Under the pieces are notes generated by a model. The model made no database searches. It saw only the letters and a program-made list of their open reading frames with translations, and was not told where the DNA came from. A program made the position numbers and the translations under genes. Shown one piece after another: positions 1-64,000 of a DNA stretch of 64,000 nt; within the stretch, counting starts at the first letter, position 1, and the number at the start of each line of letters is the position of its first letter. The DNA is from Verrucomicrobiia bacterium (GTDB taxonomy: Bacteria; Verrucomicrobiota; Verrucomicrobiia; Limisphaerales; JADLHS01), in NCBI GenBank assembly GCA_023953615.1, contig JAMLJH010000002.1, positions 1,040,492 through 1,104,491 of the forward strand. Direction: 5' to 3'.

Positions 1-156
1 GTGGTGTTGGTGCTGATTTACTACGGTCTGATCCTCGCCGCCTTGGCGCTGCAAAATCATCCGGAGCTGCATCCGCACCTGTTGCTTTGGTTGCCGAATC
101 TGCTCTTTCAGGCCGTGGGCGCAATTTTACTGTGGCGCGCCAATCACGGACTGTGA
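1..156 (+). CDS. LptF/LptG-family (YjgP/YjgQ) permease, C-terminal fragment; 5' end lies outside the window
   Basis: Frame 1 is open from position 1 to TGA at 154-156. The hydrophobic tail ...LLLWLPNLLFQAVGAILLWRANHGL resembles LptF/G C-termini. Confidence 0.5.
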   Translation: MVLVLIYYGLILAALALQNHPELHPHLLLWLPNLLFQAVGAILLWRANHGL

Positions 157-220
157 AGTCGAAGCGTCAAGCTGCACAGTGGGTTGGAAATTAGTTCTGA
201 CCAGGTGGACTGAAGTAGAA

Positions 221-298
221 TGGTCGGGGCGGCGAGATTTGAACTCGCGACCTCTTGCACCCCAAGCAAGCGCGCTAGCCAGGCTACGCTACGCCCCG
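221..298 (-). tRNA. tRNA-Pro (anticodon GGG), CCA encoded
   Basis: The reverse complement folds as a cloverleaf: acceptor CGGGGCG/CGCCCCG, anticodon stem CTTGC/GCAAG with loop TTGGGGT, T-arm GCGAG-TTCAAAT-CTCGC, then ACCA. Confidence 0.9.
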
Positions 299-429
299 AA
301 CCATTGAATTGATTGGTAAAATCGCAGGTTTTTGAGTCCGGCAATTTGCGTTTTTCATACTGTGGTTCCATACCGTGCGAGGTGAAGGAACATTCCGCCA
401 CCACCGTTCGGTGATGGTGAAAAACGTTC

Positions 430-708
430 GTGGCCAATCTCATGCACCACGTCCAATCCGGAAACCATTATGCGCGAATCCGTGTGCGCGGCAAGCTGAT
501 TTGGAAATCCCTAAAAACCGACCGCATCAGTGTTGCCAAACTACGTTTGAGTGATTTTCACAAAGAGGAAAGGCAGCGGGCCGCCGTAAACAAATCCGTC
601 GCCCGTGGAAAAATGACTTTTGGGAATGCGGTGACTGTTTACCAAAAACAACGCAATAATGACCCAAACATCAAGCCCGGAACTGTGGAATATGATGACT
701 ACCGTATG
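430..708 (+). pseudogene. Tyrosine integrase, N-terminal fragment only
   Basis: The first ~92 codons (..HYARIRVRGKLIWKSLKTDRISVAKLRLSDFHKEERQRA..MTFGNAVTVYQ..) look like the N-terminal SAM-like domain of phage-type integrases. The rest of ORF 430-840 is unrelated and there is no catalytic domain. Confidence 0.5.
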
Positions 709-719
709 CCTCCACCAAC

Positions 720-953
720 GGGGAAGATTGGCGGTTGGTGGAACTGCACTCCCAATTTTCCCATCGCCCGCCCAAACTGCGTTTGGGGCGTTTTCCCGGC
801 GATTGGCTCGGCAATGCTGCCCACCCCTTCACACCGATAGATGCTGTCCCGGTCCACATACAGGCTTTGCGGCAACCCATGCCTCTTAGCCCAGCCTTCC
901 AGCATGTCGTAGCTGGCGTGCGTCGTCTCGGCCTCAAAAAACTGTGCCCACAC
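720..953 (-). pseudogene. DDE (rve-type) transposase, internal fragment
   Basis: ..HGLPQSLYVDRDSIYR...TQFGRAMGKLGV.. resembles the integrase-core region of IS transposases. Only ~75 residues remain, with no N- or C-terminal parts. Confidence 0.45.
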
Positions 954-957
954 CCGG

Positions 958-1824
958 TTGCCCGGCCCGCAGATTGCCGCCGGGCTGGGGATCAGCTACT
1001 CTCGCCGCGTGGCCAAGCCAGATTTCATCGAACTACCCGGAGAACCGCCCATCCCGATTCTATACGAAGACCGTTCCGTCCTGGTCATTGATAAGCCGCG
1101 GCATTGGATGCTGGTGCCGTTTTCCTGGCAACGCACCAATCGCAATTTGCAAGCAGCTCTCGTTTCTTCTATCGCGGCGGGAGATTTTTGGGCGCGCGCC
1201 CGCAGCTTGAAATTTCTGCGTTACGTGCATCGGCTGGATGCCGAGACGACCGGCCTCTTGATGTTCGCCAAAAGTCAGGGGGCGGTGGACGCTCTGGCGA
1301 GCCTTTTTGAAAATCGCCGTATCGAGAAAACCTATCTCGCGGTGGTGGCCGGAGCGCCGGTTCAAACTGAATGGACGTGCTACAAAAAACTCGGCCCGGA
1401 CCCTAGACACGTTGGTCGTCAGCGCGTGGATGAACGACACGGCAAAACCGCCGAAACTCATTTTCGAGTGTTGCAAACTGTCGCGTCGCCTCAATTACGC
1501 CAGGCCGCTGGCGCTGAAACCCGTCCCGGCAAATTCTCACTCTCGAAAAATCCAAGACCGCACCAATCATCTGTGTCGAAGCAAACCTTGGTCGAGGCCC
1601 GCCCTGTCACCGGTCGCACGCATCAGATCCGGATTCATCTGGCGGCGGCGGGCACGCCGTGTGTTGGAGACCAACTTTACGGACGACCTCGAACCGGCGC
1701 GGAATTGGGATTACGCGCCATTCGTCTCGCCTATCGGGATCCCTTTACGCGCCGACAGGTCGAGATCGCCGCGCCGTTTCAGGAGTTTTGCCGGGAATAC
1801 GGATTCGACATTCCCGCGTCTTGA
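958..1824 (+). CDS. RluA-family pseudouridine synthase
   Basis: Motifs ILYEDRSVLVIDKP, HRLDAETTGLLMFAKS (catalytic Asp motif) and GRTHQIRIHLA. Confidence 0.85.
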   Translation: MPGPQIAAGLGISYSRRVAKPDFIELPGEPPIPILYEDRSVLVIDKPRHWMLVPFSWQRTNRNLQAALVSSIAAGDFWARARSLKFLRYVHRLDAETTGLLMFAKSQGAVDALASLFENRRIEKTYLAVVAGAPVQTEWTCYKKLGPDPRHVGRQRVDERHGKTAETHFRVLQTVASPQLRQAAGAETRPGKFSLSKNPRPHQSSVSKQTLVEARPVTGRTHQIRIHLAAAGTPCVGDQLYGRPRTGAELGLRAIRLAYRDPFTRRQVEIAAPFQEFCREYGFDIPAS

Positions 1825-1843
1825 GGCATACTCCCCGCCGCTT

Positions 1844-2380
1844 ATGGCATCCGGGTCATCCAACCACGCCCATCATTCTATTCCGATCGAGCAGGGAAAC
1901 CAATTCCTTGAAGTTCGCCAGTCGCGCATCCACGGCACGGGCGGCTACGCACGACAGGACATCCCCGCCGGGACGCGCATCATCGAATACGTGGGCAACT
2001 ATATCAGCAAGGCTGAATCAGAACGACGTTGCGAAGCTGATAACGCCTACATTTTCACCATTGATGACGAGAAGGACTTGGACGGCAACGTCACTTGGAA
2101 TCCAGCCCGATTCATCAACCACAGTTGCGCACCAAATTGCGAAGCGGAATGGGACGAAGGGCGGATTTTTATCAACACCCTGCGCGCGATCACCACGGGT
2201 GAGGAGTTGACTTTCAATTACGGTTACGACCTGGAAGATTTTCAAAATCACGTTTGCCGCTGCGGCGCGCCAACATGTCCAGGTTATATCCTGGCCGAAG
2301 AATACTGGGCGGAAGCGCGCCATCTTCTCGCGCAACAAACTGCGGCGCATCCAGCTCTCGTCACCAACCCGGTCGCATGA
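1844..2380 (+). CDS. SET-domain (plus post-SET Cys cluster) protein lysine methyltransferase-like
   Basis: Motifs RIHGTGGYA, NHSCAPNC, ELTFNYG and the post-SET CRCGAPTCPG. ATG at 1844 is in frame with track ORF 1307-2380; the upstream part overlaps rluA and is rejected. Confidence 0.85.
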   Translation: MASGSSNHAHHSIPIEQGNQFLEVRQSRIHGTGGYARQDIPAGTRIIEYVGNYISKAESERRCEADNAYIFTIDDEKDLDGNVTWNPARFINHSCAPNCEAEWDEGRIFINTLRAITTGEELTFNYGYDLEDFQNHVCRCGAPTCPGYILAEEYWAEARHLLAQQTAAHPALVTNPVA

Positions 2381-3012
2381 ACGCAGTAACCCCATTCCGA
2401 TTGGGCGTCCTCGGCTCGGGACGCGGGTCGAACTTTGTCGCCATCGCGGACGCGATTGCGGCTGGCAAAATTCCGGCGGAGATTGGTCTGGTACTGAGCG
2501 ATGTCGAGACGGCGGGAATTTTAACGGAAGCCCGATCCCGCCAACTTCGGGCCCGCTACATTGCGCCGGGAAAATTCCGTACCAAATTGGAAGAAGGCGT
2601 CGAGCAAACCTACGTCGCAGCGTTGCGGGAAGCGCGAGTGGATTTAATCGTGCTGGCCGGTTTCATGCGGGTGCTCAAGGAAACTTTTCTGCGCGCCTTC
2701 GCCGGACGCATTGTGAACATTCATCCGTCGCTGCTGCCTGCGTTTCCGGGTTTGGCCGCGTGGCAACAAGCGCTCGATTACGGAGTGAAAGTCACCGGTT
2801 GCACCGTTCACTTTGTGGATGCCGGAGTGGACTCGGGCGCGATCATTGGTCAGCAACCCGTGCCGGTATTGGACACGGATACCGCGGCTTCGTTGCACGC
2901 CCGCATTCATACGGCGGAACACGAACTATACCCACGCTGCATTGCGTTGCTGGCTCGCAATGAAATCACCCTCGCGGGTCGTCGGGCCGGACGTCGGGCG
3001 GCAGCGGATTGA
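2377..3012 (+). CDS. purN: Phosphoribosylglycinamide formyltransferase
   Basis: Motifs LGSGRGSN, DLIVLAGFMR, NIHPSLLPAFPG and GCTVHFVD.GVDSG. The ATG overlaps the SET-gene TGA (ATGA). Confidence 0.9.
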   Translation: MNAVTPFRLGVLGSGRGSNFVAIADAIAAGKIPAEIGLVLSDVETAGILTEARSRQLRARYIAPGKFRTKLEEGVEQTYVAALREARVDLIVLAGFMRVLKETFLRAFAGRIVNIHPSLLPAFPGLAAWQQALDYGVKVTGCTVHFVDAGVDSGAIIGQQPVPVLDTDTAASLHARIHTAEHELYPRCIALLARNEITLAGRRAGRRAAAD

Positions 3013-3096
3013 ACTTCGGGTCAGTGTGAAATAAACGCGCGGACGCAAGCAATTCACTTGAGACCGGTTCGGAGACCACATAGGATGACGTCGGTG

Positions 3097-3171
3097 GGCG
3101 GGGTAGCCAAGTGGTAAGGCAGGGCTCTGCAAAAGCCTCATTCGTCGGTTCGATTCCGACCTCCGCCTCCA
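3097..3171 (+). tRNA. tRNA-Cys (anticodon GCA), CCA encoded
   Basis: Acceptor GGCGGGG/CTCCGCC (one G-T pair), anticodon loop CTGCAAA, T-arm GTCGG-TTCGATT-CCGAC, then TCCA. Confidence 0.9.
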
Positions 3172-3172
3172 A
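3148..3172 (+). repeat. attL: 25-bp core (gttcgattccgacctccgcctccaa) formed by the 3' end of tRNA-Cys
   Basis: Identical 25-mer recurs at 16667-16691. Confidence 0.8.
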
Positions 3173-3218
3173 CTTCAAGTTGCACTTTTGCAACGAGTTG
3201 CAGAATCCAGAGGGGGCA

Positions 3219-3242
3219 AGTGCCAGTGAAAGTGCCAGTGAA
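3219..3242 (+). promoter_or_regulatory. Tandem 12-mer doublet AGTGCCAGTGAA x2, candidate arm-type integrase binding sites (int-proximal arm)
   Basis: Perfect tandem copies 47 bp after the att core. The same doublet is at 16464-16487, and a variant doublet sits at the same 47-bp offset in element 2. Confidence 0.5.
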
Positions 3243-3385
3243 ATCAATACCGGGATACGACTCATCATCTACTCCGGCATTACTCGGCAATCACTCGCGA
3301 TGACGGGATTCGCAGCCCGTTTGGTGTAGCTGATACACCCAAAGCCACGTTCAGTTTCATAGCTTCGGACAGAAAGTCTGAACTT

Positions 3386-4462
3386 ATGAAACGTCGTTTC
3401 ATCCTCTACCGTCGCAAGCTCGGGGGCACATTCTACGTCGAGGACACCCAAACCCGAAAGCAGGAAAGTCTCGGCACGAAGGATCGCGCCGAGGCCACGT
3501 CCCTGCTCAACGCTCGTAACGAGTCTGTTCGCCAACCGCAACTGAATCTTCAAATCGCCAAGGCATACTTGGCTGGAACGGATTCAGGCGTCTCGACCCG
3601 GACGTGGCAACAAGCACTCGATGCCATTGTCGAAACCAAGAGCGGTTCAACCCAGGATCGCTGGAAACGTGCGGCGAAAGAAACCGCGTTGGACCATATC
3701 CGCCATCGAGTGATTCTGGAAACGCAAGCCGATCATCTGCTCGCCTGCCTCAAGGCGGGCACGGTCAGCACGAATGTTCATCTGAGGAAGTTGCACAACT
3801 TCTGCCTTTCGATGAACTGGCTGCCGTGGCCGCTCATTCCCAAGCGCCTCTGGCCGGAAGTGCGTTTCAAGGAAAGACGCGCCATCACCAGTGAAGAACA
3901 TCAGCGCATCATTGAGCGGGAAAAGAACCCGGAGCGGCGAAGCTTCTACGAACTCTGCTGGCATCTCGGCGGTTCTCAAACCGACATCGCCAATCTCAAG
4001 GCGGAGGACATTGACTGGCCCAACCAGACCATTGCTTATGCCCGGCAAAAGACCGGCAGCCTCGCAATGATTCACTTCGGGCCGGACATTGAGGCGGTTC
4101 TGCGCCGACTCAACTCAACGGGATATTTGTTCCCATATCTGCAATCCGTTCGCTCTGGCGACCGCGCCACGGAATTCAAGCAACGATGCGAAGGATTGGG
4201 AATCAAAGGCGTGTCGCTGCATTCTTACCGCTACGCTTGGGCGGAGCGGGCGAAAACGTGCGGCTACCCGGAACGATTTGCACAGGAAGCGCTCGGTCAC
4301 AACAGCAAGGCTGTGCATCGCTCCTATTCACGAAAGGCCAAGGTGAGGCTGCCCTCGCTGGAAAGCTACGAGAAGCAAAACGTGGAAGGCCGCATCATTC
4401 CATTGCTTCCGCCCGTGCCGAATCCCGAAAGAAACGGTCACTCGATTTCAGCGGCTGGTTAA
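3386..4462 (+). CDS. Tyrosine recombinase / integrase (intact)
   Basis: 358 aa. The C-terminal catalytic region has HSYRYAW (HxxR), LGHNSKAVHRSY (His and catalytic Tyr) and an upstream Arg region. It lies immediately inside attL. Confidence 0.9.
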   Translation: MKRRFILYRRKLGGTFYVEDTQTRKQESLGTKDRAEATSLLNARNESVRQPQLNLQIAKAYLAGTDSGVSTRTWQQALDAIVETKSGSTQDRWKRAAKETALDHIRHRVILETQADHLLACLKAGTVSTNVHLRKLHNFCLSMNWLPWPLIPKRLWPEVRFKERRAITSEEHQRIIEREKNPERRSFYELCWHLGGSQTDIANLKAEDIDWPNQTIAYARQKTGSLAMIHFGPDIEAVLRRLNSTGYLFPYLQSVRSGDRATEFKQRCEGLGIKGVSLHSYRYAWAERAKTCGYPERFAQEALGHNSKAVHRSYSRKAKVRLPSLESYEKQNVEGRIIPLLPPVPNPERNGHSISAAG

Positions 4463-4641
4463 GCGTTCAGTCTCCGGGAATCGTCATAAGCCGTTCCGAG
4501 TCACAAAAAAATAATTCAAATATTTTTCACCCTGCAAACATTGCAAAAAAACGATGTTGAAACCGAAAACCAGCCAAGTCGCCCCGCATAAAATCAGGGT
4601 GCTTTTGTGTCAAGTGTCGGCGGTGACATCGGTTTTGTTCA

Positions 4642-4974
4642 ATGTTTGCAAGGCTTCGGCTGCCAGATTCGCAGTTCAACAAAAGTGCGCCTGATAAAAT
4701 GATGGAGTCGTTGAATGAATCAGCGACGCAACCAAAAAAGCACATTATGGAAGCAACTGAAATGACGGACACACTCAAAAGCATCAACACGACTCCTCAT
4801 CTTTGTCGGAGCAAGGTAAAACAAACCGCGCTGGAAATTGCCGCCGCGATCCGGCCCGCCAATAAATTCAGCCGGGTTGGGATGAGCTTCGTTGAACGCA
4901 TTGAAGCCAAAGTCCGCGCCGCCATCCGTGAGGAAGTCAGGATTCATCCCAGCAAAGGCAAGACACTTTTATGA
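4642..4974 (+). CDS. Hypothetical small protein (start uncertain; alternative ATG at 4699)
   Basis: ORF in an AT-richer spacer with no recognisable motif. Confidence 0.3.
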   Translation: MFARLRLPDSQFNKSAPDKMMESLNESATQPKKHIMEATEMTDTLKSINTTPHLCRSKVKQTALEIAAAIRPANKFSRVGMSFVERIEAKVRAAIREEVRIHPSKGKTLL

Positions 4975-5005
4975 TGAGTCCAACCGATGCGTTGAATCTT
5001 CTGCA

Positions 5006-5305
5006 TCACGCGCGCCCGCCAGTCTTGTGCTTGCGGGCGTTGCGTTCCCGCCAGTAGCTCGCGATAGCATCGCTGGCGCGAGCGAGCCACTTTTCGTCGC
5101 GGCGGAATTGCTCCAGCGTTTCAGTGGCGAAGAACTTCGTGCTGTTGCGGGCTGGGTGGCCCAACGGCTTCAACAGACCTGCTGCAATAAGCATAGGAAT
5201 CTCGTGCGGCTCAAAACCGAGAAACCAAGCAGCCTGCATCGCATCAAGTCGCGCGGGAACGATCTTCCAACTCAAGAATTCGGTTTGTTGCGCAGTTACA
5301 TTCAT
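5006..5305 (-). CDS. Small HTH / excisionase-like DNA-binding protein
   Basis: 99 aa. The ..LDAMQAAWFLGFEPHEIPMLIAAGLLKPLG.. segment resembles the MerR/AlpA-type HTH of mobile-element Xis or regulators. Its start overlaps the stop of the upstream helicase ORF. Confidence 0.45.
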   Translation of the reverse strand: MNVTAQQTEFLSWKIVPARLDAMQAAWFLGFEPHEIPMLIAAGLLKPLGHPARNSTKFFATETLEQFRRDEKWLARASDAIASYWRERNARKHKTGGRA

Positions 5306-8300
5306 ACGCGGACTGCCGCGCGGCGCTTGGGCCGGGGCGAATGGGCTTGGGTTTGTTTCTCGGAAGTCTTCTGTTCGGTCGCCTCGGGAGCATCCGCATC
5401 AACCTGGCTCGGCGCTTGGTTCTTGGTGAGATCGAGCTTTTCTTCGATCTCACTTTGGCGGCGGGTCAACTCTTGGTAGCGCTCCTCGCGCTCGAAGTGT
5501 GCGCCAACTTTGGTTTCCAGCTCTTTTGCCCGCTTCGTGGCGTCGGCGATGTCGTATTCGAGTTTGGATGCGCGCTCCTCAAAGCCTTGGACGTTTGCTT
5601 CGAGTGAACGAATTGTGCCCTGCGCCGTGTCTGTCACTCGTGCGGCATAACTGTTCTTTCCGCGCACAATCATTTCGACGTTGTTGTTGAAGGTGGGACG
5701 CAGGAACAAATCGAAACCCGCAAAGCGTCCAACCCGCACGTCATCGCCGAATCGGTTTTTGATCTTCTCGGCACGACGAACAATCAATTCTCCGGCAATC
5801 CCCCGGTTGTCGAGAACTTGCCCGTCGAGTTCGATGCTGAACTTGTCGCCCGACGTGTCCTGCCGGAGAGCGATGTCCTGACGCAAGTTGGTGAGCCGTC
5901 CCGCGAACGCCTCGGCGTCCTCGTGCGAGCGACGGAGATTGGAGCGGATGCGGTATTGTTCCTCGGCATGGGCGGAACGCAGCCGCGTGAGACGGATCAA
6001 TTCCGCGTCCACCTGGGCCTTTTCAATCACGAGCGGATTACCGGAAGCAATGGCCTTCACCTCGGCGTAGGTCAGTGCGGCCGAGTCCAAATCTTCAAGG
6101 CGGCGGATCGTCATGTCGCCGCTCATCACCTGCGCGATGAACTTCGCCTTCGTCTCCAGTGTCTGCCACATATAGGCGTCAAAGCTCCCCTCCGTGACGT
6201 AGCGGAAAATCTGGATGACGGAATTCTTGTTTCCCTGCCGTAGAATCCGTCCCTCGCGCTGCTCCACGTCTGCCGGTCGCCACGGCGCATCGAAATGGTG
6301 CAAAGCGATGAGGCGTTCCTGAACATTCGTTCCCGAACCCATTTTCTGTGTGCTGCCGAAAAGGACACGCACCTTGCCCGCCCGAACGTCCCGGAATAGA
6401 GACAACTTCGCAGCATCGGAGTCATAGTCTTGAATAAAGGCGATTTCCGCACTCGGCACGCCAAGCTTCTCCAGCTTGTCCGCCGCGTCACGATAAACCG
6501 AAAAGCCCTTGTCCTTCGGCGTCGAGAGATCGCAAAAGACGAGCTGCGCGGAACGCTCCGGCTTCGACTCCTGCCAGATGAGGAAAATGTTTTCGACCGC
6601 CTGATTGACTTTGCCCTGTGGATCGTCCTTCGCGGCTGGCTTCATCAGCCGCAGATCCAAAGCAGCCTTCCTGCCCTCGGACGTAATCTTCAGCATGTTG
6701 TCCACGCTTGGATCAACACGATTGGCTTTCAGGCGCTCCGCGCGCTTGGCAAGTTCCTGAACAAATGCCTTCAACTCTGGCGTTGCTGGCGCATTTCGGA
6801 TGGTTGGCCTTTCGCCATCAAGCTTTGGCCGGGGCAAATTAAGCATTGCAGCGGTTTGCACGTCGGCGGACTGGCGGAACATCTGCATCAGCTCCGGCAC
6901 ATTGATGAAACGCGCAAAGCGCGTGTTCAGACGGTAGCCCGCGCCGTCCGGCGAAAGCTCCATCGCCGTCACCGGCTCGCCGAAAGTGGCCGCCCACGAA
7001 TCGAAGTGATGCAGATTATGTTTCTTCAGCGCGTCGTGCTGGAGATAACGCTGCATCGTGAACATTTCGGCCATGCTGTTGGCGATGGGCGTCCCGGTGG
7101 CGAACACAACGCCGCCCCCGCCGTTCAACGACTGGACGTGGCGCACCTTCAAATACATATCGAACGCCCGCTCGCTCGCGGTCTGCGGAAGCCCCGCGAT
7201 GCGTGTCATCTTGGAAACGTAGAACAGATTTTTGAAGTAGTGGGCCTCGTCCACGAGCAGCCGGTCCACGCCAAGTTCTTCAAACGTCAGCGTGTTGTCC
7301 TTTTTGTGTTCGGCAGCCAGCGTTTGAAGTTTGGCTTCAAGCCGCTTCTTCGCTTTTTCCAGTTCCTTCACCAACCGGCGATTAGAACTGTCGGCGTGTT
7401 CCCGGCGGATCATTTCCAGTTCGTGAAGCTGCTCCTTAAAAAACCGCTCCTGCGTTTCGCGTGAAAGTGGGATGCGTTCAAAACCGGAGTGCGTGACAAT
7501 GACGGCATCCCAATTGCCAGTCGCGATGCGGCTGAACAGTTTCTTGCGTTTGTGCGACTCGAAATCCTCCTTGCCTGCGGCCAGGATATTCGCGCCCGGA
7601 TACAACGTCAGCAACTCGGTAGAAAACTGCCCGAGCATGTGATTGGGGACGACAAACATTGGCTTGCCAGAAAGACCAAGCCGCCGCGATTCCATCGCAG
7701 CGGCAACCATCGTGTAGGTCTTGCCTGCGCCGACGACGTGGGCGAGCAATGTGTTCGGCGTTTGCAGAATCCGCCAGACACCGGCCTTTTGGTGCGAGTG
7801 AAGTTGAATCGCTCCGCTTGCGCCCGGCAACGTCAGGTGATCGCCGTTGAAGGTGCGAACGCGCGTGTGATTGAACGTGTCGTTGTAGAGGCGGCAAAGC
7901 CGTTCGCGGCGCGAGTCATCCGACCAGACCCATTCCTTGAATTGTTCTTTGATGCGTTCCTGCTTTTCGCGCGCGGCCTCGGTTGACTGCGCGTTCACGA
8001 CAGGCTTTTTATCCACCATGTCATAGACCGTAGGCGTTTTCAGATTGAGCGCGTCTTCAATCAATTCGAGCGCGGTATAACGGTCAGTTCCCCAATCTGT
8101 CGTGTTTGCAGTCGCGCCTTTCGCTTCCCAATTCGCGCTGATATGCCAAGTGCCGAGTGCGTGGATGTGGCCGATTTCCACACCGGACGGAATGTGGAGC
8201 AATCCATTCGTGAAATCCTGCACGTCCCCTGGCGGCAGCCAGGACGCGCCAAGGCGAACATCAATTTCCGTGGCCGCGAGGTCGGCTGAAATGAAGTCCG

Positions 8301-8352
8301 TCACCGCAAGCGAGGCCGTCCAATGGGCGGAGGAGCACTTGTTCGACCGCAA
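5302..8352 (-). CDS. SNF2/DEAD-like helicase, matching the C-terminal part of the large methylase-helicase proteins of conjugative elements; appears 5'-truncated
   Basis: Motifs LLAHVVGAGKTY (Walker A / motif I), LLVDEAHYFKN (motif II) and FGSTQKMGSGTNVQ...DAPWRPADVEQREGRILRQGN (motifs V-VI). The N-terminus begins in the LGASWLPPGDVQDF linker with no methyltransferase domain upstream. Confidence 0.7.
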   Translation of the reverse strand: MRSNKCSSAHWTASLAVTDFISADLAATEIDVRLGASWLPPGDVQDFTNGLLHIPSGVEIGHIHALGTWHISANWEAKGATANTTDWGTDRYTALELIEDALNLKTPTVYDMVDKKPVVNAQSTEAAREKQERIKEQFKEWVWSDDSRRERLCRLYNDTFNHTRVRTFNGDHLTLPGASGAIQLHSHQKAGVWRILQTPNTLLAHVVGAGKTYTMVAAAMESRRLGLSGKPMFVVPNHMLGQFSTELLTLYPGANILAAGKEDFESHKRKKLFSRIATGNWDAVIVTHSGFERIPLSRETQERFFKEQLHELEMIRREHADSSNRRLVKELEKAKKRLEAKLQTLAAEHKKDNTLTFEELGVDRLLVDEAHYFKNLFYVSKMTRIAGLPQTASERAFDMYLKVRHVQSLNGGGGVVFATGTPIANSMAEMFTMQRYLQHDALKKHNLHHFDSWAATFGEPVTAMELSPDGAGYRLNTRFARFINVPELMQMFRQSADVQTAAMLNLPRPKLDGERPTIRNAPATPELKAFVQELAKRAERLKANRVDPSVDNMLKITSEGRKAALDLRLMKPAAKDDPQGKVNQAVENIFLIWQESKPERSAQLVFCDLSTPKDKGFSVYRDAADKLEKLGVPSAEIAFIQDYDSDAAKLSLFRDVRAGKVRVLFGSTQKMGSGTNVQERLIALHHFDAPWRPADVEQREGRILRQGNKNSVIQIFRYVTEGSFDAYMWQTLETKAKFIAQVMSGDMTIRRLEDLDSAALTYAEVKAIASGNPLVIEKAQVDAELIRLTRLRSAHAEEQYRIRSNLRRSHEDAEAFAGRLTNLRQDIALRQDTSGDKFSIELDGQVLDNRGIAGELIVRRAEKIKNRFGDDVRVGRFAGFDLFLRPTFNNNVEMIVRGKNSYAARVTDTAQGTIRSLEANVQGFEERASKLEYDIADATKRAKELETKVGAHFEREERYQELTRRQSEIEEKLDLTKNQAPSQVDADAPEATEQKTSEKQTQAHSPRPKRRAAVRV

Positions 8353-10183
8353 TTCGGTCGTGCTCGAATGTCAGGTGTGGCAGGAAGCGTTGGGGCGGGC
8401 GCGCGGCGAAGGTTTTTCAGTTTCCGAACTCAAAGAGTTCACAGGGAAGCGCGGTTACATACGGGATGAGGAACGTCCCGGCGCGGTCACTTTGCGCGAA
8501 GTTCTGCTCCGCGAATGGGAAATCGTTCAGACCGCGAAAGAAGGCGTGGGTGATGCCTGGCCGCTGGTTGCGAATCCGCGTCCGGCAGATCCCAAACTCG
8601 ACGACGAACAACGAGAGGCACTCGATGCTTTGCTCTCCTCCATTAACACCGTGTCTGTGTTTCGCGGCGGCGCGGGCACGGGCAAAAGTTTTGTCCTGCA
8701 CGAGCTGGTCGAACAACTTCGGGAGTCTGGTCGGCGTGTGGTTGTTCTCGCCCCGCAGCGTCAGCAAGTCGTGGAAATGGAGAAGGCAGGATTTCCGTCA
8801 CCCTCTACGGTCGCGAATTTTATCCTCAAGCGCGAACTGGCTGAACGCGCGGTCGTTGTCGTGGACGAAGCGGGGCAAATCGGCGGGCGGCAAATGCTCG
8901 AATTGATGCGGCTGGTCCGCGAGCGGAATGCCCGGCTGATTCTGTCGGGCGACACGCGGCAGCACGGAGCTGTTGAGGCTTCGGACGCATTGCTGGCAAT
9001 CGAGCGGCACTCCGGCGTCAGGCCAGTCGAGTTGCACAAGATTCGGCGGCAAGACCCGGCGCTTGGCAAAGACGCCGATGAGCGCATACGCATCAAGGAT
9101 TATCGGAACGCAGTCGAATCAGCGGCGGCGGGCAAGTTGAGCGAATCGTTTGAACGCCTCGACAAGATGGGTGCGGTGGTGGCGTGCGGCTTGGGAGATC
9201 AAGCTGACAAGCTGGCGAAAGAATATCTCCGGCTCGCGGAACAAGAGGCTTCGGCGGTGGTCGTCTCGCAAACATGGAGTGAAGTGCATCGCGTCAACAC
9301 GCGCGTCCGCGATGCACTCAAAGACAAAGGATTGCTCGGCGCAAACGACACGATCGTTCAAGTGCTGGACAAGCTCGACTTGACGAACGCGCAGAAACGC
9401 GACGAACGGTTTTACCCGCCTGATGCCGTCGTCGTCTTCAATCAGAAAGTGCGCGAAGCTGAACCGGGTGCGAAAGGAAAGCTGGCGGGCATTTTGAAAT
9501 CGAGCGTGCTCGTCGAAGTTGGCGGAAGATTCATCACCGTTTCAAACAAAGTCCTGGATCACGTTACGGTTTATCTCCCGCGTGAAATCTCGGTTGCACA
9601 AGGCGACCGGCTTCATCTCAAAGCGAATCGCAAGCTGGCTTCAGGTGGTCGCGTCACGAATGGCGAACTTGTCACCGTGAAGTTGGTTCGTCCCGATGGC
9701 GCAGTTGAACTCACCGATGGCCGCGTCCTGGACAAAACTTTCCGCGAGTTTCTGCCGGGCTACGCCGTCACGTCCTACGGCTCGCAAGGCAAGACGGTGG
9801 ATTACGTCCTGTTCTCCGACTCGACCGTCAAGGCCGCGACGAACGCGCAGCAATGGTATGTGACCATTTCGCGCGGGCGGCGTGGCATCCGAATCTTCAC
9901 GCCGGACAAAGAGCAATTGCGCGAGAATGTGACGCGCTCCGGCCACAGGCCGCTGGCGATGGAGTTGGTGGCCGGTCTTGTCCCGCGCCGTGGCGTCCGC
10001 CTTTGGGATCGCTTGCACGTCCATCTCCTCCGATTTGGACGACGCGCCGCCGACACTTTTTGCCGGTTGAAACTGGCGCGTCGTCATCACCATCAACCCA
10101 CGCAAAAGCATGAACACAAAAACACCCGAATGTTGGTCGAGCGACCCGAACGCTCACGGCGTCAAAATCGAACTGTCGGCTGA
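8291..10183 (+). CDS. MOBF (TrwC/TraI-type) relaxase, helicase portion only (RecD-like AAA_30 + UvrD_C); N-terminal relaxase domain missing
   Basis: AVQWAEEHLFDRNSVV (linker typical after the relaxase domain), LDDEQREALDALL, FRGGAGTGKS (Walker A), VVVVDEAGQ and a C-terminal YAVTSYGSQGKTVD. No HUH or catalytic Tyr domain is present; upstream sequence belongs to the opposite-strand helicase. Confidence 0.7.
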   Translation: MKSVTASEAVQWAEEHLFDRNSVVLECQVWQEALGRARGEGFSVSELKEFTGKRGYIRDEERPGAVTLREVLLREWEIVQTAKEGVGDAWPLVANPRPADPKLDDEQREALDALLSSINTVSVFRGGAGTGKSFVLHELVEQLRESGRRVVVLAPQRQQVVEMEKAGFPSPSTVANFILKRELAERAVVVVDEAGQIGGRQMLELMRLVRERNARLILSGDTRQHGAVEASDALLAIERHSGVRPVELHKIRRQDPALGKDADERIRIKDYRNAVESAAAGKLSESFERLDKMGAVVACGLGDQADKLAKEYLRLAEQEASAVVVSQTWSEVHRVNTRVRDALKDKGLLGANDTIVQVLDKLDLTNAQKRDERFYPPDAVVVFNQKVREAEPGAKGKLAGILKSSVLVEVGGRFITVSNKVLDHVTVYLPREISVAQGDRLHLKANRKLASGGRVTNGELVTVKLVRPDGAVELTDGRVLDKTFREFLPGYAVTSYGSQGKTVDYVLFSDSTVKAATNAQQWYVTISRGRRGIRIFTPDKEQLRENVTRSGHRPLAMELVAGLVPRRGVRLWDRLHVHLLRFGRRAADTFCRLKLARRHHHQPTQKHEHKNTRMLVERPERSRRQNRTVG

Positions 10184-10466
10184 ACGGAGTCTGCTGCTGC
10201 CGTTTGATCAATTCGCCTTCGCCGAACTCAAAACCGAAGGGAAGCAGCAACACCTCCGTTTGGTCTTTGCCACGCACGAGGTTTCGATTCGCGGCAACGC
10301 CTTGCGCCGAATCGAGACAACGATGCAGCGAATGGAATTGTCATTCCTCGCCGTTTTGTCGAGCAGTGAACGAAAACTCATCGCGGAAGGCCAGCCAGTG
10401 ATTCACGACATCACCGTTACGGAGGCAAATGCGGCTGGCAAGCAACATGAACAGGTCAAATCCTGA
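10110..10466 (+). CDS. Hypothetical protein
   Basis: 118-aa ORF following the relaxase remnant, with no recognisable motif. Confidence 0.4.
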   Translation: MNTKTPECWSSDPNAHGVKIELSAERSLLLPFDQFAFAELKTEGKQQHLRLVFATHEVSIRGNALRRIETTMQRMELSFLAVLSSSERKLIAEGQPVIHDITVTEANAAGKQHEQVKS

Positions 10467-10475
10467 TCGGTCGGC

Positions 10476-11459
10476 TTATTTCGAGGGCCGGAACACGCGG
10501 ATTTCCGCGTCTTGTTGTCCGTGCTGCGGGACAGCGAGGAAAAACTCATTCAATTCGGCGGAGAAAAAGGAAGTCCGCGCGCCGGTGCGGGTGGGAATTC
10601 GTTCACGCAACTGGTAATGATCCGCATCGCGCTGGTCAACGACATCTACGAAACCTTCGCCACAGGAGACATAAAGGCGTTTAAGCGCGGCATCATAAAA
10701 CACGTCATCGGTGTCGCCGGAAATCGCAAAGTTGGTCACGGGTTTACCGGTCGTGGTATCGAAGACAACCAACCGTGCCGGTTTGCGGCAACCGACGAAC
10801 AGGCGGTGATTCGCTTCATCCAGCGCCATCGGAAAGTTGGCTTGGAACTCCTTCATCGGCCATGTCGTGGTGACGGTTTGCTTCTCGCGGTCAATAACGG
10901 CGATTTGTTTTGCGTCAGGCACGTTCACGAAGATGCGGTTTCCGTTCTTCTCCAATTGAAATGATTCCGGGTGTCCCCCGAGCTTTATGTTGCCGGTTTG
11001 TTTCATCGTCGCGGAATCAATGATGGCGAGTGCGCCGTCGCCATAGCCGTTGTAGATCAATTTCGTTTTGGCATCGAAGCGTGCGTTGTCGGCGTCGTCC
11101 AGTGAGCCGATGCTTTTCGCCAACTCGTAGGAAACGCCGTCGAACAATTTGAACGTGCCGTCGTTTCCGTTGGCGACGCCGATTTGGTTCGCTTCCGGCA
11201 GAAAGACCACGCCTGTCGGCATGTGAAGACCGTTGATGCTCTTGACCCGCTTGCCCGCTGCCACGTCGAGCACTTCAAGGGTGTCGTTTCCAAGTGCAGC
11301 GACAAAGAGACGGTGATTCTTTGCATCTATGGCAAAATGGTCGAACCGTCCTTTGACACCGGGTAGCGGAATGGTCTTGATGAGTTTGAGCGTGTTGGAT
11401 TCCTGCGCCCCAGCGTAGAGGGCGACGGAACAGAGCAGCGATAAAGCAAGTGACCGCAT
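10476..11459 (-). CDS. Secreted YncE-like / lactonase-type 7-bladed beta-propeller protein
   Basis: Signal peptide MRSLALSLLCSVALYAGA. Repeated ..RLFV...G...V.V(I)D.. blades. Confidence 0.65.
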   Translation of the reverse strand: MRSLALSLLCSVALYAGAQESNTLKLIKTIPLPGVKGRFDHFAIDAKNHRLFVAALGNDTLEVLDVAAGKRVKSINGLHMPTGVVFLPEANQIGVANGNDGTFKLFDGVSYELAKSIGSLDDADNARFDAKTKLIYNGYGDGALAIIDSATMKQTGNIKLGGHPESFQLEKNGNRIFVNVPDAKQIAVIDREKQTVTTTWPMKEFQANFPMALDEANHRLFVGCRKPARLVVFDTTTGKPVTNFAISGDTDDVFYDAALKRLYVSCGEGFVDVVDQRDADHYQLRERIPTRTGARTSFFSAELNEFFLAVPQHGQQDAEIRVFRPSK

Positions 11460-11469
11460 AGGTTGAGAG

Positions 11470-12090
11470 CTATTTGCTGCCGTAAGTGAAATCATCGAAC
11501 AGCGTCACGCTATCGGCCTTTGTCCACACGCCGACCATGCCCGCGTCCTTGAAGCTGTCGTCGCTGGCTTCGATAACTTTCTTGCCGTCAAACGTGACGG
11601 TGAATTTATTTCCCGCAAAATCCACGCGCAACGTGTGCCATACGCCAGACGCGACCTTGGTGTCGGAGTTTTTGAACGAGACGCGCTTGCCTTTGATCGT
11701 GTGGTAAATGGTCACGTTGTCTTCGAGCGCGTTGGCGCGGGCGATGTAATAATTGTCCGCATCCGCGCAGCGCCAGATGACGCCGCCCGCCTGATCTTCC
11801 TTGCCGCTGACGGGCTTAAACTTCACTTCGACGAAGCCATCCTTGAGGCTCGTGTCATCCTTGATGCAAACCGGGTAAGTCGCTTCGCCGGATTGTTTGA
11901 GGACGTTTGGTTTGCTCGGCGCGGTGTCGTCCTTTTCAACCGTCCACTTCGCGTTGCCGCTGCCGGTCTTGGTCGCGGTCCAACCGGCTGGAGCTTCGCC
12001 GATTTTGGCGTCGTCGAAATTGACGGTCTGTGCGAGCGCAGCATTGGCTAGAACACTCGTTCCGATAATCATAGCAGTGATAGTTTTCAT
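11470..12090 (-). CDS. Secreted DUF1080 (3-keto-disaccharide hydrolase / LamG-like) domain protein
   Basis: Signal peptide, then W.V....(D/G)...L...., FVEVKFK and GVW.KADSVTLFDDF, typical of DUF1080. Confidence 0.65.
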   Translation of the reverse strand: MKTITAMIIGTSVLANAALAQTVNFDDAKIGEAPAGWTATKTGSGNAKWTVEKDDTAPSKPNVLKQSGEATYPVCIKDDTSLKDGFVEVKFKPVSGKEDQAGGVIWRCADADNYYIARANALEDNVTIYHTIKGKRVSFKNSDTKVASGVWHTLRVDFAGNKFTVTFDGKKVIEASDDSFKDAGMVGVWTKADSVTLFDDFTYGSK

Positions 12091-12103
12091 AGTTAGAGTG
12101 TTT

Positions 12104-12136
12104 CACCGGCAACCGCTCGCTCGCATGTTGCCGGTG
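12104..12136 (-). terminator. Perfect 10-bp stem hairpin (caccggcaac / gttgccggtg) between two co-oriented genes
   Basis: Inverted repeat seen directly. There is no clear U-tract, so a terminator role is uncertain. Confidence 0.25.
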
Positions 12137-12149
12137 AGGTTGCGTGATT

Positions 12150-12512
12150 TCATTTTACGGCGGAAACGTAGATGACCTGTGTGCCGCCTTTTTTGACGAG
12201 CGTTCCCTCGACCGTGACGGTTTCGGCCATTTTATCAATCAACACATCCTTGCCCGGCTGATGGTCTTTGATGCCCATCATCACATAGATTTCGCCTTTT
12301 TCGGTGAGCAGACCGATGGGATTTCCCGCCTTGGCGCACGCCGTCCCGCATTTTTTGTGCTCCGCACCGTGGTCGCCGCCTTCGAGGTAACACCATAAGT
12401 CAACAACCTCGCCTTTGACCGTGATGGCGTCGCCTTTCGGATCGGCGAACGTGGGAGTGACGCCCAACAGAAACAGCGGCAAAGCCGCTATCGCTACACG
12501 AATGATTTTCAT
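12150..12512 (-). CDS. Small secreted Cys/His-containing protein, unknown function
   Basis: Signal peptide MKIIRVAIAALPLFLLGVTPTFA. Segment WCYLEGGDHGAEHKKCGTACAKAG. The ATG at 12512 is chosen over the longer track ORF. Confidence 0.55.
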   Translation of the reverse strand: MKIIRVAIAALPLFLLGVTPTFADPKGDAITVKGEVVDLWCYLEGGDHGAEHKKCGTACAKAGNPIGLLTEKGEIYVMMGIKDHQPGKDVLIDKMAETVTVEGTLVKKGGTQVIYVSAVK

Positions 12513-12559
12513 TTTGTTCCTTTCATTTATCTCCGGGCATCCCGAAGAAATTGTTTTGG

Positions 12560-13447
12560 TTACTTGCTTTGCGTGGCGAGCGCGGCTTTCAGCGCCGCCG
12601 CCAAATCGGCCGTCTTGCCTCTGCCCCAATAATGCAGAAAGAGAATGCGCGGGTTCTCGTGCGTCATGTGACTGTGAATCGCCACGATGTTGATCCCGTC
12701 ATGGCGAAGCGATTTCAACACCTGCTGCAATTCGTCTTCCAACACGGCGAAATCGCCATCCACGAGCGCATTGTCGTCCGCGCCCGCAAACGCCGCCCAG
12801 GTGTTCACGCCCATTTCCTTGGTCATTTCGCAGCCACACGGCATTTTCGTTGTGCGTCCGATGACGATTTTGAACATGCCGTTGTTCGCCTGCCCCTTGA
12901 CGCCGAGCAGGTCTTCGATGGTTTTGCCGGTAATGGAATTCGTGGCGGGCATAGCCGCACCGCCGAAGCTTTTCCCTGGCTGCGAATTCACCGCGCGGAT
13001 TTCCTTCACCTTGTCCCACATTTTGCGAACAGCGGCGGCGAGCTTGTCTGCCTCGCCCATGCCGCTGATGTGCATGAAATAAACCTTCGGCTCGTCATAA
13101 AAGAAATGGTTGTGCAGGGCGGTGACGGAAAGACCGTTGTCCAAGGCGACGCTCATCACGGGATTCACCTCGTCCTGAAACAGCACCGTGTCGCCCATCA
13201 CCATCACGTCGTCGGTCTTTTGTTCCGTGAACGCGGCCCATGAAGCCAGCCCCATAAACGGCGGCATCGTCCAACCGTCCACGGCGATTTTTACGTCGTT
13301 ACGCGGCGAAGTGACTTTGAAGACTCCTTCGTTGGTGTTGAGCGTGCCTTTGACACCCGTGAGTTGTTCGATTTTGGCGGTGTCGAGACCTGCGCCGTGA
13401 CAACACAAATTGACGGCAGCAAGTGCAAACAGAATGGCTTTTTTCAT
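12560..13447 (-). CDS. Secreted DUF1259 (LpqO/LppY-like) two-repeat protein
   Basis: Signal peptide MKKAILFALAAVNLC. The two halves each end in ..ALHNHFF..P.V.FMH / ..AIHSHMTHE.PRILFLH, as I recall for DUF1259. Confidence 0.55.
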   Translation of the reverse strand: MKKAILFALAAVNLCCHGAGLDTAKIEQLTGVKGTLNTNEGVFKVTSPRNDVKIAVDGWTMPPFMGLASWAAFTEQKTDDVMVMGDTVLFQDEVNPVMSVALDNGLSVTALHNHFFYDEPKVYFMHISGMGEADKLAAAVRKMWDKVKEIRAVNSQPGKSFGGAAMPATNSITGKTIEDLLGVKGQANNGMFKIVIGRTTKMPCGCEMTKEMGVNTWAAFAGADDNALVDGDFAVLEDELQQVLKSLRHDGINIVAIHSHMTHENPRILFLHYWGRGKTADLAAALKAALATQSK

Positions 13448-13484
13448 GGTGACTGTTTTGATAAAGGGTTTGGTCGTGATTTTT

Positions 13485-14111
13485 TCAAGAGGTGACGCGG
13501 ATATTCGCGAACGCAACCGTGCCGGTGTGAACCTGGAGTCCGATGAAGCCGGAGTCGGGGTCTTCGCTCTTTTTCTTGCCGCGAAATTGCTCGCTTGCCG
13601 CAGCGGTGAAAACCGTGGCGGGCTGGCCGTTGAGTTTCACTTCGTATGTGCGGTCGGTCACTTTGATCTCGTAGGAGTGCCAAACGCCGGAAGCGAGACG
13701 CTGATTGTTCGTGTAGTTCTGCTGGCCAACCGCTGTGCCCTGGGTTTTGATTTTGTAAATCGCCCCCGTGCGGTTGAAGAACAAGCCGTCAGCTTCGTTC
13801 TTCCGCGTGTCGCCGCGCGCTTCTTCATCAATCTGGATTTCGTAGCCGGTATCCACCGCGACCGTGGCGAGGTTTCCGGGCACGTCCGGTCCGGGTGTTC
13901 CAGGCAACACCGGCTTGCGCGGATCACGGAAGCGAACGAAGACACCGGAGTTGTCGTTGAAACCGCCGCGCGGATGCGGCAGGCAGAAATCGAGGCGCAG
14001 CGTGAAGTTATTGAATTGCTTCCCGGTGTAGTAGAGCAGGCCGATGCCATTGCCAGGTTGAGCGATCAATGAGCGGCCCGCGATGACAAAGCGATTGCCT
14101 CCTCCCGGCAT
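13485..14111 (-). CDS. DUF1080-domain protein, no signal peptide in this frame (possibly N-terminally damaged)
   Basis: ..YTGKQFNNFTLRLDF.., GYEIQIDE and GFIGLQVHTGTVAFANIRV are typical DUF1080 motifs. Confidence 0.6.
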   Translation of the reverse strand: MPGGGNRFVIAGRSLIAQPGNGIGLLYYTGKQFNNFTLRLDFCLPHPRGGFNDNSGVFVRFRDPRKPVLPGTPGPDVPGNLATVAVDTGYEIQIDEEARGDTRKNEADGLFFNRTGAIYKIKTQGTAVGQQNYTNNQRLASGVWHSYEIKVTDRTYEVKLNGQPATVFTAAASEQFRGKKKSEDPDSGFIGLQVHTGTVAFANIRVTS

Positions 14112-14329
14112 CTCGGCCAGCTTCGCGCGCTAGATTTGGGAATCGCCATCGGTTCGGCGGCGAAGACGGCGAGCCTCAACAACATTGATATGCGCTGCCA
14201 GACGCGAATCGCCGCCGCCGCGAGACACTTGAAAGTCATTCAAGCTGATCTTGCCGTAGCTGTGTCCATGAGCGTGAGTCACAAGAACATTTTCTTCGAC
14301 AAGAAGATGCCGGAGATAAAGTTCCCCGC

Positions 14330-15580
14330 GTGAGCGGTTGGCGCAACATCGGGGAGTTTCTCGCACTGCGGCGGAATACGTCGCTGATGCTCGTCGCCCT
14401 CGTCCTGGCTGGCACGGGCGAAAGACTTTGGCTTGGCTTCGCACCCAAATACATCGAAACGCTCGGTGGCGGAATTCTCATTATCGGCTTGTTCGACGCG
14501 CTGCAAACTTTCCTTGGCGCGATCTACGCCTATCCTGGCGGCTGGCTCACCGACCATTGGGGACAGCGCCGTTCACTGTTGTTGTTCAGCGTGATTTCCG
14601 TGGCGGGCTACATTCTGGTTTTGCTCTGGCCACACTGGCTAGCGCTGTTGCTCGGCTCGTTTCTATTTCTGGCATGGAGCGCTTTATCACTGCCCGCGAC
14701 ATTTTCAGTCGTCGCCACGTCGCTTGAAAAACATCAGCACACGATGGGCATCGGCGTGCAATCCATGATTCGTCGTGTGCCGATGATGCTCGGCCCGCTC
14801 ATCGGCGGCTTGTTGCTCACGCGCTACGGCTGGACGGACGGCGTGCGTTACGCACTCGCGCTCTGCATCGCGATGAGCCTGTTGACGGCGGCGTTTCAAT
14901 GGCTCATGTTCGAGCCGCATGGAAAATCCGCAGCGCCGGGCTACATTCCACCTGACGCGGGGGGTTCATTCCTCGGCGTCGTCAAATCTTTCACGCCTGC
15001 GTTGCGCGAACTTCTCGTGAGCGACATCCTCATCCGCTTCTGCGAACGGATTCCGTATGCGTTCGTGATTTTGTGGGCGATGGATTCCGGCGGCGTGACG
15101 GCGCAACAATTTGGTTATCTCATCACGTTTGAAATGGTCACGGCAATGCTCTGCTACATTCCTGTCGCGCATCTCGCCGACAAATACGGTCGCCGTCCAT
15201 TCGTGCTGGCGACGTTCATTTTCTTCACACTGTTTCCGTTGTCGCTGCTGTGGGCGCACAATTTCGCGTGGTTGGCACTGGCGTTCGTCGTGCGCGGGCT
15301 GAAGGAATTTGGTGAACCTGCGCGCAAGGCACTCATCATCGGCGAGGCCACGCCCGAACTTCGCGCGCGGACATACGGCGCGTATTATCTTATCCGCGAT
15401 TGCTTCGTAACGAGTGGTTCATTTCTCGGCGCGTGGCTGTGGCACATCAGCCCGCAAGCGAATTTCCTCGGTGCGGCGGTTTGCGGCGCGCTCGGCACAA
15501 TCTGGTTTTGGTGGTTCATCTACCGAAGGAATGAAGTAACGCGGATAGGTCCAGAATTGCAAAAGTCGGTCAAAGTGTAG
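14330..15580 (+). CDS. MFS transporter
   Basis: 416 aa, about 12 hydrophobic segments, and a GWLTDHWGQRRSLL loop (MFS motif A-like). Start codon is GTG. Confidence 0.8.
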   Translation: MSGWRNIGEFLALRRNTSLMLVALVLAGTGERLWLGFAPKYIETLGGGILIIGLFDALQTFLGAIYAYPGGWLTDHWGQRRSLLLFSVISVAGYILVLLWPHWLALLLGSFLFLAWSALSLPATFSVVATSLEKHQHTMGIGVQSMIRRVPMMLGPLIGGLLLTRYGWTDGVRYALALCIAMSLLTAAFQWLMFEPHGKSAAPGYIPPDAGGSFLGVVKSFTPALRELLVSDILIRFCERIPYAFVILWAMDSGGVTAQQFGYLITFEMVTAMLCYIPVAHLADKYGRRPFVLATFIFFTLFPLSLLWAHNFAWLALAFVVRGLKEFGEPARKALIIGEATPELRARTYGAYYLIRDCFVTSGSFLGAWLWHISPQANFLGAAVCGALGTIWFWWFIYRRNEVTRIGPELQKSVKV

Positions 15581-15608
15581 CCTCCTTTTTTCAGGAAGCC
15601 GTTACCGG

Positions 15609-16154
15609 CTAGGAGAAAAAATAGCCAAGGGAGCGAAGCGATGAGTGGTTGGGATTACCGATGACTATGTGATCGAGGACTTCGATTTTGAGAAGTTGCC
15701 CGGCTCGGATGAGGTCGCGGGTGATTTTGATGTCAGCTTCCGAAGGAGTTGATTCACCGCTCGGATGATTGTGCGCGATGATGATTGCAGCGGCACTCGC
15801 CATGATGGCTAAACGGAACACCTCCCTGGGATGACAGAGAATTGTATCCATCGTTCCAATGGACACCAGATAGTGGCCCTTGATGCGCCGACGTGTGTTG
15901 AGGATGAACACCACCAAACATTCACATTCAGAATTGAAGTAAGGATGTGTCGCGATATGCGTTTTCCAATAGGCGGCTGCCTGATCCGGTGTTTCGCACT
16001 GTTGCATGGTGTCGGGTGTAGGACATTCCCGAAGTGATACGATTTTCCATTCCTGCGGTTGAGACGGGAATTTGATCGGCTTGACGATGGTGTTCGTGGG
16101 TTGCGGAGTGATTGCGGGGCATCCGGTGGAGATGAGGTTTTCCGTTGTGTTCAT
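15609..16154 (-). CDS. RadC-like JAB-domain protein (DUF2466 type found on mobile elements)
   Basis: The HNHPSGESTPSEADIKITRDL signature and C-terminal VLDHIVIG. The ATG at 16154 is preferred; the 272-aa track ORF extension is low-complexity. Confidence 0.75.
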   Translation of the reverse strand: MNTTENLISTGCPAITPQPTNTIVKPIKFPSQPQEWKIVSLRECPTPDTMQQCETPDQAAAYWKTHIATHPYFNSECECLVVFILNTRRRIKGHYLVSIGTMDTILCHPREVFRLAIMASAAAIIIAHNHPSGESTPSEADIKITRDLIRAGQLLKIEVLDHIVIGNPNHSSLRSLGYFFS

Positions 16155-16160
16155 GTTTTG

Positions 16161-16355
16161 CGTTTCGTTCTGAAGGAGCGGGACTGCTCTCTTCACCGCA
16201 CCGGGAGAGCAGCCCCGCTCCTGACGAAACGCACCCGTCTGCGCCCGCGCCGCCGGGCAGCGGAGCATCAGCAACGAAGTGACAGCGGACGAAAGGATGT
16301 TTCGTCCGCTGGCGCGAGGTTGCGCGGAGCAACCAGAGGCGCGGGTGCAGACGGG
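16161..16355 (-). other. Densely nested hairpin region upstream of the radC-like gene (candidate structured RNA or single-strand DNA element)
   Basis: Pairings: 16161-16167/16225-16231, 16175-16191/16205-16221 (17 bp, 1 mismatch), 16234-16251/16338-16355 (18 bp, 1 mismatch) and 16283-16294/16300-16311 (12 bp perfect). Confidence 0.4.
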
Positions 16356-16463
16356 ATGAACACAGCGGATAACCTCATCGGCGGATGCCCGCTGCGTTGG
16401 CAAGCAAACACCGATGGCGAATGCCATTTAGCCCTGATAAACAGGGCATTTTTTACAAAAAGA

Positions 16464-16487
16464 AGTGCCAGTGAAAGTGCCAGTGAA
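16464..16487 (+). promoter_or_regulatory. AGTGCCAGTGAA x2 doublet, candidate arm-type integrase sites (distal arm of element 1)
   Basis: Identical to 3219-3242 and in the same orientation, about 180 bp before the second att core. Confidence 0.45.
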
Positions 16488-16666
16488 CAGGTGATAAATG
16501 AGTAATTGGCGAGTAGTTGATTGGCATCGAGTGCGTGATGCCGAGTGCTTGACAGATGTGCTAAAACGCCTGATTCTATTGGCGTTCGTTAGTTATGAGG
16601 CTGTTCGCCTCTGGTGGTGGGGCGGTAATCGCGGAGTAGTGAGTTTCGGAAAAACTCCCTGCATCT

Positions 16667-16691
16667 GTTCGATTCCGACCTCCGCCTCCAA
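16667..16691 (+). repeat. Second copy of the 25-bp tRNA-Cys 3'-end core (attR of element 1 and left att of element 2)
   Basis: Exact match to 3148-3172. The upstream sequence cannot form a T-arm, so this is not a tRNA gene. Confidence 0.8.
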
Positions 16692-16737
16692 TTCCAAACA
16701 ACTTTTGGACAAGGAGTTACAAATCTCACAGCCCTCA

Positions 16738-16761
16738 AGTGCCAGCAAAAGTGCCAGCAGA
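16738..16761 (+). promoter_or_regulatory. Variant 12-mer doublet AGTGCCAGCAAA / AGTGCCAGCAGA, candidate arm-type sites of element 2
   Basis: Begins 47 bp after the att core, the same offset as 3219 relative to 3172. Confidence 0.45.
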
Positions 16762-16902
16762 TTTGTGACTCGGAATTACTCAACAACAACTCCGCGATCA
16801 CCCCGGCACGACTTGCTGAAACGCAATTGGCCGTGCGTTTGGTGTCATTGAGACACCTGCCCTTCGTCCTCGCTTGGCAGGCTCGAACAAAAAATTCGAG
16901 CC

Positions 16903-17556
16903 ATGAAAAACCGATTTCGCCTCTACCGCCGCAAGAAGGGCGGCATGTTCTACGCCCACGATTCCGAAACTGGCAAACAGGAGAGCCTCGGAACAAAAGA
17001 CCGCGCCGAAGCGACCACTCTGCTCAACGCCCGCAACGAATCGTTTCGCCAGCCTCAACTCAATCTCCACATTGCCAAAGCCTACCTGGCGGGGACGGAT
17101 TCCGGCGTCTCCACGCGGACCTGGCAGGACGCCCTGAACGCGATCATTGAAAACAAGGAGGGTTCGACCAAAGATCGCTGGGTTCGGGCGGCAAAGGAGC
17201 CGGCGCTCGACTTGATTCGCGGGAAGGTCATCCTTGAAACCCAAGCCGAGCAACTGCTCGCCTGCCTCAAGGCTGGCACGGTCAGCACCAACGTCCATTT
17301 GCGCAAGCTCCACAACTTCTGCCTCGCGATGAACTGGCTGCCGTGGCCGATCATTCCGAAGCGACTCTGGCCGGAAGTCCGCTTTCAACCCAAGCGCGCC
17401 ATCACGCTGGAGGAACATCAGCGGATCATTGAGCGAGAGAAGAACCCCGAGCGACAGAGCTTCTACGAACTCTGCTGGCATCTGGGCGGCTCGCAAACGG
17501 ACATCGCCAACCTCAAGGCCGAGGACGTTGACTGGCCCAACCGGACCATTCCATAA
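16903..17556 (+). pseudogene. Tyrosine integrase paralog, truncated after codon ~216 (no catalytic domain)
   Basis: Aligns colinearly with the integrase at 3386-4462, with about 35 differences in 217 residues by manual alignment. Homology stops near 17550. Confidence 0.8.
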
Positions 17557-18624
17557 TCAGTAGTAGTGGCCTTTGGTCTTGGCGATGAGTTCACGAACAG
17601 AGCGGTCGCCAGTGATGTCATCGCCGGGGCGACCGCGAGCGGAGCGAGGGGGAAGGCCAGAACCAGCGATGATGATCGCGCCGGCGCTGCCCTGGCCGGC
17701 GGCAGTCGAGAGCGTGCTCAGGATCGCCGCCATGCCGGTTGCACCCACGGTGGCGAGGGGCAGCCCGGTGGTGGAGGCGACGGCCGCCGCACCCGCCGTG
17801 GTGGCAGCGGTCTGGAGAAAACTGCCGACTGCACCAGAAATGAGCTGGCCGCCTGCGAGCGTGCCGTAGCTGATAACCTTCTGGATGACGACCGGTGCAG
17901 AAATGGTACTGAACACGATCCAAAAGGCCACGACCGCCACTCCAAACGTGGCTTGCAGGGAATAGAGCGTGGCGGTTGGGTCAATGAATTTGAAAGCCGG
18001 GTCGGTCATGAAATCGAGAATGCCCTGGGTGATGAGCGCCGCGACGGCCCAGCCGAGCGGCCAGAGCAGCACGCCAACGATGTGCATCAGGTAGCGGCTG
18101 CCGATCGACCGCAGCGGGCGAATGGCCATAAAGCCAATCATTAGGGGCGAGAGCGCGTAGGCGGTGAACAGGATGAACTTCTGAATGATGTAGGCCCAGA
18201 ACAGCAGCAGCGACGCGAACTGACCAAAGAGCCAGAGAAAGCCAGAGATGAGAAGTTCAACGGTAAAACTGTTGAGGTCGCTCAAAATATCCCACCAAGA
18301 ACGGTCAGTCCCGGTATCACGCTTGATGATGAGCAACTGATTGTATTGGTCTTGAACGTTCGACGGATCAACGCCCAAGCCGTCGAGAATGGAGGTTTGC
18401 AGGAGTTGTTGGGCCTGATTGCCCCATTGCGGCAGCATTACCAGCAGGGCGGTCAACACGAACAAGCGCACGATGTGCAAGATGAGCGTCTTTCCGTTGA
18501 AGCCGTGGACGACCAAAAGGATCGTCCCGACGATGAACAACATGAACGCCACGATGCGCAGCAATTCGTGCAGTTCGACGCACTTTTGCAGGAACGTCGG
18601 GAAGAGTTGTTCAAAGGTTGCCAT
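17557..18624 (-). CDS. trbL: TrbL/VirB6-family type IV secretion inner-membrane protein
   Basis: 355 aa with multiple TM segments and a Gly/Ala-rich tail, located downstream of a TrbJ-like gene as in P-type T4SS operons. Confidence 0.65.
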   Translation of the reverse strand: MATFEQLFPTFLQKCVELHELLRIVAFMLFIVGTILLVVHGFNGKTLILHIVRLFVLTALLVMLPQWGNQAQQLLQTSILDGLGVDPSNVQDQYNQLLIIKRDTGTDRSWWDILSDLNSFTVELLISGFLWLFGQFASLLLFWAYIIQKFILFTAYALSPLMIGFMAIRPLRSIGSRYLMHIVGVLLWPLGWAVAALITQGILDFMTDPAFKFIDPTATLYSLQATFGVAVVAFWIVFSTISAPVVIQKVISYGTLAGGQLISGAVGSFLQTAATTAGAAAVASTTGLPLATVGATGMAAILSTLSTAAGQGSAGAIIIAGSGLPPRSARGRPGDDITGDRSVRELIAKTKGHYY

Positions 18625-18648
18625 AGTCGGGACGATTTGAGGGGGCGG

Positions 18649-19449
18649 TTACTGGGTTGGGAATGCGGTGGGCGCATTCACCAGGCGGAAGGTCTGCCCG
18701 TATTTCTGCACCGCCTCGGTGAACTCGGCGTGCTGTTGCTCTTTCTTCGCCTCGATCTGGCGCTGCGCCTCGTTGCGATTGGCCACGTCCTGAACCAGCG
18801 CCGACGCGGTGGCCTGATTGATTTCGTAGTCCGTGTTGTTGAGCGCTGACGACAGGCCGATGAGAACGCCGGTCAACTTCTGCACCTCCGCGTCGGTGGT
18901 GGCGTTCTTGAGCGCTGTAGTGGTCCGGGCAATTTCCTCCTTCAGCGCAACACGCCTGGCGGTGGCGTCTGTAGTGACAGACAAAAAGTTGTCCGTCGTC
19001 TTCTGCACGGCCGCGACCGGCAGATACGGCGATTCGCGGCGGGTGACGGTTGCTCCGTTCGGAGTGGTAAACGTCGTGCCGATGCTGCTGAACAGGCCGT
19101 TGGCGTCATAGAGCATGGCCTGGCCCGCATCCGCAGCCCCTTCGAGCGCCGTGAGCGTCTGGCCGAGTTCAGTCTTCCGCAAATCGGTGACCAGCGGTTG
19201 AACCGTTGTGAGAAGGACGGCTTTGGGATCGCCGAACAGGCTCTCGTAGTGCTTGAACTCGTTCAGTTGGTCGTTGAGCGTCTGGATCTGCTGGACCTGG
19301 TTTTGAATGACCTTCACGAATTGCGCGATTTCCTGCGCGGTGTTCATGATGGATTGCATCTGCGCGGTGGGGTCAAAGACCACCCATTGCGCGCGGGCCG
19401 ATACCGTGACGCCGAGCGTCACGAGGGTGAGTGCGATGAGTCTCTTCAT
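18649..19449 (-). CDS. trbJ: TrbJ/VirB5-like conjugal transfer protein
   Basis: Signal peptide, then QWVVFDPTAQMQSIMNTAQEIAQ...QIQTLNDQL, as in TrbJ N-termini. Coiled-coil rich. Confidence 0.6.
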   Translation of the reverse strand: MKRLIALTLVTLGVTVSARAQWVVFDPTAQMQSIMNTAQEIAQFVKVIQNQVQQIQTLNDQLNEFKHYESLFGDPKAVLLTTVQPLVTDLRKTELGQTLTALEGAADAGQAMLYDANGLFSSIGTTFTTPNGATVTRRESPYLPVAAVQKTTDNFLSVTTDATARRVALKEEIARTTTALKNATTDAEVQKLTGVLIGLSSALNNTDYEINQATASALVQDVANRNEAQRQIEAKKEQQHAEFTEAVQKYGQTFRLVNAPTAFPTQ

Positions 19450-19894
19450 GGTGTGCCTTTCGTTGTCGTTTGCTGGACGGCGGCGACACGCCGCCAATCA
19501 CGAGAGAGGGTTTACCACGGAGGAAGGAAGGTGCGGTGTATCACCTGCACCACGTGCAGCGAAGTCCGTATGGCGGAAACCGAGACCGACACGAAAAGGT
19601 CCAGCAAGGGCTGCGCATTGGGAAACCGGTAGCCAACAGGTCAACTCAACACACGACTAATAATGCGTGCCTTGCTCGACCTAGTCCCGGTATTGCGCGC
19701 CACGTTGGCCTTTGGGGAATCGGCGGCGTGCGCAGCAGTGTTGTAGGCGATGATGCGGTCCTCCACGTCTCTCTTGTTCGGTAGGCAGTGGTTTTCCCAG
19801 GACGTGAAGTAGCTAAGCATCGCGCAGCCATACCAGCCAAGCATCGCCGCATTTCTTGACCTGGATCAAATCGCACGCGTCCGATCCAGTCCAT

Positions 19895-19916
19895 ATTGTG
19901 AACGTGTATTCACAAT
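19895..19916. promoter_or_regulatory. Palindrome ATTGTGAA-N6-TTCACAAT, candidate TetR operator
   Basis: Perfect 8-bp arms, ending 11 bp upstream of the tetR-like start codon. Confidence 0.5.
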
Positions 19917-19926
19917 ACGTAACGGG

Positions 19927-20520
19927 ATGAGAGCGAGAAAGACCAACACCGAAATCCGTCGGGAACAGATCGCGCAGGCGGCTTTGGGCGTCGTGGAGCA
20001 ACACGGCTTGCGCGGCTTGAATGTCGCGCGCGTCGCCAAGGCCGTCGGCGTGGTGGCGTCGGGCCTTTATCGGCATTACCCGGGCAAGGACGCCGTGTTG
20101 GACACAGTGCTCAATCTGATTGCCGCCCGCATGGAAGCCAACGTTGCGCACGCGCGGTCGAACAGCGGCAGCGCGTTGGACCGGCTTCACGGATTGCTGG
20201 TGCGCCACGTGGAACTCGTCCGCCGCAATTCCGCCATCCCGCGCGTGGTGTTCTCCGAGGAGCTGCTTCATGGCCGCGCCGCGCATCGCCGCCGGATGTT
20301 TGGCATCATTCGCGGTTACTTGCGGCAGGTGGAGGAACTCATTCGCGAGGGCCAGCGGGAGGGGTGCATCCGCGCCGGAGTCGATCCCGAACCGGCGTCC
20401 ATCTTGTTCCTTGGGCTGATCCAACCGTCGGTGGTTCTTTGGGCCATGAGCGACGGTGCGTTCGACCTTGGAGCGAATGCCGAGGCTGGCTGGAAACTAT
20501 TTGTCGAGGCTGTCGGTTGA
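19927..20520 (+). CDS. TetR/AcrR-family transcriptional regulator
   Basis: N-terminal HTH: IAQAALGVVEQHGLRGLNVARVAKAVGVVASGLYRHYPGKDAVL. Confidence 0.85.
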   Translation: MRARKTNTEIRREQIAQAALGVVEQHGLRGLNVARVAKAVGVVASGLYRHYPGKDAVLDTVLNLIAARMEANVAHARSNSGSALDRLHGLLVRHVELVRRNSAIPRVVFSEELLHGRAAHRRRMFGIIRGYLRQVEELIREGQREGCIRAGVDPEPASILFLGLIQPSVVLWAMSDGAFDLGANAEAGWKLFVEAVG

Positions 20521-20578
20521 ACGGCAAGGCCTCGCATCGACATGCAACCAAACACAAGAAAAGGACAACAAAGGAAAA

Positions 20579-21220
20579 ATGAAAACTAACATGAGCCGAC
20601 TCCTCGCCCTTGGAATCGTGTCTGCCGCCTGGCTGCTGGCCGCCGACCCGGCCTTTGCCCATTGCGACACGCTGGACGGACCGGTGGTCGCCGCGGCCAA
20701 AACCGCACTGGAGAAGAAGGACATCAGGCCCGTGCTGAAGTGGATAATATCCGAGCACGAGGCGGAGTTGATAACCGCCTTTGACCGGACGCTCACCGTG
20801 CGCACCCAAAGCAAAGAGGCGCGCGACCTCGCTGACCAGTTCTTTTTCGAAACGCTGGTTCGCGTGCATCGCGAAGGCGAGGGCGCGCCCTACACCGGAC
20901 TCAAGCCGGCCGGCACGAAGCTCGACCCGGCGGTCGAAGCCGCCGACCAGGCGCTGGACAGTGGCAAAGCCGACGCACTGATCAAGACCGTGACCGAAGA
21001 AGCCGCCGCCGGCATCCGCCAGCGATTCGCTGACGCGACCGAGAAGAAGAAGCACGCCGAGCACAACGTTGAAGCCGGACGCGAGTTCGTCGCCGCCTAC
21101 GTTGAGTTCGTCCACTACGTCGAGGCGCTGCACACGACCGCGACCCGGTCAGCGCAGCCACACGGGCACGCCGAAGCCGCCGGTCACCCGCCAAAGACCC
21201 CGCCCGCGCACAACCACTGA
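20579..21220 (+). CDS. Secreted protein with predicted mature N-terminus HCDTLDGPVV and a His-rich C-terminal tail (resembles the DUF6448-type family from memory)
   Basis: Signal peptide MKTNMSRLLALGIVSAAWLLAADPAFA|HCD. The tail is HGHAEAAGHPPKTPPAHNH. Confidence 0.55.
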   Translation: MKTNMSRLLALGIVSAAWLLAADPAFAHCDTLDGPVVAAAKTALEKKDIRPVLKWIISEHEAELITAFDRTLTVRTQSKEARDLADQFFFETLVRVHREGEGAPYTGLKPAGTKLDPAVEAADQALDSGKADALIKTVTEEAAAGIRQRFADATEKKKHAEHNVEAGREFVAAYVEFVHYVEALHTTATRSAQPHGHAEAAGHPPKTPPAHNH

Positions 21221-21237
21221 AACCAAGACAACACGCC

Positions 21238-22404
21238 ATGAATGCTTCCGGTTTCTCTGCCACGCTTGGCAAGTCAGCCAAGTGGCTGGTTCTCGTTCTC
21301 ATCGCGGTCGTCGTGGTTTACCGGATGAAGTTCGCGGCCGTGCCCGTGCAGATGTTTGAGATGAAACCGGGCGTCGTCACCGGCGAAGTCATGGGCACGG
21401 GCACGCTCGAAGCGCGGATCAAAACCACGATTAGCCCACGCCTACAGGAACGATTGGCCGAGGTGCTGGTGGACCAGAACGATTTCGTCAAAGCCGGGCA
21501 ACTGCTCGCGCGGCTGGATGACGGCGAGCTGAAGCGGCAAGTCGAAGTCGCTGCCGCCTCCCTGGCCAGCGCCAAGGCAACCGCTGAGCGTGTGCGGGTG
21601 GACGAAGCGCGCGCCCAGGCGGTGGAACAACAGGGGAGGCAGGAGCATAAACGCGTCTCGCAGTTGCTCGAGACCCAGGTTAGTTCGCAGGCGGAACTGG
21701 ACAAGGCGGTCGAACAACTGCGCGTCGCGGAAGCGGACTTGAAGCGTGCCCGCGCCGCCACGGTGGAGGCCGAACACCAGGTGATCACAGCGGATAAGAA
21801 CCTCGCCTACCAAACAGAGCGCTTCAGCTTCACGCGGATTGTCAGCCCCTACGATGGCCTGATCACCCGGCGCGACCGTGATGCCGGCGGGGTGGTCGTG
21901 CCGGGAAGTTCCCTGCTGCAGATCGTCTCAACCAACGAACTTTGGGTGGCGGCATGGGTGGACGAAACCGCAGCCACGGCGCTGGCCACCGGCCAGAACG
22001 CCCGCGTCGTATTCCGCTCCGAACCGGCACGCAATTATCCAGGCAAAGTCGTGCGGCTCGGACGCGAGACCGACCGCGAGACGCGCGAATTCCTCGTGGA
22101 CGTGCGCGTGCGGGAGCTTCCACTGAATTGGACCATTGGCCAGCGAGCCGAAGTGTTCATTGAAACCGGGCGCAAGTCCGACGTGCTCGCGTTGCCACAA
22201 CGTTTTCTTCAATGGCGACAGGCCAAACCCGGCGTGTTCGCCGCAACTTCCGGCAGGGCCGAGTGGCATGACGTGGCGCTTGGCCTGCGCGGGCGCGAGT
22301 CGGTGGAAATCACGCAAGGTCTGTTGGCCGGCGAAAAGGTGGTTGTGCCAGCCGATCCCAAACAGTCACCACTCAAGTCCGATCAGCGCGTAAAGGCAAA
22401 ATGA
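21238..22404 (+). CDS. HlyD/DevB-type periplasmic adaptor subunit of a tripartite efflux system
   Basis: N-terminal TM segment, a long coiled-coil hairpin (..LKRQVEVAAASLASAKATAERVRVDEARAQ..) and a beta-barrel C-terminal domain. Confidence 0.8.
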   Translation: MNASGFSATLGKSAKWLVLVLIAVVVVYRMKFAAVPVQMFEMKPGVVTGEVMGTGTLEARIKTTISPRLQERLAEVLVDQNDFVKAGQLLARLDDGELKRQVEVAAASLASAKATAERVRVDEARAQAVEQQGRQEHKRVSQLLETQVSSQAELDKAVEQLRVAEADLKRARAATVEAEHQVITADKNLAYQTERFSFTRIVSPYDGLITRRDRDAGGVVVPGSSLLQIVSTNELWVAAWVDETAATALATGQNARVVFRSEPARNYPGKVVRLGRETDRETREFLVDVRVRELPLNWTIGQRAEVFIETGRKSDVLALPQRFLQWRQAKPGVFAATSGRAEWHDVALGLRGRESVEITQGLLAGEKVVVPADPKQSPLKSDQRVKAK

Positions 22405-23612
22405 ACCTCGCCGCCAAGGACATTCGCCACAACCTCGGGCGCTTCGCGCTGACGGCTGTGGGCATCGGTCTGCTGCTGATGACCGTGCTGGGCATGAGCG
22501 GCATTTACCGGGGCATGATTGACGACGCGCTGGTGGTGGTGGACCGCATCGGCGCGGACTTGTGGGTGGTGCAACGCGGCACGCGCGGGCCGTTCGCCGA
22601 GATTTCCCGCGTGTCCGCCAATTTGGAACATCGATTGCGCGCCGTGCCGGGCGTGGCCGGCGCGCGGAGTTTTGTTTCACATAACGTCCAGCGCGAACAC
22701 CGGGGACAACCGTTGCGCATGAATGTCCACGGCCTGGCGTGGCCAGAGGATAACGGCGCATGGGTGACGCTGACCGCCGGCCGGCCTTTGGGGCAGGCGC
22801 ACTATGAAATGATTGCCGATGCCACCCTCGGGCTGGCGTTAGGCGAAAAGCTGGTCTTGGCCAAGGACACCTACACGGTGGTGGGGATCGCGAAAGGCAT
22901 GGTCTCGTCCGGCGGGGACGGCATCGCTTTCCTCACCACGCAGGACGCACTGGCGATTCAATTTGATCTCTCCGGCGAAGCAATCCGGCTGGAGCGCGCG
23001 GCGCGCGTCCAACGGGCCGTCGGGCAAGACATCGGACAAGTCCAACCGCTGCTGCTCGAACGCGGCGCGGGCCTGGCCTCCGGCATTCCCGCGCTCGGCC
23101 CGCCGATGGTCAGCGCCATTACTGTGCGACTGGCGGACGGTGTCGATCCCGCCGAGGTCGCGGCCACCATCGCCGCCTGGCCAGACGTGTCGGTTCACAC
23201 CCGCGATGGCCAGGAGCAACTGCTCGTGCATGGCATGATTGACAAAGCTCGGCGGCAGATCGGCCTGTTCCGCGCGCTGCTCGTCATCATTTCCACCATT
23301 ATCATGGCGCTGATCCTCTACACGCTCACGCTCGACAAGATTCACGACATCGCGATGCTCAAACTGATGGGCGCGCGCAACGCGATGATTGCCGGGCTTA
23401 TCCTGCAACAGGCGTTGTTGTTGGGCGCGCTGGGCTACAGCATCGCGTGGGCCGTGGGTGGCTGGGTGTTTCCCCGGTTTCCGCGCCGGGTATTGATCGC
23501 ACCGGAAGATCTATGGGGACTGGCCGTGGTGGTCGCCTTCATTTCCGTGCTCGCCAGCCTGCTGGGCATTTGGAAGGCCATGCGGGTTGAGCCAAACAAA
23601 GTGTTGTCATGA
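22401..23612 (+). CDS. ABC transporter permease, FtsX/MacB/DevC-like
   Basis: 403 aa with an N-terminal TM, a large periplasmic domain and three C-terminal TM segments. ATGA overlaps both neighbouring genes. Confidence 0.8.
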   Translation: MNLAAKDIRHNLGRFALTAVGIGLLLMTVLGMSGIYRGMIDDALVVVDRIGADLWVVQRGTRGPFAEISRVSANLEHRLRAVPGVAGARSFVSHNVQREHRGQPLRMNVHGLAWPEDNGAWVTLTAGRPLGQAHYEMIADATLGLALGEKLVLAKDTYTVVGIAKGMVSSGGDGIAFLTTQDALAIQFDLSGEAIRLERAARVQRAVGQDIGQVQPLLLERGAGLASGIPALGPPMVSAITVRLADGVDPAEVAATIAAWPDVSVHTRDGQEQLLVHGMIDKARRQIGLFRALLVIISTIIMALILYTLTLDKIHDIAMLKLMGARNAMIAGLILQQALLLGALGYSIAWAVGGWVFPRFPRRVLIAPEDLWGLAVVVAFISVLASLLGIWKAMRVEPNKVLS

Positions 23613-24319
23613 CCGCCGCTCCACATTCGCCTGCTGTCGAAGCTCTCGACCTCACGAAAATCTACGGCTCGGGCAACACCGAGGTCGTCGCGATGAAGGA
23701 TATTTCGCTCCGGTTGGCCCGTGGCGAGGTCGTCGCCTTGCTTGGCCCGAGTGGAGCGGGCAAATCCACCTTTCTCACCGCCATCGGCCTGATCAATCCG
23801 CCCACCTCCGGACGCATCATTCTCGGAGGCGAACCCGTGATGGACGGTCCGCGAGCACTGGTGGATGTGCGCGCCTTTCGGCGGCGGCATCTGGGGTTCG
23901 TCTTCCAGAAGGCAAATCTCATCCCGTTTCTCAGCGCGGTTGAGAACGTCGCAGTGGCTTTGGAGATCAACAACACGCCGCCCCGGCCCGCCCGAAGCCG
24001 CGCCATGGAATTACTCGACTATCTCGGCGTGGCCGACCGCGCGAACAATTTGCCGGACGCGCTTTCGGGCGGACAACAACAACGCGTCGCCGTGGCCCGC
24101 GCGCTCGCCAACCAGCCCAGCCTGATTCTTGCCGACGAGCCAACAGCGGCCCTCGACAGCCATCGCGGGCGGCAAGTGATGGAATTGTTCCGCAAAGTCG
24201 CCCACGAACGCGGCTCGGCGGTCATCGTCGTCACGCACGACCATCGCTCGCTGGACGTGTTCGATCGGACCTACGAGATGGAAGACGGAGAGCTGCGTCC
24301 GGCGGCCAACCACCAGTGA
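23609..24319 (+). CDS. ABC transporter ATP-binding protein (MacB/LolD/DevA-like)
   Basis: Walker A GPSGAGKST, signature LSGGQQQRVAVARAL, Walker B LILADEPT. Confidence 0.9.
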   Translation: MTAAPHSPAVEALDLTKIYGSGNTEVVAMKDISLRLARGEVVALLGPSGAGKSTFLTAIGLINPPTSGRIILGGEPVMDGPRALVDVRAFRRRHLGFVFQKANLIPFLSAVENVAVALEINNTPPRPARSRAMELLDYLGVADRANNLPDALSGGQQQRVAVARALANQPSLILADEPTAALDSHRGRQVMELFRKVAHERGSAVIVVTHDHRSLDVFDRTYEMEDGELRPAANHQ

Positions 24320-24443
24320 TCTAGCTGATGGAATCGCTGGTCATTCTGCTCGCGCACGAGGCTGAGGCCGTTGCCGGTCGCGATGTCTGTGGTGAGCGGC
24401 CCGAGCGTGTCGATCGGCGCTTCAGATTGAATGCTCAGTCGAA

Positions 24444-24869
24444 CTATTCCTCGATACGAAGAAACTTGGTCGAAGGCTGAAATGTCACTCCGTCAATGCG
24501 CTGTTCGGGCAGTTGCACCGGGTAAAGGCGGACGCTGCCGACCTGGTTGCGCTGGCGCTGCATGGAGACGTAGAGCCAATACTGCTGCTTGACCGCGTCA
24601 CTCTTCCCTTTGTCGTAGCCGGTGGCATAAGCCTTCTCGGCCTGCTTCCTGGCAGCGTAGTGGAGTGTCTCGCTGACGATGACGCCACCCGCCGCGCCAG
24701 CGGCGGTGATGAGCGGATCACCGTCGGAGAGTTCGTGGCCGAGATATGCGCCGCCCGCTCCGAGGGCCACGTCGCTGATGGGGCGTGTCGCTGAGCAACC
24801 GGCAATCAAGCCGGCGACCAGGGCGAGCAGGATGAGTCTGGATGCGTTGGTGATGAGTTTCGTTTTCAT
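24444..24869 (-). CDS. Lipoprotein with glycine-zipper segment, unknown function
   Basis: Lipobox LIAGC; GAGGAYLG...AAGAAGGVIV. Confidence 0.6.
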   Translation of the reverse strand: MKTKLITNASRLILLALVAGLIAGCSATRPISDVALGAGGAYLGHELSDGDPLITAAGAAGGVIVSETLHYAARKQAEKAYATGYDKGKSDAVKQQYWLYVSMQRQRNQVGSVRLYPVQLPEQRIDGVTFQPSTKFLRIEE

Positions 24870-24874
24870 ATCGG

Positions 24875-25627
24875 TCAGTGGTTTTTGGTGTTGCCGTCTT
24901 TGCGGCGGTTGGCGTGGAGAATGATTCCCTCAACGACACTGGGGCTCTGGCGAAGCTCGCGGGCGCGGCGGTCGAAATGTTCACCGCTCGAACTGGAGCA
25001 GTAGAGCATCTCGGGCGAGGCGACGTTGTGGACCGTGCCGCAGATGTTGCGCGCCGAGTCGGTGTGCAGGTATGTGAACGGCGAATACTTCTCGCCGGGC
25101 TGATGGTCGGGCAGCGGGTAGTTCATGATGGCGTGCTGCGTCACCTCGGGCAGCGCGATGTCCTTGCCCATGTCGTCCAGGTCGGCGCGGTCGTTCTGCC
25201 GCATGATGAAGAACTGGCGGCTGTTCCCGAAGACGGCGGAGCGGATGCGCGACTGCTTGAACCGCGCGTATTGCTGCACGATGGAGATGTTCCAGCAGTT
25301 GAATTTGCGAAGCCCGGCCACGTGTGCCGCTGCCGCCTTCGCGGACTCCTCCAGCTTCTTCTCAAGGTCGGGAGCATTCTCCAGGGGTATCTGAATGGTT
25401 TCCATCTCGCTCATTGAGCGCTTTTGGAACGCGAGAAGGCGACGGTGAGCGTTCTCAATGTCGGCAGAGTCCGCTTTCGCTTCACGAAGGGCATGAACCG
25501 CCTTCGCCATCCAGCCCGCTGCCCCCATATACGACGGCTGTGCGGCGTTTGCGAAACTCTCCGCCAGCTTGACGTAGGTATCGCAGTTACAATCCCTCAA
25601 CGGGAAGGTGGTTGAGCCGCGATCCAA
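24875..25627 (-). CDS. Hypothetical protein (non-ATG start in the track; possibly 5'-truncated)
   Basis: 250-aa ORF located 5 bp upstream of the lipoprotein gene, with no recognisable motif. The reading frame stays open upstream to 25684 without a better start. Confidence 0.45.
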   Translation of the reverse strand: MDRGSTTFPLRDCNCDTYVKLAESFANAAQPSYMGAAGWMAKAVHALREAKADSADIENAHRRLLAFQKRSMSEMETIQIPLENAPDLEKKLEESAKAAAAHVAGLRKFNCWNISIVQQYARFKQSRIRSAVFGNSRQFFIMRQNDRADLDDMGKDIALPEVTQHAIMNYPLPDHQPGEKYSPFTYLHTDSARNICGTVHNVASPEMLYCSSSSGEHFDRRARELRQSPSVVEGIILHANRRKDGNTKNH

Positions 25628-25642
25628 TGGAAGAAAAAGGCG

Positions 25643-27160
25643 GTGAAGGAGTCTAGCAACGCATTTGGAGTGACGACCAGTTCAGTGGCGCGACTGGTGT
25701 TGCATTATGTCAACGCGTCCAGCGTCGCGCCAACGGCGCCGTACACGAACTGGAGTTCCGCGGCGAATACGATCCAAGCCGCGGTGGACGCGGCGCAGGC
25801 GGGAGCGGTGGTGCTGGTCACCAACGGACTTTATGCCACCGGCGAGCGCCAGGATGACAGCGGGTTGATGACCCGGGTCATTGTGGACAAACCGATCACA
25901 GTCCTGAGCGTCAATGGTTACAAGGTTACGACCATCGAAGGCCGTTGGGATACCGCCACGAATGGCCCCAACGCGATTCGGTGTGTGCGGCTGGAAAACG
26001 GTGCGGTATTGGCAGGATTCACCATTCAGAATGGTGCCACGCGGTCCACTGGTGGTTCGTCGTGGTCAACCGCAGGAGGCGGGGTCTTCACGTCCGTTTA
26101 TACGAACGCCACGGTGGCGAATTGTCTTCTGACGAATAACGCCGCCCGAAGCTATGGCGGTGGCGCTTATGGCGTCAGGCTGAAGAATTGTCTGATCCTT
26201 GGTAATTACGCCAACGATGGCGGCAGTGGCGTTGCTTGTGGCGAATTGGTGAATTGTACGGTGGCGTATAATTGGGTCAATTCATTCGTCCCCGGTGGCT
26301 TGATGAGAGGCGGCGGCGTGGCGGGCAATGTCGGTTATTTGGGGACAGCTCCATGCCGAATTCGGAACAGCATTGTATGGCAAAACTTCCGCGGCTATGG
26401 AGAGATGGACAACTACACCACCGGAACGGAGTTCGCTTTTTCCGCTTCGGTGGGTCCATCCGACGCCGCGCCACCCGGAATAGGCAACCAGTTGGCGGAA
26501 CGAACATTTTTGGATGCCGACTTTCATATTTCCAGCGCCTCAATCTATCACGCCGCCGGCAGTGCTTTGTATGCTTCGGGTGAAGACATGGATGGTGAGC
26601 CGTGGGCCAATCCGCCTTCCATGGGCGCGGATGAAGTCATTGAGGCAAATTTGACCGGGCCGCTTACGCTTACGATTGACGCCTGGCAAACCAATACCAT
26701 TGCCGAACCGATCCGGCATGAGTTGAGCTTTGGCGCGGTGGTCACCGGACGGGTTTCCCGGATTGATTGGAATTATGGCGACGGAGGCATTGATCCCAAT
26801 CGGGGTTACTGGGGCATTCATGGTTGGACCAATCCCGGCACCTATACCGTTACGGCCACGGCTTACAACCAAGACAATCCCGATGGCGTCGTGGCCAGCG
26901 TGATGGTTTTAGTGGAGCCAATCAATCCGCCTGTGCTCCAATCCAGCCTCCTGAATGCGAATGGCTATAACTTCAGTTTCATGGCCCAACCGGGTATGAA
27001 TTATTATGTGCAATACGCCACCAATCTGGCTGCGCCCATCAGTTGGCAACCGTTACAAACCATCTACTATCCTCCGTTTGGCCCGAGCGGGTTGGTTTCC
27101 ATCACTGACCCGGCGTGGACCAATAATACCGCGCGGTTTTATCGCGTGCTGGCGCAGTAG
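25643..27160 (+). CDS. Right-handed beta-helix + PKD-like + C-terminal FYRVL-module protein; no signal peptide (possibly 5'-truncated)
   Basis: ..YTNWSSAANTIQAAVDAAQAG..VLVTNGLYATG.. and repeated N-x-GGG turns. PKD-like ..DWNYGDGG...W..PGTYTVTATAYN. GTG start with no hydrophobic leader. Confidence 0.6.
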   Translation: MKESSNAFGVTTSSVARLVLHYVNASSVAPTAPYTNWSSAANTIQAAVDAAQAGAVVLVTNGLYATGERQDDSGLMTRVIVDKPITVLSVNGYKVTTIEGRWDTATNGPNAIRCVRLENGAVLAGFTIQNGATRSTGGSSWSTAGGGVFTSVYTNATVANCLLTNNAARSYGGGAYGVRLKNCLILGNYANDGGSGVACGELVNCTVAYNWVNSFVPGGLMRGGGVAGNVGYLGTAPCRIRNSIVWQNFRGYGEMDNYTTGTEFAFSASVGPSDAAPPGIGNQLAERTFLDADFHISSASIYHAAGSALYASGEDMDGEPWANPPSMGADEVIEANLTGPLTLTIDAWQTNTIAEPIRHELSFGAVVTGRVSRIDWNYGDGGIDPNRGYWGIHGWTNPGTYTVTATAYNQDNPDGVVASVMVLVEPINPPVLQSSLLNANGYNFSFMAQPGMNYYVQYATNLAAPISWQPLQTIYYPPFGPSGLVSITDPAWTNNTARFYRVLAQ

Positions 27161-27190
27161 GCGATCACGGGTTTTTATCTGCGACCAAAT

Positions 27191-28186
27191 TCAGGCGTAG
27201 CTTGGTGTGCCGAGGTCGGTCATCAATACCAATCCGGAGGGGGCTTTCAGCAGACGCGGTGCGGCGTTGACCAACGAAGCCACGGTGGCGCCATCGCCGG
27301 CCACGCCGGTGGTAACGATGTTCTTGATGGTGGGTTCGCCAATAATCTCCACGGCATCCTGTGGATTGGGGGCGTCCAGATACATTTTGATATCGAGCGT
27401 GATTTTGACCGCGCCTTTAATGCGGCCGACGGCGAGTTGATGAATGCCGCAGCATTGACCGCGTTTTACGTTGACGTGCGGGGTTTCGATGTCGGCCAGG
27501 GCCACCATGGCTTTTCCCGTTTCCACCAATTCATCCAACTTCCAGCCCAGCGCGTGAGCGATAAGCGCGGCGGATTCTTTCAGCCCCGCGTGGCCCGCGC
27601 GCCCTTGAGTGAAGCGCCGTTCAAATTCAGTGGGAGTCCAGCCGCTGCCGATTTTGCGTTGCAACGGTCCGCGTCGCGTGGACGCATTGACGACGCGCTG
27701 CACGTGAACGGCGGACACTTGACGACAAACGCCGGTGAGACAAACGGGCAGCACATCCATGACAAATCCGGGATTGACGCCCGTGCCCAGCACCCGGGCG
27801 CCGGAGGCTTTGGCCACCGCGTCGAGTTGCGCGGCCAGTTTGGGTTCGCGCAGGGCGGGGTAGAGCAATTCTTCGCATGAGGACACCACGCTGATGCCCT
27901 GGCGCAGCATCGGTTCAATCTGGGGATAAGCCAGCTTCACCTTGGAAACCGCGGTATGAAAAATCAGGTCGGGCTTGGCTTCGGCCAGCAATTCATCGAG
28001 CGAGCGATGCACCCGGGCCTGACCCGCGCGCCGATCATTCGTGAGTTTGCTCAAAGGCTTGCCAATCTTCGCCGGGTCAATGTCAATGCCGCCGACGATT
28101 TGCAGCCAGGGTTTGGTGGCCGCGAGTTTCAGGGTTTCAATACCGATGGGTCCCAAACCAAATTGGGCGATTTTGATTTTTTTCAT
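27191..28186 (-). CDS. DapB-like NAD(P)-binding oxidoreductase (amine dehydrogenase / dihydrodipicolinate reductase-like family)
   Basis: N-terminal Rossmann motif KIAQFGLGPIG; ..GVNPGFVMD.. is typical of DapB-like folds. Confidence 0.55.
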   Translation of the reverse strand: MKKIKIAQFGLGPIGIETLKLAATKPWLQIVGGIDIDPAKIGKPLSKLTNDRRAGQARVHRSLDELLAEAKPDLIFHTAVSKVKLAYPQIEPMLRQGISVVSSCEELLYPALREPKLAAQLDAVAKASGARVLGTGVNPGFVMDVLPVCLTGVCRQVSAVHVQRVVNASTRRGPLQRKIGSGWTPTEFERRFTQGRAGHAGLKESAALIAHALGWKLDELVETGKAMVALADIETPHVNVKRGQCCGIHQLAVGRIKGAVKITLDIKMYLDAPNPQDAVEIIGEPTIKNIVTTGVAGDGATVASLVNAAPRLLKAPSGLVLMTDLGTPSYA

Positions 28187-28271
28187 TTTGTAGAAGGCTA
28201 AAAATTGATCGCGCCACGATCAGGGCTGCCTGCCCCGAAGGTGGCGCGACGTGGTGATTATGGTAGCCGGC

Positions 28272-30104
28272 TCACAGGCGCGAGACCAGCAATTCCCGCT
28301 GAAACACCAGTTCTTTGGGCAATTGCGAATAGAGCTTGAAGAACAACTCGTCCTGCATCACCAACTCACGATGCCACTCGGTGCGGTCAATCTTTTGAAT
28401 CTCGACGAATTTTTCAGCCGTGATTTGTTGCTCCAAGCCGCGCATATCGAGGTCTTGATACTCGGGTACCCAGCCCACGGAAGTTTCGATGGCGCGCGCG
28501 CCCAACTGGCAGCGTTGCACGATCCATTTCAGCACGCGCATGTTTTCGCCGTAACCGGGCCAGAGGAATTTTCCCGCTTCATTTTTGCGGAACCAATTGA
28601 CGTGGAACATGCGCGGCAGGTGTTTCACCCGACGACGCATCTCCAGCCAGTGCGAGAAGTAATCGCCCATGTTATATCCGCAGAACGGCAGCATGGCCAT
28701 CGGGTCGCGGCGCACCTGACCGATCGTGCCCGCGGCTGCCGCTGTCATTTCCGATCCGACGGTCGCCCCCAGGTACACGCCATGCACCCAGTTGAACGCC
28801 TGGAAGATCAACGGCATGGTGGTGGCGCGACGCCCGCCAAAAATAATGGCGCTGACCTTTACTCCGGCGGGATTTTCCCAATCCGGATCAATAATTGGAC
28901 AGTTGCCTGCGGGGGCAGTGAAGCGACTGTTTGGATGACTTGACAACACGGGCTTGCCGTCGGCGTCCTTCGTGTTCGGAGTCCAATCGCGTCCCTTCCA
29001 GTCAATCAAGTGCGCGGGTGGCGTCGGGGTCATGCCTTCCCACCACACGTCGCCTTCATCCGTGAGCGCCACGTTGGTGAAAATCGTGTCGCGCTTGATG
29101 GAATCCATCGCCATGGGGTTGCTGGTGTAGGAAGTGCCTGGAGCGACGCCAAAAAATCCGGCTTCCGGATTGATGGCGCGGAAGTGGCCGTCCGGTCCTG
29201 GTTTGATCCAGGCGATGTCATCGCCGACGCACGTCACTTCCCAACCCTCGGTCTTGAGGTGTTTCGGCGGCACGAGCATGGCAAAATTGGTTTTGCCGCA
29301 CGCACTGGGAAACGCCGCCGTGACGTAGGTTTTATTGCCGGACGGATCTTTGACGCCGAGGATCAACATGTGTTCCGCCATCCAACCTTCGTCGCGCGCC
29401 ATGGCCGAGGCGATGCGGAGCGCAAAACATTTTTTGCCCAACAAGGCATTGCCGCCGTAGCCGGAACCAAAACTCATGATGAGCCGTTCCTCGGGGAAAT
29501 GCGTGATGTAAGTGTTTTCCGGATTGCACGGCCACGGAACGTCTTGAGCGCCGGCAGCCAGCGGAACTCCGACCGAGTGCAGACACTTTACAAATTGTCC
29601 GGTGCGGTCAATCTCGGGATAAACCGCCAGTCCCATCCGCGTCATGATCCGCATGTTGGCGGCCACGTACGGGCTGTCGGTGATTTCAATGCCGTATTGG
29701 GCGATGGGCGAACCGATCGGCCCCATGCTGAATGGAATGACGTACAGCGTCCGACCCTTCATGCAGCCGTTGAACAAGCCCTTCAATCTGGCCTTCATGG
29801 TGGCGGGGCTTTCCCAATTGTTGGTCGGCCCGGCATCCTTCGGCGATTGCGAGCAAATGAAGGTGCGTTGCTCGACGCGGGCGACGTCGCGCGGGTCGCT
29901 GCGCACCAAAATCGAATTGGGGCGCAATTGGTCGTTCAGTTGCACCCCGGCGCCGGAAGCGATGATCAATTGCCGCATCTGCTGATCTTCGCTGGCGGAA
30001 CCGTCGCACCAGTGGATGTGATCCGGCTGGCAGAGCGCCGCTATGTCGCGCACCCAGTTGCGGATGGTGAGATTTTGCGGGAGTTTTTGGTCTTCAGTTT
30101 TCAT
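28272..30104 (-). CDS. pckG: Phosphoenolpyruvate carboxykinase (GTP)
   Basis: 610 aa with FPSACGKTN (kinase-1a P-loop), [10 protein letters not shown] and [10 protein letters not shown], typical of GTP-PEPCK. Confidence 0.9.
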
Positions 30105-30315
30105 CAGTTTTTAACGGGGTTGATTCGTTCCTTTGTCGAGAGGAATTGTCACTGCTCGGGTGACAACACCATGCTCTGAAGTGTGCGAAGGGTGACGGGG
30201 TTGAAACAAGGAAAAAGCGTGAGTCCGGTTTCTAAAAATGACGTTGCGAACAAGCAAACATTGAATCCGTGGCGCTGAATGGTTACGGTCGCCATGGAAG
30301 CAGTTGGATGAGCAC

Positions 30316-31596
30316 ATGATTCTTTCCGCGTGGTGGACGATTATTCTGGCGTTGCCGGTCTTGTGGCTCGGCGAATTTCTCGTGCGCCGTGTGCGTCTTT
30401 TCTCGCGTTTTCAAATCCCCGCGCCGGTCGTTGGCGGCTTGATCGTCTCGCTGGTGATTTGGGGGAGCAACGTCACGCAGTTTTGGACCGGACGCTTTGA
30501 TACCAAAATTGCCGCGCCTTGGTGGACCTGGCTGGTGACGATTGAGCCGGACTGGTTACGGGCGCCCGCGCAAACCGCCAACCTGCCGTTTCTGGTCATG
30601 TTTTTCACCTGCATCGGCTTGAACGCCAGTTGGTCGCTGGTGAAGCGCGGCAGCTTGCAGGTACTCCTGTTTCTCGCGATCGCGGGATTGCTGGCGATCA
30701 TTCAGAACGGTTTTGGCGTGGTGTTGGCCCAGGCGCTGGGACAATCGCCGTTGCTGGGACTGGTCTGTGGCAGTGTGAGCATGACCGGCGGCCACGGCAC
30801 GGCGCTGGGATTCGCCGCGGACTTGGAACGCGCCGGACTGCCCGCAGCGGATGTGTTGGGCATGGCCGCCGCCACTTTTGGTCTGGTGGCGGGCGGATTG
30901 ATTGGCGGGCCTATCGGCGGCGGATTGATCCGACGGTTCAATCTGAAATCCACCGCTTCCACCCGCACGCACCTGGAGGCGGGGGAAAGCGGCACGGCGG
31001 GCATTCTCTCGGATTTTCGCGCTTTATTTCAGGCCGGAAGAACGACGCTGCCCAACCTCGCGCTTTTGCTGGTCTGCGTGAAACTCGGCGCGTGGGTAAG
31101 CTGGCTGATTCAAATGACGGGCCTCACGTTTCCGATTTACATGGGCGCGATGTTGCTGGGCGTGACCGTCCGCAATGGGTTGGACTTTGCGGGAGTCACC
31201 TGGGTGAAAACGGAAATTATAGATACGCTGGCGGCGATCTCGCTCGGTCTGTTTCTTTCCGTGGCGTTGATGAGCCTGAACCTCATTGAGCTGGCCCGCG
31301 CCGCCGGGCCAATGCTGGTGATCCTCAGCGCGCAAGTGTTCCTGATGGCATTGTTTGCGTGGTGGGTCACCTACCGGTTGATGGGACGCGATTTCGAAGC
31401 GGCGGTCATGGCGGGTGGCCACTGTGGTTTTGGGCTGGGCGCCACGCCCAACGCCGTGGCCAACATGAAAGCCTTGGTGGAAAAATTCGGCCCCGCACCG
31501 CGCGCTTTTCTGGTCCTGCCCATCGTTGGCGCGTTCTTGATTGATTTCATCAACGCGCTGAACATCACGGTATTTCTCAACCTGTTTAAGCAATGA
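30316..31596 (+). CDS. gltS: Sodium/glutamate symporter
   Basis: About 12 TM segments. N-terminus ..LGEFLVRRVRLFSRFQIPAPVVGGLI.. and ..SMTGGHGTA.. are GltS-like. The track start at 30304 is TTG; the ATG at 30316 is preferred. Confidence 0.75.
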   Translation: MILSAWWTIILALPVLWLGEFLVRRVRLFSRFQIPAPVVGGLIVSLVIWGSNVTQFWTGRFDTKIAAPWWTWLVTIEPDWLRAPAQTANLPFLVMFFTCIGLNASWSLVKRGSLQVLLFLAIAGLLAIIQNGFGVVLAQALGQSPLLGLVCGSVSMTGGHGTALGFAADLERAGLPAADVLGMAAATFGLVAGGLIGGPIGGGLIRRFNLKSTASTRTHLEAGESGTAGILSDFRALFQAGRTTLPNLALLLVCVKLGAWVSWLIQMTGLTFPIYMGAMLLGVTVRNGLDFAGVTWVKTEIIDTLAAISLGLFLSVALMSLNLIELARAAGPMLVILSAQVFLMALFAWWVTYRLMGRDFEAAVMAGGHCGFGLGATPNAVANMKALVEKFGPAPRAFLVLPIVGAFLIDFINALNITVFLNLFKQ

Positions 31597-33332
31597 ACTT
31601 CTGCTCTTCAGTTAAATTGGCGCACTCGGTGACGAAACCCACCAGCGGATTACGCCTCCCACCACTCTGCCGACACCGCTGGTTGCTGATCGGAATTTGC
31701 GCGGTGGCAATCACGGTCCACAGCGAGAACGCACCGACGCACGGGATGGTTGCTTCAGTGCATCCACTGGCGACCGAAGCCGGAGTGCGAACGCTGAAAT
31801 CCGGCGGCAACGCCATTGACGCCGCGGTGGCGGTGGGCCTGACGTTGGGCGTGGTGGACGCGCACAATTCCGGAATCGGCGGTGGTTGCTTCATGCTGAT
31901 CCGTTTGGCAAATGGAGAGTTCGTGGCGCTCGACGGACGCGAAATGGCCCCCGCCGCGGCCACGCGCGACCTGTTCATCCGCAATGGCAAAGGCGATACC
32001 GAGTTGAGTCAAACGGGGCCGCTGGCCAGCGGCGTGCCGGGCGAGGTCGCGGTTTTCGATTACGCCGTGCGGCATCATGGAAAAAAATCGTTTCGCGAAC
32101 TGGTGTTGCCGGCGGCGGAAATTGCCGCGACCGGTTTTCCGATCACCCAAGCCTTTGTGAGCCGCTTGCGATCCGTGACGAACGAACTCGCGCGGTTTGA
32201 AGGTTCGCGGGCGTTGTTTTTGCCGGATGGCCAATTGCCGCGCGTGGGCGCAATTTTTAAGCAGCCCGATCTGGCCCGGACGTATCGTCAACTGGCCGGG
32301 CAGGGGAGTGATTGGTTTTACCGTGGCGGGTTTGCCGAAGCGGTGGCGGCCTGGATGAAAGCCAATGGTGGAATTTTGACCGCAGACGACTTTGCGAATT
32401 ATCAAATGGTGCTGCGCGAACCGGTGCGCACCACGTATCGCGGTTACTCCGTCGTGTCATTTCCCCCACCCAGTTCGGGCGGCGTGCATGTGGTGCAGAT
32501 GCTCAACATCCTGGAACATTTCGATCTCAAACACCTTGACCCAGTGACGCGCTGGCACGTTTTGGCCGAAACGATGAAACTCGCGTTTGCGGATCGGGCG
32601 TATTGGTTGGGCGATCCCGATTACGCGAAGGTACCACGCGGGTTGATCGCGAAAGATTACGCGGCGACCTTGGCGCGCCAAATCAATTTGGAACACACCA
32701 CGTCGGTGACCAATCACGGCTGGCCGCCGCGTTGGTCGGAGGATTTATTTGAACGGCACACCACGCATTGGTCGGTGGCGGATGCCGAAGGCAACTGGGT
32801 GGCTTGCACAGCCACCATCAACACGACTTACGGATCGAAAGTGGTTATTCCGGGCACGGGCGTGGTGCTGAACAATCAGATGGACGATTTCTCCGTGCAA
32901 CCCGGCGTGCCGAACGCCTTCGGTTTGATCGGCGCGGAAGCCAATGCCGTCGCGCCCGGCAAACGTCCGCTCTCCAGCATGAGTCCGACGATTGTGTTAC
33001 AGGACGGGCAACCCATTATCGCGTTGGGCGCGGCCGGCGGACCGAAGATCATCACGGCGGTATTGTTGGAACTGGTCGAGATGCTTGATCTGGGACTGAC
33101 GCCGGAGCAAGCGCTGGCGCAACCGCGGATCCATCAGCAATGGTCGCCGGACGAACTGCTGGTGGAAGCGGCGTTGCCAACGGCAATCAAAACCGCGCTG
33201 GAACAACGCGGTCATGTGGTGAGGGAACTCCGGGCATTGGCGATCTCGCAGATTGTCGCGCGTAGCGCAGATGGGAAATCCTTTGTCGGCGCCGCCGACC
33301 CGCGCACCGGCGGGAAGGCAGAGGGGTGGTAA
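31593..33332 (+). CDS. ggt: Gamma-glutamyltransferase
   Basis: GGNAIDAAVA, the TTHWSVAD autoprocessing Thr, GFLLNNQMDDFS-like VLNNQMDDFS, and SSMSPTIV. Confidence 0.9.
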   Translation: MNFCSSVKLAHSVTKPTSGLRLPPLCRHRWLLIGICAVAITVHSENAPTHGMVASVHPLATEAGVRTLKSGGNAIDAAVAVGLTLGVVDAHNSGIGGGCFMLIRLANGEFVALDGREMAPAAATRDLFIRNGKGDTELSQTGPLASGVPGEVAVFDYAVRHHGKKSFRELVLPAAEIAATGFPITQAFVSRLRSVTNELARFEGSRALFLPDGQLPRVGAIFKQPDLARTYRQLAGQGSDWFYRGGFAEAVAAWMKANGGILTADDFANYQMVLREPVRTTYRGYSVVSFPPPSSGGVHVVQMLNILEHFDLKHLDPVTRWHVLAETMKLAFADRAYWLGDPDYAKVPRGLIAKDYAATLARQINLEHTTSVTNHGWPPRWSEDLFERHTTHWSVADAEGNWVACTATINTTYGSKVVIPGTGVVLNNQMDDFSVQPGVPNAFGLIGAEANAVAPGKRPLSSMSPTIVLQDGQPIIALGAAGGPKIITAVLLELVEMLDLGLTPEQALAQPRIHQQWSPDELLVEAALPTAIKTALEQRGHVVRELRALAISQIVARSADGKSFVGAADPRTGGKAEGW

Positions 33333-33576
33333 ACGGCAGTTATTTTTCGCACCTGATTTCGACCCTTACCTTCGGGCCGGGCCGGGCGCGGGGCACAGCT
33401 TGATATTATCCCGGAGCGCGACCGGTCCCCGGTCGCAGCGCGTGGCCAACCCCAAAAGCACTGGAACTTCCAGAGTCTTCCGACAAGGCAGAACGCTGCG
33501 GGCGGAGGACTGCCCGCGCTCCTTAAGGACGGGCGGATGCTTGCGGTGGCTTTCCGGTTTGCCGTATCGTGTCGGG

Positions 33577-34473
33577 ATGCAGGATGCACCGCAATTGTCG
33601 GAGTTGAAGGTTCCCAAGTGGCCGTTTTTCCTCGCTGACGCCTTCATGCTGGGGCTGGCGTGGTTTTTGTTTTATTGGCAAGCCAAATTTCCATTAAGTC
33701 AATGGGAGGTTCTAACCTGCTGCCTGTGCGTGTTTCTCGGCGCGGGGCTGGGCGTGCTGCCGTATTTGCTCGAGTACCGCGCGTTGCTGAAATATGGCGC
33801 GCTGGTGAAATTGATTGAAAGCAGTTCGCTGATGGCCGCCACCGAGAAGATTCAAAACCTGGAGAATTGCGTGTTGCAGATCAGCAGCGCCACGACGCAG
33901 TTGGAATCGGCCCAGACCCAGGCCGACGCCACGGCCAAGCTCGCGGGCCAAATCACTGAACGCATGACCGCCGAAGTGCGCGGCTTCAAGGAGTTCATGC
34001 AAAACGCCAATGACAGCGAGCGGGCGACGTTGCGGTTGGAGGCCGAAAAGTTGCATCGCGCTGAACGCGAATGGCTGAACGTGCTGGTGTTCATTTTGGA
34101 TCATACGTTTGCGTTGTATCGCGCGGCGGAGCGTTCGGGACAGGAAAACGTCGTCCGGCAACTGGCGCAATTTCAACATACGTGTCGTGATGCCGCCCGC
34201 CGCCTCGGCTTGCAAGTGGTGGGGGCAAATTCGGGCGAGGCTTTTGACCCGCAACGGCACACGCTCGGACCGGAGCAGGAAGCGCCGGCGCATGGCATTA
34301 TCGAGGAGACGCTGGCGTGCGGGTATTCGTATCAAAGCACGTTGATTCGTCCGGCTTTGGTAAAACTACGCACGGCAGGTGCCGTTGGCGCGGAGTCGGC
34401 GATGGAAGCTCAGGACGCCGAACCGCAGTTGCCGCTGGAGACGGGCGAGCCGAGCGAGTCGGGCGCGGCTTGA
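33577..34473 (+). CDS. Membrane-anchored coiled-coil protein with a GrpE-like C-terminal domain
   Basis: Two N-terminal TM segments. The C-terminus ..GEAFDPQRHTLG....GIIEETLACGYSYQSTLIRPALVKL parallels the GrpE motif FDP..H....GY....RPA.V. Confidence 0.55.
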   Translation: MQDAPQLSELKVPKWPFFLADAFMLGLAWFLFYWQAKFPLSQWEVLTCCLCVFLGAGLGVLPYLLEYRALLKYGALVKLIESSSLMAATEKIQNLENCVLQISSATTQLESAQTQADATAKLAGQITERMTAEVRGFKEFMQNANDSERATLRLEAEKLHRAEREWLNVLVFILDHTFALYRAAERSGQENVVRQLAQFQHTCRDAARRLGLQVVGANSGEAFDPQRHTLGPEQEAPAHGIIEETLACGYSYQSTLIRPALVKLRTAGAVGAESAMEAQDAEPQLPLETGEPSESGAA

Positions 34474-34477
34474 GCAG

Positions 34478-35347
34478 TCACGGAGTGCGCGGCCGGGTGG
34501 AACGGAATTGCAACCAGGCGACATCCTGATTGTTGGGCGAGGAAAATATGTCGGGAACGAAGCCTCCGGTGGTGATGGGCGGCATGGTGCGCGAATCTTT
34601 CCAGGGGTGAATTTCCGAGTGGCCGTCGGCGAATGAGAAGCCCGCCGCGCGGTGGTGATAAAAGGCGGGCAGATCATAAAAGCCGTATTGGTCCGGGGCA
34701 TTGGGCCAACCCGCCATCTTCGTGGCGAAATTACCCATATCAATACTGTCCTCGCGCACGTCCAGAAATACAAAGGTGTTGACCGGGCCGGGATCCACCA
34801 GCTCGGACATTTTAAGATAAATTTTGTAGGCGCTGAAGGGCGCGCCCCAATTGCCGTCGGTACCGCCCCAGCCGCCGAGGAAGATGTTCATGGACATGCT
34901 GCGCGGGCGCGGTTTGAACTGGCCATTCACCGTTACGCCGGAGCGGTCCGCGGGGCATTTCCAAATGGCCAGATTTTTTCCCGTGTACGGCCACAGCGGA
35001 CTTTTTTCGATGGTGAGCGAGGGGTCCCAATTTCGCGGATCACTGGAACTGTAGTTGAGCGTGCCGGTGACCCAGGCGTAATCCGCCGTCCACAGCTTGT
35101 CCGGGTCCAGCGATTCACTGGCAAAGAGCAGCGCGTCATTATTGTCAGTGGCGTACATCTGCCAGGCGAGGGTCAGTTGCCGGTGACTGTTCATGCACGA
35201 AAGTCCCGCCGCTTTGCGTTTCCCAATGTCCAGCGCGGGAAGCAACAAGGCCGCCAGGATCGCGATGATCGCAATGACGACCAGCAACTCGATCAACGTG
35301 AAGCCGCGGCGCGGCCTGGTTGGCGACCATTTCATGACCAGAGTCAC
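34478..35347 (-). CDS. DUF1559 / prepilin-type N-terminal cleavage-methylation domain protein (H-X9-DG family)
   Basis: [25 protein letters not shown], and [12 protein letters not shown] (H-X9-DG). An alternative start lies at 35335. Confidence 0.85.
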
Positions 35348-35424
35348 TTTAGAAGGGCCGCAATAATATGCAAGCGCCCCGGAATGTGTTTTGTTTTACG
35401 ACCGGCAACGCTAGAATCCGCCGA

Positions 35425-36471
35425 ATGAAGTGGGCCATGAAAGTTAAAGTTGGTTTGGTGCTGTTGCTGGTGGGGGCGCAGGCGGTCAGTGTGCTTGCCT
35501 GGGATTATGCCGGTCATCGCGCGGTTAATCTGCTGGCGCTGGAGACCTTGCCGGCGGGGTTTCCGGCGTTTGTCAAAACACCCGAGGCGCGCGAGCGGAT
35601 CGGGTTTCTGGCGGGCGAACCGGATCGTTGGCGCAATATCAATGACGATCAGTCGTTGAATCATTGTAACGGCCCGGATCATTATCTGGACCTCGAAGAA
35701 CTGGAGTTGTTTCAGCTCACCCCCGAAACCCTGCCGATTTTTCGTTACGATTTCGCACAGAAAATCGGCGTGGAACGCGCCGCTCACCCGGATCGCTTTC
35801 CGCCGCTTGATCCGCTGAAAAACAAGGATCACACCCGCGAGTTGGTGGGTTTCGCGCCTTGGGCGATCACAGAGTATCAAGGGCGCTTGCGTTCAGCCTT
35901 CTCGTATTTGAAAGCGTTTCAGGAGTATGGCGGCACGCCGGAGGAAATCGGCAACGCGCAACAAAACATCATTTACATCATGGCGTTGCAGGGGCATTTC
36001 GTCGGTGATTGCGCGCAGCCGTTGCACGTCACCAAACACCATCACGGTTGGGTGGGCGATAACCCCGGTGGTTTCACCACCAACCGCGGCTTTCATAGCT
36101 GGATTGATGGTGGCTTTTTGAAAAAGACCGGGCCGCTGGACGTGACGTCGCTGGCGCAGAAAATCAAGGCGGCGCAGATCGTCGGTAATCCGTTCGTGGA
36201 AGGCGATACCTTTCGCGCGGTCGTGGCGTATTTGCTCGAAACGGAGAAATTTATCGTGCCGCTTTATCAGTTGGAAAAGGCAGGAAAATTAGCGCCTGAA
36301 AATCCCGCCTCGCGGGAGGGGCGCGCGTTTTTGGAAGGGCAACTGGTGCGTGGCGGACAGATGCTCCGCAACCTTTGGTATTCGGCCTGGCAACAAGCGA
36401 CCGAAGATCAGTATCTCATCCGGCAACTGCAAGAGCGCCAGGCATCCGGTAAATCCGAAGGCCAAAAATAA
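35425..36471 (+). CDS. Secreted S1/P1 nuclease or zinc phospholipase C-fold protein
   Basis: The signal peptide ends ..SVLA|WDYAGHR, giving a mature N-terminal Trp as in P1 nuclease or PLC. Also His/Asp clusters GHFVGDCAQPLHVTKHHHGW. Confidence 0.5.
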   Translation: MKWAMKVKVGLVLLLVGAQAVSVLAWDYAGHRAVNLLALETLPAGFPAFVKTPEARERIGFLAGEPDRWRNINDDQSLNHCNGPDHYLDLEELELFQLTPETLPIFRYDFAQKIGVERAAHPDRFPPLDPLKNKDHTRELVGFAPWAITEYQGRLRSAFSYLKAFQEYGGTPEEIGNAQQNIIYIMALQGHFVGDCAQPLHVTKHHHGWVGDNPGGFTTNRGFHSWIDGGFLKKTGPLDVTSLAQKIKAAQIVGNPFVEGDTFRAVVAYLLETEKFIVPLYQLEKAGKLAPENPASREGRAFLEGQLVRGGQMLRNLWYSAWQQATEDQYLIRQLQERQASGKSEGQK

Positions 36472-36671
36472 TCCGTTGGTCGGTACGGATGAAACGCCCT
36501 TCGCCTCAACGCGGCCAAGCGGACAGGAGCGCGTCAATATTTGAACTCACGGGCGCGGCTTCCGATTGTCGAGCTTTCGGAATAAGGCGGCTTGGCGACG
36601 TCGGTAAAAATTTTCACCGCTGTTTTCCGCGTTGCCATCGGGCCGGAGTCAACTAACATCACGATTACTTT

Positions 36672-37421
36672 ATGGTTTCGTCCCAAAGTTCCTCACTTCG
36701 CGCCGACGGTCGTCGTGCCGCTGAGTTGCGTCCGCTCAGCTTCAAAAATCACATTGCGCCGAACGCCACCGGTTCCACGCTGATCGAATGGGGGAACACC
36801 CGGGTCATTTGCGGGGTGACCATCGAGGAAAACGTGCCCCGTTGGATGAAGGAGCAAAATGTTACCGGCGGCTGGATCACGGCGGAGTATTCCATGCTGC
36901 CGTATTCCACGCTGCAACGGAAACCGCGCGATAGCGCCAAGGGCAAAGTGGACGGGCGCACCCAGGAGATTCAACGGCTCATCGGACGCACCATGCGGGC
37001 GACGCTGGATTTGGAAAAATTGGGTTCGCGCACGTTGTGTGTGGATTGCGATGTGTTGCAAGCGGACGGAGGAACGCGAACGGCCGCGATCACCGGGGCG
37101 TACGTGGCGCTGGTTTTTGCGGTGCGCCGGCTGCTCGCCGAAAAAAAACTGACGGAGAATCCCATCCTGAGCGCGGTGGCCGCAGTAAGCGTGGGCATTG
37201 TGGCGGGACAGGCGCTTTGCGATTTGTGCTACACTGAGGATGTGGCGGCGGCGGTGGATTTTAATCTGGTGATGAACGCCGCCGGCGAATTTATCGAACT
37301 GCAGGGAACGGGCGAAGAAGCCACCTTCACTGAAGCGCAACTGGCTGAATTGCTCGCGCTGGGCAAAGCCGGCATCCGACAGTTGCTGGCCGCGCAGGAG
37401 CAGGCTCTGTCCGGCGCTTGA
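36672..37421 (+). CDS. rph: Ribonuclease PH
   Basis: RADGRRAAELRP, GSTLIEWGNTRVICGV, DCDVLQADGGTRTAAITGA. Confidence 0.9.
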   Translation: MVSSQSSSLRADGRRAAELRPLSFKNHIAPNATGSTLIEWGNTRVICGVTIEENVPRWMKEQNVTGGWITAEYSMLPYSTLQRKPRDSAKGKVDGRTQEIQRLIGRTMRATLDLEKLGSRTLCVDCDVLQADGGTRTAAITGAYVALVFAVRRLLAEKKLTENPILSAVAAVSVGIVAGQALCDLCYTEDVAAAVDFNLVMNAAGEFIELQGTGEEATFTEAQLAELLALGKAGIRQLLAAQEQALSGA

Positions 37422-37501
37422 CCGCACTTCGCTCGCGGCTCCGACCTTCGAGGCGATCTCCGCAGCTTGAGTTTCCGGTTTTAATCCAGATCAGATTTTG
37501 A

Positions 37502-38143
37502 ATGAACACGACTTTACATTTCATCCGTCATGCGGAAGTGGAATCGGCTTACCAGGGCGTTTTCGGCGGCACGATTGATATGAATCTTTCGCCACGCGGC
37601 GAGGCGCAGGCGCGCATTTTGGCGGATTACCTGAAGAACCAGCCGCTTGACGCGATTTTTGCCAGCCCGATGAAACGGGTGCAACAGACCCTGGCGCCGT
37701 TGCGCGAGCAATCCGATCTGCAGCCGGTGATTCTGCCGGATTTGCATGAGGTGAATTTCGGCATCTGGCAGGGACTTAACTTCGCGCAGGTCAAAGAGCG
37801 TTACGGTTTTGATTCGCATCAATGGCTCGAGGCGTTGGTGGGCGGCAAGGTTGCGCAGGCGGAAAATATGGAGGCGTATCAGGCGCGTATTGAAAACTGT
37901 CTGCGGCAGATTCGGGAACAAGGGCAGGGGAAATCCGTGGGTGTCTTTTGTCACGGCGGCGTCATCCGGATGTTGATCTCGCTTTTGCTGCGCCTGCCGT
38001 ATGCGAAAATGGACTGGATGGAAATCGAGTATGCGAGCATTTCCACGGTGGTCATCAACGGCGTTCGCGCGCGCCTGCGTTTGTCCGATTTCGCTCCCTG
38101 GCGCGATTTGCCGGGACTGAATCACGCGGAACAACCGGAGTAA
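37502..38143 (+). CDS. Histidine phosphatase (phosphoglycerate mutase) family protein
   Basis: LHFIRHAE (RHG motif) and FCHGGVIR. Confidence 0.8.
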   Translation: MNTTLHFIRHAEVESAYQGVFGGTIDMNLSPRGEAQARILADYLKNQPLDAIFASPMKRVQQTLAPLREQSDLQPVILPDLHEVNFGIWQGLNFAQVKERYGFDSHQWLEALVGGKVAQAENMEAYQARIENCLRQIREQGQGKSVGVFCHGGVIRMLISLLLRLPYAKMDWMEIEYASISTVVINGVRARLRLSDFAPWRDLPGLNHAEQPE

Positions 38144-38176
38144 TTTTAATTTTGCCATGTCCTCACCTCGCCTCAC

Positions 38177-39088
38177 TTGTTTATGAGCGCGCAAATCATT
38201 TGGAAAACTTCCATCGCCACGCATCCGGAGGCGGAAGAAGCCGTGGCGGAATTACTGGCGACCGCAGTTGCCCCCGGACCATCATCTTACACCGACGTGG
38301 AATCGGGGGCGCTCACCGTTTCCGTTTATTCTCCACACGCGCCTCGAAATCGCGCCCAAACGGTCGCCACCTTAAAGGCGGGTTTGCAACAGCTTCGAAG
38401 TTGCGGACTGAATCTTGGGCCGGGACAAATTCGGATTCAAAAGTTGCCGCGAGCGAACTGGGCTGAAGCTTGGAAGCGACACTTTTCCGCCATGGAAATT
38501 GGCGCGGCTCTGCTGGTCAAGCCCGGCTGGATCAAGCGCAAACCGAAGCGCGGACAAAAGCTCGTCGTGCTGGATCCCGGTTTAAGCTTCGGCACGGGGC
38601 AGCATCCGACCACGAGCTTTTGTTTGCATGAATTGGTGTGCGCGGCGCGGCGCACTGGTTCCCGATCATTTCTCGACATGGGAACGGGATCGGGAATTTT
38701 AGCCATCGCCGCGGCAAAATTAGGATTCGCGCCGATTGCCGCTTTTGATTACGATCCGCAGTGCGTCAAAACCGCTCGCGCCAATGCGCGACGAAATCGC
38801 GTGGCCGAGCGCCTGCGCGTCACGCGCGCGGATCTGACCCGGCTGCCGCAGCGTTCCGCCCGGCGTTACGATTTGGTCTGCGCCAATCTTCTGGCGGATC
38901 TGTTGCTAAACGAACGGGATCGCATCCTGGCCCGAGTGAAACCTGACGGCGCCTTGGTCGTCGCCGGAATTCTCAAAGTGGAGTTTACCCAAGTGGAACG
39001 GGCCTACGCCGCGGCGGGATGGAAATTGGTTCGCGCTAAATCTGAGCGGGAATGGCGTTCCGGGACGTTTATGCGCCGCGCGGATTAA
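38177..39088 (+). CDS. prmA: Ribosomal protein L11 methyltransferase
   Basis: VLDPGLSFGTGQHPTT, LDMGTGSGILAIAAAKLG, VCANLLADLL. Confidence 0.85.
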   Translation: MFMSAQIIWKTSIATHPEAEEAVAELLATAVAPGPSSYTDVESGALTVSVYSPHAPRNRAQTVATLKAGLQQLRSCGLNLGPGQIRIQKLPRANWAEAWKRHFSAMEIGAALLVKPGWIKRKPKRGQKLVVLDPGLSFGTGQHPTTSFCLHELVCAARRTGSRSFLDMGTGSGILAIAAAKLGFAPIAAFDYDPQCVKTARANARRNRVAERLRVTRADLTRLPQRSARRYDLVCANLLADLLLNERDRILARVKPDGALVVAGILKVEFTQVERAYAAAGWKLVRAKSEREWRSGTFMRRAD

Positions 39089-39155
39089 ATGCGATTCGGC
39101 GCGGCGTCGGTCTTTGATGGGGCATCAACCTGGATCAACTGTGGCTGCAAATAAA

Positions 39156-40286
39156 TCAGGGCAGCAGTTTGATGGCGCGTCTCGAGGTGCGCGATTCCCA
39201 ATGAGCGAACGGGTCGCTGGGCAGCACGGTGTTGACCGGGTAAATCAGATAAACGGCGTTTTTGGAGTAAGCCCAAGCGTCAATCACATTGGCGCGCGGA
39301 AACACTTTGGGGGTCGGTTGAGTTTTGCCGGGATCGTTGATGATTGGATCGCCCGTTTCCGTGAAGCCCACCAGAACGACCAGATGCCCGCTGGGCGTCC
39401 GGCTGCGCGCGTTCAAACGGTTGGAACAAACCGAGAGGCCAACGGGAATCCCGTGCGCGATCAACGTTTCCAATTCGGTCAAATCAAGCAATCGAGTCGT
39501 GTAGGCGCGCATCCAGCGAAAGCTGCCGGCGTAAGCCGTGTTGAAAATCCAGTTGCCCGTGCCGTCCCAGACCGGATCAAAAATCCCCTGAACCACCTCC
39601 GGTACATCCACGTTCAAACCCGGACGATTCAATTGCCGGCTCCAGTACGTCAGCAGCATTGAGGTGGTGGTGGCGCTGCATAAAACTTTACCGTTGGGGT
39701 AATCCATTTGTGAGCGTTTGGGCACCTCGATGAGTTTGCCCCAGGCCGCGCGATTTGGCGGTCGCGCGGGCGGTTGATATTTTGCATCCAACACGGACAG
39801 GCTCAGAAATTTCAGCCGCGGTTTGGTTCGCGTGGTTGAGCCTAGGGTGATCTGCACTTGCACGCGATTTACCGGCCGTTCGAGGATCAGCGTGTCGGTA
39901 TCCATCGTGCCGTCGGCGTCCCGTTGCCGTTTGACACTGGCCCGTTCGTGGATTTGGGGCGCAACTGACCATTGTCCAAAAGTGAACCACTTCGTCGTGT
40001 GTTCGGGATAAATCGCCCGCGCCTTGACCTCGAGCCAGTCGGTGGGCTTCAAATCAGCATTCCATGAAATCACCAGCTCATCCCAGTTGATGCCGGTTTC
40101 GATTATCGGCGAAGTCAGCGTCGTTTCATCGCCGTCCGGTTGGGTTTCCGAGGTGAAAGCGCGAAAGGAGGTGAAGGGCAGGAATTGTTCACCATGAAAA
40201 TCCAACGGCGGCGCGGCCAAAGCGAGGCGCGGCCCGAAGCCCAATCCCATCACGCAACCGATGAGGAGTCCGCAAATTCTTTTCAT
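39156..40286 (-). CDS. Secreted peptidase C39-like (BtrH-type) domain protein
   Basis: Signal peptide MKRICGLLIGCVMGLGF. ..LCSATTTSMLLTYW.. (catalytic Cys context) and ..GHLVVLVGF...GDPIINDPG. Confidence 0.55.
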   Translation of the reverse strand: MKRICGLLIGCVMGLGFGPRLALAAPPLDFHGEQFLPFTSFRAFTSETQPDGDETTLTSPIIETGINWDELVISWNADLKPTDWLEVKARAIYPEHTTKWFTFGQWSVAPQIHERASVKRQRDADGTMDTDTLILERPVNRVQVQITLGSTTRTKPRLKFLSLSVLDAKYQPPARPPNRAAWGKLIEVPKRSQMDYPNGKVLCSATTTSMLLTYWSRQLNRPGLNVDVPEVVQGIFDPVWDGTGNWIFNTAYAGSFRWMRAYTTRLLDLTELETLIAHGIPVGLSVCSNRLNARSRTPSGHLVVLVGFTETGDPIINDPGKTQPTPKVFPRANVIDAWAYSKNAVYLIYPVNTVLPSDPFAHWESRTSRRAIKLLP

Positions 40287-40428
40287 GTTGATGCAGGATG
40301 GCGATTTTTTCGCGCTCAGGCCAGCGCGGATTCGGTCGGCGCGCGGCGGTCCGTTTGGCATCGCTTTTGCCTGCAACCACTGAAAGTAAGTTGTCGTTCG
40401 CGTTCCATCGCGTAGGCTGGAGCAACGC

Positions 40429-41145
40429 ATGAAAGTAATTCAACCGAACTGTCGCGTGCAATTTAGCGCGGAAGACGTGGACTTCGTTCGCGAGGTACTG
40501 GGGACGAAACTAAGTGACGCGGAATGTCTCGTGCGGCTGCTGGCGGATGAAGACACGCGCGATTTGATCCTCGATGACGCCGCGTTGTTGCAGGCGCTGC
40601 TGGAGCGGCGCGGGTGTCTGCGGGTTTCCACGCATTTTTATTTCTACGTTTTGGTGCGTCACGTTTTGACCCGGGCCGGAGTGAACGACCGGCGCGTCGC
40701 GGATTACGTGGCCGAGGTGCTGACCGAGTTTGCACGCGCGGAGCAATTGCGGTGTGTCGTGCCGGGACAACCCAACGCGCTGGATTACTTTTTTGAAATG
40801 CTGGCGGCGTTGCGCACCGCCGACGACCGCACCAGCTTTCAAATCCGCGTTCACCTCGGCAACCACTCGCTGTTTCTTTCCGGCGTTTTTCCCGAGCGCA
40901 TTCGCTTTCGGGCCGAGCGCAAGGGGTTTCCCGATTTGAACTATTACGAGGCGCTGGGTCGCAGTCAGTATGGCCTCGCCAGCGATCATCGCCTGGCCCG
41001 GCGTTATCAGCTATCCGGGATCTTGAGCACGCTCGCGGAGCAGTTCCAAACCACGCGCCGCGCGTTGAACGAACTTTCCGAGCGTTTGTTCGCGCTGGGA
41101 GATGGTGGGGAGAAACTGGAGCACCTGTTGATCGGCAGGGATTAA
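40429..41145 (+). CDS. Hypothetical protein
   Basis: 238-aa ORF with normal composition and no recognisable motif. Confidence 0.5.
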   Translation: MKVIQPNCRVQFSAEDVDFVREVLGTKLSDAECLVRLLADEDTRDLILDDAALLQALLERRGCLRVSTHFYFYVLVRHVLTRAGVNDRRVADYVAEVLTEFARAEQLRCVVPGQPNALDYFFEMLAALRTADDRTSFQIRVHLGNHSLFLSGVFPERIRFRAERKGFPDLNYYEALGRSQYGLASDHRLARRYQLSGILSTLAEQFQTTRRALNELSERLFALGDGGEKLEHLLIGRD

Positions 41146-41189
41146 AGCGGTGCGAGCGATCGCAGGATGACGACAGGGGATCCGGCGAA

Positions 41190-41801
41190 TCAGTCCAACA
41201 ACCCCAGCCGCTCAATTTCAGCGCGCGATTGCGCCGGGTCCGTTTGCAGAATCGTTCGCCAGCCCCGCGCCGCACCCGCCGCGATGTTCTCCGCCCGATC
41301 ATCCAGATAAAGAATTTCGTCACCGCCTTTTTCCGTGAGCGTTTCCAGTGCTTCGTAAATTTTCGCCTCGGGTTTCATCGCGCCTACTTCATAGCTGAAA
41401 ATGTAGCCGTCAAAATGGGCGAAGAAAGGAAAGTCGCGCCGGATGTGCTCAATGGCGAGATCGTTGGTGTTGGAAAAGATGTAAGTGGGCACCCCGCGTT
41501 CGCGTAGCGCTGCGTGCAGAGCGGTCATCTCACCAATTTCCGTGAAGATGTCGGCAAAGAGCACGCTGAATTCTTCCAGACTGCCGCGAAATCCGGTTTG
41601 GCGACAGACCGTCTCGTAAAACTCCTGCCGGGTGAGTTTTCCGGTTTCATAGCGAAAGAGCAGGGGAGAATGGTCGAGGTACGCCTGGATTTCGGCTGCG
41701 GATAAATTTGCCTGCGCGGCCAAGCTGCGTCCGGCGCGGGAATAATCAAAATCCACCAGAACTTTGCCGAGGTCGAAGACGACGATGGATGGAATGGTCA
41801 T
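41190..41801 (-). CDS. HAD-superfamily hydrolase
   Basis: VVFDLGKVLVDF (DxG/DxD motif I), SNTN (motif II) and LYLDDRAENI (motif IV). ATG at 41801. Confidence 0.8.
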   Translation of the reverse strand: MTIPSIVVFDLGKVLVDFDYSRAGRSLAAQANLSAAEIQAYLDHSPLLFRYETGKLTRQEFYETVCRQTGFRGSLEEFSVLFADIFTEIGEMTALHAALRERGVPTYIFSNTNDLAIEHIRRDFPFFAHFDGYIFSYEVGAMKPEAKIYEALETLTEKGGDEILYLDDRAENIAAGAARGWRTILQTDPAQSRAEIERLGLLD

Positions 41802-41841
41802 GCGACGAACAAAGGAACTGACATTGCCAGCAGGAGTTTGA

Positions 41842-43080
41842 TCACGGAAGCAGGAGCGCCCGATAAAACTTGTTGGGCGTGGTCGCTCCTTGATCAATCC
41901 AAGTTTGTGGGCTGGTGGTCAGCAATATTGTGGCTTCAGAAGTCCAATTGGAAAGTGTCGTGCAGGATTCGATGCGGTAGGTCCGGCCTACGATGCCCGT
42001 GATACTCAAGCCGGGGAGCATGCGCAGCCCCAAGTTTGCCGGAGCTACCGCCTCCACCTCCTGATCAAAAGAAATCCGTCGAATGCGATGATCTTCAAAA
42101 TCCGTAATGAAAATGGAATCTTGCACCGCACAGATTCCGTACGCGTTCTTGAATCTTGCCTCCGTCCCGGGCCCATCGGCATATCCGCTTTCGGTAAAAC
42201 TTCCTGCGAGAGTCACCACGTTGGTTGCGACACTAATCTTACGAATGCTGGTGCCGCAGGTAAGTAGCAGGTTGCCGTCGCGGTCCACGCACAAGTTGTT
42301 GACTTTTGAAAAGCTGGCCTCAAATCCCACCCCGTCAGCGTCGCAGTTGTAACAATAAATATTATTTGTGCCGGCGATGGTTTCGACATCCCGGCTTTGG
42401 TTGATGCGCCGGATCAAGCGATTATCTGCGTCCCACACATAAATGTTGTCGGCGGCGTCCACCGCCAGAGCGGTGGGACTGTTGAACGAGGAAAAAATCC
42501 AATTTCCGTCTCGCGATCCTGGGTTGCCAGAACCGGCAAACACTTCCGACTCGCCGCTGGACGGATTATACCGAAAAATACGCAATTCGCGGGTAAAATA
42601 GAGGTTGTTAGCTGAATCAACACAGACCCCGCCGACAAAATTCATACCTGTCGCCTGCGGCACCACGAACCCATTTGGGGTGATTCGCAGCAGGTCGCCT
42701 CCGGTGATCAGCCAGAGTGTATTGGAGTGATCCATAATTAGGCGACCACCATAATAACTGGAGGGTATGGAAACATTTGTTCCATAGCCCGGCGGGCTGG
42801 AGTTTCCACCGCCGACAAACGTGCTTACCGTACCACTTGGAGTAATTTTACGGATCAGCCCGTTGCCACTGTCATAAACAAACAGGTTTCCGCTGGTGTC
42901 GGCCGTGATCGCCGTCGGAGCATTGAACATGGTGAGGATCCCTTGACCGTCATAATGGCCGTAAAATCCCGAACCAGCGTGAGTTTGGACGGCAATGTTA
43001 TTGGTATCATAGGTCTGCGCTGGAGTGGTAACCGCCAGCGCGAGGCAGATCGCCAAGCTGAGCAAGTATGATGATTTCAT
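41842..43080 (-). CDS. Secreted NHL/SMP-30-like beta-propeller protein with C-terminal FYRALL module
   Basis: Signal peptide; repeated ..P.G(I/V)..D..GN(L)(Y/F)V.D..N..IR.I.. blades. Confidence 0.7.
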   Translation of the reverse strand: MKSSYLLSLAICLALAVTTPAQTYDTNNIAVQTHAGSGFYGHYDGQGILTMFNAPTAITADTSGNLFVYDSGNGLIRKITPSGTVSTFVGGGNSSPPGYGTNVSIPSSYYGGRLIMDHSNTLWLITGGDLLRITPNGFVVPQATGMNFVGGVCVDSANNLYFTRELRIFRYNPSSGESEVFAGSGNPGSRDGNWIFSSFNSPTALAVDAADNIYVWDADNRLIRRINQSRDVETIAGTNNIYCYNCDADGVGFEASFSKVNNLCVDRDGNLLLTCGTSIRKISVATNVVTLAGSFTESGYADGPGTEARFKNAYGICAVQDSIFITDFEDHRIRRISFDQEVEAVAPANLGLRMLPGLSITGIVGRTYRIESCTTLSNWTSEATILLTTSPQTWIDQGATTPNKFYRALLLP

Positions 43081-43199
43081 ATTGGGGATTCCGTTGTTTG
43101 TTTCGGAACAAATTAATCGTGTAGCTTGATTTGCCGGAAGCCTAGGCTTTCACGTATTGGGAGTCAAGAATCACCACATACGTTTGTCACCACATACGT

Positions 43200-43796
43200 T
43201 TATTGCATCTCGCGTCGGCCTTCGAGCGCCCGGCTCAACGTCAATTCATCTGCGTATTCCAAGCCGCTGCCCGCCGGCAGGCCATAGGCGATGCGCGAAA
43301 TTTTCAGCCCCGGCCGTGCCAGCCGTTTCGCCAGATAATTACTCGTCGCGTCACCTTCCACGTCCGTGCCCAGGGCGATGACGATTTCCTGAATCGGCTC
43401 GGTTTGCAAACGCTGCTCCAGTTCCGCAATGCGCAGGTCTTTTGGCTCGACTCCGTCCAGCGGCGAAATTTTTCCACCCAACACATGGTATTGGCCGCGA
43501 AATGCGCTGGCTTTTTCGATGCGCAGCAAATCCACCGCGCGCTCGACCACACAGACCAGCGTGTGATCGCGGCGCGGATCGGAGCAGATCGCGCAGGGCG
43601 ATTTTTCGGTGAGTGCCCCGCACCGCTCACAAAACCGCGTGCGTTCCCGTGCCTGGACCACGACTGCGGCAAGATTCTGGGCGACGTCCAGCTCGGCTTG
43701 GACCAGATGCAAGGCGATGCGCTCCGCTGAGCGCGGCCCGATTCCGGGCAGCCGACTGAGCGCGGCAACCAACGCGGTGATGGAATCCGGGAGCAT
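43200..43796 (-). CDS. recR: Recombination protein RecR
   Basis: LPGIGPRSAERIA (HhH), a C4 zinc finger CERCGALTEKSPCAICSD, and a Toprim domain. Confidence 0.92.
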   Translation of the reverse strand: MLPDSITALVAALSRLPGIGPRSAERIALHLVQAELDVAQNLAAVVVQARERTRFCERCGALTEKSPCAICSDPRRDHTLVCVVERAVDLLRIEKASAFRGQYHVLGGKISPLDGVEPKDLRIAELEQRLQTEPIQEIVIALGTDVEGDATSNYLAKRLARPGLKISRIAYGLPAGSGLEYADELTLSRALEGRREMQ

Positions 43797-43807
43797 GGCG
43801 CTGCGTC

Positions 43808-43902
43808 GTTACATTATTAAAACGTTAAAACGTTGCAACGCGGGGATTTGGTGTCGCGCGTTTCATCACGATGTAACCTTTTTAACGTTTTAACGCTGTA
43901 AC
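43808..43902. repeat. Symmetric AT-rich repeat array: three octads (ttaaaacg ttaaaacg ttgcaacg) mirrored as an inverted repeat around a GC-rich centre
   Basis: Left arm 43808-43842 and right arm 43869-43902. The 13-nt core taaaacgttaaaa is identical in both arms. Confidence 0.6.
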
Positions 43903-43912
43903 ATTCCACCGT

Positions 43913-44224
43913 TCACCCAAATCCCGGCAGATTAAACCCAGCCGTGGCCTTGCCCATTTCGGCGTTGGAAATTTCCTTGGCCTGGGCGAGTGCCTGATTC
44001 ACGGCGGTCAACACCATGTCTTCCACCACCGACGCGTCGGACGGATTGAGCGCCTGCGGATCAATCTTGATGGCCGCGAGGCTGCCGTCGCACTTGGCGG
44101 TGACTTTGACCGCGCCGCCGCCGCTGGTGGCTTCCACCGTGCGCTGGGCGAGGTCGGCTTGAATCTGTTCCATTTGCTGCTGCATTCGCGCAGCCTGTTT
44201 CATGAGTTTTCCAATGCTCGACAT
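43913..44224 (-). CDS. ybaB: YbaB/EbfC-family nucleoid-associated protein
   Basis: 103 aa. ..LMKQAARMQQQMEQIQADLA...VEATSGGGAVKVT..G......I....L.....DMVL.AVN.A. Confidence 0.9.
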   Translation of the reverse strand: MSSIGKLMKQAARMQQQMEQIQADLAQRTVEATSGGGAVKVTAKCDGSLAAIKIDPQALNPSDASVVEDMVLTAVNQALAQAKEISNAEMGKATAGFNLPGFG

Positions 44225-44250
44225 AATTTGAGATTAAACGTGTAAACGAA
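44187..44250. repeat. Direct repeat copy 1 (covers the ybaB start codon region and upstream leader)
   Basis: Matches 44822-44883. The first 38 nt differ at 3 positions, and the remainder is looser. Confidence 0.7.
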
Positions 44251-44274
44251 TGAGTAAATATCGCAATCGGTTTT

Positions 44275-44539
44275 TTAGTGACGCCGCTCAATCAGTCGGT
44301 CGTACTCGCTGTGGTGGCCGATCCAAAACCACACAATATTCTCGCCTTCGGCTACGGCTAAAGCGCGATAATGAATCCCCACGCGAATGGACCTGATTGG
44401 CCCTACCTTCTTGAAGTGCAGCGAGGGGGTGCTGAGGATCGTGTTTAAGGAGCGCGTAATTCTTGTCGGTCAGTTCCCGAATTTCCTTGGGCAGTCTTTG
44501 GTAGGACTCCCGGAATTTTGGTGTGGCGCGATGAATCAC
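44275..44539 (-). pseudogene. RelE/ParE-family type II toxin, disrupted by a +1 frameshift in a C5 run (G5 on the + strand, 44425-44429)
   Basis: Frame A gives MIHRATPKFRESYQRLPKEIRELTDKNYALLKHDPQHP. Frame B continues SLHFKKVGPIRSIRVGIHYRALAVAEGENIVWFWIGHHSEYDRLI, and joined they match the family pattern. Confidence 0.7.
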
Positions 44540-44736
44540 AATGGAGTGGTGCGGCCCTCATGGAGTTCGCGCAAAGCTTCCTGCGCGAGCGCCTCCATGC
44601 GACCAGCAGCCACATCTTCCGCCAACTGCTGATCCCAAGCGGTGGCGTCGAAACCGAGAAACCAATCGCGGAACGCCGTCAGATCACTGCGGGAAAGCTT
44701 CCGAATCGCATGCTCAATTTCTGAAACAGTACTCAC
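44536..44736 (-). CDS. Putative antitoxin (addiction-module component)
   Basis: 66 aa and acidic, with a 4-nt overlap to the toxin start. N-terminus ..SEIEHAIRKLSRSDLTAFRDWF.. is typical of small antitoxins paired with RelE/ParE toxins. Confidence 0.6.
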   Translation of the reverse strand: MSTVSEIEHAIRKLSRSDLTAFRDWFLGFDATAWDQQLAEDVAAGRMEALAQEALRELHEGRTTPL

Positions 44737-44821
44737 GCTGAAAGCATACGACCGGTCTTTTCCAGGGCAAGAACGGTTTCATGTCGGTGAAATCTGAAAA
44801 ACCAACTTTGCGAATAGCCTG

Positions 44822-44883
44822 CGCGCAGCCTGCTTCATGGGTTTTCCAATGCTCGACACAAATTTACATTACGGTTAAACGAA
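44822..44883. repeat. Direct repeat copy 2 (degenerate duplicate of the ybaB 5' end)
   Basis: The reverse strand reads GTG TCG AGC ATT GGA AAA CCC ATG AAG CAG GCT GCG (VSSIGKPMKQAA), against the ybaB N-terminus MSSIGKLMKQAA. Confidence 0.7.
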
Positions 44884-44908
44884 GTTGTCTTTGCCTTATG
44901 TGGTTTGC

Positions 44909-45424
44909 TTAGTCGGGATAATAACCGAACCCTGACTTGGACGAATACCAGTAGGAAATTCCTGGGTCATTCATAAAATACGTGATGCGAAATTCGTTTG
45001 TTTCATCAGAAACAAAACCGTGAATATGCGATTTAACACCAATGTTTTTGAAGGCGTATTCATCAAGGCTGGCGGGGTAATGACCGGTTTTGTTCTTCAA
45101 TTCTTCGGCAAACTGTACAATGGAGATAATATCCTCGTGAATTATTACCCACTTGCGATTCTGGTATGACTGCCAAAGTAATAGGCAACCTCCCAGCGAC
45201 GTGACGCACCACAAGGCGATGGTGCGATGATGAAACCCTATTAGGACACAACATGCCACGACGCCAGTCAGCAGAGCGAATAATCCCTGCATCACCTCTC
45301 CTTCTGTGTAGAGCACGTTATGATATTGCAACGAAAGGGTGGTTACTATCACCACCGTGACCGTGAGCAACAAAAACCAGGATACTTCTCGTTTACAGTT
45401 ACTTTTGCCAACGGTTTCGTTCAT
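44909..45424 (-). CDS. Hypothetical membrane protein (3 predicted TM segments) in a visibly AT-richer segment
   Basis: 171-aa ORF with hydrophobic segments in the N-terminal half and no recognisable motif. Confidence 0.55.
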   Translation of the reverse strand: MNETVGKSNCKREVSWFLLLTVTVVIVTTLSLQYHNVLYTEGEVMQGLFALLTGVVACCVLIGFHHRTIALWCVTSLGGCLLLWQSYQNRKWVIIHEDIISIVQFAEELKNKTGHYPASLDEYAFKNIGVKSHIHGFVSDETNEFRITYFMNDPGISYWYSSKSGFGYYPD

Positions 45425-45436
45425 GCCACACCAGTT

Positions 45437-47212
45437 TTACGTCCGCACTTCCACGATCTCTCCCTTGAAAATCTCCAGCGCCTTTTGAATCAACGGATCG
45501 TTTTTGAAATCCTCTGGATTGAAAGATTCGCGAGTGGAGGTTTTGCCTTTGCCGCCGTTCGCCGCCGGCTTTTTACCGCCCACGCTCGTTTCGCTTTTGC
45601 CGGTGGCGACCGGGGGTGTTTTGGATTCTGGCGTGGCTGATTCCGGGGCGGGCCGGACCCAATCCGCCGGCGCTTCCGCGCAAATAAATTTGACCCGCGC
45701 TCCGGCGAAGCCCAGCTCGGCCAGCTTGGTTTGCAACACCGCGTGGTTGCGCGAATGATCCACCAAACCGCGGTGGTCGTCGAATTCAGGATCAAATCCA
45801 ATGGTCAACAAATCGTCCTCGAAAGACACCGGATGCGCTTCCAACAAGTAAGTGCGAATGAACGGACTGGCCTGGCCCGCGGATTCCAGAAGTCGCTTCC
45901 AGAGCGTGGTGAGTTTTTCACCACTCAGTGACGACTTGGCTTTTGCCGCTGGTGCCGGCGGCGGCGGGGTTTCTTGGACGACGGGTTTGGGCGGCGGCGC
46001 GGTTGGTTTCGGCGGCGTGACGGGGCGAGGGTCCCGCAGCGATGCCAGTGGTAGTGACGGAGCGCCACCGGCCTGCTCGCGCAGCGCGCGCAATTGCTTT
46101 AACACCGTGTCCAGACTCACCGCTTGTCGCGCTTCGATGGCGCGCAACAGCGTGACTTCGAGCAGAATCTTTTTCGATGCGGCGTCGCGCAGGCGCAACT
46201 CGGCGTCGGAGAGGACTTCCAGGATATGCGTCAACGCTTCAGTGGAGACCGCCTGGGATTGTTCCTTGAGCGCGCTCCCGTCGGCCTCGGAAACTTGCAA
46301 CAGTTCCAAATCGCCTTTGGAGACCTGGAACAAAATCAGGTTGCGAATGTGGCCGAGCAAATCGGAAAGCAGGCGCCCGGGATCTTTGCCTTGCTGGATC
46401 AATTCGGTCAATTGCCGCAAGGCTGCTTGAATGTCGCCCGTCAAGATCGCTTCCCCGAGCGCCAGAATTTGCTGCTGCCCGGTCAGTCCGAACATCGTGA
46501 GCGCATCCGTTTCCTGAATGGTATCGCCGCAGAAACTGATCAATTGATCGAGCGCCGATTCGGCGTCGCGCATGCCGCCGTCCGCGCCGCGCGCAATGGC
46601 GTAGAGCGCGCCCGCGTCCGCCTTGACGCCTTCTTTCGTGGCGATCTCGGTCAGGTGATTGATGATCATCGTCATCGGGATGCGCCGCAGATCAAAGCGT
46701 TGGCAGCGCGAAAGAATGGTGGGCAGCACCTTCTCGGGATCGGTCGTCGCGAACATGAATTTCACGTGCGCCGGCGGCTCTTCCAGGGTTTTCAACAACG
46801 CATTGAACGCTGCCGTCGAGAGCATGTGGACTTCGTCAATGATGTAAATTTTGAACTTGCCGTTCGCGGGCATGTATTGGCAGGTCTCGCGCAATTCGCG
46901 CACCTGTTCGACGCCGTTGTTGCTCGCCCCGTCAATCTCCAGCACGTCCAGCGCGCGACCTTCGGTGATCTCCTTCACCCGCTCGTCGTGATCGTCAAAA
47001 TCCACTTTCGGCCCGCCGGTGCAGTTGAGACATTTGGCAAAAATGCGGGCGATGGTGGTTTTGCCGGTGCCGCGCGGCCCGCAGAAGATGTAGGCGTGCG
47101 CAATCCGGTTTTGCTGAATGGCGCTGGCCAACGTCTGCGTGACGTGCTCCTGACCGATCACATCGGCGAAGCGTTGCGGACGATACTTGCGAGCAATGAC
47201 CTGATAGGACAT
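45437..47212 (-). CDS. dnaX: DNA polymerase III subunit gamma/tau
   Basis: YRPQRFADVIGQEHV, GPRGTGKTT, a zinc-module-like CLNCTGGP, and IYIIDEVHMLS. Confidence 0.92.
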   Translation of the reverse strand: MSYQVIARKYRPQRFADVIGQEHVTQTLASAIQQNRIAHAYIFCGPRGTGKTTIARIFAKCLNCTGGPKVDFDDHDERVKEITEGRALDVLEIDGASNNGVEQVRELRETCQYMPANGKFKIYIIDEVHMLSTAAFNALLKTLEEPPAHVKFMFATTDPEKVLPTILSRCQRFDLRRIPMTMIINHLTEIATKEGVKADAGALYAIARGADGGMRDAESALDQLISFCGDTIQETDALTMFGLTGQQQILALGEAILTGDIQAALRQLTELIQQGKDPGRLLSDLLGHIRNLILFQVSKGDLELLQVSEADGSALKEQSQAVSTEALTHILEVLSDAELRLRDAASKKILLEVTLLRAIEARQAVSLDTVLKQLRALREQAGGAPSLPLASLRDPRPVTPPKPTAPPPKPVVQETPPPPAPAAKAKSSLSGEKLTTLWKRLLESAGQASPFIRTYLLEAHPVSFEDDLLTIGFDPEFDDHRGLVDHSRNHAVLQTKLAELGFAGARVKFICAEAPADWVRPAPESATPESKTPPVATGKSETSVGGKKPAANGGKGKTSTRESFNPEDFKNDPLIQKALEIFKGEIVEVRT

Positions 47213-47217
47213 GACAG

Positions 47218-47300
47218 AAATTTACGATTTACGACTCACGATTTACGAGCCAAATGTGACCCGCAGGAAAATCGTAAACCAAAAGCGCAAATCGTAAATT
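47218..47300. repeat. Symmetric AT-rich repeat array: four heptads (tttacga tttacga ctcacga tttacga), with inverted tcgtaaa copies on the other side of a GC-rich centre
   Basis: The outer 12-mer aatttacgattt (47219-47230) is perfectly complementary to aaatcgtaaatt (47289-47300). Confidence 0.6.
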
Positions 47301-47306
47301 GGGAAG

Positions 47307-47398
47307 TGCCAGGGTGACCACGGCAGATACGGAGCAAACTGCCGCTGCTGCCTTCCGGCCCTGACGGGGTTCGTAAGTCCACATTCCATGGGCCCTGG
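47307..47398 (-). ncRNA. ffs: Signal recognition particle RNA (small bacterial 4.5S type)
   Basis: The reverse strand contains GTCAGGGCCGGAAGGCAGCAGC (conserved helix-8 motif with a GGAA tetraloop). Terminal pairing is GCCAGGG...CCCTGGC. It lies upstream of dnaX, as in many bacteria. Ends are approximate. Confidence 0.7.
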
Positions 47399-47541
47399 CG
47401 GGGCAGAGAGTGCGGGAGGGCGGCTGGCGCTTCAAGCTTAAAGCGGGGAATCTTCCCGTGCCGGAAATATCCAATTGCCAAAAAGTGAAACCGCGCCACA
47501 CTCCAACCGGAAGTGAAACAAACAATTCAGTTGAATCGCAA

Positions 47542-48924
47542 ATGACCTGGCGCCGTTGGCTGATTTTCCTCGGGTTAAGCGGAGTACTGTGGTGGGGCGG
47601 TCGCGTCCCGGCGCAGTTCGTGGATTTTTCGCTCGCGGCCAGTTCCAGTCCCGCTTCGGTGCAACCGGGCGAGGAAGTTTTCTATTCCCTGTTCATCACC
47701 AACATTTCCGGCGTGACGCTGCCGCAAGTCATTGTCACCAACCAAACGTCCGGTCCGACGGAGATCGTTGGCGCGACGAATTCGTTCGGTGGCTTCATTA
47801 CCAACACGGACGACGGTTTGATTTTTACGTTCGGTCCAATGGCTTATGGCCAGGTGGCGCGACTCACCATGAGCTTGCGTCCGCAAACCTCCGGCGCGTT
47901 CACCAATGAATTTACCGTGTTCACCTTGGGCCGCACCAATATGACCACGAACCTCGTGACGCAGATCGGGTTTCCCGCAGCCGATCTGACCATTGGTTTG
48001 ACCAATGCCAGCACGGGCATTTTCACGAACGATCTCACGAGCATCGGATTGTTCGTAACGAATCTCGGTCCCAGCGCCGCCTCGGGGGTGGTGGTCACCA
48101 ACTGGCTGCCGAGCGCCTTTCAATTGGTGAGCGTCACGCCATCGGACGCCGCCGCCGATTTTTCCGGCGATACTTTGACGTGGACGATCGGCTCGCTCGC
48201 CAACGGTGGCGTCGCGCAATTGTTGCTCTCCGTGCGCAGCGCCCAAGCGGGTGATTTCAATTTAAGCGCGGCGGTGGGCGGCGCGGTGGAGGATCCGCAT
48301 CCGAATAACAACGCGATCACCAACACCATGAGCGTCAGCGGGTTTGTTTCGAGCGGACTCGCCATTACGGTGCTGGGACAACAAATGAATCCGCAAACCG
48401 GCCTTTTGGAAATGCGCGCCTGGCTGACGAATCAACTGACGGACCCGGTCCCCGCCGTGCGGATTGTCGCCACGGGATTGCCGTCGGGTGTCTGGCTTTA
48501 CAACGCCGCCGGGACCAATGCTGGTGCCGCCTACGCGCTCTATAACTATTCCGTGCCCGGCCACAGCGGGGTGGAATTGACGCTGGAATTTTACACGCTG
48601 GAACGCGAGCCGTTGTCGGTTTACACGTTGACTCCGCTGGGCGTGACCGCCATTGATCTTTCGGCCGCTTCCACCAACGGCATGGCGGTGACCAAACAAC
48701 TGATGACGCCCAACGGATTTCTGATCGAGTTCGCGGCGAATATCGGCCGGACTTACACCATCATTTATCAAGACAATCTGAGTTCCAACGCCTGGCTGAC
48801 GGTGCAACCTTCGATTGTGGCGCCCGCCACCCGCGTGCAATGGATTGATCGCGGACCGCCCAAAACGCGCAGCGCGCCGCTGAGTGTTGGACAACGCGTT
48901 TATCGAGTTTTAGAACTGCCCTGA
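47542..48924 (+). CDS. Secreted DUF11/CARDB-like repeat protein with C-terminal YRVLELP module
   Basis: Signal peptide MTWRRWLIFLGLSGVLWWG. Repeats of ..DL.I......(V)TN.GPS.A.GVVVTN.LP..F.... ATG at 47542. Confidence 0.65.
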   Translation: MTWRRWLIFLGLSGVLWWGGRVPAQFVDFSLAASSSPASVQPGEEVFYSLFITNISGVTLPQVIVTNQTSGPTEIVGATNSFGGFITNTDDGLIFTFGPMAYGQVARLTMSLRPQTSGAFTNEFTVFTLGRTNMTTNLVTQIGFPAADLTIGLTNASTGIFTNDLTSIGLFVTNLGPSAASGVVVTNWLPSAFQLVSVTPSDAAADFSGDTLTWTIGSLANGGVAQLLLSVRSAQAGDFNLSAAVGGAVEDPHPNNNAITNTMSVSGFVSSGLAITVLGQQMNPQTGLLEMRAWLTNQLTDPVPAVRIVATGLPSGVWLYNAAGTNAGAAYALYNYSVPGHSGVELTLEFYTLEREPLSVYTLTPLGVTAIDLSAASTNGMAVTKQLMTPNGFLIEFAANIGRTYTIIYQDNLSSNAWLTVQPSIVAPATRVQWIDRGPPKTRSAPLSVGQRVYRVLELP

Positions 48925-48928
48925 ACCC

Positions 48929-50035
48929 ATGCGGAACAAAAGCCCATCAACCCGGTCGTGCCTCGGAGCGCTCACCAGTCTGGCGCTCGGAATTGGCGTT
49001 GCTGGGGCGCAGGGTTGGGATCAGGATTTAAGTCATCTGTTTGATTTGGGCAAATCCGATCAGGCGCAATGGACGCGGCATTTCCGATTGGGCGCGGTGC
49101 TGGGACTGAATTTCAAGGCGAAGTTTGCCACGGCCGGCACGTTTGCCTTTTCAGGCAATCATCCGGGCGCCGTCGGCGTGGGCAGGCAGGACCACCTCTA
49201 CGACGACGGTTTTGTGCGGGTGGACGCCAGCGGCAACAAAAACGGTCAGACGTGGTATTGGGGCTACCAAGGCGAAGGCGGTCAATACACGGCGGGGGAT
49301 GATCGGATTTATTTTCACGCCGCGGAAAGCTATACGGCTCAAGGCGGTGCAAAACGCGACAGCGGCGCGGAAGCGGGATTTGAATTGGCGTATGGCGGTA
49401 AATTACGCCAAGGACGAAATGCGTCATGGGGTTGGGAATTTGGGTTCGGCTTCATGCCGATCGGCATCAAAGACCGACAGACGTTGGGCGGGGTTTCCGC
49501 CACTCGCATCACGCACTCGTATCAACTCGCGGGCATCGTCGCGCCCGACGCGCCGTATCAGGGCAGCTATCTCGGGCCGGGAGCGCTGATTTCTGATGTG
49601 GCCCAAAATGAAACGGCGGGCGCCGGCACGTTTACCGGATTGGATCTAACCGGCACGCGCGAGCTGGACCTGACGCTTTACAGTTTGCGGCTTGGGCCGA
49701 CCTGGCAATGGGATCCGCATCCGCGCGTCAGCACGTTACTGGGCGCTGGCGCCGCGTTAGGAATCGTCTCGGGCGACCTGAAGGTGCTCGAGTCAGTTCA
49801 ATTTCCCGATGGCACGAGAGGAGTGAACGCGGGTCGCCACAGCGAAACCGAACTCACCTATGGCGGTTACCTTTCTGCCGCGCTGCTCTTGCACACCGTG
49901 GAGAACGGCGATCTGTATCTCGGGGTGCAATACCTGCCGATGAGTTCCGCCACGTTTCGCGGCGCCGGACGCCGGGCGCAACTGAATCAAACTCAAGCGG
50001 TCTATTTTTCCGTTGGCATCAACTGGCCATTTTGA
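48929..50035 (+). CDS. Putative outer-membrane beta-barrel protein
   Basis: Signal peptide, alternating amphipathic strands, and a C-terminal ..YFSVGINWPF ending in Phe. Confidence 0.55.
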   Translation: MRNKSPSTRSCLGALTSLALGIGVAGAQGWDQDLSHLFDLGKSDQAQWTRHFRLGAVLGLNFKAKFATAGTFAFSGNHPGAVGVGRQDHLYDDGFVRVDASGNKNGQTWYWGYQGEGGQYTAGDDRIYFHAAESYTAQGGAKRDSGAEAGFELAYGGKLRQGRNASWGWEFGFGFMPIGIKDRQTLGGVSATRITHSYQLAGIVAPDAPYQGSYLGPGALISDVAQNETAGAGTFTGLDLTGTRELDLTLYSLRLGPTWQWDPHPRVSTLLGAGAALGIVSGDLKVLESVQFPDGTRGVNAGRHSETELTYGGYLSAALLLHTVENGDLYLGVQYLPMSSATFRGAGRRAQLNQTQAVYFSVGINWPF

Positions 50036-50122
50036 TTGCGACCATCCGAGGGGAGTATCAAGATGCGTCCGACGTGTCTTTCGAGATTGAATTTCACCGC
50101 GAATTTCGCTTGGCTGAACGGG

Positions 50123-50938
50123 ATGAAACGATTTGCTCATGCTTCCTTGTTCCGAGTGGCGCTGATGCTGGTGGCGGCGCTCGGGTTTACCGCCCTGTTC
50201 ACCGGTTGCAACACCGTACCCGTGACCGGACGGCAACAACTCAACATCATGTCCGAAGGCGAAGAGATGCAGTTGGGACTGACCAGTTTTGACGAATTGA
50301 AAAAGCAAACTCCCATCAGCACCGACGCGGCAGCCAACGCCCTGGTCAAACGCGTGGGCGAACGCATCGCGGCGGTGGCCGGCAAGGACATGCCCAACGC
50401 GCAATGGGAGTTTGTGGTCTTTGAATCCAAGGAGGCCAACGCGTTCTGTTTGCCGGGCGGCAAGGTGGGCGTTTACACCGGCATTTTGCCGATCACAAAA
50501 GATGAAGCCGGGCTGGCCACGGTTTTGGGGCACGAAATCGCGCACGCGGTGGCACGGCACGGCGGCGAACGCATGAGCGAAGCGATGCTGTTGCAAACGG
50601 GCGGCAGCTTACTCGGTCTGGGTTTGCAGGCCACCGATCCGCGCTGGCAGGCCGTGGCGCAACTGGCCTACGGAGTCGGATCGCAGGTGGGCGTGGAATT
50701 GCCGCACAGTCGGAAACAGGAGTCGGAGGCGGATCACATCGGTTTGATTTACATGGCGCAGGCCGGTTACCCACCGGAAGCGGCGGTCGAGTTTTGGAAA
50801 CGGTTTAGCGCCTTCAACCAGCAGCAGGGAGACAACACGCCCGAGTTCCTGCGCACGCATCCGCTGGACGCCACGCGCATCCGGCAACTGGAAGGTTGGT
50901 TGCCGGAAGCCCGGCAGCGCGCGGCGCAAGCGCGCTGA
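50123..50938 (+). CDS. M48-family zinc metallopeptidase (lipoprotein)
   Basis: Lipobox LFTGC. HEIAHAVARHG (HExxH) and a downstream ..ESEADHIG... ATG at 50123 is preferred over 50036. Confidence 0.85.
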   Translation: MKRFAHASLFRVALMLVAALGFTALFTGCNTVPVTGRQQLNIMSEGEEMQLGLTSFDELKKQTPISTDAAANALVKRVGERIAAVAGKDMPNAQWEFVVFESKEANAFCLPGGKVGVYTGILPITKDEAGLATVLGHEIAHAVARHGGERMSEAMLLQTGGSLLGLGLQATDPRWQAVAQLAYGVGSQVGVELPHSRKQESEADHIGLIYMAQAGYPPEAAVEFWKRFSAFNQQQGDNTPEFLRTHPLDATRIRQLEGWLPEARQRAAQAR

Positions 50939-50943
50939 GTGGA

Positions 50944-51951
50944 TCACGGTCGCGCGGTGATTCCGAGTTGCGCCGGCGTCCGGCGCGTGATGCCAAAGCT
51001 GAATTCCTGGCCGGGATAATAGCGCTCGTTCAATTCAAAATTCTCAAACGCCACGCCCCCGGGAATCGGTTGTTTCGATTGCCAATAGGTGTAGCGCGCA
51101 TTGACCACCGCGCGCAAATCGGGTCGCACCGTGGCGGCCGACCGGCGCCAATACTGCGTGACCGGTTGGCCGCCGTAATACCAATGATCCGAGTTGGGAA
51201 AGGGATGCACCGTTGCCGGATCGGGTTCGTCCGAGGTCAACGCCACCAGCACGTCTCCACCCGAAACACGGGAGAGTTGCTTCAATGGGTAAATGCTGTG
51301 CGCGGCAAAACTGGTGTCGCGATGCTCCGGATATTGCCGCAAGCTATTGATCACCTGATCGCGCAACCAAAGTTGTCGCGCTCGAATCCAGTTGCCCATC
51401 GTGGCGGTCAAAATGCAGTAATCCAACGGCGCGCTATCCGGTCGAGTGTTAATCACCAAACGCAATTCATCCGGGCGATCCGTGCGCTGACTGATTTGCA
51501 GTTGGACTGCGGCGCCGTTTTCAAAGCGCTCGATGCCTACCGTGACCGTGAGTTCTTCAATTCCAGAACTCAGTTGCCGCAACGTGCCCGGCGACATCTG
51601 ATCGGTGGGGGACGTGGAGGTTGCCGCGCCGGACCAAAATAATTTGCCCGGCTTACGATCGGTCTGACTCAGCTCCAGTTCGCTGAATCCGCGCTGACCT
51701 TTGACGATGGGTTCGACGGCGATGAAATTAATCAGATCGTAACCACCGTTGGTGAGCACGGGATAACCGACCCGGATAAGCCCGCGCGGCCCGCCATGAG
51801 GCCGCAATTTGCCGGGTGGGATCGCCCAAATGAGGCCGCCCGAGATGCCCCAGACCGGCGCGTTGGTGTTGATGTCCGCGCGAATCCATTCCGCCGCGCC
51901 ACTCAGGTTGAGGGTCAACAGCAGAACGATCAGCACGCCAATCCGTCGCAT
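50944..51951 (-). CDS. Secreted hypothetical protein
   Basis: Signal peptide MRRIGVLIVLLLTLNLSGAA. The opposite-strand ORF is Arg-rich and implausible. Confidence 0.55.
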   Translation of the reverse strand: MRRIGVLIVLLLTLNLSGAAEWIRADINTNAPVWGISGGLIWAIPPGKLRPHGGPRGLIRVGYPVLTNGGYDLINFIAVEPIVKGQRGFSELELSQTDRKPGKLFWSGAATSTSPTDQMSPGTLRQLSSGIEELTVTVGIERFENGAAVQLQISQRTDRPDELRLVINTRPDSAPLDYCILTATMGNWIRARQLWLRDQVINSLRQYPEHRDTSFAAHSIYPLKQLSRVSGGDVLVALTSDEPDPATVHPFPNSDHWYYGGQPVTQYWRRSAATVRPDLRAVVNARYTYWQSKQPIPGGVAFENFELNERYYPGQEFSFGITRRTPAQLGITARP

Positions 51952-52021
51952 GGCGCTGACCTTACAAAGGCGCGTTTGACGTGTCGAGACGTGCGAGCGA
52001 GGCGACGTTGATTCGCAAGGA

Positions 52022-52522
52022 TCAGAGCGGACGGATTTCCGTCAGGAAACTGCCGTCGGATTGCTCGGTGGTCTGGCTGGAAAAACCACGTTCCTCGAGG
52101 TGCGCGTAAAGGTGCATCGGCCGCCGGTCGGTACGGGCGCGAATTCCGGTTTTGGCCGGCAGATTCGACACGGCTTCCAGAATGGTCACCATCGGTTGTG
52201 GCGGCTCCAGACCGCGCGCGTCCACTTCGATGAAGGAGGTCGGCTCATTCGCGCTGGCGGGCGCGGTGCTTTTGGCGGCGGGTTTGGGCACGTCGCCCGG
52301 TGAAAAAGTGATTTCCCAGACCCCGGAATCAAGCTGTTTGGTTTCGTGACTGAAACCTTTGTTGCCCAACACCGTGTACAAGGGGGCTGGTTCAAACGGA
52401 GCCAGCAGGCGGAATTTTTGTCCGGGTTGCAGTTTCGCCACCGTGCGCATGATGATGCCGAACGGTTCGCGGCCCTGACTGATTTCCTCCCGCACATCCA
52501 ACGTCACAATCTCGTCGCTCAT
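52022..52522 (-). CDS. Tandem DUF2249-domain protein
   Basis: Two copies of the ..LDVR....(G)(R)EP(F/Q)P...I......L..G........P..LY..L...GF.. pattern. Confidence 0.6.
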   Translation of the reverse strand: MSDEIVTLDVREEISQGREPFGIIMRTVAKLQPGQKFRLLAPFEPAPLYTVLGNKGFSHETKQLDSGVWEITFSPGDVPKPAAKSTAPASANEPTSFIEVDARGLEPPQPMVTILEAVSNLPAKTGIRARTDRRPMHLYAHLEERGFSSQTTEQSDGSFLTEIRPL

Positions 52523-52630
52523 GGCGTCACTCTGACTGAAGGTTATCAGTCCAACTTTGACGCGGGTCAAAATTTCCTAATTTCAAAGCCGTGACTTGAA
52601 TGTCCGTCGGGCGATTGAGAAGTTGCCGTC

Positions 52631-55618
52631 TCAAGGCGACTTCAAGCGAAAGAAACGTCGTGGTCCGGTTAGCGTGGTGGAGTATGGACTGACGGCGTCG
52701 GGCAGCTCGACATACGTTCCGACGGCTTCGGGAGCCGACTCCAGCGTGAAACTTGGATCGTCCCAAGTTAGAACGAGTGTGTCACCGGCGAGTTGCCAAT
52801 GCAGCGGAATGGGGGCGGTGCCAAGAATGGCTTGCGCGAGGTAGGGGGATACCTTGCCGCCAGCGGTCATGAACCGTCCTCCGACGAAGAGTCGGTTGTC
52901 CAACGTGGCCAGCGCTTCCACGTACGGCGAACTGATTCCCAATCCGGATCCGAGCGGAGACCAGTCGGTGCCGTCCCATTTTGCCAGGTAGCGGGCGGGG
53001 TTCCCTCCTGCGCTCGTAAACCAGCCGCCGACGTAAAGATCACTGCCCACCACGGCCAGCCCGCGAACACTGCCGTTAAGTCCTGTCCCCAAGGCGTGCC
53101 ACTGCGTGCCATCCCACCTCGCGATGTTGGCGGTGGCAACGGTAGTGGCGTCAGAGTTGGTTGCCGTCGTGAACGAGCCACCTACCAGGAGCTGACCATT
53201 CCATTCCTCCAGGGTATAAACCCAGTCATTCACGCCTCCACCTACCGCTAACCATTCAGTGCCATTCCACTTGGCGATGTAGCTGGTGGGATTGTCCCCG
53301 GCCGTCGTAAACCAGCCGCCGGCGTAGAGTTCGCCATTCATCCATTTCAAGACACTCACTTGGTTGTTCATTCCCGTGTCGAGTGCGCTCCAACTGCTCC
53401 CGTTCCATTTGGCGATCCGATTGACCGTCACATTTCCGGCCTTGGTAAATTCGCCACCGGCATAGACGGTGGTGCCGGTCACGGCCAGCGCATGGACGGG
53501 ATTGTTCATGCCGATGCCAAACGCGCTCCAAGCGTTGCCATTCCATTTGGCAATACCGTTGACCGGGGTCGGCCCGGCGAGCGTGAAGAAACCTCCCGCA
53601 TACAACGCCCCATCCACGTAGGTAAGAACATATACCGGGTTGTTCATGCCGCCCTGCAAGGTGCTCCAACTCGTGCCGTCCCAGCGCGCGATGTAGTTGG
53701 CCTTCAAGTCACCGATCGAGTTGAAATTGCCGCCGACGTAGAGATTGGTTTCGGATGCGGCCAATGCGTAAACCCAGGAGCTGAAGCCGCTGTTCAGAGG
53801 ACGCCAAGCGTTCCCGTTCCAGTGCGCGATGCGGTTCACATAAACTGGACCCGACGCGAGGTTGGTGGCCAGAACCTGCGCTCCCCCCACAAATAAGCCG
53901 TCGCTCCGCACCACCAAGGTGTTTACCGCATCATTCAATCCACCGGCCACGGAATTCCAGGCGGTGCCATTCCATTGAGCGAGGCGCGGACTGGACTTCC
54001 CATCTGCCTGCGTGAAATTACCGGCGGCGTATAAATTGCCATTCCACACCGTCAAGGTTCTGACGGCTTGGTTGAATCCACCTCCCATGGCGTTCCAATC
54101 GCTCCCATCCCATTGGGCCACCCGATTGACCGAAATCGCTTGGTTATCAGCATTCGTAGCCAGAGTGAAACCACCGCCCACGTATAATTTTCCGTTGTCG
54201 GCAAGCAAAGCGTTGACGGGCTGATTCAAGCCGCCGCCCACGGTCTGCCAGTTACTTCCGTCCCATTCCGCAATGTAAAAAGCCGGCGCATCACCGGCGG
54301 TGGTAAACCAGCCACCGACATATAGCCGCCCATCCAACTCGGCCAATGCCCGCACGGAAGCGTTCAAGCCCGTTCCCAAGGCATGCCAATTGATTCCGTC
54401 CCAGCGGGCAATCCGATTTGCAGCCACCCCATCAATGGTGACGAAGTCGCCGCCGGCGTACACGTCGCCATTCATTATGGTCAGAGTCAGGACATCCGAG
54501 GTCGGATTGGGGCCAAGCTGGCCGAACTGCTGCCAGGTCTGACCGTCCCACTTGGCGACGCCCTCTTTGACGCTGCCTCCGATAACGAAGGTGCCGCTGG
54601 CGTACACTTCGGTACCGTTGACCGCGAGAGCGCGAATCACACTACCGACCTGAGTGCCCATGTCGCTCCAGCTTTGCCCGTCCCATTTGGCGACGCCGCC
54701 CGCCACCGTATTACCCACCAAATGAAATTGTCCGCCAACGTAAAGGTTGTCCGCAGCGTCCACAGCTGCGGTAAAAATCTCACTATCCGCTCCAGGCAAA
54801 TCGCCCATGCTCACCCAATTGACATCGCTGAATGTGGGATCAATCCGGATGGGATAAACGGCATCCTGATCATCCACCAAAATCGCCAACGTCGAAGCGA
54901 AGCCGGCGTCATTCATTGCGAAGCGCGCCGGAAGTTCTCTGCCAACGGCGTCCGTGACATGCAGTCGGCTGTAGGCAATCTGGCGTCCAGAATGTGCCAG
55001 GGTTAATTGCGCGTCCGCAGCGGTTGACTCGATTGCCGCCCCATTGACGGCAAGCTCCAACCGAAGCAATTCTTCATGCGCTGTCATCCGTTCCTCCGCC
55101 GGGGAAGCGAGCCGCCACGAGACGGCGGGCGGTTCAGCGAGGATGAAATCCTGGCGAATGCCATCCAAGCTCACTGAGTATTCCTCCACTAATCCGGGCC
55201 GATTGAACCGGGCCACTTGCCCCTCCATGACGACGGTACCGGTGGTCGGAAACGCAAGCGATAGCGCGTCCGGTGTGGTGTGGTTGCGACTTACCCTCGT
55301 TGCCGTTACCCGAAAGCAATCACCCGCAGGCTCGATGGGCGTGGACGTCAACCACAACCCTTCGGCGGTGACTTCTCCTTCCAGACGTTGGAAGACGCAG
55401 TTCAACTGGGCTCCGTTGCGCGTGGGGGTGGCGACCAAACCGTCGCCTTGATAAGTGGCGGTGGCCCGGCTCCCGATTTCACTCCAGGGGATGGCCGATG
55501 GAGTCGCGGAGTTGGCGGCGATTGGCGTCGCCCAAGCGCAACTGGAACGGAGACCGATGGTGGCCGCTGCTAAAGCAAGGAAACGGATCGCGGCGCTGGA
55601 AGCATTGGATTTAATCAT
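52631..55618 (-). CDS. Large secreted repeat (beta-propeller-type) protein with C-terminal FFRLKSP module
   Basis: Signal peptide MIKSNASSAAIRFLALAAATIG. I counted 13 copies of IA.W(D/N)G..W..(L)G.G(L/M)N..V.AL....G.LYVGG.F by eye. Confidence 0.7.
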   Translation of the reverse strand: MIKSNASSAAIRFLALAAATIGLRSSCAWATPIAANSATPSAIPWSEIGSRATATYQGDGLVATPTRNGAQLNCVFQRLEGEVTAEGLWLTSTPIEPAGDCFRVTATRVSRNHTTPDALSLAFPTTGTVVMEGQVARFNRPGLVEEYSVSLDGIRQDFILAEPPAVSWRLASPAEERMTAHEELLRLELAVNGAAIESTAADAQLTLAHSGRQIAYSRLHVTDAVGRELPARFAMNDAGFASTLAILVDDQDAVYPIRIDPTFSDVNWVSMGDLPGADSEIFTAAVDAADNLYVGGQFHLVGNTVAGGVAKWDGQSWSDMGTQVGSVIRALAVNGTEVYASGTFVIGGSVKEGVAKWDGQTWQQFGQLGPNPTSDVLTLTIMNGDVYAGGDFVTIDGVAANRIARWDGINWHALGTGLNASVRALAELDGRLYVGGWFTTAGDAPAFYIAEWDGSNWQTVGGGLNQPVNALLADNGKLYVGGGFTLATNADNQAISVNRVAQWDGSDWNAMGGGFNQAVRTLTVWNGNLYAAGNFTQADGKSSPRLAQWNGTAWNSVAGGLNDAVNTLVVRSDGLFVGGAQVLATNLASGPVYVNRIAHWNGNAWRPLNSGFSSWVYALAASETNLYVGGNFNSIGDLKANYIARWDGTSWSTLQGGMNNPVYVLTYVDGALYAGGFFTLAGPTPVNGIAKWNGNAWSAFGIGMNNPVHALAVTGTTVYAGGEFTKAGNVTVNRIAKWNGSSWSALDTGMNNQVSVLKWMNGELYAGGWFTTAGDNPTSYIAKWNGTEWLAVGGGVNDWVYTLEEWNGQLLVGGSFTTATNSDATTVATANIARWDGTQWHALGTGLNGSVRGLAVVGSDLYVGGWFTSAGGNPARYLAKWDGTDWSPLGSGLGISSPYVEALATLDNRLFVGGRFMTAGGKVSPYLAQAILGTAPIPLHWQLAGDTLVLTWDDPSFTLESAPEAVGTYVELPDAVSPYSTTLTGPRRFFRLKSP

Positions 55619-55851
55619 GATTCCGGGGTTTGAGATGTGGCAGTAAAAGCTCGTAAAGCGAATCGTCCGCCGTTGCGGTAAAAACTTCAATCACAAAAGC
55701 CCGCGGTGATGCTGGACCAGCGGCAGCGTCGCAGCGTTGATCTTTTCGGTTGCCTCAGATTCGATTTAATTTTCGCTTCTGCATCGGAGCTGGGTCGGGT
55801 AGAAATGGAAGCCGAACCGTCCGTCCGCATGACCTGTATAATTGAACTGAA

Positions 55852-57324
55852 ATGAAGAAGATTGCGATCCTCCTGTTCCTCGTCGTCGTGGGTGCTGTCA
55901 GTTTTGAGACGTGCGCTGAGGATTCCGTCCAAGCTCCAGAACCGTATGGCCCGGTGCCCACTCCACGGCAGTTGGCGTGGCACGAGTTGGAATTTTACGG
56001 GTTCATTCATTTCACCATCAACACCTTCACCGACAAGGAATGGGGTTATGGCGATGAATCCCCGGCCTTGTTTAATCCCTCTGATTTCAGTGCGGATCAA
56101 ATTGCGCGCACCGCGGCGGGCGCGGGCATGAAAGGCTTGATCCTCACCGCCAAACACCATGACGGGTTTTGTCTGTGGCCTTCGCAATACACGGAACATT
56201 CGGTGAAGCACAGTCCCTGGCGCGAGGGGCGGGGTGATGTGGTTGGGGAACTCGCCGCCGCCTGCCGTCAGCACCACTTGAAATTCGGGGTCTATTTGTC
56301 TCCTTGGGATCGCAATCATTCCGAGTATGGGCGATCGGAATACATCACTTATTACCGCAACCAACTGCGCGAGTTGCTCGCCAATTACGGCGACATCTTC
56401 GAGGTGTGGTTCGATGGCGCCAATGGCGGTGACGGTTACTATGGTGGCGCGCGGGAGGCCCGGAAGATTGACAACCGCACCTACTACGATTGGGCAAACA
56501 CCTGGCCGATCGTGCGGGAGCTACAACCAATGGCCTCCATTTTCAGCGACGCCGGGCCGGACGTCCGTTGGGTGGGCAACGAACGTGGTGAAGCGGGTGA
56601 AACTTGCTGGGCCACATTGAATCGCGCCGACTTTGCGCCCGGTCACGCCGATACCGAGCGGTTGAACCACGGCGATCGCCCCGGTACCGATTGGCTGCCC
56701 GCCGAGTGCGACGTTTCCATCCGTCCCGGCTGGTTTTATCACGCCCAGGAAGACGCGCGGGTGAAATCACCGGAACAACTCCTGAAGCTCTATTTCGCCT
56801 CGGTAGGCCGCGGCGCTTCGTTCCTGTTGAATCTGCCGCCGGATCGGCGCGGACAGATTCCCGAAGTGGATGTGCGGTCGCTTACGGAATGTCACCGCCG
56901 GCTTCAGGCCATGTTCAAAACCGACTTGGCGCCTTCAGCTAAAATCCAGGCTTCCAATGTACGGGGCAACGCGCGGACGTTCGGAACGGCGAATCTGGTT
57001 GATGGCCGCCGCGACACCTATTGGGCGACGGATGACGCGATCAAAACGCCGGAACTGATTTTGGATTTTGGCAAGGCCACTTCGTTCAATATCGTGCGGT
57101 TGCGCGAATATCTGCCGTTGGGACAGCGGATCGAAGCTTTGGCTTTGGATCATTGGCAGAATGAGGGTTGGGTGGAATTCGCCACGGCCACCAGCATTGG
57201 CAATTGCCGGTTGGTGCGCACGCGTCCCGTCATCACCACCAAACTGCGGCTGCGCGTCATTAAAGCCGCGGCTTGTCCGGCGCTTAGCGAACTTGGCGTG
57301 TTCTTGGAAGATTCCGGGACATAA
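55852..57324 (+). CDS. Alpha-L-fucosidase (GH29) with C-terminal F5/8 type C (discoidin) domain
   Basis: Signal peptide; ..QLAWHELEFYGFIHFTINTFTDKEWGYG.., HHDGFCLWPS; C-terminal ..NLVDGRRDTYWATDD... Confidence 0.75.
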   Translation: MKKIAILLFLVVVGAVSFETCAEDSVQAPEPYGPVPTPRQLAWHELEFYGFIHFTINTFTDKEWGYGDESPALFNPSDFSADQIARTAAGAGMKGLILTAKHHDGFCLWPSQYTEHSVKHSPWREGRGDVVGELAAACRQHHLKFGVYLSPWDRNHSEYGRSEYITYYRNQLRELLANYGDIFEVWFDGANGGDGYYGGAREARKIDNRTYYDWANTWPIVRELQPMASIFSDAGPDVRWVGNERGEAGETCWATLNRADFAPGHADTERLNHGDRPGTDWLPAECDVSIRPGWFYHAQEDARVKSPEQLLKLYFASVGRGASFLLNLPPDRRGQIPEVDVRSLTECHRRLQAMFKTDLAPSAKIQASNVRGNARTFGTANLVDGRRDTYWATDDAIKTPELILDFGKATSFNIVRLREYLPLGQRIEALALDHWQNEGWVEFATATSIGNCRLVRTRPVITTKLRLRVIKAAACPALSELGVFLEDSGT

Positions 57325-57339
57325 CCGCTCCGGCCGTTT

Positions 57340-58173
57340 TTACTGAAATAATGCGTTGACGATTGCGTGGGTGAATTCGGTTTGCGCGAGCAATTCCGAA
57401 TTGCCCGTCGCGCGAAGGTCCTGCGCCAAGCGTTGCATGCAGGGCAGGGTGGCGCGGGTCAACGCACTGCCAAAGGTCACGCGGCGCACTCCGATTTGTT
57501 CCAGCTCGGCCAGCGGGGGCGACCCCGGCCCGATGATGATGTTCACCGGACATTTCACTTCGCGTAACAAGCGGACGATGGTTTCACGGTCGCGCAACCC
57601 CATTGGGAAAATGCAATCCGCACCGGCCTCGCAATAGGCATGAGCGCGCCGAACGGCTTCATTAAAGCGTTCGGCATCGCTGCCGTTGCCGCGCAAAAAC
57701 ACATCCAACCGCGCATTGATGACGAACGGCGTGGCAGCCGCGTTGGCCACCGCGCGTACGGCTTTGATCACCTCGACCTGGTAAGTGAGGTCGGCGAGCG
57801 GTTGATGCGGGCCACGACCATCTTCAAGGTTTGCCCCCGCAACGCCGAGGTTGATGGCTTGCCGGATTGTTTCGGCAACAGCGTCCGGAGTGGTGCCGTA
57901 ACCCGCTTCGAGGTCGGCGGTAACGGGAACGGAAACCGTAGCGGCGATGCGGCCGACCATCAGCAACATTTCGCTCGCACTGATGCGTTGACCGTCGGGA
58001 TAACCCAGGACCGCCGCCACGCCGCCGCTCGTCGTGGCCAGGGCGGGAAAGCCCGCCTGTTCGAATAACCGCGCGCTGACGCAATCCCACGCGTTCGGCA
58101 GGACCAGGGTTTTAGGCCCTTGATGCAATTCACGCAGCTTCGCGGCGCGCGCCCGTTGCCACTCTAAATTCAC
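57340..58173 (-). CDS. Isocitrate lyase / PEP mutase family protein (2-methylisocitrate lyase-like)
   Basis: LVLPNAWDCVSARL.EQAGF.A..TSG, DLEAGYG, NLEDG. GTG start at 58173 overlaps the upstream stop. Confidence 0.75.
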   Translation of the reverse strand: MNLEWQRARAAKLRELHQGPKTLVLPNAWDCVSARLFEQAGFPALATTSGGVAAVLGYPDGQRISASEMLLMVGRIAATVSVPVTADLEAGYGTTPDAVAETIRQAINLGVAGANLEDGRGPHQPLADLTYQVEVIKAVRAVANAAATPFVINARLDVFLRGNGSDAERFNEAVRRAHAYCEAGADCIFPMGLRDRETIVRLLREVKCPVNIIIGPGSPPLAELEQIGVRRVTFGSALTRATLPCMQRLAQDLRATGNSELLAQTEFTHAIVNALFQ

Positions 58174-58646
58174 GCCTTCGCCTTGACTTGATGTTGCCCG
58201 ACTTGGTACGTGCCCGGAACGCTGCGGAAGCTGATGGCGAGCCGATTCCAACCGTTGATCGCGATGATGGCCAGCGTCAGGTCCACCAGTTCCTTCTCGG
58301 AAAATTGTTTGCGCGCCTGTTCATAAACGGAATCGGGTACTTGCGATTCCGCGACGCGAGTCACGGCCTCGGTCCACGCCAACGCCGCGCGTTCGCGCTC
58401 GGTGAAGAACGGGGTCTCGTGCCAGACCGAGAGCGTGTAAAGACGTTGCTCGGTTTCGCCGGCGGCGCGGGCATCCTTGGTGTGCATATCGAGGCAAAAA
58501 CCGCAGCCGTTGATTTGGGATGCGCGCGTCTTGACCAGTTCGAGCAGCGAATGTTCCAGCCCGCTGCGGCGCGCATAGAGTTCGAGTCCGAGCATGGCTT
58601 TTTGTCCGTCTGGAGCGACTTCCCCGTAAATGAGTCGTGGTTGCAT
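58170..58646 (-). CDS. Carboxymuconolactone decarboxylase / AhpD-like family protein
   Basis: SQINGCGFCLDMH (CxxC) and ..ERERAALAWTEAVT... Confidence 0.8.
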   Translation of the reverse strand: MQPRLIYGEVAPDGQKAMLGLELYARRSGLEHSLLELVKTRASQINGCGFCLDMHTKDARAAGETEQRLYTLSVWHETPFFTERERAALAWTEAVTRVAESQVPDSVYEQARKQFSEKELVDLTLAIIAINGWNRLAISFRSVPGTYQVGQHQVKAKA

Positions 58647-58911
58647 GATGTTTTCTTTCTTGGTTATGAATGTGTCTTTCGTATTCGCGGCTTGTCGGCA
58701 TCGGCAATCTTTTGTGAGGCCCAGCGAAGTCGGTCTCGCTGTCCGTCAAACCGCTGTAACAGCAGTGCTGTATTTTTCGACCGCGTCAAGCCAAGGGACG
58801 CTTCGGCTGCGCGATGGCGAGCGGTTCGCAGGGAGGATTCAGCGGAATTTTGATTCAGGTCAAAGAACGCACCCCGATTCTGCCCAAGGCTGGTAGCGGA
58901 GAAATAAAATA

Positions 58912-59457
58912 ATGAGTGCAACCGCCATCGAACAAATGAGCGCCGAGCATCGGCATATTGAAACCGTGATCAACGCGCTGCACGCGGCGGCGATCCAACT
59001 GGAAAAGCAGGAATCTCCCAGTGTCGAGTTACTGCGGAAGAGTGTGGAATTTTTGCGCGTCTATGCGGATGAACGCCATCATCAGCGCGAAGAAGCGTTG
59101 TTCTTTCCGTTGCTGGTTCAGCGCGGCGTGCCGCCGCAAGGCTGTCCGATTGGCGGCTTGAACAACGATCACGCCAAGGGCCGCGCGATGTTGGCCGCGT
59201 TTGGCGAGCGCATCCACGCGTACGAACAAAAGCAGAGCGGTGCGGGTGACGCCTTGCGTCGGTCGCTTCAGGAAATCGTGCAACTCTACCGGCATCACCT
59301 GTGGATGGAAGACGCGATGGTTTTTCCGATGGCTGAAAAATTGGTCACGGGCGCGGATAACCAAGCCTTGCTGGATAAATTTGCCGCCCTGGATCGTAAG
59401 CTGGGCGCGGAAGTTGTAACGCGACTGGAACAATTTGCCACGCAACTGGCGTCCTAG
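58912..59457 (+). CDS. Hemerythrin-domain protein
   Basis: ..EHRHIE.., YADERHHQREEALFFP, and LYRHHLWMEDAMVFP His/Glu ligand patterns. Confidence 0.75.
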   Translation: MSATAIEQMSAEHRHIETVINALHAAAIQLEKQESPSVELLRKSVEFLRVYADERHHQREEALFFPLLVQRGVPPQGCPIGGLNNDHAKGRAMLAAFGERIHAYEQKQSGAGDALRRSLQEIVQLYRHHLWMEDAMVFPMAEKLVTGADNQALLDKFAALDRKLGAEVVTRLEQFATQLAS

Positions 59458-59522
59458 TTATCCTCTGACGCGGGATTAACCCGCGGCCACTACCTGAAAT
59501 TAGCAAGCTCCAAGGGAACTTT

Positions 59523-59876
59523 ATGTCCAACGCCAAAACGCCACCCGCGGTCCGATCGAAAATCGAGCCGGCCCGAGCCTTCCAGCTTGCGGGTCTGGTG
59601 GATTATCAAAGCGGCGCCGTCGTCAGCCGGGAAATTCTCAAAGGCGCCGCCGGGCGCGTCACGCTGTTTGCCTTTGATGTCGGCGAGGAATTGAGCGAGC
59701 ACACTTCGCCGTTTGACGCGCTCGTGCAAGTCGTCGAAGGCGAGGCGGAAATCACCATTGCCGGCAAGCCGCATCGGGTTCACGCGGGCGAAGCGATCCT
59801 GATGCCGGCGCAACAGCCGCACGCCTTGGCGGCCGTCAAACCGTTCAAAATGGTGTTGACCATGATCCGCGGTTGA
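59523..59876 (+). CDS. Cupin-domain protein
   Basis: 117 aa. ..G.ELSEHTSPFDALVQVVEGEAEITI.GK.H.V.AGE.I.MPA..PH.L. Confidence 0.75.
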   Translation: MSNAKTPPAVRSKIEPARAFQLAGLVDYQSGAVVSREILKGAAGRVTLFAFDVGEELSEHTSPFDALVQVVEGEAEITIAGKPHRVHAGEAILMPAQQPHALAAVKPFKMVLTMIRG

Positions 59877-59895
59877 AGCGGACGAAAGCGCGCAG

Positions 59896-60525
59896 GTGAG
59901 CGGCATGCAGTTCATTTTCGAGACCTCGGATCCAAACGCGTATCTGTCATCCTCCGACGTGATTGATTTTCAATCGCCGTTGGTAGCGGCCAAGCTTGTC
60001 GCGATTCGTCGCGAAGCCGCCACCGACGTGGCGCAAGCCCGATTGGCCTTCGAGTTTGTGCGCGATCAAATTGCGCACTCCTTTGATTTGAACAGCGCGG
60101 CTGTCACCATCTCGGCTTCCGAAGCCTTGGCTGGGCATGAAGGCATTTGTTTTGCCAAAGCGCATCTGCTGGCGGCTCTGCTGCGCGGCCTGCGCATCCC
60201 GACGGGATTTTGCTATCAACGCGTTCTGCGCAAGGGCACGCCGGAATCCGGTTACGCTTTGCATGGATTGAACGCGGTGTATTTGCCGAGCCGCCAAGTG
60301 TGGTTTCGACTTGATCCGCGCGGCAACAAACCGGGCGTCAACTCCCAGTTCAGCATCGAGCGCGAACAACTGGCCTATCCGATCCGTCCCGAACTGGGCG
60401 AAGTGGATTATCCGTATGTGTTCGTCGCACCCCGCGCGGAAGTCCTGGCGTCCATGCGCGATTCCGCCGACGGTCACGCCTTGTTCCACAATCGCCCCGC
60501 GGCGTTGGACCCGAGCACGCTGTGA
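59896..60525 (+). CDS. Transglutaminase-like domain protein
   Basis: ..HEGICFAKAHLLAALLRGLRIPTGFCY...HGLN.VYL...W.RLDPRG (Cys-His-Asp core). GTG at 59896 or ATG at 59905. Confidence 0.75.
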   Translation: MSGMQFIFETSDPNAYLSSSDVIDFQSPLVAAKLVAIRREAATDVAQARLAFEFVRDQIAHSFDLNSAAVTISASEALAGHEGICFAKAHLLAALLRGLRIPTGFCYQRVLRKGTPESGYALHGLNAVYLPSRQVWFRLDPRGNKPGVNSQFSIEREQLAYPIRPELGEVDYPYVFVAPRAEVLASMRDSADGHALFHNRPAALDPSTL

Positions 60526-60794
60526 CGCCCGGCAGACCTTACGCTTTCACGTTGGCTTACCGACTCGCGAACGTGCTGAGCCGAGCTTCATGGGCGTCAA
60601 GCTGGGTTCAGGTTGCGAGCTTTTCCGGCACTGGTTTTGCTTGGTTTAATCCGGGTGAAATGAGTCCAAGTAAACCTTTTCTAATACGACCGAAGCGAAT
60701 TCGACTCGTTTGCTTCAATTTCATCCGCTGGGCCCGATTAACATTTTCAAACCCAGGCCGTTTGAGCATATTGAATCGCGACGGTTGATTTTAC

Positions 60795-63608
60795 TTGTTT
60801 ATGGTTGATGCGCCGGTTGATCTCAATCACATAAGCCTCGCCTGGGTGGAAGGTTTATATGCCGATTTTTTGCGTGACCCAGCTTCCGTGCCGCCCGAAT
60901 GGCGCCGCTATTTTGCCGGCTTGGTGAACGGGGACGCGGCGGAGAAACAATTCGTCGCCCGGCCCAATTTCACGACTTACAGTGTCTTTAATCCACCCGC
61001 GGATCGGCGCACCGGTTTTACGCACCATGAAGTTTCCAGCATTGCCGGTCGCCAGGAACTGGTGGATGCGCTGATCCGCAGTTACCGGATGCGCGGGCAC
61101 ATCGTCGCGCAGATTGATCCGCTGGAACAACTCAAGGCCACGCCCCCGGAATTGGACCCCGCCTATCACGGTTTGACCGAGGCGGATCAGGACCGTCTCT
61201 TCGCCTGCGTCACGATGGAGCCGGATCGCCTGCTGACGTTGCGGGAAATCATTGAGCGCCTGCGCAACACCTACTGCCGCACCATCGGCGTGCAGTTCAT
61301 GCACATTGACAACTACGAAATGCGGTTGTGGTTGCAGGAAAAAATCGAGCGCTCCCAAAACCGGCTGGCATTGAGCCGCCAGGAGCAGTTGCGGATTCTC
61401 ACGCGGTTGACCGACGCCGTGATGTTCGAGGAATTCATCCGCAAGAAGTTCATCGGCGCGAAAAGCTTTTCATTGGAGGGTTGCGAAAGTTTGATCCCGT
61501 TGCTCGATCTGGCGATTGAACGGGCCGGGGAGCAAGGCGTGGACGACATCGTTCTGGGCATGGCGCATCGCGGGCGGTTGAACGTGCTCGCCAATATCAT
61601 CGGAAAAAGCCCGCGCGAAATCTTCCGCGAGTTTGAGGACACCGGCGCAAAGTCCAAGGATACCAGCGGCGGCGATGTGAAGTATCACCTCGGTTACAGC
61701 AATGACTGGACGACGGCCACCGGCAAGCAGGTGCATCTCTCGCTGTGCTTCAATCCGAGTCACTTGGAATTTGTCAATCCCGTGGCCACGGGGCGGGTGC
61801 GCGCGCGCCAGGATTTGAAGGGCGACACCGAACGCACCCGCAGCATGACGGTGTTGATTCATGGAGATGCGGCCTTCATCGGCGAAGGCGTGGTGCAGGA
61901 GACGCTGAATTTGAGCCGCGTGGCCGGTTACACCGTTGGCGGCACGTTGCACATCGTGGTGAACAACCAGATCGGATTCACCACGCGCCCCAAGGAAGGG
62001 CGCTCGACCATGTACGCCACCAGCGTCGCCAAAATGCTCCCGGCGCCCATCTTTCACGTGAACGGCGAAGACCCGGAAGCCGTGGCGCAATGCGTTTTAC
62101 TGGCGTTGGAATTTCGCGCGAAATTCAAACTTGATGTGGTTATTGACATGTATGGCTACCGCCGGCTGGGTCACAACGAAAGCGATGAACCGACGTTCAC
62201 GCAACCGATGTTGTATCGGCGCATCGCCAAGCGGAAACCGGTGCGTGAAGGTTATTTGGAACACCTGCTCAAACTCGGTGAAGTGACCCGTGCCGAAGCG
62301 GATCAGATCGCCGAACATCGGCAGGCCGCATTGGAACAGAATCTGGCGGAAGCGCGCAGTGAACCCGGGACTCAGCTTAACTTCGAGCGTTCCCGCAAAT
62401 GGAAGAATTTCTTTGGCGGACCCGAACCCGTGGAGGAGGTCGCCACCGGTGCGGAGCTGTCCCGACTGGCCGCATTGCTGGCCGCGCAAACCGAATTGCC
62501 GGCGGACTTTCATCCGCATCCGAAAATCGTGCGCTGGTTGGAAACGCGCAAGCAAATGGCTCGCGGCCAACACGCGCTCGATTGGGCGGCGGCGGAATCG
62601 CTGGCGTTCGGCACGTTGGCGACGGAAGGGGTGCGGGTGCGGTTGAGTGGTGAGGATAGCGGGCGCGGCACGTTCAGCCATCGGCACGCCGTGTTGCATG
62701 ATCACGAGAACGGCCAGCTTTACACGCCCCTGCAACATCTCGCGCCGGATCAAGCGCCGGTGGACATCTGGAACAGCCCGCTTTCCGAGACCGGCGTACT
62801 CGGTTTCGATTACGGTTATAGTCTGGACTGCCCGAACGGCCTCATTTTATGGGAAGCGCAGTTTGGCGATTTCGTCAACGCGGCGCAGGTCATCATTGAT
62901 CAGTTTATCGTCAGCGCGGAAAAGAAGTGGGATCACTTGAGCGGACTTGTAATGTTGCTGCCGCATGGTTTGGAAGGGCAAGGGCCGGAACATTCCAGCG
63001 CGCGTCTGGAGCGATTTCTTCAACAAGCCGCCGAGGACAACATCCAGGTTGTGTATCCCACCACACCCGCCCAGTATTTTCATCTGTTGCGACGGCAGGC
63101 GCTGCGCCGCTGGCGCAAACCGCTGATCATCATGACGCCGAAAAGTTTGTTGCGTCATCCTCAATCCGTTTCCACCCTGGCCGAACTGGCTGCGGGCCAG
63201 TTCCAGCGGGTCATCCCTGACGCCCGGCCCGCCGCGGCGGCGACGAAAACCAAACGGGTGTTGCTGTGCAGCGGCAAAGTGTATTTCGAACTGGCGGAAC
63301 AGCGGGAGAAAACCCAGCGCAACGAGGTCGCGATTTTGCGAGTGGAACAGTTATATCCGTTCCCTGAAACCCTGCTCGAAGCCGCGTTGCGCCAATATCC
63401 GGAAACCACGCCGGTATTTTGGGTGCAGGAAGAACCGGAGAACATGGGCGCCTGGCGCGAAATTCGGATGCGCTTCGGCGACCGCTTGCTCGGTCGCTGG
63501 CCGCTGGCGTTGATTTCGCGACCGCGCTCGCCCAGCCCGGCCACCGGGTCCGCAAAGGCGCACAAATTGAAACAAGCGGCGCTGGTTGCCGCCGCGTTGG
63601 GAGAATGA
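60795..63608 (+). CDS. sucA: 2-oxoglutarate dehydrogenase E1 component
   Basis: 937 aa. ..RMRGHIVAQIDPL.., GMAHRGRLNVLANI, LHGDAAF.GEGVV.ETLNLS, GYRRLGHNESDEP, and LWEAQFGDF.N.AQ. TTG at 60795 or ATG at 60801. Confidence 0.92.
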   Translation: MFMVDAPVDLNHISLAWVEGLYADFLRDPASVPPEWRRYFAGLVNGDAAEKQFVARPNFTTYSVFNPPADRRTGFTHHEVSSIAGRQELVDALIRSYRMRGHIVAQIDPLEQLKATPPELDPAYHGLTEADQDRLFACVTMEPDRLLTLREIIERLRNTYCRTIGVQFMHIDNYEMRLWLQEKIERSQNRLALSRQEQLRILTRLTDAVMFEEFIRKKFIGAKSFSLEGCESLIPLLDLAIERAGEQGVDDIVLGMAHRGRLNVLANIIGKSPREIFREFEDTGAKSKDTSGGDVKYHLGYSNDWTTATGKQVHLSLCFNPSHLEFVNPVATGRVRARQDLKGDTERTRSMTVLIHGDAAFIGEGVVQETLNLSRVAGYTVGGTLHIVVNNQIGFTTRPKEGRSTMYATSVAKMLPAPIFHVNGEDPEAVAQCVLLALEFRAKFKLDVVIDMYGYRRLGHNESDEPTFTQPMLYRRIAKRKPVREGYLEHLLKLGEVTRAEADQIAEHRQAALEQNLAEARSEPGTQLNFERSRKWKNFFGGPEPVEEVATGAELSRLAALLAAQTELPADFHPHPKIVRWLETRKQMARGQHALDWAAAESLAFGTLATEGVRVRLSGEDSGRGTFSHRHAVLHDHENGQLYTPLQHLAPDQAPVDIWNSPLSETGVLGFDYGYSLDCPNGLILWEAQFGDFVNAAQVIIDQFIVSAEKKWDHLSGLVMLLPHGLEGQGPEHSSARLERFLQQAAEDNIQVVYPTTPAQYFHLLRRQALRRWRKPLIIMTPKSLLRHPQSVSTLAELAAGQFQRVIPDARPAAAATKTKRVLLCSGKVYFELAEQREKTQRNEVAILRVEQLYPFPETLLEAALRQYPETTPVFWVQEEPENMGAWREIRMRFGDRLLGRWPLALISRPRSPSPATGSAKAHKLKQAALVAAALGE

Positions 63609-63617
63609 TTTGATTTT

Positions 63618-64000
63618 ATGGCCATTGAACTAAAAGTGCCGGCAGTCGGCGAATCCATCACCGAAGTAGAAATAGGCGACTGGCTCAAAGCCGAGGGCGC
63701 CGCGGTGGCGAAGGACGAAAATCTGGTCGTCATCGAAACCGAAAAAGCCACGGTGGAATTGCCCGCACCCGCCGCCGGACGATTGAGCAAAATTTTGCAA
63801 CCGACCGGTTCGACCGTCAAAGTCGGCGACGTGATTGCCTTGCTCGAGGCGGGCCAAATTGCAGCGTCAGGCAAACCAGCCTCGGCGCCGACCACACCAG
63901 CCACCCCGACCGAGCCGGCCGCCGCCGCTCGCTCGCGCGCCACGCCCCTGGCGGAGAAAGTTTTGGCCGAGCACGGATTGCAGGCGAATGAAGTCGCGGG
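63618..64000 (+). CDS. sucB: Dihydrolipoyllysine-residue succinyltransferase (E2), N-terminal part; 3' end lies outside the window
   Basis: Lipoyl domain MAIELKVPAVGESITEVEIGDWLK...VVIETEKATVELPAP, then an Ala/Pro linker and ..TPLAEKVLAEHGL (E3-binding domain start). The frame stays open to the window end. Confidence 0.85.
   Translation, partial: MAIELKVPAVGESITEVEIGDWLKAEGAAVAKDENLVVIETEKATVELPAPAAGRLSKILQPTGSTVKVGDVIALLEAGQIAASGKPASAPTTPATPTEPAAAARSRATPLAEKVLAEHGLQANEVA

Follow-up and report, generated by a model that had tools for sequence, protein, structure and literature searches.

ICEclc-type islands, found at tRNA-Gly, are ICEs of the MOBF/type IV secretion kind whose tyrosine integrase directs them to tRNA genes. 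ICE decay and the tandem accretion of elements at one common att site are exemplified by ICESt1/ICESt3 and the CIMEs of Streptococcus thermophilus, as well as by the composite tRNA-Lys islands of S. agalactiae (PMC5704250). CIMEs retain attL and attR, while their integration and transfer genes are lost (PMC5704250). The locus described here lies in a 64-kb stretch of DNA, the whole of which is referred to as the window. Like the streptococcal elements, it combines site-specific insertion into the 3′ terminus of a single gene, internal deletions and a tandem array with an internal att scar; it differs from ICESt1/ICESt3 and the CIMEs in its Verrucomicrobiota host, its tRNA-Cys target and the loss of the outer att site of its second element. 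The first element (E1, 3173-16691) is in all likelihood a decayed ICE at tRNA-Cys that belongs to an abundant Verrucomicrobiota family and is adjoined by the remnant of another (E2); it very probably still excises and re-integrates, and it does not transfer itself. E1 is an ordinary element of a known kind. Of the traits that characterize ICEs, it has the integrase and, at a specific target, an att repeat on either side, but not the catalytic relaxase domain, the coupling protein or the T4SS. It also keeps both att sites, as CIMEs do, but its intact integrase gene sets it apart from CIMEs in the strict sense (PMC5704250).

The tRNA-Cys Target and the att Cores

The integration target is a tRNA-Cys(GCA) gene at 3097-3171 on the plus strand, called by ARAGORN and by Rfam (RF00005, 63.6 bits, model match 3097-3168). 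The 25-mer GTTCGATTCCGACCTCCGCCTCCAA occurs exactly twice in the whole window, on the plus strand at 3148-3172 (attL core) and 16667-16691 (attR core), and corresponds to the final 24 nt of the tRNA, encoded CCA included, plus one base. E1 thereby regenerates the 3′ end of the tRNA. The preliminary description had reported this exact repeat, and both copies were recovered. No third copy was found within the window when up to 3 mismatches were allowed, and 100 dinucleotide-preserving shuffles gave 0 matches; within the window, the 25-mer is not the common repeat that would speak against a role in integration. At 16667-16691, ARAGORN and Rfam both give no tRNA call, and the 51 nt located 5′ of this second core match the 5′ part of tRNA-Cys in register at only 24/51 positions, which bears out the earlier view that this copy is an att scar and not a second tRNA. 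In the proposed mechanism, the integrase would recombine the 25-bp core of a circular attP with the identical tRNA 3′ end, which would rebuild the tRNA at attL and leave the core scar at attR.

The att nature of the repeats is supported by empty sites in relatives, which the preliminary description had suggested looking for. In a 12,089-nt metagenome contig from SRR12908348, tRNA-Cys (window 3108-3172) is joined directly to 16692-27556 with 99.99% identity, and the same tRNA-Cys::16692 junction is present in SRR12234146, in both cases exactly at the repeat. The Logan pipeline assemblies that hold these contigs use, we assume, k=31. As this exceeds the 25-nt repeat, the junction k-mers must derive from reads.

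Integrase and orf99

The integrase ORF (Int1, 3386-4462, plus strand) begins 214 nt inside the tRNA-proximal repeat and encodes an intact 358-aa tyrosine integrase, as the preliminary description had noted. It matches the Phage_integrase family (Pfam PF00589) with 37 bits against a cut-off of 27.1; compared pairwise, it resembles recombinases of solved structure only weakly (best E = 8e-4). Alignment to the XerC-like structure 4a8e and a residue census identify the catalytic residues K222, H279, R282, H305 and Y314, with Ser197 at the Arg-I position. This serine is shared by 76/80 relatives, and a further-downstream arginine, R220, is an arginine in 79/79 aligned sequences. Recombinases of the IntCTnDOT subgroup also lack the first Arg of the RKHRH pentad, which is replaced by Ser in IntDOT (PMC8138268). 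Because Int1 lacks the canonical first Arg, the case for its activity is drawn from CTnDOT-type integrases (PMC8138268), a likeness to be read as functional analogy only. The identical Int1 protein was found in another sample.

Beside int lies a conserved 99-aa ORF (orf99, 5006-5305, minus strand) that accompanies the integrase gene in nearly all relatives of a tblastn survey. None of its 591 homologues is named, and it has no Pfam or NCBIfam match. Its AlphaFold2 model is of low confidence (pLDDT 65), and a Foldseek search against the PDB gave a best E = 0.2, all resemblances to MerR/Xis folds being non-significant. The excisionase-like HTH gene proposed earlier thus stands as a conserved ORF, its identity as an excisionase being weakly supported; from its position and conservation, one may guess at a candidate excision factor or regulator.

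Arm-Type Repeats

Each end of E1 carries two tandem 12-bp repeats of a putative arm type, AAGTGCCAGTGA x2, referred to as the ‘TG’ type. The P′ arm (3218-3242, plus strand) starts 46 nt past the attL core, and the P arm (16463-16487, plus strand) lies approximately 180-190 nt ahead of the attR core. The two pairs are exact copies of one another, and the spacing and flanking sequence of the P arm are kept in the attR of two intact relatives (L023/L024) and in L100. These paired repeats are an addition to the preliminary description. The P′ arm of E2 (16737-16761, plus strand) is of another type, ‘CA’, with AAGTGCCAGCA x2. Among the related loci, a tandem arm motif is found at the same distance from the core in 52/67 evaluable cases. 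The organization recalls lambda-type attP, with a short core identical to attB and repeated motifs at both ends, about 46 nt away on one side and about 180 nt on the other; unlike in lambda-type attP, the putative E1 arm sites are all direct, in one orientation and two per arm.

Arm type covaries perfectly with integrase residues 6, 19, 21 and 24 (24 TG and 12 CA sequences). The arm-type sites probably position the integrase via its N-terminal domain, and the covariation could mirror the shared ancestry of two clades instead of binding specificity. The two subtypes thus have one 25-bp core in common but differ in their arm motifs (GTGCCAGTG versus GTGCCAGCA), with four matching residue switches in the integrase, all within residues 1-24. 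A bolder proposal, which we consider quite unlikely, is that these differences act as orthogonal addresses. The precise excision of each stacked element would then be the work of its own integrase, and int-proficient derivatives such as E1 would persist or move as hitch-hikers of arrays and would not be dead remnants.

An ICE Family of Verrucomicrobiota

Judged by its sequence, E1 belongs to a large and abundant family of ICEs that is found in Verrucomicrobiota (Limisphaerales/Pedosphaerales) and inserts at the 3′ end of tRNA-Cys(GCA). The family is defined here from relatives. It comprises more than 7,000 integrase homologues, from Verrucomicrobiota wherever a source is named, and 80 genome loci, nearly all in MAGs of Verrucomicrobiota, Limisphaerales or Pedosphaerales. 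A full tRNA-Cys lies directly upstream of int in 43/67 evaluable loci, most others having the core scar alone. In relatives, the backbone reads int, orf99, a 1623-aa helicase, T4SS, T4CP/ParA, a 951-aa MobF relaxase, orf118, cargo, RadC, arm and core; defence-system cargo is frequent. The left end of E1 conforms to this plan, with the tRNA-Cys core, the tandem GTGCCAGNN arm motif, int (at least 77% identity), orf99 and the large helicase on the minus strand. So does the right end, with relaxase, orf118, cargo, RadC, arm motif and core. A verrucomicrobial tRNA-Cys ICE was not found in the searched literature, in which the family appears undescribed.

The family backbone shares with ICEclc-type islands a tRNA-adjacent tyrosine integrase, a TrwC/TraI-type relaxase-helicase, a T4CP, a VirB/Trb-like T4SS, a large SNF2-type helicase and cargo hot spots. 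No sequence relationship is detectable past the domain level, however, and the arm motif and orf99 are specific to the family. E1 itself, unlike ICEclc-type islands, is devoid of all transfer functions.

Internal Deletions and Cargo of E1

E1 has undergone at least two illegitimate deletions. The main one is marked by a junction at 8284-8288, where homology to the helicase gene ends at 8288 and homology to the relaxase gene starts at 8284, which leaves a microhomology of at most 5 nt. On its left, the SNF2/ResIII-type helicase fragment (5302-8288, minus strand) corresponds to aa 631-1623 of the 1623-aa backbone protein, the C-terminal 993 aa being kept and the N-terminal 630 aa deleted. On its right, the MobF/TrwC relaxase fragment (8284-10183, plus strand) keeps the helicase part (AAA_30, about aa 327-951), i.e., the C-terminal 625 aa of 951-aa homologues, with a possible internal start at 8291, and misses the TrwC domain (aa 1-326). 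Both truncations had been reported previously and are now delimited. The deletion fused the two genes head-to-head and took away what had stood between them: the whole T4SS with its coupling protein, ParA, the catalytic domain of the relaxase and the stretch 5′ of the relaxase gene. That stretch, present in relatives, is missing from E1, and oriT, expected there from its position, would have been lost as well. Pfam scans and the tblastn survey found no coupling protein or T4SS gene (VirB4 etc.) in 3173-16691. Without a T4SS, a coupling protein and a relaxase domain, E1 cannot transfer itself, in agreement with the loss of self-mobilisation suggested earlier.

Downstream, the backbone resumes with orf118 (10110-10466, plus strand), which always follows the relaxase gene, and ends with a RadC-like JAB-domain gene (15609-16427, minus strand; PF04002). 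The latter, already recognized in the preliminary description, is a conserved right-end gene of the family backbone. The cargo block between them (10476-15580), annotated with Pfam and by comparison with the relatives L115/L116, comprises on the minus strand a secreted beta-propeller gene (10476-11495), a DUF1080 gene (11470-12090), a small ORF (12150-12629), a DUF1259 gene (12560-13516) and the C-terminal fragment of an 897-aa GMC-oxidoreductase/DUF1080 protein (13485-14111), followed on the plus strand by an MFS transporter gene (14330-15580). Contig look-ups with the orf118 and MFS proteins did not reach attR in other samples. L115/L116 carry 4,026 bp that are missing from E1 at 14116-14119 and are otherwise 100% identical, which marks a second deletion that removed 4 kb of cargo. 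This second junction is new relative to the preliminary description.

A Second Element beyond attR

The sequence that follows the attR core of E1 (16692-25313) is a second, more decayed ICE of a sister subtype and not chromosome. Since E2 directly follows attR, the true island is a tandem array spanning 3173-25313, in which E1 is tRNA-proximal. That this sequence is a second ICE had been missed in the preliminary description. E2 carries a 216-codon integrase fragment (16903-17556, plus strand) that is 84% identical to Int1, has 97-98% nucleotide identity to intact CA-type integrase genes and loses homology at about 17549-17552. T4SS remnants follow on the minus strand: a 355-aa membrane protein that occupies the TrbL/VirB6 position (17557-18624) and, at 18649-19497, a DUF4141 protein resembling TrbJ/VirB5. 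Cargo inserted in the T4SS operon (19641-24319; Pfam) consists of a 67-aa ThiC fragment (19641-19844, minus strand), a TetR gene (19927-20520), a DUF6448 gene (to 21220) and HlyD/MacB/ABC efflux genes (21238-24319). The intact operon of L106/L110 holds the same module between trbJ and virB4, at 99.7% identity. The ThiC fragment was also considered as truncated chromosome at the island edge and rejected, as the same fragment lies within the intact T4SS operon of L106.

The end of E2 (24444-25313, minus strand) carries a 141-aa ORF and what is left of a 911-aa VirB4/TraC-like ATPase, namely its C-terminal 147 aa (765-911). ICE homology ends at 25313, the right end being cut inside virB4 and the attR of E2 lost; no third core or arm copy closing E2 was found in the window with up to 3 mismatches. 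In E2, the integrase gene is cut at codon 216 and the right end is deleted together with attR. Without this attR, the array cannot excise as a composite.

Probable Excision of E1 and Its Possible Spread

Since E1 retains both att sites, int and orf99, it is very probably still able to excise and re-integrate. It has to be considered that E1 may instead be fixed and inactive, i.e., that a complete ICE decayed in place, the repeats being relics; the empty-site strains could then be lineages that never carried E1 and not excisants. The deletions in E1 fit this account, and an inverted, further deleted version of E1 in a related population (L107) suggests continuing decay. The attP circle junction (E1 right end, core and left end), another sign of excision proposed in the preliminary description, had 0 matches in an exact search of JGI metagenome contigs. 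However, int is undamaged, its product being the same as, or 97% identical to, the integrases of complete ICEs, and neither the cores nor the arm pairs show any divergence between their two copies. Occupied and empty genomes differ by approximately 1 nt across 10.9 kb of flank, which leaves very little time for acquisition followed by two deletions, while one excision alone would explain the polymorphism. Fixation without activity is therefore possible, yet somewhat unlikely.

E1 could also be, instead of a dead-end remnant, a functional non-autonomous IME/CIME-type element that still spreads, either in trans via intact ICEs of the family or in cis within a tandem array built on a common att core. 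IMEs carry an oriT, and usually a relaxase, of their own for use with the T4SS of a helper. Internal-deletion derivatives that keep int, orf99, the C-terminal piece of the helicase, the helicase part of the relaxase and orf118 recur independently in the family; L021/L050 have breakpoints unlike those of E1, L043 keeps the full relaxase and lacks the T4SS, and L036 and L027 are further examples. Tandem arrays are also common among family loci, and accretion with cis-mobilisation is documented for ICESt1/ICESt3-type elements (PMC5704250). In another sample (L001), the E1 left end, at 99.9% identity, follows not the tRNA but a CA-type element, whose right end precedes it. That contig stops at window 6130, however, before the 8284-8288 junction, so it may represent an intact parent ICE instead of E1, and the junction itself had 0 matches in an exact search of JGI metagenome contigs. 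Together with the loss of the relaxase domain and of the entire region expected to hold oriT, and with a composite that is unable to excise, this makes continued spread very unlikely. A decayed ICE that is confined to excision and re-integration remains the preferred reading of E1.

A prophage or phage satellite, suggested by tRNA-gene integration and a tyrosine integrase, or a 25-mer that recurs by chance or as a dispersed repeat with no link to integration, is almost certainly wrong, as Pfam and NCBIfam scans found no phage structural or replication genes (capsid, terminase and tail included), T4SS, coupling-protein and MobF relaxase genes are present in relatives, and the repeat, confined to its two sites in the window and absent from the shuffles, marks the exact presence/absence boundary.

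Implications for Verrucomicrobiota Genomes

In annotation, the roughly 22 kb that follow tRNA-Cys (3173-25313) should count as mobile DNA and not as core chromosome, and with them the efflux module of TetR/MacAB type and the DUF1080/DUF1259/MFS cargo. The locus also provides an entry to an ICE family that is very abundant among the Verrucomicrobiota of soil and freshwater, and whose defined target, att architecture and tandem arrays help to delimit islands in MAGs. In a phylum with few genetic tools, the integrase and att sites of the family could in principle serve for site-specific integration. The GC profile, a comparison also proposed in the preliminary description, does not set E1 (about 0.56) apart from its flanks (0.55-0.59); only the efflux cargo of E2 is GC-rich, at 0.62-0.64.

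E1 and the tRNA-Cys target

The tRNA-Cys(GCA) gene at 3097-3171 was called by ARAGORN in agreement with Rfam. The 25-mer GTTCGATTCCGACCTCCGCCTCCAA, which comprises the final 24 nt of this gene (the encoded CCA included) plus one base, occurs exactly at 3148-3172 (attL) and 16667-16691 (attR). No third copy was found in the 64-kb window with up to 3 mismatches allowed, and 100 dinucleotide-preserving shuffles yielded no match. At the second copy, neither ARAGORN nor Rfam calls a tRNA. Directly before the attR core, the segment 16616-16666 agrees with the 5′ portion of tRNA-Cys at 24 of its 51 positions when compared in register; over all windows the mean is 13.2 (sd 3.1), and 90 of 127,898 reach 24. 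The attR of a relative, L100, matches at 25/51. The attP of E1 (the block 3173-16691) seems to include a full-length tRNA-Cys-like sequence in vestigial form.

Just inside attL, tandem 12-bp arm repeats (AAGTGCCAGTGA x2; 3218-3242) are followed by the integrase Int1, an intact 358-aa Phage_integrase ORF (3386-4462), and a second exact copy of the 25-nt double arm repeat lies at 16463-16487, ~180 nt before the attR core. The interior carries, in order, the conserved 99-aa ORF orf99 (5006-5305, minus strand), an SNF2/ResIII helicase ORF (5302-8352, minus), an AAA_30/TraI-type helicase ORF (8102-10183, plus), the 118-aa ORF orf118, a cargo block (a secreted beta-propeller, two DUF1080 proteins, DUF1259 and an MFS transporter) and a RadC-like gene (15609-16427, minus).

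A family of ICEs in Verrucomicrobiota

Close homologues of Int1 number more than 7,000; where their source is named, it is Verrucomicrobiota. Scanning one genome per species yielded 80 loci, nearly all from Verrucomicrobiota, Limisphaerales or Pedosphaerales MAGs. Among the 67 with sufficient sequence upstream of int, 43 have a complete tRNA-Cys immediately upstream, while most of the remainder have the core scar alone, which implies that the integrase sits within a tandem array. A tandem arm motif lies ~48 nt past the core in 52 of the 67, as either GTGCCAGTG ('TG' type, 31 loci) or GTGCCAGCA ('CA' type, 21). In longer contigs, the left half of the backbone reads tRNA-Cys, core, arm, int, orf99, a 1623-aa helicase (minus), cargo and T4SS genes (TrbI, CagX/TrbG, a 355-aa TrbL-position protein, TrbJ-like, VirB4-like and TrbC), and the right half reads T4CP and ParA, a 951-aa MobF/TrwC relaxase, orf118, cargo, RadC, cargo, arm and core. 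Homology to the right ends of relatives (75% identity in L023/L024, 91% in L100) extends over the attR region of E1 (16463-16693), with equal arm-to-core spacing, so that E1 retains the two authentic ends of a TG-type ICE. A literature search found no published description of a verrucomicrobial tRNA-Cys ICE family.

Relatives also carry defence-type cargo near their ends (L023, 16970-21449; L017, 18267-19771; L021, 23-1689; L108, 6081-8234), the kinds seen being a KAP-NTPase/QatB/QueC (Qat-like) set, AbiEi/AbiEii pairs and a ubiquitin-like/E2/ThiF-JAB set. The titles of several MAG records with the ICE read Bifidobacterium, Bifidobacteriaceae, Limnocylindria or Saccharimonadales (L028, L023, L051, L059, L096), probably through mislabelling or mis-binning. 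In CAZQNQ010000004.1, the source of L028 and L023, a TG-type int lies ~115 kb from the relaxase-adjacent attR, which suggests either one very large element or an array of several.

Proposed integration mechanism

The structure and the presence/absence polymorphism of E1 are directly observed. In the proposed mechanism, Int1 would recombine the 25-bp cores, with the paired arm repeats serving as arm-type binding sites. In support, the arm motif type and integrase residues 6 (I/R), 19 (E/H), 21 (T/S) and 24 (R/G) vary together without exception across 24 TG and 12 CA sequences. In lambda-type integrases, this N-terminal region is where the arm-binding domains lie. The covariation is suggestive but short of conclusive, since the TG and CA types are also two clades. 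orf99, which accompanies int in nearly every relative, is a candidate directionality factor; its weak structure model shows a non-significant likeness to MerR/excisionase winged helices.

The first catalytic arginine is replaced across the integrase family (Int1 residue 197; Ser in 76/80, Ala in 4/80), while the K, HxxR, H and Y residues are conserved and R220, downstream of the Arg-I position, is invariant. This is reminiscent of CTnDOT-type integrases: a functional precedent exists in the IntCTnDOT subgroup, which has an alternative arginine further downstream (PMC8138268).

Decay of E1

From its residue 23, the E1 helicase ORF aligns to residues 631-1623 of the full-length protein (86-89% identity), and the relaxase ORF aligns to residues ~327-951 of 951-aa homologues, without their N-terminal PF08751 TrwC domain. 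At the nucleotide level, helicase-side homology stops at 8288 and relaxase-side homology begins at 8284, so that one illegitimate deletion, with microhomology of at most 5 nt, took out both 5′ gene parts together with all that lay between, namely the T4SS, T4CP and ParA genes. The region upstream of the relaxase gene was lost with them, and no part of it was found in E1. A second deletion is evident from L115/L116, which match 9847-14119 and 14116-14919 at 100% identity with 4,026 bp extra in between, encoding the remainder of an 897-aa GMC-oxidoreductase/DUF1080 protein, ChrB and DUF2148. Further independent deletion derivatives occur in the family (L021/L050, L043, L036, L027).

One metagenomic contig, L107 (Logan SRR12908309_12945), matches 3221-30520 at 100% identity but is rearranged, with segment 3716-5998 inverted at clean junctions with AAT/ATT microhomology, splitting int1, and a 10-nt filler in place of 7244-17037. 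The contig represents either a structural variant of the population at a later stage of decay or an assembly error.

Empty site and possible excision

The preliminary description proposed an integrative element at tRNA-Cys and, as one check, an unoccupied site. Such a site, which supports the repeats as functioning boundaries, exists in L019 (SRR12908348, 12,089 nt): this contig begins within tRNA-Cys (3108-3172), to which 16692-27556 is joined with nothing in between (99.99% identity). L004 (SRR12234146) has the same junction, extending just 8 nt past the core, and sister-sample contigs such as L002 (SRR12908309) have the occupied one. The Logan assemblies behind L019 and L004 were, we assume, built with 31-mers; since these exceed the 25-nt repeat, the empty-site junction must be present in reads. 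The empty site is compatible with excision and with non-acquisition alike and does not tell between them. Near-identical flanks, an intact int and perfectly matched cores and arms incline us slightly towards recent excision as the more economical reading. The left end of E1 also occurs at 99.9% identity in SRR11845633 (L001), where it follows the right end of a CA-type element instead of the tRNA; E1, or the intact element from which it derives, has therefore been present in two or more array contexts.

Having no relaxase domain, T4CP or T4SS, E1 falls outside the definition of an ICE, and its intact int sets it apart from a strict CIME; as neither oriT nor relaxase was identified, IME status cannot be shown. 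E1 is best described as a decayed ICE derivative that is probably still excisable.

E2 and the extent of the island

Past 16691 the sequence is not chromosome. A CA-type pair of arm repeats (16737-16761) is followed by an integrase fragment of 216 codons (16903-17556) with 84% identity to Int1 and 97-98% nucleotide identity to intact CA-type integrase genes; this homology ends at ~17549-17552, and a minus-strand TrbL-position ORF starts at 17557. L106/L110, which have an intact T4SS operon, match 17549-25313 at 99.7% identity. In these contigs, the ThiC fragment, TetR, DUF6448 and the HlyD/MacB/ABC module are flanked on one side by the trbJ-like gene and on the other by a 141-aa ORF and the gene for a 911-aa VirB4-like ATPase, of which the window keeps the final 147 residues alone (99% identity). 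The second element, E2 (16692-25313), is thus a remnant without its integrase C-terminus, most transfer genes and its attR. The entire island is 3173-25313, and recognisable housekeeping genes (PEPCK, GGT, RNase PH) have begun by ~27 kb. The E1/E2 locus follows a well-known pattern in which ICEs insert at a tRNA gene, decay through deletions and accrete in tandem (PMC5704250).

Other features of the window

A tRNA-Pro gene (221-298, minus) is adjoined by a 136-aa ORF (430-840, plus; MANLMHHVQSGNHYARIRVRGKLIWKSLKTD...) that resembles the N-terminal part of another integrase, with a weak DUF6538 match (E = 0.036), and may be a further integrase remnant. The 1019-aa minus-strand ORF at 52631-55690 contains internal direct repeats (82-nt and 21-nt families, at spacings of 138, 153, 276 and 291 nt), indicating a protein with repetitive domains. 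The region 42000-46000, with a lower GC content (0.53), a 23-nt inverted repeat (43808-43902) and two copies of a 55-nt direct repeat (44182, 44817; 85% identity), may be another foreign or regulatory region.

Follow-up and report, generated by a model that had tools for sequence, protein, structure and literature searches.

The tyrosine recombinases of the lambda type work as tetramers, and lambda Int acts by heterobivalent bridging (PMC4880445). In the Cluster K mycobacteriophages, paired arm-type sites flank the core and co-vary with N-terminal residues of Int; within Cluster K1, the differences between the arm consensus sequences match Int N-terminal substitutions at positions 17 and 19 (PMC3203893). 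The arm-type site pairs of mycobacteriophages L5 and Giles are in direct orientation (PMC3203893). Tyrosine recombinases of the 'complex' type, which carry an arm-binding (AB) domain, are known from ICEs and genomic islands (Smyshlyaev et al. 2021, PMC8138268). A literature search found no published description of arm sites for the Verrucomicrobiota integrase lineage considered here. The initial annotation was not aware of any description of such sites, which holds for the lineage but not for the phenomenon, known as it is from the Cluster K mycobacteriophages.

The window, a 64,000-nucleotide stretch of a Verrucomicrobiia genome, contains an element of 13.5 kb (element 1, ~3173-16691) inserted at the 3' end of a tRNA-Cys gene, and a second element directly behind it (Table 1). 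The att core is a 25-bp direct repeat, GTTCGATTCCGACCTCCGCCTCCAA, of which there is no third copy within the window. The identity starts within the tRNA T-loop, and the core is the 3' part of tRNA-Cys. Behind the first core copy lies an exact tandem doublet of AGTGCCAGTGAA (half-sites 3219-3230 and 3231-3242), which recurs, again exact, 13.2 kb away near the other end of element 1. The doublet of element 2 consists of AGTGCCAGCAAA followed by AGTGCCAGCAGA. The initial annotation gave the positions and letters of the doublets correctly at all three places, and the coordinates also confirm its spacing of 47 bp between the end of the core and the start of the int-proximal doublet in both elements (3219 - 3172; 16738 - 16691). 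In element 1, 179 bases separate the end of the distal doublet (16487) from the start of the attR core (16667). The 8-mer AGTGCCAG occurs seven times in the window compared to 1.3 expected, a count reached in 0 of 100 shuffles, and six of the seven copies fall inside the three doublets. The arms of element 1 contain no further degenerate half-sites within two mismatches of a 9-mer.

Table 1. Features of element 1 and of the adjoining element 2, in window coordinates.
Feature	Position	Strand	Basis
tRNA-Cys(GCA), integration target	3097..3171	+	ARAGORN; Rfam tRNA, 63.6 bits
attL core copy, 25 bp, from T-loop to tRNA 3' end	3148..3172	+	identical to 16667-16691
Two-tier hairpin from the tRNA CCA end, between core and arm doublet	3167..3203	+	ViennaRNA
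P'-arm doublet of element 1, candidate arm-type Int sites	3219..3242	+	top-conserved attL-arm block
Three ~11-bp-phased [CT]ACTC[CG]G repeats between doublet and int	3270..3302	+	read from sequence
int1, tyrosine integrase, 358 aa	3386..4462	+	PF00589 at residues 167-319
Small conserved gene, 99 aa, candidate RDF	5006..5305	-	tblastn, ~70 loci
P-arm (far-end) doublet of element 1, exact and co-oriented copy of the 24-mer	16464..16487	+	
P-arm spacer, block-conserved in type-1 elements	16488..16666	+	comparison with L116, L128, L098, L140, L102, L148
Core copy serving element 1 as attR and remnant element 2 as attL	16667..16691	+	
Int-proximal doublet of remnant element 2, AGTGCCAGCAAA / AGTGCCAGCAGA	16738..16761	+	
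int2, truncated after residue 217, N-terminal domain type R6/H19	16903..17556	+	translation

Element 2 is a decayed neighbour with another arm specificity. The break in int2 precedes the catalytic domain and the element is therefore a remnant; PF00589 has no match in int2, and a partner for its doublet was not found in the window. The same doublet type is shared with loci L017-L030 and L082-L085.

The hairpin between core and doublet persists among 55 unique homologous arms folded with ViennaRNA (median z -2.6), while its sequence changes. As the hairpins do not line up between sequences, RNAalifold predicted zero consensus pairs for the core-to-doublet spacer, and folding was therefore carried out sequence by sequence. 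The [CT]ACTC[CG]G repeats form a second repeat class, common to different arm types as judged by eye, and are possible sites for an accessory protein. The P-arm spacer contains a promoter-like element (TTGACA...TATTGG) and a stem-loop directly before the core. Inverted GAGTA/GAGTG motifs are also seen, by eye, in this attR arm. An Rfam scan of 3000-17200 matched the tRNA alone, and the conserved P-arm block has no known RNA family.

The position of the doublet is conserved among related loci. It has a period of ~12 bp. Of the 60 genomic loci whose core is of the tRNA-Cys type, 59 have its start 42-49 bp past the core, and those metagenomic attL junctions in which the tRNA end can be measured have it at 46-49 bp. 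The offset is unchanged where the core is Leu-, Ser- or Thr-like. At least 12 half-site types exist. On the attR side, the same doublet types stand 95-183 bp before the core, in tandem arrays as well as in 28 junctions from metagenomes, where the TG type lies at ~170-181 bp. In metagenomes the pattern occurs 80 times: 35 occurrences are attL-like, 28 attR-like, 9 cut by a contig end and about 5 unrelated. Among 29 unique type-1 arms, whose integrases are 58-97% identical, no block of the attL arm is more conserved than the 24-bp doublet, a sign of purifying selection.

A search of the 10-kb flanks of related loci for complete elements yielded only the 5.2-kb element L055, of the ACTGTCAGTGAA type, and a 1.2-kb pair in L007, so that these two and element 1 are the only cases with both ends within one sequence. 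A repeated motif unrelated to the core flanks the core on both arms in element 1 (the ends agree at 24/24 positions) and in L055 (23/24). No recognisable core was found upstream of the left doublet of L007. The upstream element of L043 was set aside: its integrase is unrelated and oppositely oriented, and matching repeats are absent. A scan of IMG/VR with the type-1 24-mer gave 0 matches; the elements are not phage-like. TrbI was also found, and they are islands and ICEs of Verrucomicrobiota rather than phages.

The integrase of element 1 belongs to a very large family, with 7137 relatives at E <= 1e-10 among 8000 candidates scored. Structure models give int1 an arm-binding-like N-terminal domain (~residues 1-50), a core-binding region and a catalytic domain, the last of which matches PF00589 with an E-value of 3.7e-9. 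Foldseek matches are XerA, lambda Int, Brujita Int and P2 Int. The N-terminal domain, modelled with a pLDDT of 83.5, has strands at residues 5-9, 16-20 and 26-28 and a helix at 34-49, and is predicted to have the β-sheet-plus-helix fold of lambda Int. Its best two matches among 350,542 PDB chains are both lambda Int (1z1b_A and 5j0n_F), although the E-values for this 65-residue query are weak, 0.18 and 0.47; the superposition on 1z1b_A has an rmsd of 1.3 Å over 42 columns with 31% identity. At the sequence level the domain remains below threshold for all Pfam arm-binding families (Arm-DNA-bind_1 to 5, DUF6538 etc.), the best score being 16.1 bits for DUF6538 against a cut-off of 27, and a sequence search of the PDB returned nothing at E <= 10.

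The half-site co-varies with this domain. Mutual information (MI) with the half-site peaks at integrase residue 19: E or Q pairs with TG, H with CA, and V or I with C(C/T)A. Together with residues 6 and 21, residue 19, which is in strand 2, tracks bases 8-10 of the half-site, and residue 8 in strand 1 tracks bases 2-5; these residues sit on the predicted three-stranded β-sheet. The choice between TG and CA is perfectly predicted by residues 6, 19 and 21 (MI = H = 0.69). The residue-19 pairings repeat across C-domain clades of 58-88% identity, and both types occur within one clade. Every combination of Y or F at position 8 with E or H/Q at position 19 is found, each with the matching combination in the DNA. 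All 21 independent loci from metagenomes obeyed the pairing rule, and in three prospective look-ups (P0012, P0086 and P0084) the predicted CA site was present each time. P0012 is a recombinant in which arm and N-terminal domain have travelled together, the site being coupled to that domain and not to the rest of Int. The half-site co-varies neither with the catalytic domain nor with the neighbouring small gene. One doublet type is found with Cys, Leu, Ser and Thr tRNA cores and, judged from such comparisons, the specificities for arm and core can be separated.

The reading of the doublets as arm-type sites, proposed in the initial annotation, is strongly supported by these comparisons: the homologous elements carry the repeat at a conserved offset, the 12-mer is not scattered apart from integrases (35 attL-like and 28 attR-like cases among 80 in metagenomes) and, as had been suggested, it co-varies with the integrase, namely with its residues 6, 8, 19 and 21. 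Three other roles for the doublets were considered. They might bind another protein of the element rather than the integrase, for instance the product of the small gene, a candidate recombination directionality factor (RDF) or excisionase. This gene adjoins int in ~70 loci, lying downstream of it on the opposite strand in most of them, and the sites of Xis and other RDFs are also typically tandem direct repeats, such as X1/X1.5/X2 of lambda (PMC4880445). A Pfam search with the 99-residue protein gave no match. Its central segment is almost invariant across arm types, and none of its columns segregates with TG versus CA (maximum MI 0.46, H 0.69), in contrast to Int residues 6, 19 and 21. Furthermore, the doublets are present on both arms, while RDF sites are usually on one, and P0012 ties the site to the N-terminal domain of Int. 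Binding by such a protein in place of the integrase is improbable.

The int-proximal doublet could instead be mainly an operator or promoter element of int, the far copy acting on int only in the excised circle. In tRNA-Cys-type loci the int start codon follows it at 114-172 bp, and both doublets would stand upstream of int in attP. However, its offset is fixed with respect to the core (42-49 bp) and not to the start codon, from which it is 276-277 bp away in L014, L033 and L035, and no sigma-70-like promoter was found in 3090-3420. Any operator role would still use arm-type binding by Int, because the specificity follows the N-terminal domain of Int. A mainly regulatory function is thus decidedly improbable.

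It is hardly credible that the repeats are tandem duplications without sequence-specific function, hitch-hiking with the 5' end of int, and that the co-variation is linkage. The P' doublet is indeed physically close to the codons of the N-terminal domain, at a distance of only ~140-170 bp, and part of the co-variation may therefore be co-inheritance of one DNA segment; arm and domain also shift as a single block in recombinants. Nevertheless, an identical copy is found 13 kb away at the other end, L055 has a matching far-end copy too, and the doublet has changed less than its flanks and is fixed in its core offset. The residue-base pairings also agree between lineages in which nothing else in the arms can be aligned. 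Replication iterons were rejected, as there are only two copies per end and their position is fixed relative to the att core.

Element 1 is therefore most likely a tRNA-Cys island with a heterobivalent tyrosine integrase of the lambda type, the 12-bp half-sites being its arm-type sites. Two of these would lie in the P' arm and two in the P arm, all in direct orientation, and attP in the excised element would read doublet, 179 bases, core, 46 bases, doublet and int, with a length of ~300 bp. Four half-sites fit the four protomers of a lambda-type tetramer (PMC4880445). Each of the four Int protomers would dock its small N-terminal domain on one half-site, while the core-binding and catalytic domains would grip the core in the region of the tRNA T-loop; recombination would then require the doublets. 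The arms would have to fold back on the core with the help of factors from the host or the element, and no sites for accessory bending proteins (IHF, Fis, Xis or RDF) were identified in them. Specificity would be read by side chains of the β-sheet, with residues 6, 19 and 21 facing bases 8-10 and residue 8 facing bases 2-5. An I6R/E19H mutant of Int1, with or without T21S, would accordingly be expected to prefer AGTGCCAGCA(A/G)A in place of the TG type.

Tandem neighbours at one tRNA nearly always differ in arm type, a bias to which assembly may contribute; it suggests that arm specificity helps to keep stacked elements independent. More speculatively, and with less than even probability, the diversification of the arms through a simple β-sheet code, in which residue 19 would specify bases 8-10 and residue 8 bases 2-5, may have been selected for orthogonality of co-resident elements. 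If so, islands with the same core could stack without excising or deleting each other, each integrase assembling on its own arms, and the family would constitute a natural set of re-programmable arm-binding modules. The results define how attP is built, and where the elements probably begin and end, in a family of Verrucomicrobiota islands and ICEs that is very abundant and apparently undescribed; the doublets can be used for delimiting its members in MAGs. The natural arm specificities, at least 12 of them with clear residue-base pairings, provide data on DNA reading by a β-sheet and for the design of specificity swaps. The lambda-type integration paradigm is unchanged by these results.

Compared with the AB-domain recombinases, int1 has the same order of domains (AB, CB and CAT), and in both cases the integrase is borne by a mobile genetic element and has accessory arm sites; unlike theirs, its N-terminal domain is below threshold for every Pfam arm-binding model. 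Like lambda Int, it is a tyrosine integrase with a small additional domain at the N-terminus; both systems have a repeated non-core motif in the two attP arms and tandem P' sites that start some tens of bp away from the core, and the same heterobivalent mechanism would apply. However, lambda has five arm sites (P1, P2 and P'1-P'3), different subsets of which serve integration and excision, whereas here there are two plus two, all direct and spaced by 12 bp. Lambda also has sites for IHF, Xis and Fis, of which none were identified here, while int1 has an N-terminal domain without a detectable sequence family and targets a tRNA 3' end.

There is also a likeness to the mycobacteriophages. L5, Giles and the Cluster K1 phages CrimD, Anaya and Adephagia have two pairs of ~11-bp repeats around a tRNA- or tmRNA-derived core next to int, mycobacteriophage attP likewise has a stem-loop that separates the core from one arm pair, and related mycobacteriophage integrases also combine a common core with differing arm sequences. 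In CrimD one pair is inverted, whereas the doublets of element 1 are all direct. The mycobacteriophage systems belong to actinobacterial phages and offer few specificity variants; the present ones belong to islands and ICEs of Verrucomicrobiota, with at least 12 half-site types in many independent lineages. The novelty lies in this large natural series of specificities and in the difference in arm type between tandem neighbours.

The att core of element 1, an island inserted in the 3' end of tRNA-Cys, comprises the last 24 bases of the tRNA plus one. It recurs a single time, at the far end of the island, and no third copy is present within the window. The half-site AGTGCCAGTGAA forms an exact tandem doublet near each end of element 1, both on the same strand. 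The far-end 24-mer is identical to the near-end one, and its end is 179 bases before the core. The distance from the last core base to the start of the int-proximal doublet is 47 bp in both element 1 and its right-hand neighbor, element 2. The window sequence confirmed the doublet sequences, positions and orientation claimed in the initial annotation, and the coordinates confirmed the claimed offset. The 8-mer AGTGCCAG is found 7 times in the window compared to 1.3 expected, and none of 100 shuffles reached 7.

Features of the att regions and adjacent genes in the window
Feature	Position	Strand	Description
tRNA-Cys(GCA)	3097-3171		integration target
Core	3148-3172		GTTCGATTCCGACCTCCGCCTCCAA
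Core	16667-16691		GTTCGATTCCGACCTCCGCCTCCAA
Two-tier hairpin	3167-3203; 16686-16716		from tRNA CCA end, between core and doublet
Element 1 doublet, int-proximal	3219-3242		AGTGCCAGTGAA twice
Second repeat class	3270-3302	+	[CT]ACTC[CG]G, phased ~11 bp, int-proximal arm
Palindrome, element 1	3320-3342		TTTGGTGTA-gctga-TACACCCAA
int1	3386-4462		358 aa; tyrosine-recombinase catalytic domain at residues 167-319
Conserved 99-aa gene	5006-5305	-	downstream of int, opposite strand
Element 1 doublet, distal	16464-16487		AGTGCCAGTGAA twice
Spacer	16488-16666		179 bp, distal doublet to core
Inverted repeat copies	16499-16550; 16632-16645		GAGTA/GAGTG, distal arm
Spacer stem-loop	16641-16657		directly before core
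Element 2 doublet	16738-16761		AGTGCCAGCAAA/AGTGCCAGCAGA
Palindrome, element 2	16838-16860		GGTGTC-attga-GACACC
int2	16903-17556		ends at residue 217, short of catalytic domain
ORF and DUF4141 gene	17557-19497	-	355-aa ORF without Pfam match, then DUF4141 protein; 3' of int2 truncation point

Element 1 (~13.5 kb) encodes SNF2/ResIII-like and AAA_30/TraI-like helicases, RadC and cargo genes. Element 2 is a remnant because int2 ends before the catalytic domain. Neither a partner doublet for element 2 nor its right boundary was located in the window; the DUF4141 gene is followed by TetR, DUF6448, HlyD and MacB/FtsX genes.

Relatives of Int1 are very numerous (7137 matches at E <= 1e-10 among 8000 candidates scored) and belong to Verrucomicrobiota in every case where the source gave a name. 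A scan of IMG/VR for the 24-mer of element 1 found no related element. Some related elements contain TrbI and a giant helicase and are therefore ICE-like. The comparison set consisted of 80 genomic loci, whose integrases share 58-97% identity with Int1. The expectation that homologous elements carry the doublet at a fixed offset was borne out: of the 60 loci with a tRNA-Cys-type core upstream of int, 59 have a doublet starting 42-49 bp past the core, and the offset is unchanged with cores from other tRNAs (Leu-, Ser- or Thr-like). Half-sites repeat every 12 bp, in a few loci every 11 bp. Among 29 unique arms with the doublet type of element 1 (type 1), no block from the core to the int start codon is as conserved as the 24-bp doublet. 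A second doublet copy lies 115 bp downstream in L014 (9725-9863), and L033 and L035 have a longer arm (~277 bp before int); arm length therefore varies even within type 1.

The 5.2-kb element of locus L055, which is of the ACTGTCAGTGAA type, carries a doublet of its own at each end; the two copies match at 23/24 positions. Many loci are tandem arrays, in which the upstream neighbor's doublet is positioned ~95-183 bp before the partial tRNA preceding int. A metagenome scan for AGTGCCAGYRRAAGTGCCAGYR gave at least 120 stretches, and classes were counted among the 80 matches listed. Of these, 35 resemble attL (int downstream, or the 3' end of a tRNA 46-49 bp upstream) and 28 resemble attR. The latter have a downstream tRNA fragment, ~142 bp from the doublet in types with CA at half-site bases 9-10 and ~170-181 bp in those with TG. 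Nine are cut by contig ends and ~5 are unrelated. The motif is therefore att-associated, not scattered independently of integrases, although the unrelated contexts mean that it is not exclusive to these elements. Of the unrelated matches to the 22-nt pattern (L105, L139, L162, L134 and L152), three are copies of one locus, another is a coding repeat rich in Ser/Ala, and the last is a lone match without att features in its vicinity. Locus L007 has two AAACCTTCAACG-type doublets just 1.2 kb apart (194-217 and 1420-1443), the right one followed 155 bp later by a partial tRNA core, with a homolog of the small candidate directionality factor gene between them (405-710). It contains no integrase and no recognizable core before the left doublet, and may be a decayed or non-autonomous element.

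The half-sites fall into at least 12 types, including AGTGCCAGTGAA, AGTGCCAGCA(A/G)A, ACTGCCAGCAAA, ACTGTCAGTGAA, ACTTCCAGTGAA, AGCTCCAGCAAA, ACGGACACCAAA, ACGGGCAC(C/T)AAA and ATGGGCATCAAA. In the integrase alignment, mutual information with the half-site peaks at residue 19, which fully predicts base 8; for base 10, residue 6 ranks first. E/Q19 pairs with TG at bases 9-10, H19 with CA or CG, and V/I19 with C(C/T)A; Y8 pairs with GTGC or CTGC, F8 with CTGT, CTTC or CTC, and I/V8 with CGG(A/G). The same pairings recur in C-terminal-domain clades just 58-69% identical to Int1, and TG and CA types are both found within one clade. All four combinations of {Y,F}8 and {E,H/Q}19 occur, each with matching DNA halves, which argues that the halves of the half-site are read separately. 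Prospective look-ups of three R6/H19 integrases (P0012, P0086 and P0084) gave CA doublets, as predicted. The rule also held in an independent set of unique metagenomic attL-plus-int sequences (21/21). The proposed co-variation of the 12-mer with the integrase is supported, specifically for N-terminal residues.

AlphaFold2 models have strands at residues 5-9, 16-20 and 26-28 and a helix at 34-49, placing residues 6 and 8 on strand 1 and residue 19 on strand 2. The two best matches of the N-domain model (pLDDT 83.5) among 350,542 PDB chains are both lambda Int, 1z1b_A (42 columns, rmsd 1.3 Å, 31% identity) and 5j0n_F. Weak E-values accompany both matches, in line with the short length of the domain (65 residues). 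Neither Pfam arm-binding families nor PDB sequences matched the N-domain at threshold.

The int-proximal (P') doublet is ~140-170 bp from the N-domain codons. Furthermore, P0012 (locus L081) is a natural chimera, in which the attL arm and ~30 N-terminal residues of the L075/L078 lineage are joined to a foreign C-terminal body, 85% identical to Int1, showing that arm and N-domain are exchanged as a module. Linkage therefore contributes to the correlation. Linkage alone, however, is at odds with four observations: far-end copies match, the doublet is better conserved than its flanks, residue-base pairs recur in arms that otherwise cannot be aligned, and the offset to the core is fixed. Another reader of the doublets, such as the product of the conserved small gene, is unlikely. 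That protein is nearly invariant across arm types and none of its columns segregates TG from CA (maximum MI 0.46, H 0.69), whereas Int residues 6, 19 and 21 do. Homologs of this gene (~100 aa) occupy the equivalent place in ~70 related loci, and it is a plausible excisionase or other directionality factor. Pfam gave no match to it; by eye, the central segment of the protein, LGFEPHEIPMLIAAGLLKPLG, appears helix-turn-helix-like.

If the Int N-domain reads the doublets, attP would span ~300 bp with 2+2 arm sites. Each of four Int protomers would place its N-domain β-sheet on one half-site, and the C-terminal domains would sit on the core, in the tRNA T-loop region.

The arms contain other features. 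Across 55 unique arms of homologous loci, the two-tier hairpin is kept in structure but not in sequence (median z -2.6, with 69% of arms below -2). It resembles a stem-loop in CrimD attP (PMC3203893) and may serve the restored tRNA as a terminator or processing signal. The spacer is a conserved block in type-1 elements from different samples, without an Rfam match; it contains a promoter-like TTGACA-N17/18-TATTGG element facing the core, and could act as an outward promoter, encode a small RNA or hold sites for accessory proteins. ACTCGC motifs similar to the second repeat class are shared by arms with other doublet types, and binding by a conserved factor is therefore possible. The imperfect palindromes of elements 1 and 2 precede the int start codon by ~45-65 bp and differ by a compensatory A/T to C/G change. 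Several other lineages share such a palindrome, whose role may be that of an operator or of a hairpin in the 5' UTR.

Related islands are often stacked in tandem at a single tRNA. The left element's attR doublet was compared with the right element's attL doublet at 36 junctions (window 16464-16761; L007, L014, L015, L045-L047, L055, L058, L070, L073, L075, L078 and junction cores in L089-L204). Neighbors were of the same type once, versus 7.2 times expected by shuffling (P ~0.002). This is suggestive of orthogonality, with assembly or sampling bias possible; collapse of identical neighbors in assembly could contribute.

The proposed protomer-arm-core arrangement is that of lambda (PMC4880445) and of mycobacteriophages with paired arm sites. 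No paper on this Verrucomicrobiota integrase lineage was found in the literature. Pope et al. 2011 (PMC3203893) report two pairs of putative 11-bp arm-type sites flanking the core of Cluster K1 mycobacteriophages, and a stem-loop that lies between one of the pairs and the core; where the arm sites differ, the Int N-terminal region carries matching substitutions at positions 17 and 19. Judged by sequence, the Verrucomicrobiota doublets are a system of the same kind in an undescribed lineage, with a natural specificity series much larger than that of Cluster K1.

Follow-up and report, generated by a model that had tools for sequence, protein, structure and literature searches.

A conserved three-way junction closing on the start codon of RadC-like genes in Verrucomicrobiota mobile elements, possibly a translation-blocking leader

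Introduction

In IS10 and IS50, read-through transcripts are inhibited by fold-back: a stretch close to the terminus base-pairs with the region where translation of the inward-reading gene begins. In Tn916, the terminator T1 insulates the genes of the integrative conjugative element (ICE) from host read-through (PMC11658703). Conjugative elements often carry RadC-like genes as accessory genes (PMC5512222), and a structured RNA located 5' of radC-like genes, the radC RNA motif (RF01754), has Proteobacteria as its listed range (Weinberg et al., 2010; PMC2864571). Structured signals are also found in single-stranded DNA. Frpo and ssi sequences are the single-stranded DNA promoters of the leading regions of F and ColIb-P9 (Masai & Arai, 1997; Samuel et al., 2024; PMC11541004), and sso1 of ICEBs1 is a single-stranded DNA element of three stem-loops, the authors of that study expecting the sso's of other ICEs to be recognisable only by their structure (PMC4595007).

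Here we describe a block of nested hairpins that, as in the case of RF01754, stands directly 5' of a PF04002 RadC-like JAB gene, a likeness of position only. Both are candidate cis-acting structured elements with covariation support. The covariance model of RF01754, however, is unmatched in the window (the whole 64-kb stretch of DNA analysed) and in the relatives tested, the block is confined to elements of Verrucomicrobiota whereas RF01754 belongs to Proteobacteria, and, unlike RF01754, the block forms a three-way junction, with the start codon in its closing helix. With Frpo/ssi it shares a length of a few hundred nt, long imperfect hairpins placed immediately 5' of a conjugative element's accessory gene, and a stable fold as single-stranded DNA; it differs in having no -35, -10 or UP elements, in being branched where Frpo/ssi is a single promoter-mimicking hairpin, and in occurring once per element, probably at the trailing end and on a transferred strand that is probably not the template of radC. 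In common with sso's such as ICEBs1 sso1, it is a multi-stem-loop unit in the range of 150-300 nt, cassette-like, in elements with a single-stranded DNA stage, and orientation-specific by design, but it has no RNA-polymerase boxes, is embedded in a gene start and co-evolves with the codons there. As proposed below, the block would share with IS10/IS50 and with T1 of Tn916 the shielding of a terminal, inward-reading gene from transcription coming from flanking DNA. It is far larger than those devices (its outer helix has 33 bp) and has two extra conserved, covarying hairpins; it has no U-tract and would act on translation, in contrast to termination at T1, and the gene protected would encode a RadC-like JAB protein rather than a transposase or a replication protein.

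Architecture of the block

The block is a three-way junction of about 275 nt (16117-16390), in which hairpins A (16159-16233) and B (16234-16355) are enclosed by an outermost helix, P1 (16117-16154 with 16356-16390). Its parts and the gene that it precedes are as follows.

16356..16390, minus strand: upstream 'anti-start' arm of P1, non-coding, complementary to the radC start codon and codons 2-12
16319-16334, minus strand: junction strand of hairpin B, GGTTGCTCCGCGCAAC, unpaired, nearly invariant
16312-16315/16322-16325, minus strand: small helix of hairpin B
16283-16294/16300-16311, minus strand: inner hairpin of hairpin B, its length varying among loci
16260-16283, minus strand: junction strand of hairpin B, GTCACTTCGTTGCTGATGCTCCGC, unpaired, nearly invariant
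16234..16355, minus strand: hairpin B as a whole, with the covarying basal stem 16234-16256/16333-16355
16159..16233, minus strand: hairpin A, with stems 16159-16168/16224-16233 and 16174-16191/16205-16222 and the invariant GGTGAAGAGAGCAG in its loop
16117..16154, minus strand: downstream arm of P1, with the radC ATG (16152-16154) and codons 2-12
15609..16154, minus strand: RadC-like JAB gene, 181 aa, HxHPSG...D motif intact, PF04002 (E 3e-36)

P1 consists of an inner part (16131-16154 with 16356-16379; 24 nt, 92% match) and an outer part (16117-16125 with 16382-16390; 9/9 match). The basal stem of hairpin A has 10 bp and is perfect, and its upper stem has 18 bp with one mismatch; in hairpin B, the long-range basal stem (23 nt, 87%) encloses a perfect 12-bp inner hairpin, and each of the two junction strands carries one GCTCCGC repeat. 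Hairpin A ends 4 nt (AAAC) from the radC ATG in the window and in almost all of the aligned loci. Overall, the helices measure 33, 23, 12 and 28 bp and are GC-rich and near-perfect, and TA dinucleotides are, by eye, nearly absent from the consensus of the block.

The sequence-only reading that first drew attention to this locus had described four stems. All four exist, each slightly longer than it gave, but the outermost helix, P1, had been missed, and with it the radC start codon that lies inside. Because P1 pairs with the start codon, the likely mechanism differs from those suggested at the time. The same reading had called for folding of both strands, and the fold is strong on each: -192.6 kcal/mol for the minus strand as RNA (z -12.6) and -128.6 kcal/mol for the plus strand as DNA (z -14.5), with 0/100 shuffles folding as well in either run and P1 as the closing helix in both. 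Moreover, a stem density above that of the surroundings, also claimed from the letters alone, was confirmed, the block being the top outlier among 456 overlapping 280-nt windows of the 64 kb (GC-corrected z -6.4; runner-up -2.7). The stability of the fold is beyond chance.

Conservation and covariation

When genomes were scanned with the 181-aa RadC-like protein as query, 80 loci were returned, almost all in MAGs of Verrucomicrobiota/Limisphaerales, and the block was found in about 60 of them. DNA similarity of these loci to the window starts at 16389/16390, that is, at the base of P1; 5' of 16390 there are at least five unrelated flank families. RNAalifold, run on a 57-sequence alignment, recovered the hairpins. 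When pairs were counted for the full structure of 101 pairs in the 57 aligned loci, 90.9% of the cells were paired, and two-sided changes were present in 32 of the 101 pairs, compared with 17.7±2.2 in column shuffles (0/500 reach the observed value) and with 12-19 pairs when the partners were slid by 1-3 columns. Cells with changes on both sides numbered 185, against 69 in the shuffles. The pairs with two-sided changes are found throughout the structure, in P1 (helices 1-2; 8 of 30 pairs), hairpin B (helices 3-6; 17 pairs) and hairpin A (helices 7-8; 7 pairs). Examples are columns 117-172 (AU 28, GC 27), 125-164 (CG 23, AU 18), 78-218 (UA 22, CG 19) and 235-305 (CG 39, UA 17). Covariation and conservation across homologous upstream regions had been named as a check on the earlier proposal, and on both counts the structure holds.

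The ATG is where P1 closes, in the window as well as across the aligned set of 57 loci. As in the fold-back of IS10/IS50, the arm at 16356-16390 is complementary to the start region of radC, and the complementarity is kept by compensatory changes: codons 4-5 occur as ACGGAA, AATGAA and ACAGAA, each with matching changes in the non-coding arm of P1. The third-position entropy of codons 1-12 (0.36) is the minimum of the gene, the other 12-codon bins ranging from 0.42 to 1.20. The junction is kept in loci with diverged proteins, including L086 (78% protein identity), L058 (68%), in which the small helix GCGC/GCGC has become GCAG/CUGC, and L063 (63%), in which ATGAGCACC pairs with GGTGCTCAT and both GCTCCGC repeats of hairpin B have become GCTTCGC. 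In L024, a 29-nt insertion lies in the variable-length hairpin, within the conserved junction.

Conversely, the block is absent from radC relatives with a different N-terminus (L056, L065-68 and L075-79). A profile-HMM search of the window and all loci found one copy per radC and no second copy anywhere in them. A metagenome scan with an 18-nt core word gave 120 matches. About 85 are complete, continuing into hairpin A and the start of radC; the remainder are decayed copies, whose deletions lie at many different places, and 6 unrelated chance matches. None of the copies is inverted and none stands before another gene, and the orientation of the block is constant in the 57 aligned loci and the roughly 85 complete metagenome copies. 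A scan of IMG/VR for the core word gave 0 matches. The block is a conserved, covarying structured element, linked exclusively to one radC subfamily. The copies (>140) define a structured nucleic-acid family of about 275 nt, with a three-way junction and invariant junction strands, for which Rfam holds no model, and whose members accompany RadC-like JAB genes in integrative conjugative elements. This structured element is real, new and well supported; its mechanism, discussed below, is what we infer.

These data bear on whether the block could be a non-folding DNA repeat or a coding sequence, that is, an invertible promoter, a MITE-like repeat, the Rfam radC motif or an N-terminal extension of RadC. 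Such origins are suggested by the inverted repeats of 24-33 bp that flank 201 bp near tyrosine-recombinase genes and by gene callers, which often predict proteins of 195-284 aa. An inverton is nevertheless contradicted by the single orientation in all aligned loci and complete metagenome copies, and a MITE-like dispersed repeat by the single copy per locus, the related metagenome matches being either in the radC context or decayed, with differing breakpoints; neither inversion nor transposition explains the covariation of the internal hairpins. A general-purpose module, with Frpo-like copies before several genes, was discarded as well, as the block is single and always before radC. With regard to the radC RNA motif, of which the block had been suggested to be an instance, cmscan against Rfam (E<=10) on 5 kb and on 391 nt returned no RF01754 and only generic miRNA-hairpin noise, and at gathering score the 18 related loci searched gave tRNAs only, again without RF01754; the suggestion is not sustained.

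The possibility that the 272-aa extended ORF (15609-16427) is translated and conserved had been named as one threat to a structural interpretation. The ORF is not conserved. An in-frame stop occurs no more than 39 codons 5' of the ATG in 31 of the 57 loci, relative to the window most loci carry indels whose lengths are not divisible by three, and the variability of columns by codon position is 0.41/0.34/0.38 in the block versus 0.38/0.33/0.53 in the coding part. The stops, the frame-breaking indels and the lack of a third-position excess rule out the extension as protein, and the varied lengths of RadC called (181-284 aa) reflect open GC-rich sequence. A second ORF, of 49 aa on the plus strand (16356-16505), was also rejected, as it is the inverted-repeat mirror of the radC start and continues into the non-conserved flank. 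In all, we consider a repeat or coding origin extremely improbable.

Setting in the mobile element

The window holds a decayed integrated element at tRNA-Cys. Three further features are needed here.

8102-10183, plus strand: relaxase helicase fragment
16463..16486, no strand assigned: arm-type integrase repeats AAGTGCCAGTGA x2 (P arm), between the block and the att core; the same repeats are at 3218-3241
16612..16691, plus strand: element-borne pseudo-tRNA, its 3' end being the 25-nt att core (16667-16691); right terminus of the element

The 25-nt direct repeat GTTCGATTCCGACCTCCGCCTCCAA is present at 3148-3172, where it forms the 3' end of tRNA-Cys, and at 16667-16691. The first copy is followed by the two arm repeats (3218-3241) and an integrase gene (3386-4462), and between the repeats lie an SNF2 helicase gene, the relaxase helicase fragment, 5 kb of cargo and radC, on the minus strand. 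In L087, host DNA adjoins the same att core, and homology to the window stops at 16690-16692 in at least 10 loci. Thus, radC is the terminal gene, reading inward, about 540 nt inside attR, and the block starts about 300 nt inside the att core.

The neighbours of the block are not constant. It adjoins integrase/att modules of the F4 and F5 types and, in other loci, cargo; in L086 it stands 5' of a type IV secretion operon, with no att site nearby. The block travels with radC rather than with the integration module.

A TrwC-type relaxase operon is convergent with radC in the window, and the same holds for at least 21 loci. In the canonical layout of model systems, oriT lies 5' of the relaxase operon; no oriT or nic was found here. 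If that layout applies, the convergence suggests that it is the radC-sense strand which is transferred, with radC entering the recipient late. The sequence-only reading had placed the block at the leading end of a transferred element; the terminal position, beside the arm sites and the att core, was correct, but the leading end is not supported, since radC is probably transferred late.

Promoters and single-stranded DNA signals

Promoter-like -35/-10 sites numbered 0 on either strand between 15500 and 17000 of the window, and no sigma-70-like promoter was found on the sense strand between 16155 and 16355. In about 60 loci there is no -35/-10 pair on the radC-sense strand within the block, and only occasional matches on the antisense strand somewhere in the upstream stretches scanned. 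Sigma-70-type boxes are used in this host, as the promoter of tRNA-Cys (TTGAGA-17-TAGGAT) indicates.

The absence of a -35/-10 pair from both strands of the window's block is at odds with the earlier suggestion of a single-stranded DNA promoter of the Frpo/ssi type. For such a promoter, the template (plus) strand would fold on entering the recipient, and the host RNA polymerase would transcribe radC before second-strand synthesis. Several traits are those that one would look for: a long-hairpin block of about 275 nt directly 5' of the accessory gene of a conjugative element, RadC-like genes being frequent in that role (PMC5512222), a good fold as plus-strand DNA, and many mismatches in P1 and in the lower stem of hairpin B that are G·T on the plus strand. 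However, in addition to the missing boxes, TA is scarce although the host has sigma-70-like promoters, the junction is branched and does not form one promoter-mimicking hairpin, and, the ATG being inside P1, a transcript starting at the helix base would miss it. There is, moreover, a single copy per element. Finally, a Frpo-type promoter for radC is unlikely because the convergent relaxase operon and the usual position of oriT point to a transferred strand that is not the radC template, and to a late entry of radC. We give this explanation a very slight chance.

The use of mismatches could, in principle, reveal which strand folds. Under pure RNA-level selection, a strong excess of G·U is normally expected. 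On the sense strand, G·U occurs in 235 cells at 41 positions and A·C in 189 cells at 45 positions, so that wobble versus A·C usage is symmetric between the strands and does not assign the folding strand. Where a wobble is the majority state of a position, on the other hand, it is always G·U on the radC-sense strand (54/57, 40/57, 32/57 and 25/57). The architecture looks both ways. Long, GC-rich, near-perfect helices and a sharp, cassette-like boundary look DNA-like; RNA-like traits are the centring of P1 on the start codon, the fixed 4-nt spacing of hairpin A, an inner hairpin that varies while the junction around it is conserved, and the association with one N-terminus only. Very long, GC-rich, near-perfect helices are unusual in bacterial cis-regulatory RNAs and typical of single-stranded DNA signals.

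Symmetry between the strands could also mean that both strands must fold, as in a sense/antisense pair of the traJ/FinP kind, with both strands transcribed into mirrored stem-loops and the antisense RNA controlling the radC leader. A terminator-like hairpin with a T-run, at 16431-16456 on the plus strand of the window and also in L012, would fit an antisense transcript. This terminator is, however, absent from the other flank families, for which reason an antisense RNA ending there was rejected, and the window's block has no detectable antisense promoter; a traJ/FinP-like pair is very unlikely.

Since neither G·U nor A·C predominates among the mismatches, a single-stranded DNA signal is a serious rival to an RNA. 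In its main form, the block would be a single-strand origin or priming site (sso/ssi type) on the transferred strand, folding while the element passes through its single-stranded stage, whether following transfer or in rolling-circle replication, and starting synthesis of the complementary strand; its overlap with the radC start would be incidental. The extensive single-strand stem-loops expected of an sso are present (DNA fold -128.6 kcal/mol, z -14.5). Long GC-rich stems, G·T-type mismatches as frequent as A·C-type ones, as if the wobble rules of RNA did not apply, and cassette-like conservation from the exact base of P1, with no conserved promoter, would be accounted for. The transferred strand suggested by the relaxase operon is also the radC-sense strand, the one with the majority wobble pairs, and ICEBs1 sso1 provides a precedent, recognition by structure alone being what its authors expect of other ICEs (PMC4595007). 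An sso/ssi site does not explain, though, the exact closure of P1 on the ATG in almost every lineage, its tracking of the codons, or the absence of the block away from this radC N-terminus, and it would have to work without the RNA-polymerase boxes that RNAP-dependent sso types use. We regard it as the main rival, though unlikely.

A related but distinct idea is that the junction acts as single-stranded DNA instead of, or besides, RNA, as a box-less initiation signal on the transferred or rolling-circle strand of ICEs of the PVC group (Planctomycetes-Verrucomicrobia-Chlamydiae). Such a signal might prime second-strand synthesis and/or couple the expression of radC to the single-stranded state. 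Although we judge it unlikely, it would be the first outside Proteobacteria and Firmicutes, and would work without sigma-70 hexamers. To our knowledge, nothing is known about conjugation in this phylum, and a signal of this kind would pose the question of how DNA, once transferred, is primed or expressed there.

A possible translational leader

The reading that we tentatively prefer, with a probability of about 0.45, is that the block is a new RNA leader that would prevent translation of those transcripts that include the upstream arm. RNA would be the folding molecule. A transcript coming in across attR, whether it began in host DNA or in a neighbouring element, would carry the anti-start arm (16356-16390). 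Hairpins B and A would fold first; the arm would then pair with the AUG and the first 12 codons, closing the three-way junction, and with the start region occluded there would be no translation. In this way the leader would insulate the terminal, inward-reading radC from outside transcription. Relief of the block would require a transcript without the 5' arm, or a factor that opens P1; the hairpin B junction strands, with their two GCTCCGC repeats, and the loop of hairpin A may, speculatively, be the best candidate sites for such a factor.

Folding computations are consistent with this scheme. Opening the start region would cost 28 kcal/mol, and the probability that the AUG is unpaired is at most 0.18 in the full leader, compared with at least 0.88 when the transcript begins beyond the 5' arm. 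SD-like motifs precede only 2 of 32 long ORFs in this genome; their rarity means that the accessibility of the start site should dominate initiation. Closure of P1 on the ATG across 57 loci, following coding changes, and the entropy minimum at codons 1-12 also argue for an RNA leader, as do the covariation itself (32/101 pairs against 17.7±2.2) and the restriction to majority wobbles that are G·U on the radC-sense strand. A variable-length hairpin within a conserved junction is RNA-like. The occurrence of the block solely before this radC subfamily, in one copy, in a fixed orientation and 4 nt from the ATG, and its absence from relatives with another N-terminus, point in the same direction. 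The leader is kept whatever lies upstream, be it any of the five or more flank families, att/int modules or cargo, and in three flank families promoter-like boxes are aimed at it from 65-270 nt upstream. Insulation of an ICE from host read-through is, moreover, an established need, as T1 of Tn916 illustrates (PMC11658703).

Against an RNA leader, the helices are very long, GC-rich and near-perfect, in the manner of single-stranded DNA signals, and the sense strand shows A·C mismatches as often as G·U. Nothing is conserved upstream of the helix base, and thus there is no conserved promoter for the full-length leader; nor was a promoter found inside the block from which an 'ON' transcript could start. 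If the leader does gate translation, ICEs would insulate a terminal gene at the level of translation, complementing the terminator/antiterminator insulation of Tn916, and radC would be marked as a gene that is costly when expressed at the wrong time.

Other observations

Two further candidates were discarded. A site-specific breakpoint after GGTTGCTCCGCACAAC, suggested by L055, was abandoned as other decayed copies break at many positions. A loose GGTGCGT... likeness to MOBF nic regions does not indicate an oriT/nic, the stretch being paired and covarying. The yeeS gene of E. coli has no upstream leader because it overlaps yeeR, and offers no comparison. To the right of 16691 in the window lies a second, truncated element, with int' at 16903-17556 followed by trbL- and trbJ-like genes.

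The tRNA-Cys element and its truncated neighbor

A tRNA-Cys gene in the window is the integration site of a decayed, roughly 13.5-kb element, whose boundary regions are at 3097-4462 and 16463-16691; in tandem to it lies a second, truncated element at 16692-19497. The features that define the two elements and their junction are:

3148-3172 and 16667-16691, 25-nt direct repeat of the tRNA-Cys element
3218-3241 and 16463-16486, arm repeats, two copies of AAGTGCCAGTGA, identical at both element ends
3386-4462, integrase gene of the tRNA-Cys element
16546-16551, plus strand, TTGACA box upstream of the pseudo-tRNA
16612-16691, element-borne pseudo-tRNA
16737-16759, arm repeats of the second element, two copies of AAGTGCCAGCA
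17557-18624, minus strand, trbL-like gene
18649-19497, trbJ-like gene, next after the trbL-like gene

No type IV secretion system is present in the tRNA-Cys element, and of its relaxase only a helicase fragment (8102-10183) is left. In the second element, the integrase fragment ends at 17556, immediately against the stop codon of the trbL-like gene; the integrase is joined to the middle of a Trb operon by a deletion.

ARAGORN makes no tRNA call for the pseudo-tRNA, and at the equivalent position a related radC locus, L003, has a complete tRNA-Phe. Therefore, in this element family the attP contains a tRNA-like sequence of almost complete length.

Sequences around the leader and the radC start

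Just outside the leader, the conserved hairpin block that precedes the RadC-like JAB gene (radC), lies one further hairpin, confined to the group of upstream flanking sequences shared by the window and L012:

16431-16456, plus strand, terminator-like hairpin GCCCTGATAAACAGGGC, then ATTTTTT

A 16-nt tandem direct repeat (16137-16170; GAACGAAACGCAAAAC-AU-GAACACAACGGAAAAC on the sense strand) spans the radC start codon. The anti-start arm, which lies opposite this codon in the outer helix of the leader, may also pair in another register, 18 nt upstream, where 12 of 16 positions match; this would be a possible alternative conformation.

Other radC subfamilies (L066-L068 and L077-L079) have their own, unrelated hairpins upstream, near or overlapping the start codon, as in the GCTCTGG...CCAGAGCGAAGAC hairpin at the radC start of L077-L079. 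None of these hairpins matches the Rfam radC motif RF01754. Structure at the start may be widespread among radC-like genes.

Distribution, cargo and interruption of radC

Copies of radC and the leader with 82-94% identity to those of Verrucomicrobiota are found in MAGs labeled, by their record titles, as Bifidobacterium/Bifidobacteriaceae, Formivibrio, Hyphomicrobiales and Acidiferrales (L007, L008, L009, L010, L011, L018, L021, L035 and L052). The labels are probably binning errors; transfer is a less likely explanation for these copies.

The interval from radC to a convergent small gene and the TrwC relaxase is a hot spot for cargo (L011, L013, L025, L028, L038, L059, L082 and L087, all downstream of radC), which includes AbiEii/AbiEi pairs, a Bub/Bil-like ubiquitin-like set (BubE, ThiF plus JAB, and E2) and other inserts. 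At other loci, radC is followed by PPK2 and a P-type ATPase, or by RND pumps. In five loci (L055, L057, L062, L064 and L070), three clustered, neighboring genes for tyrosine recombinases interrupt radC itself at one common codon (about 129), which suggests a recombinase-trio element with a specific target site within the radC family of the window.
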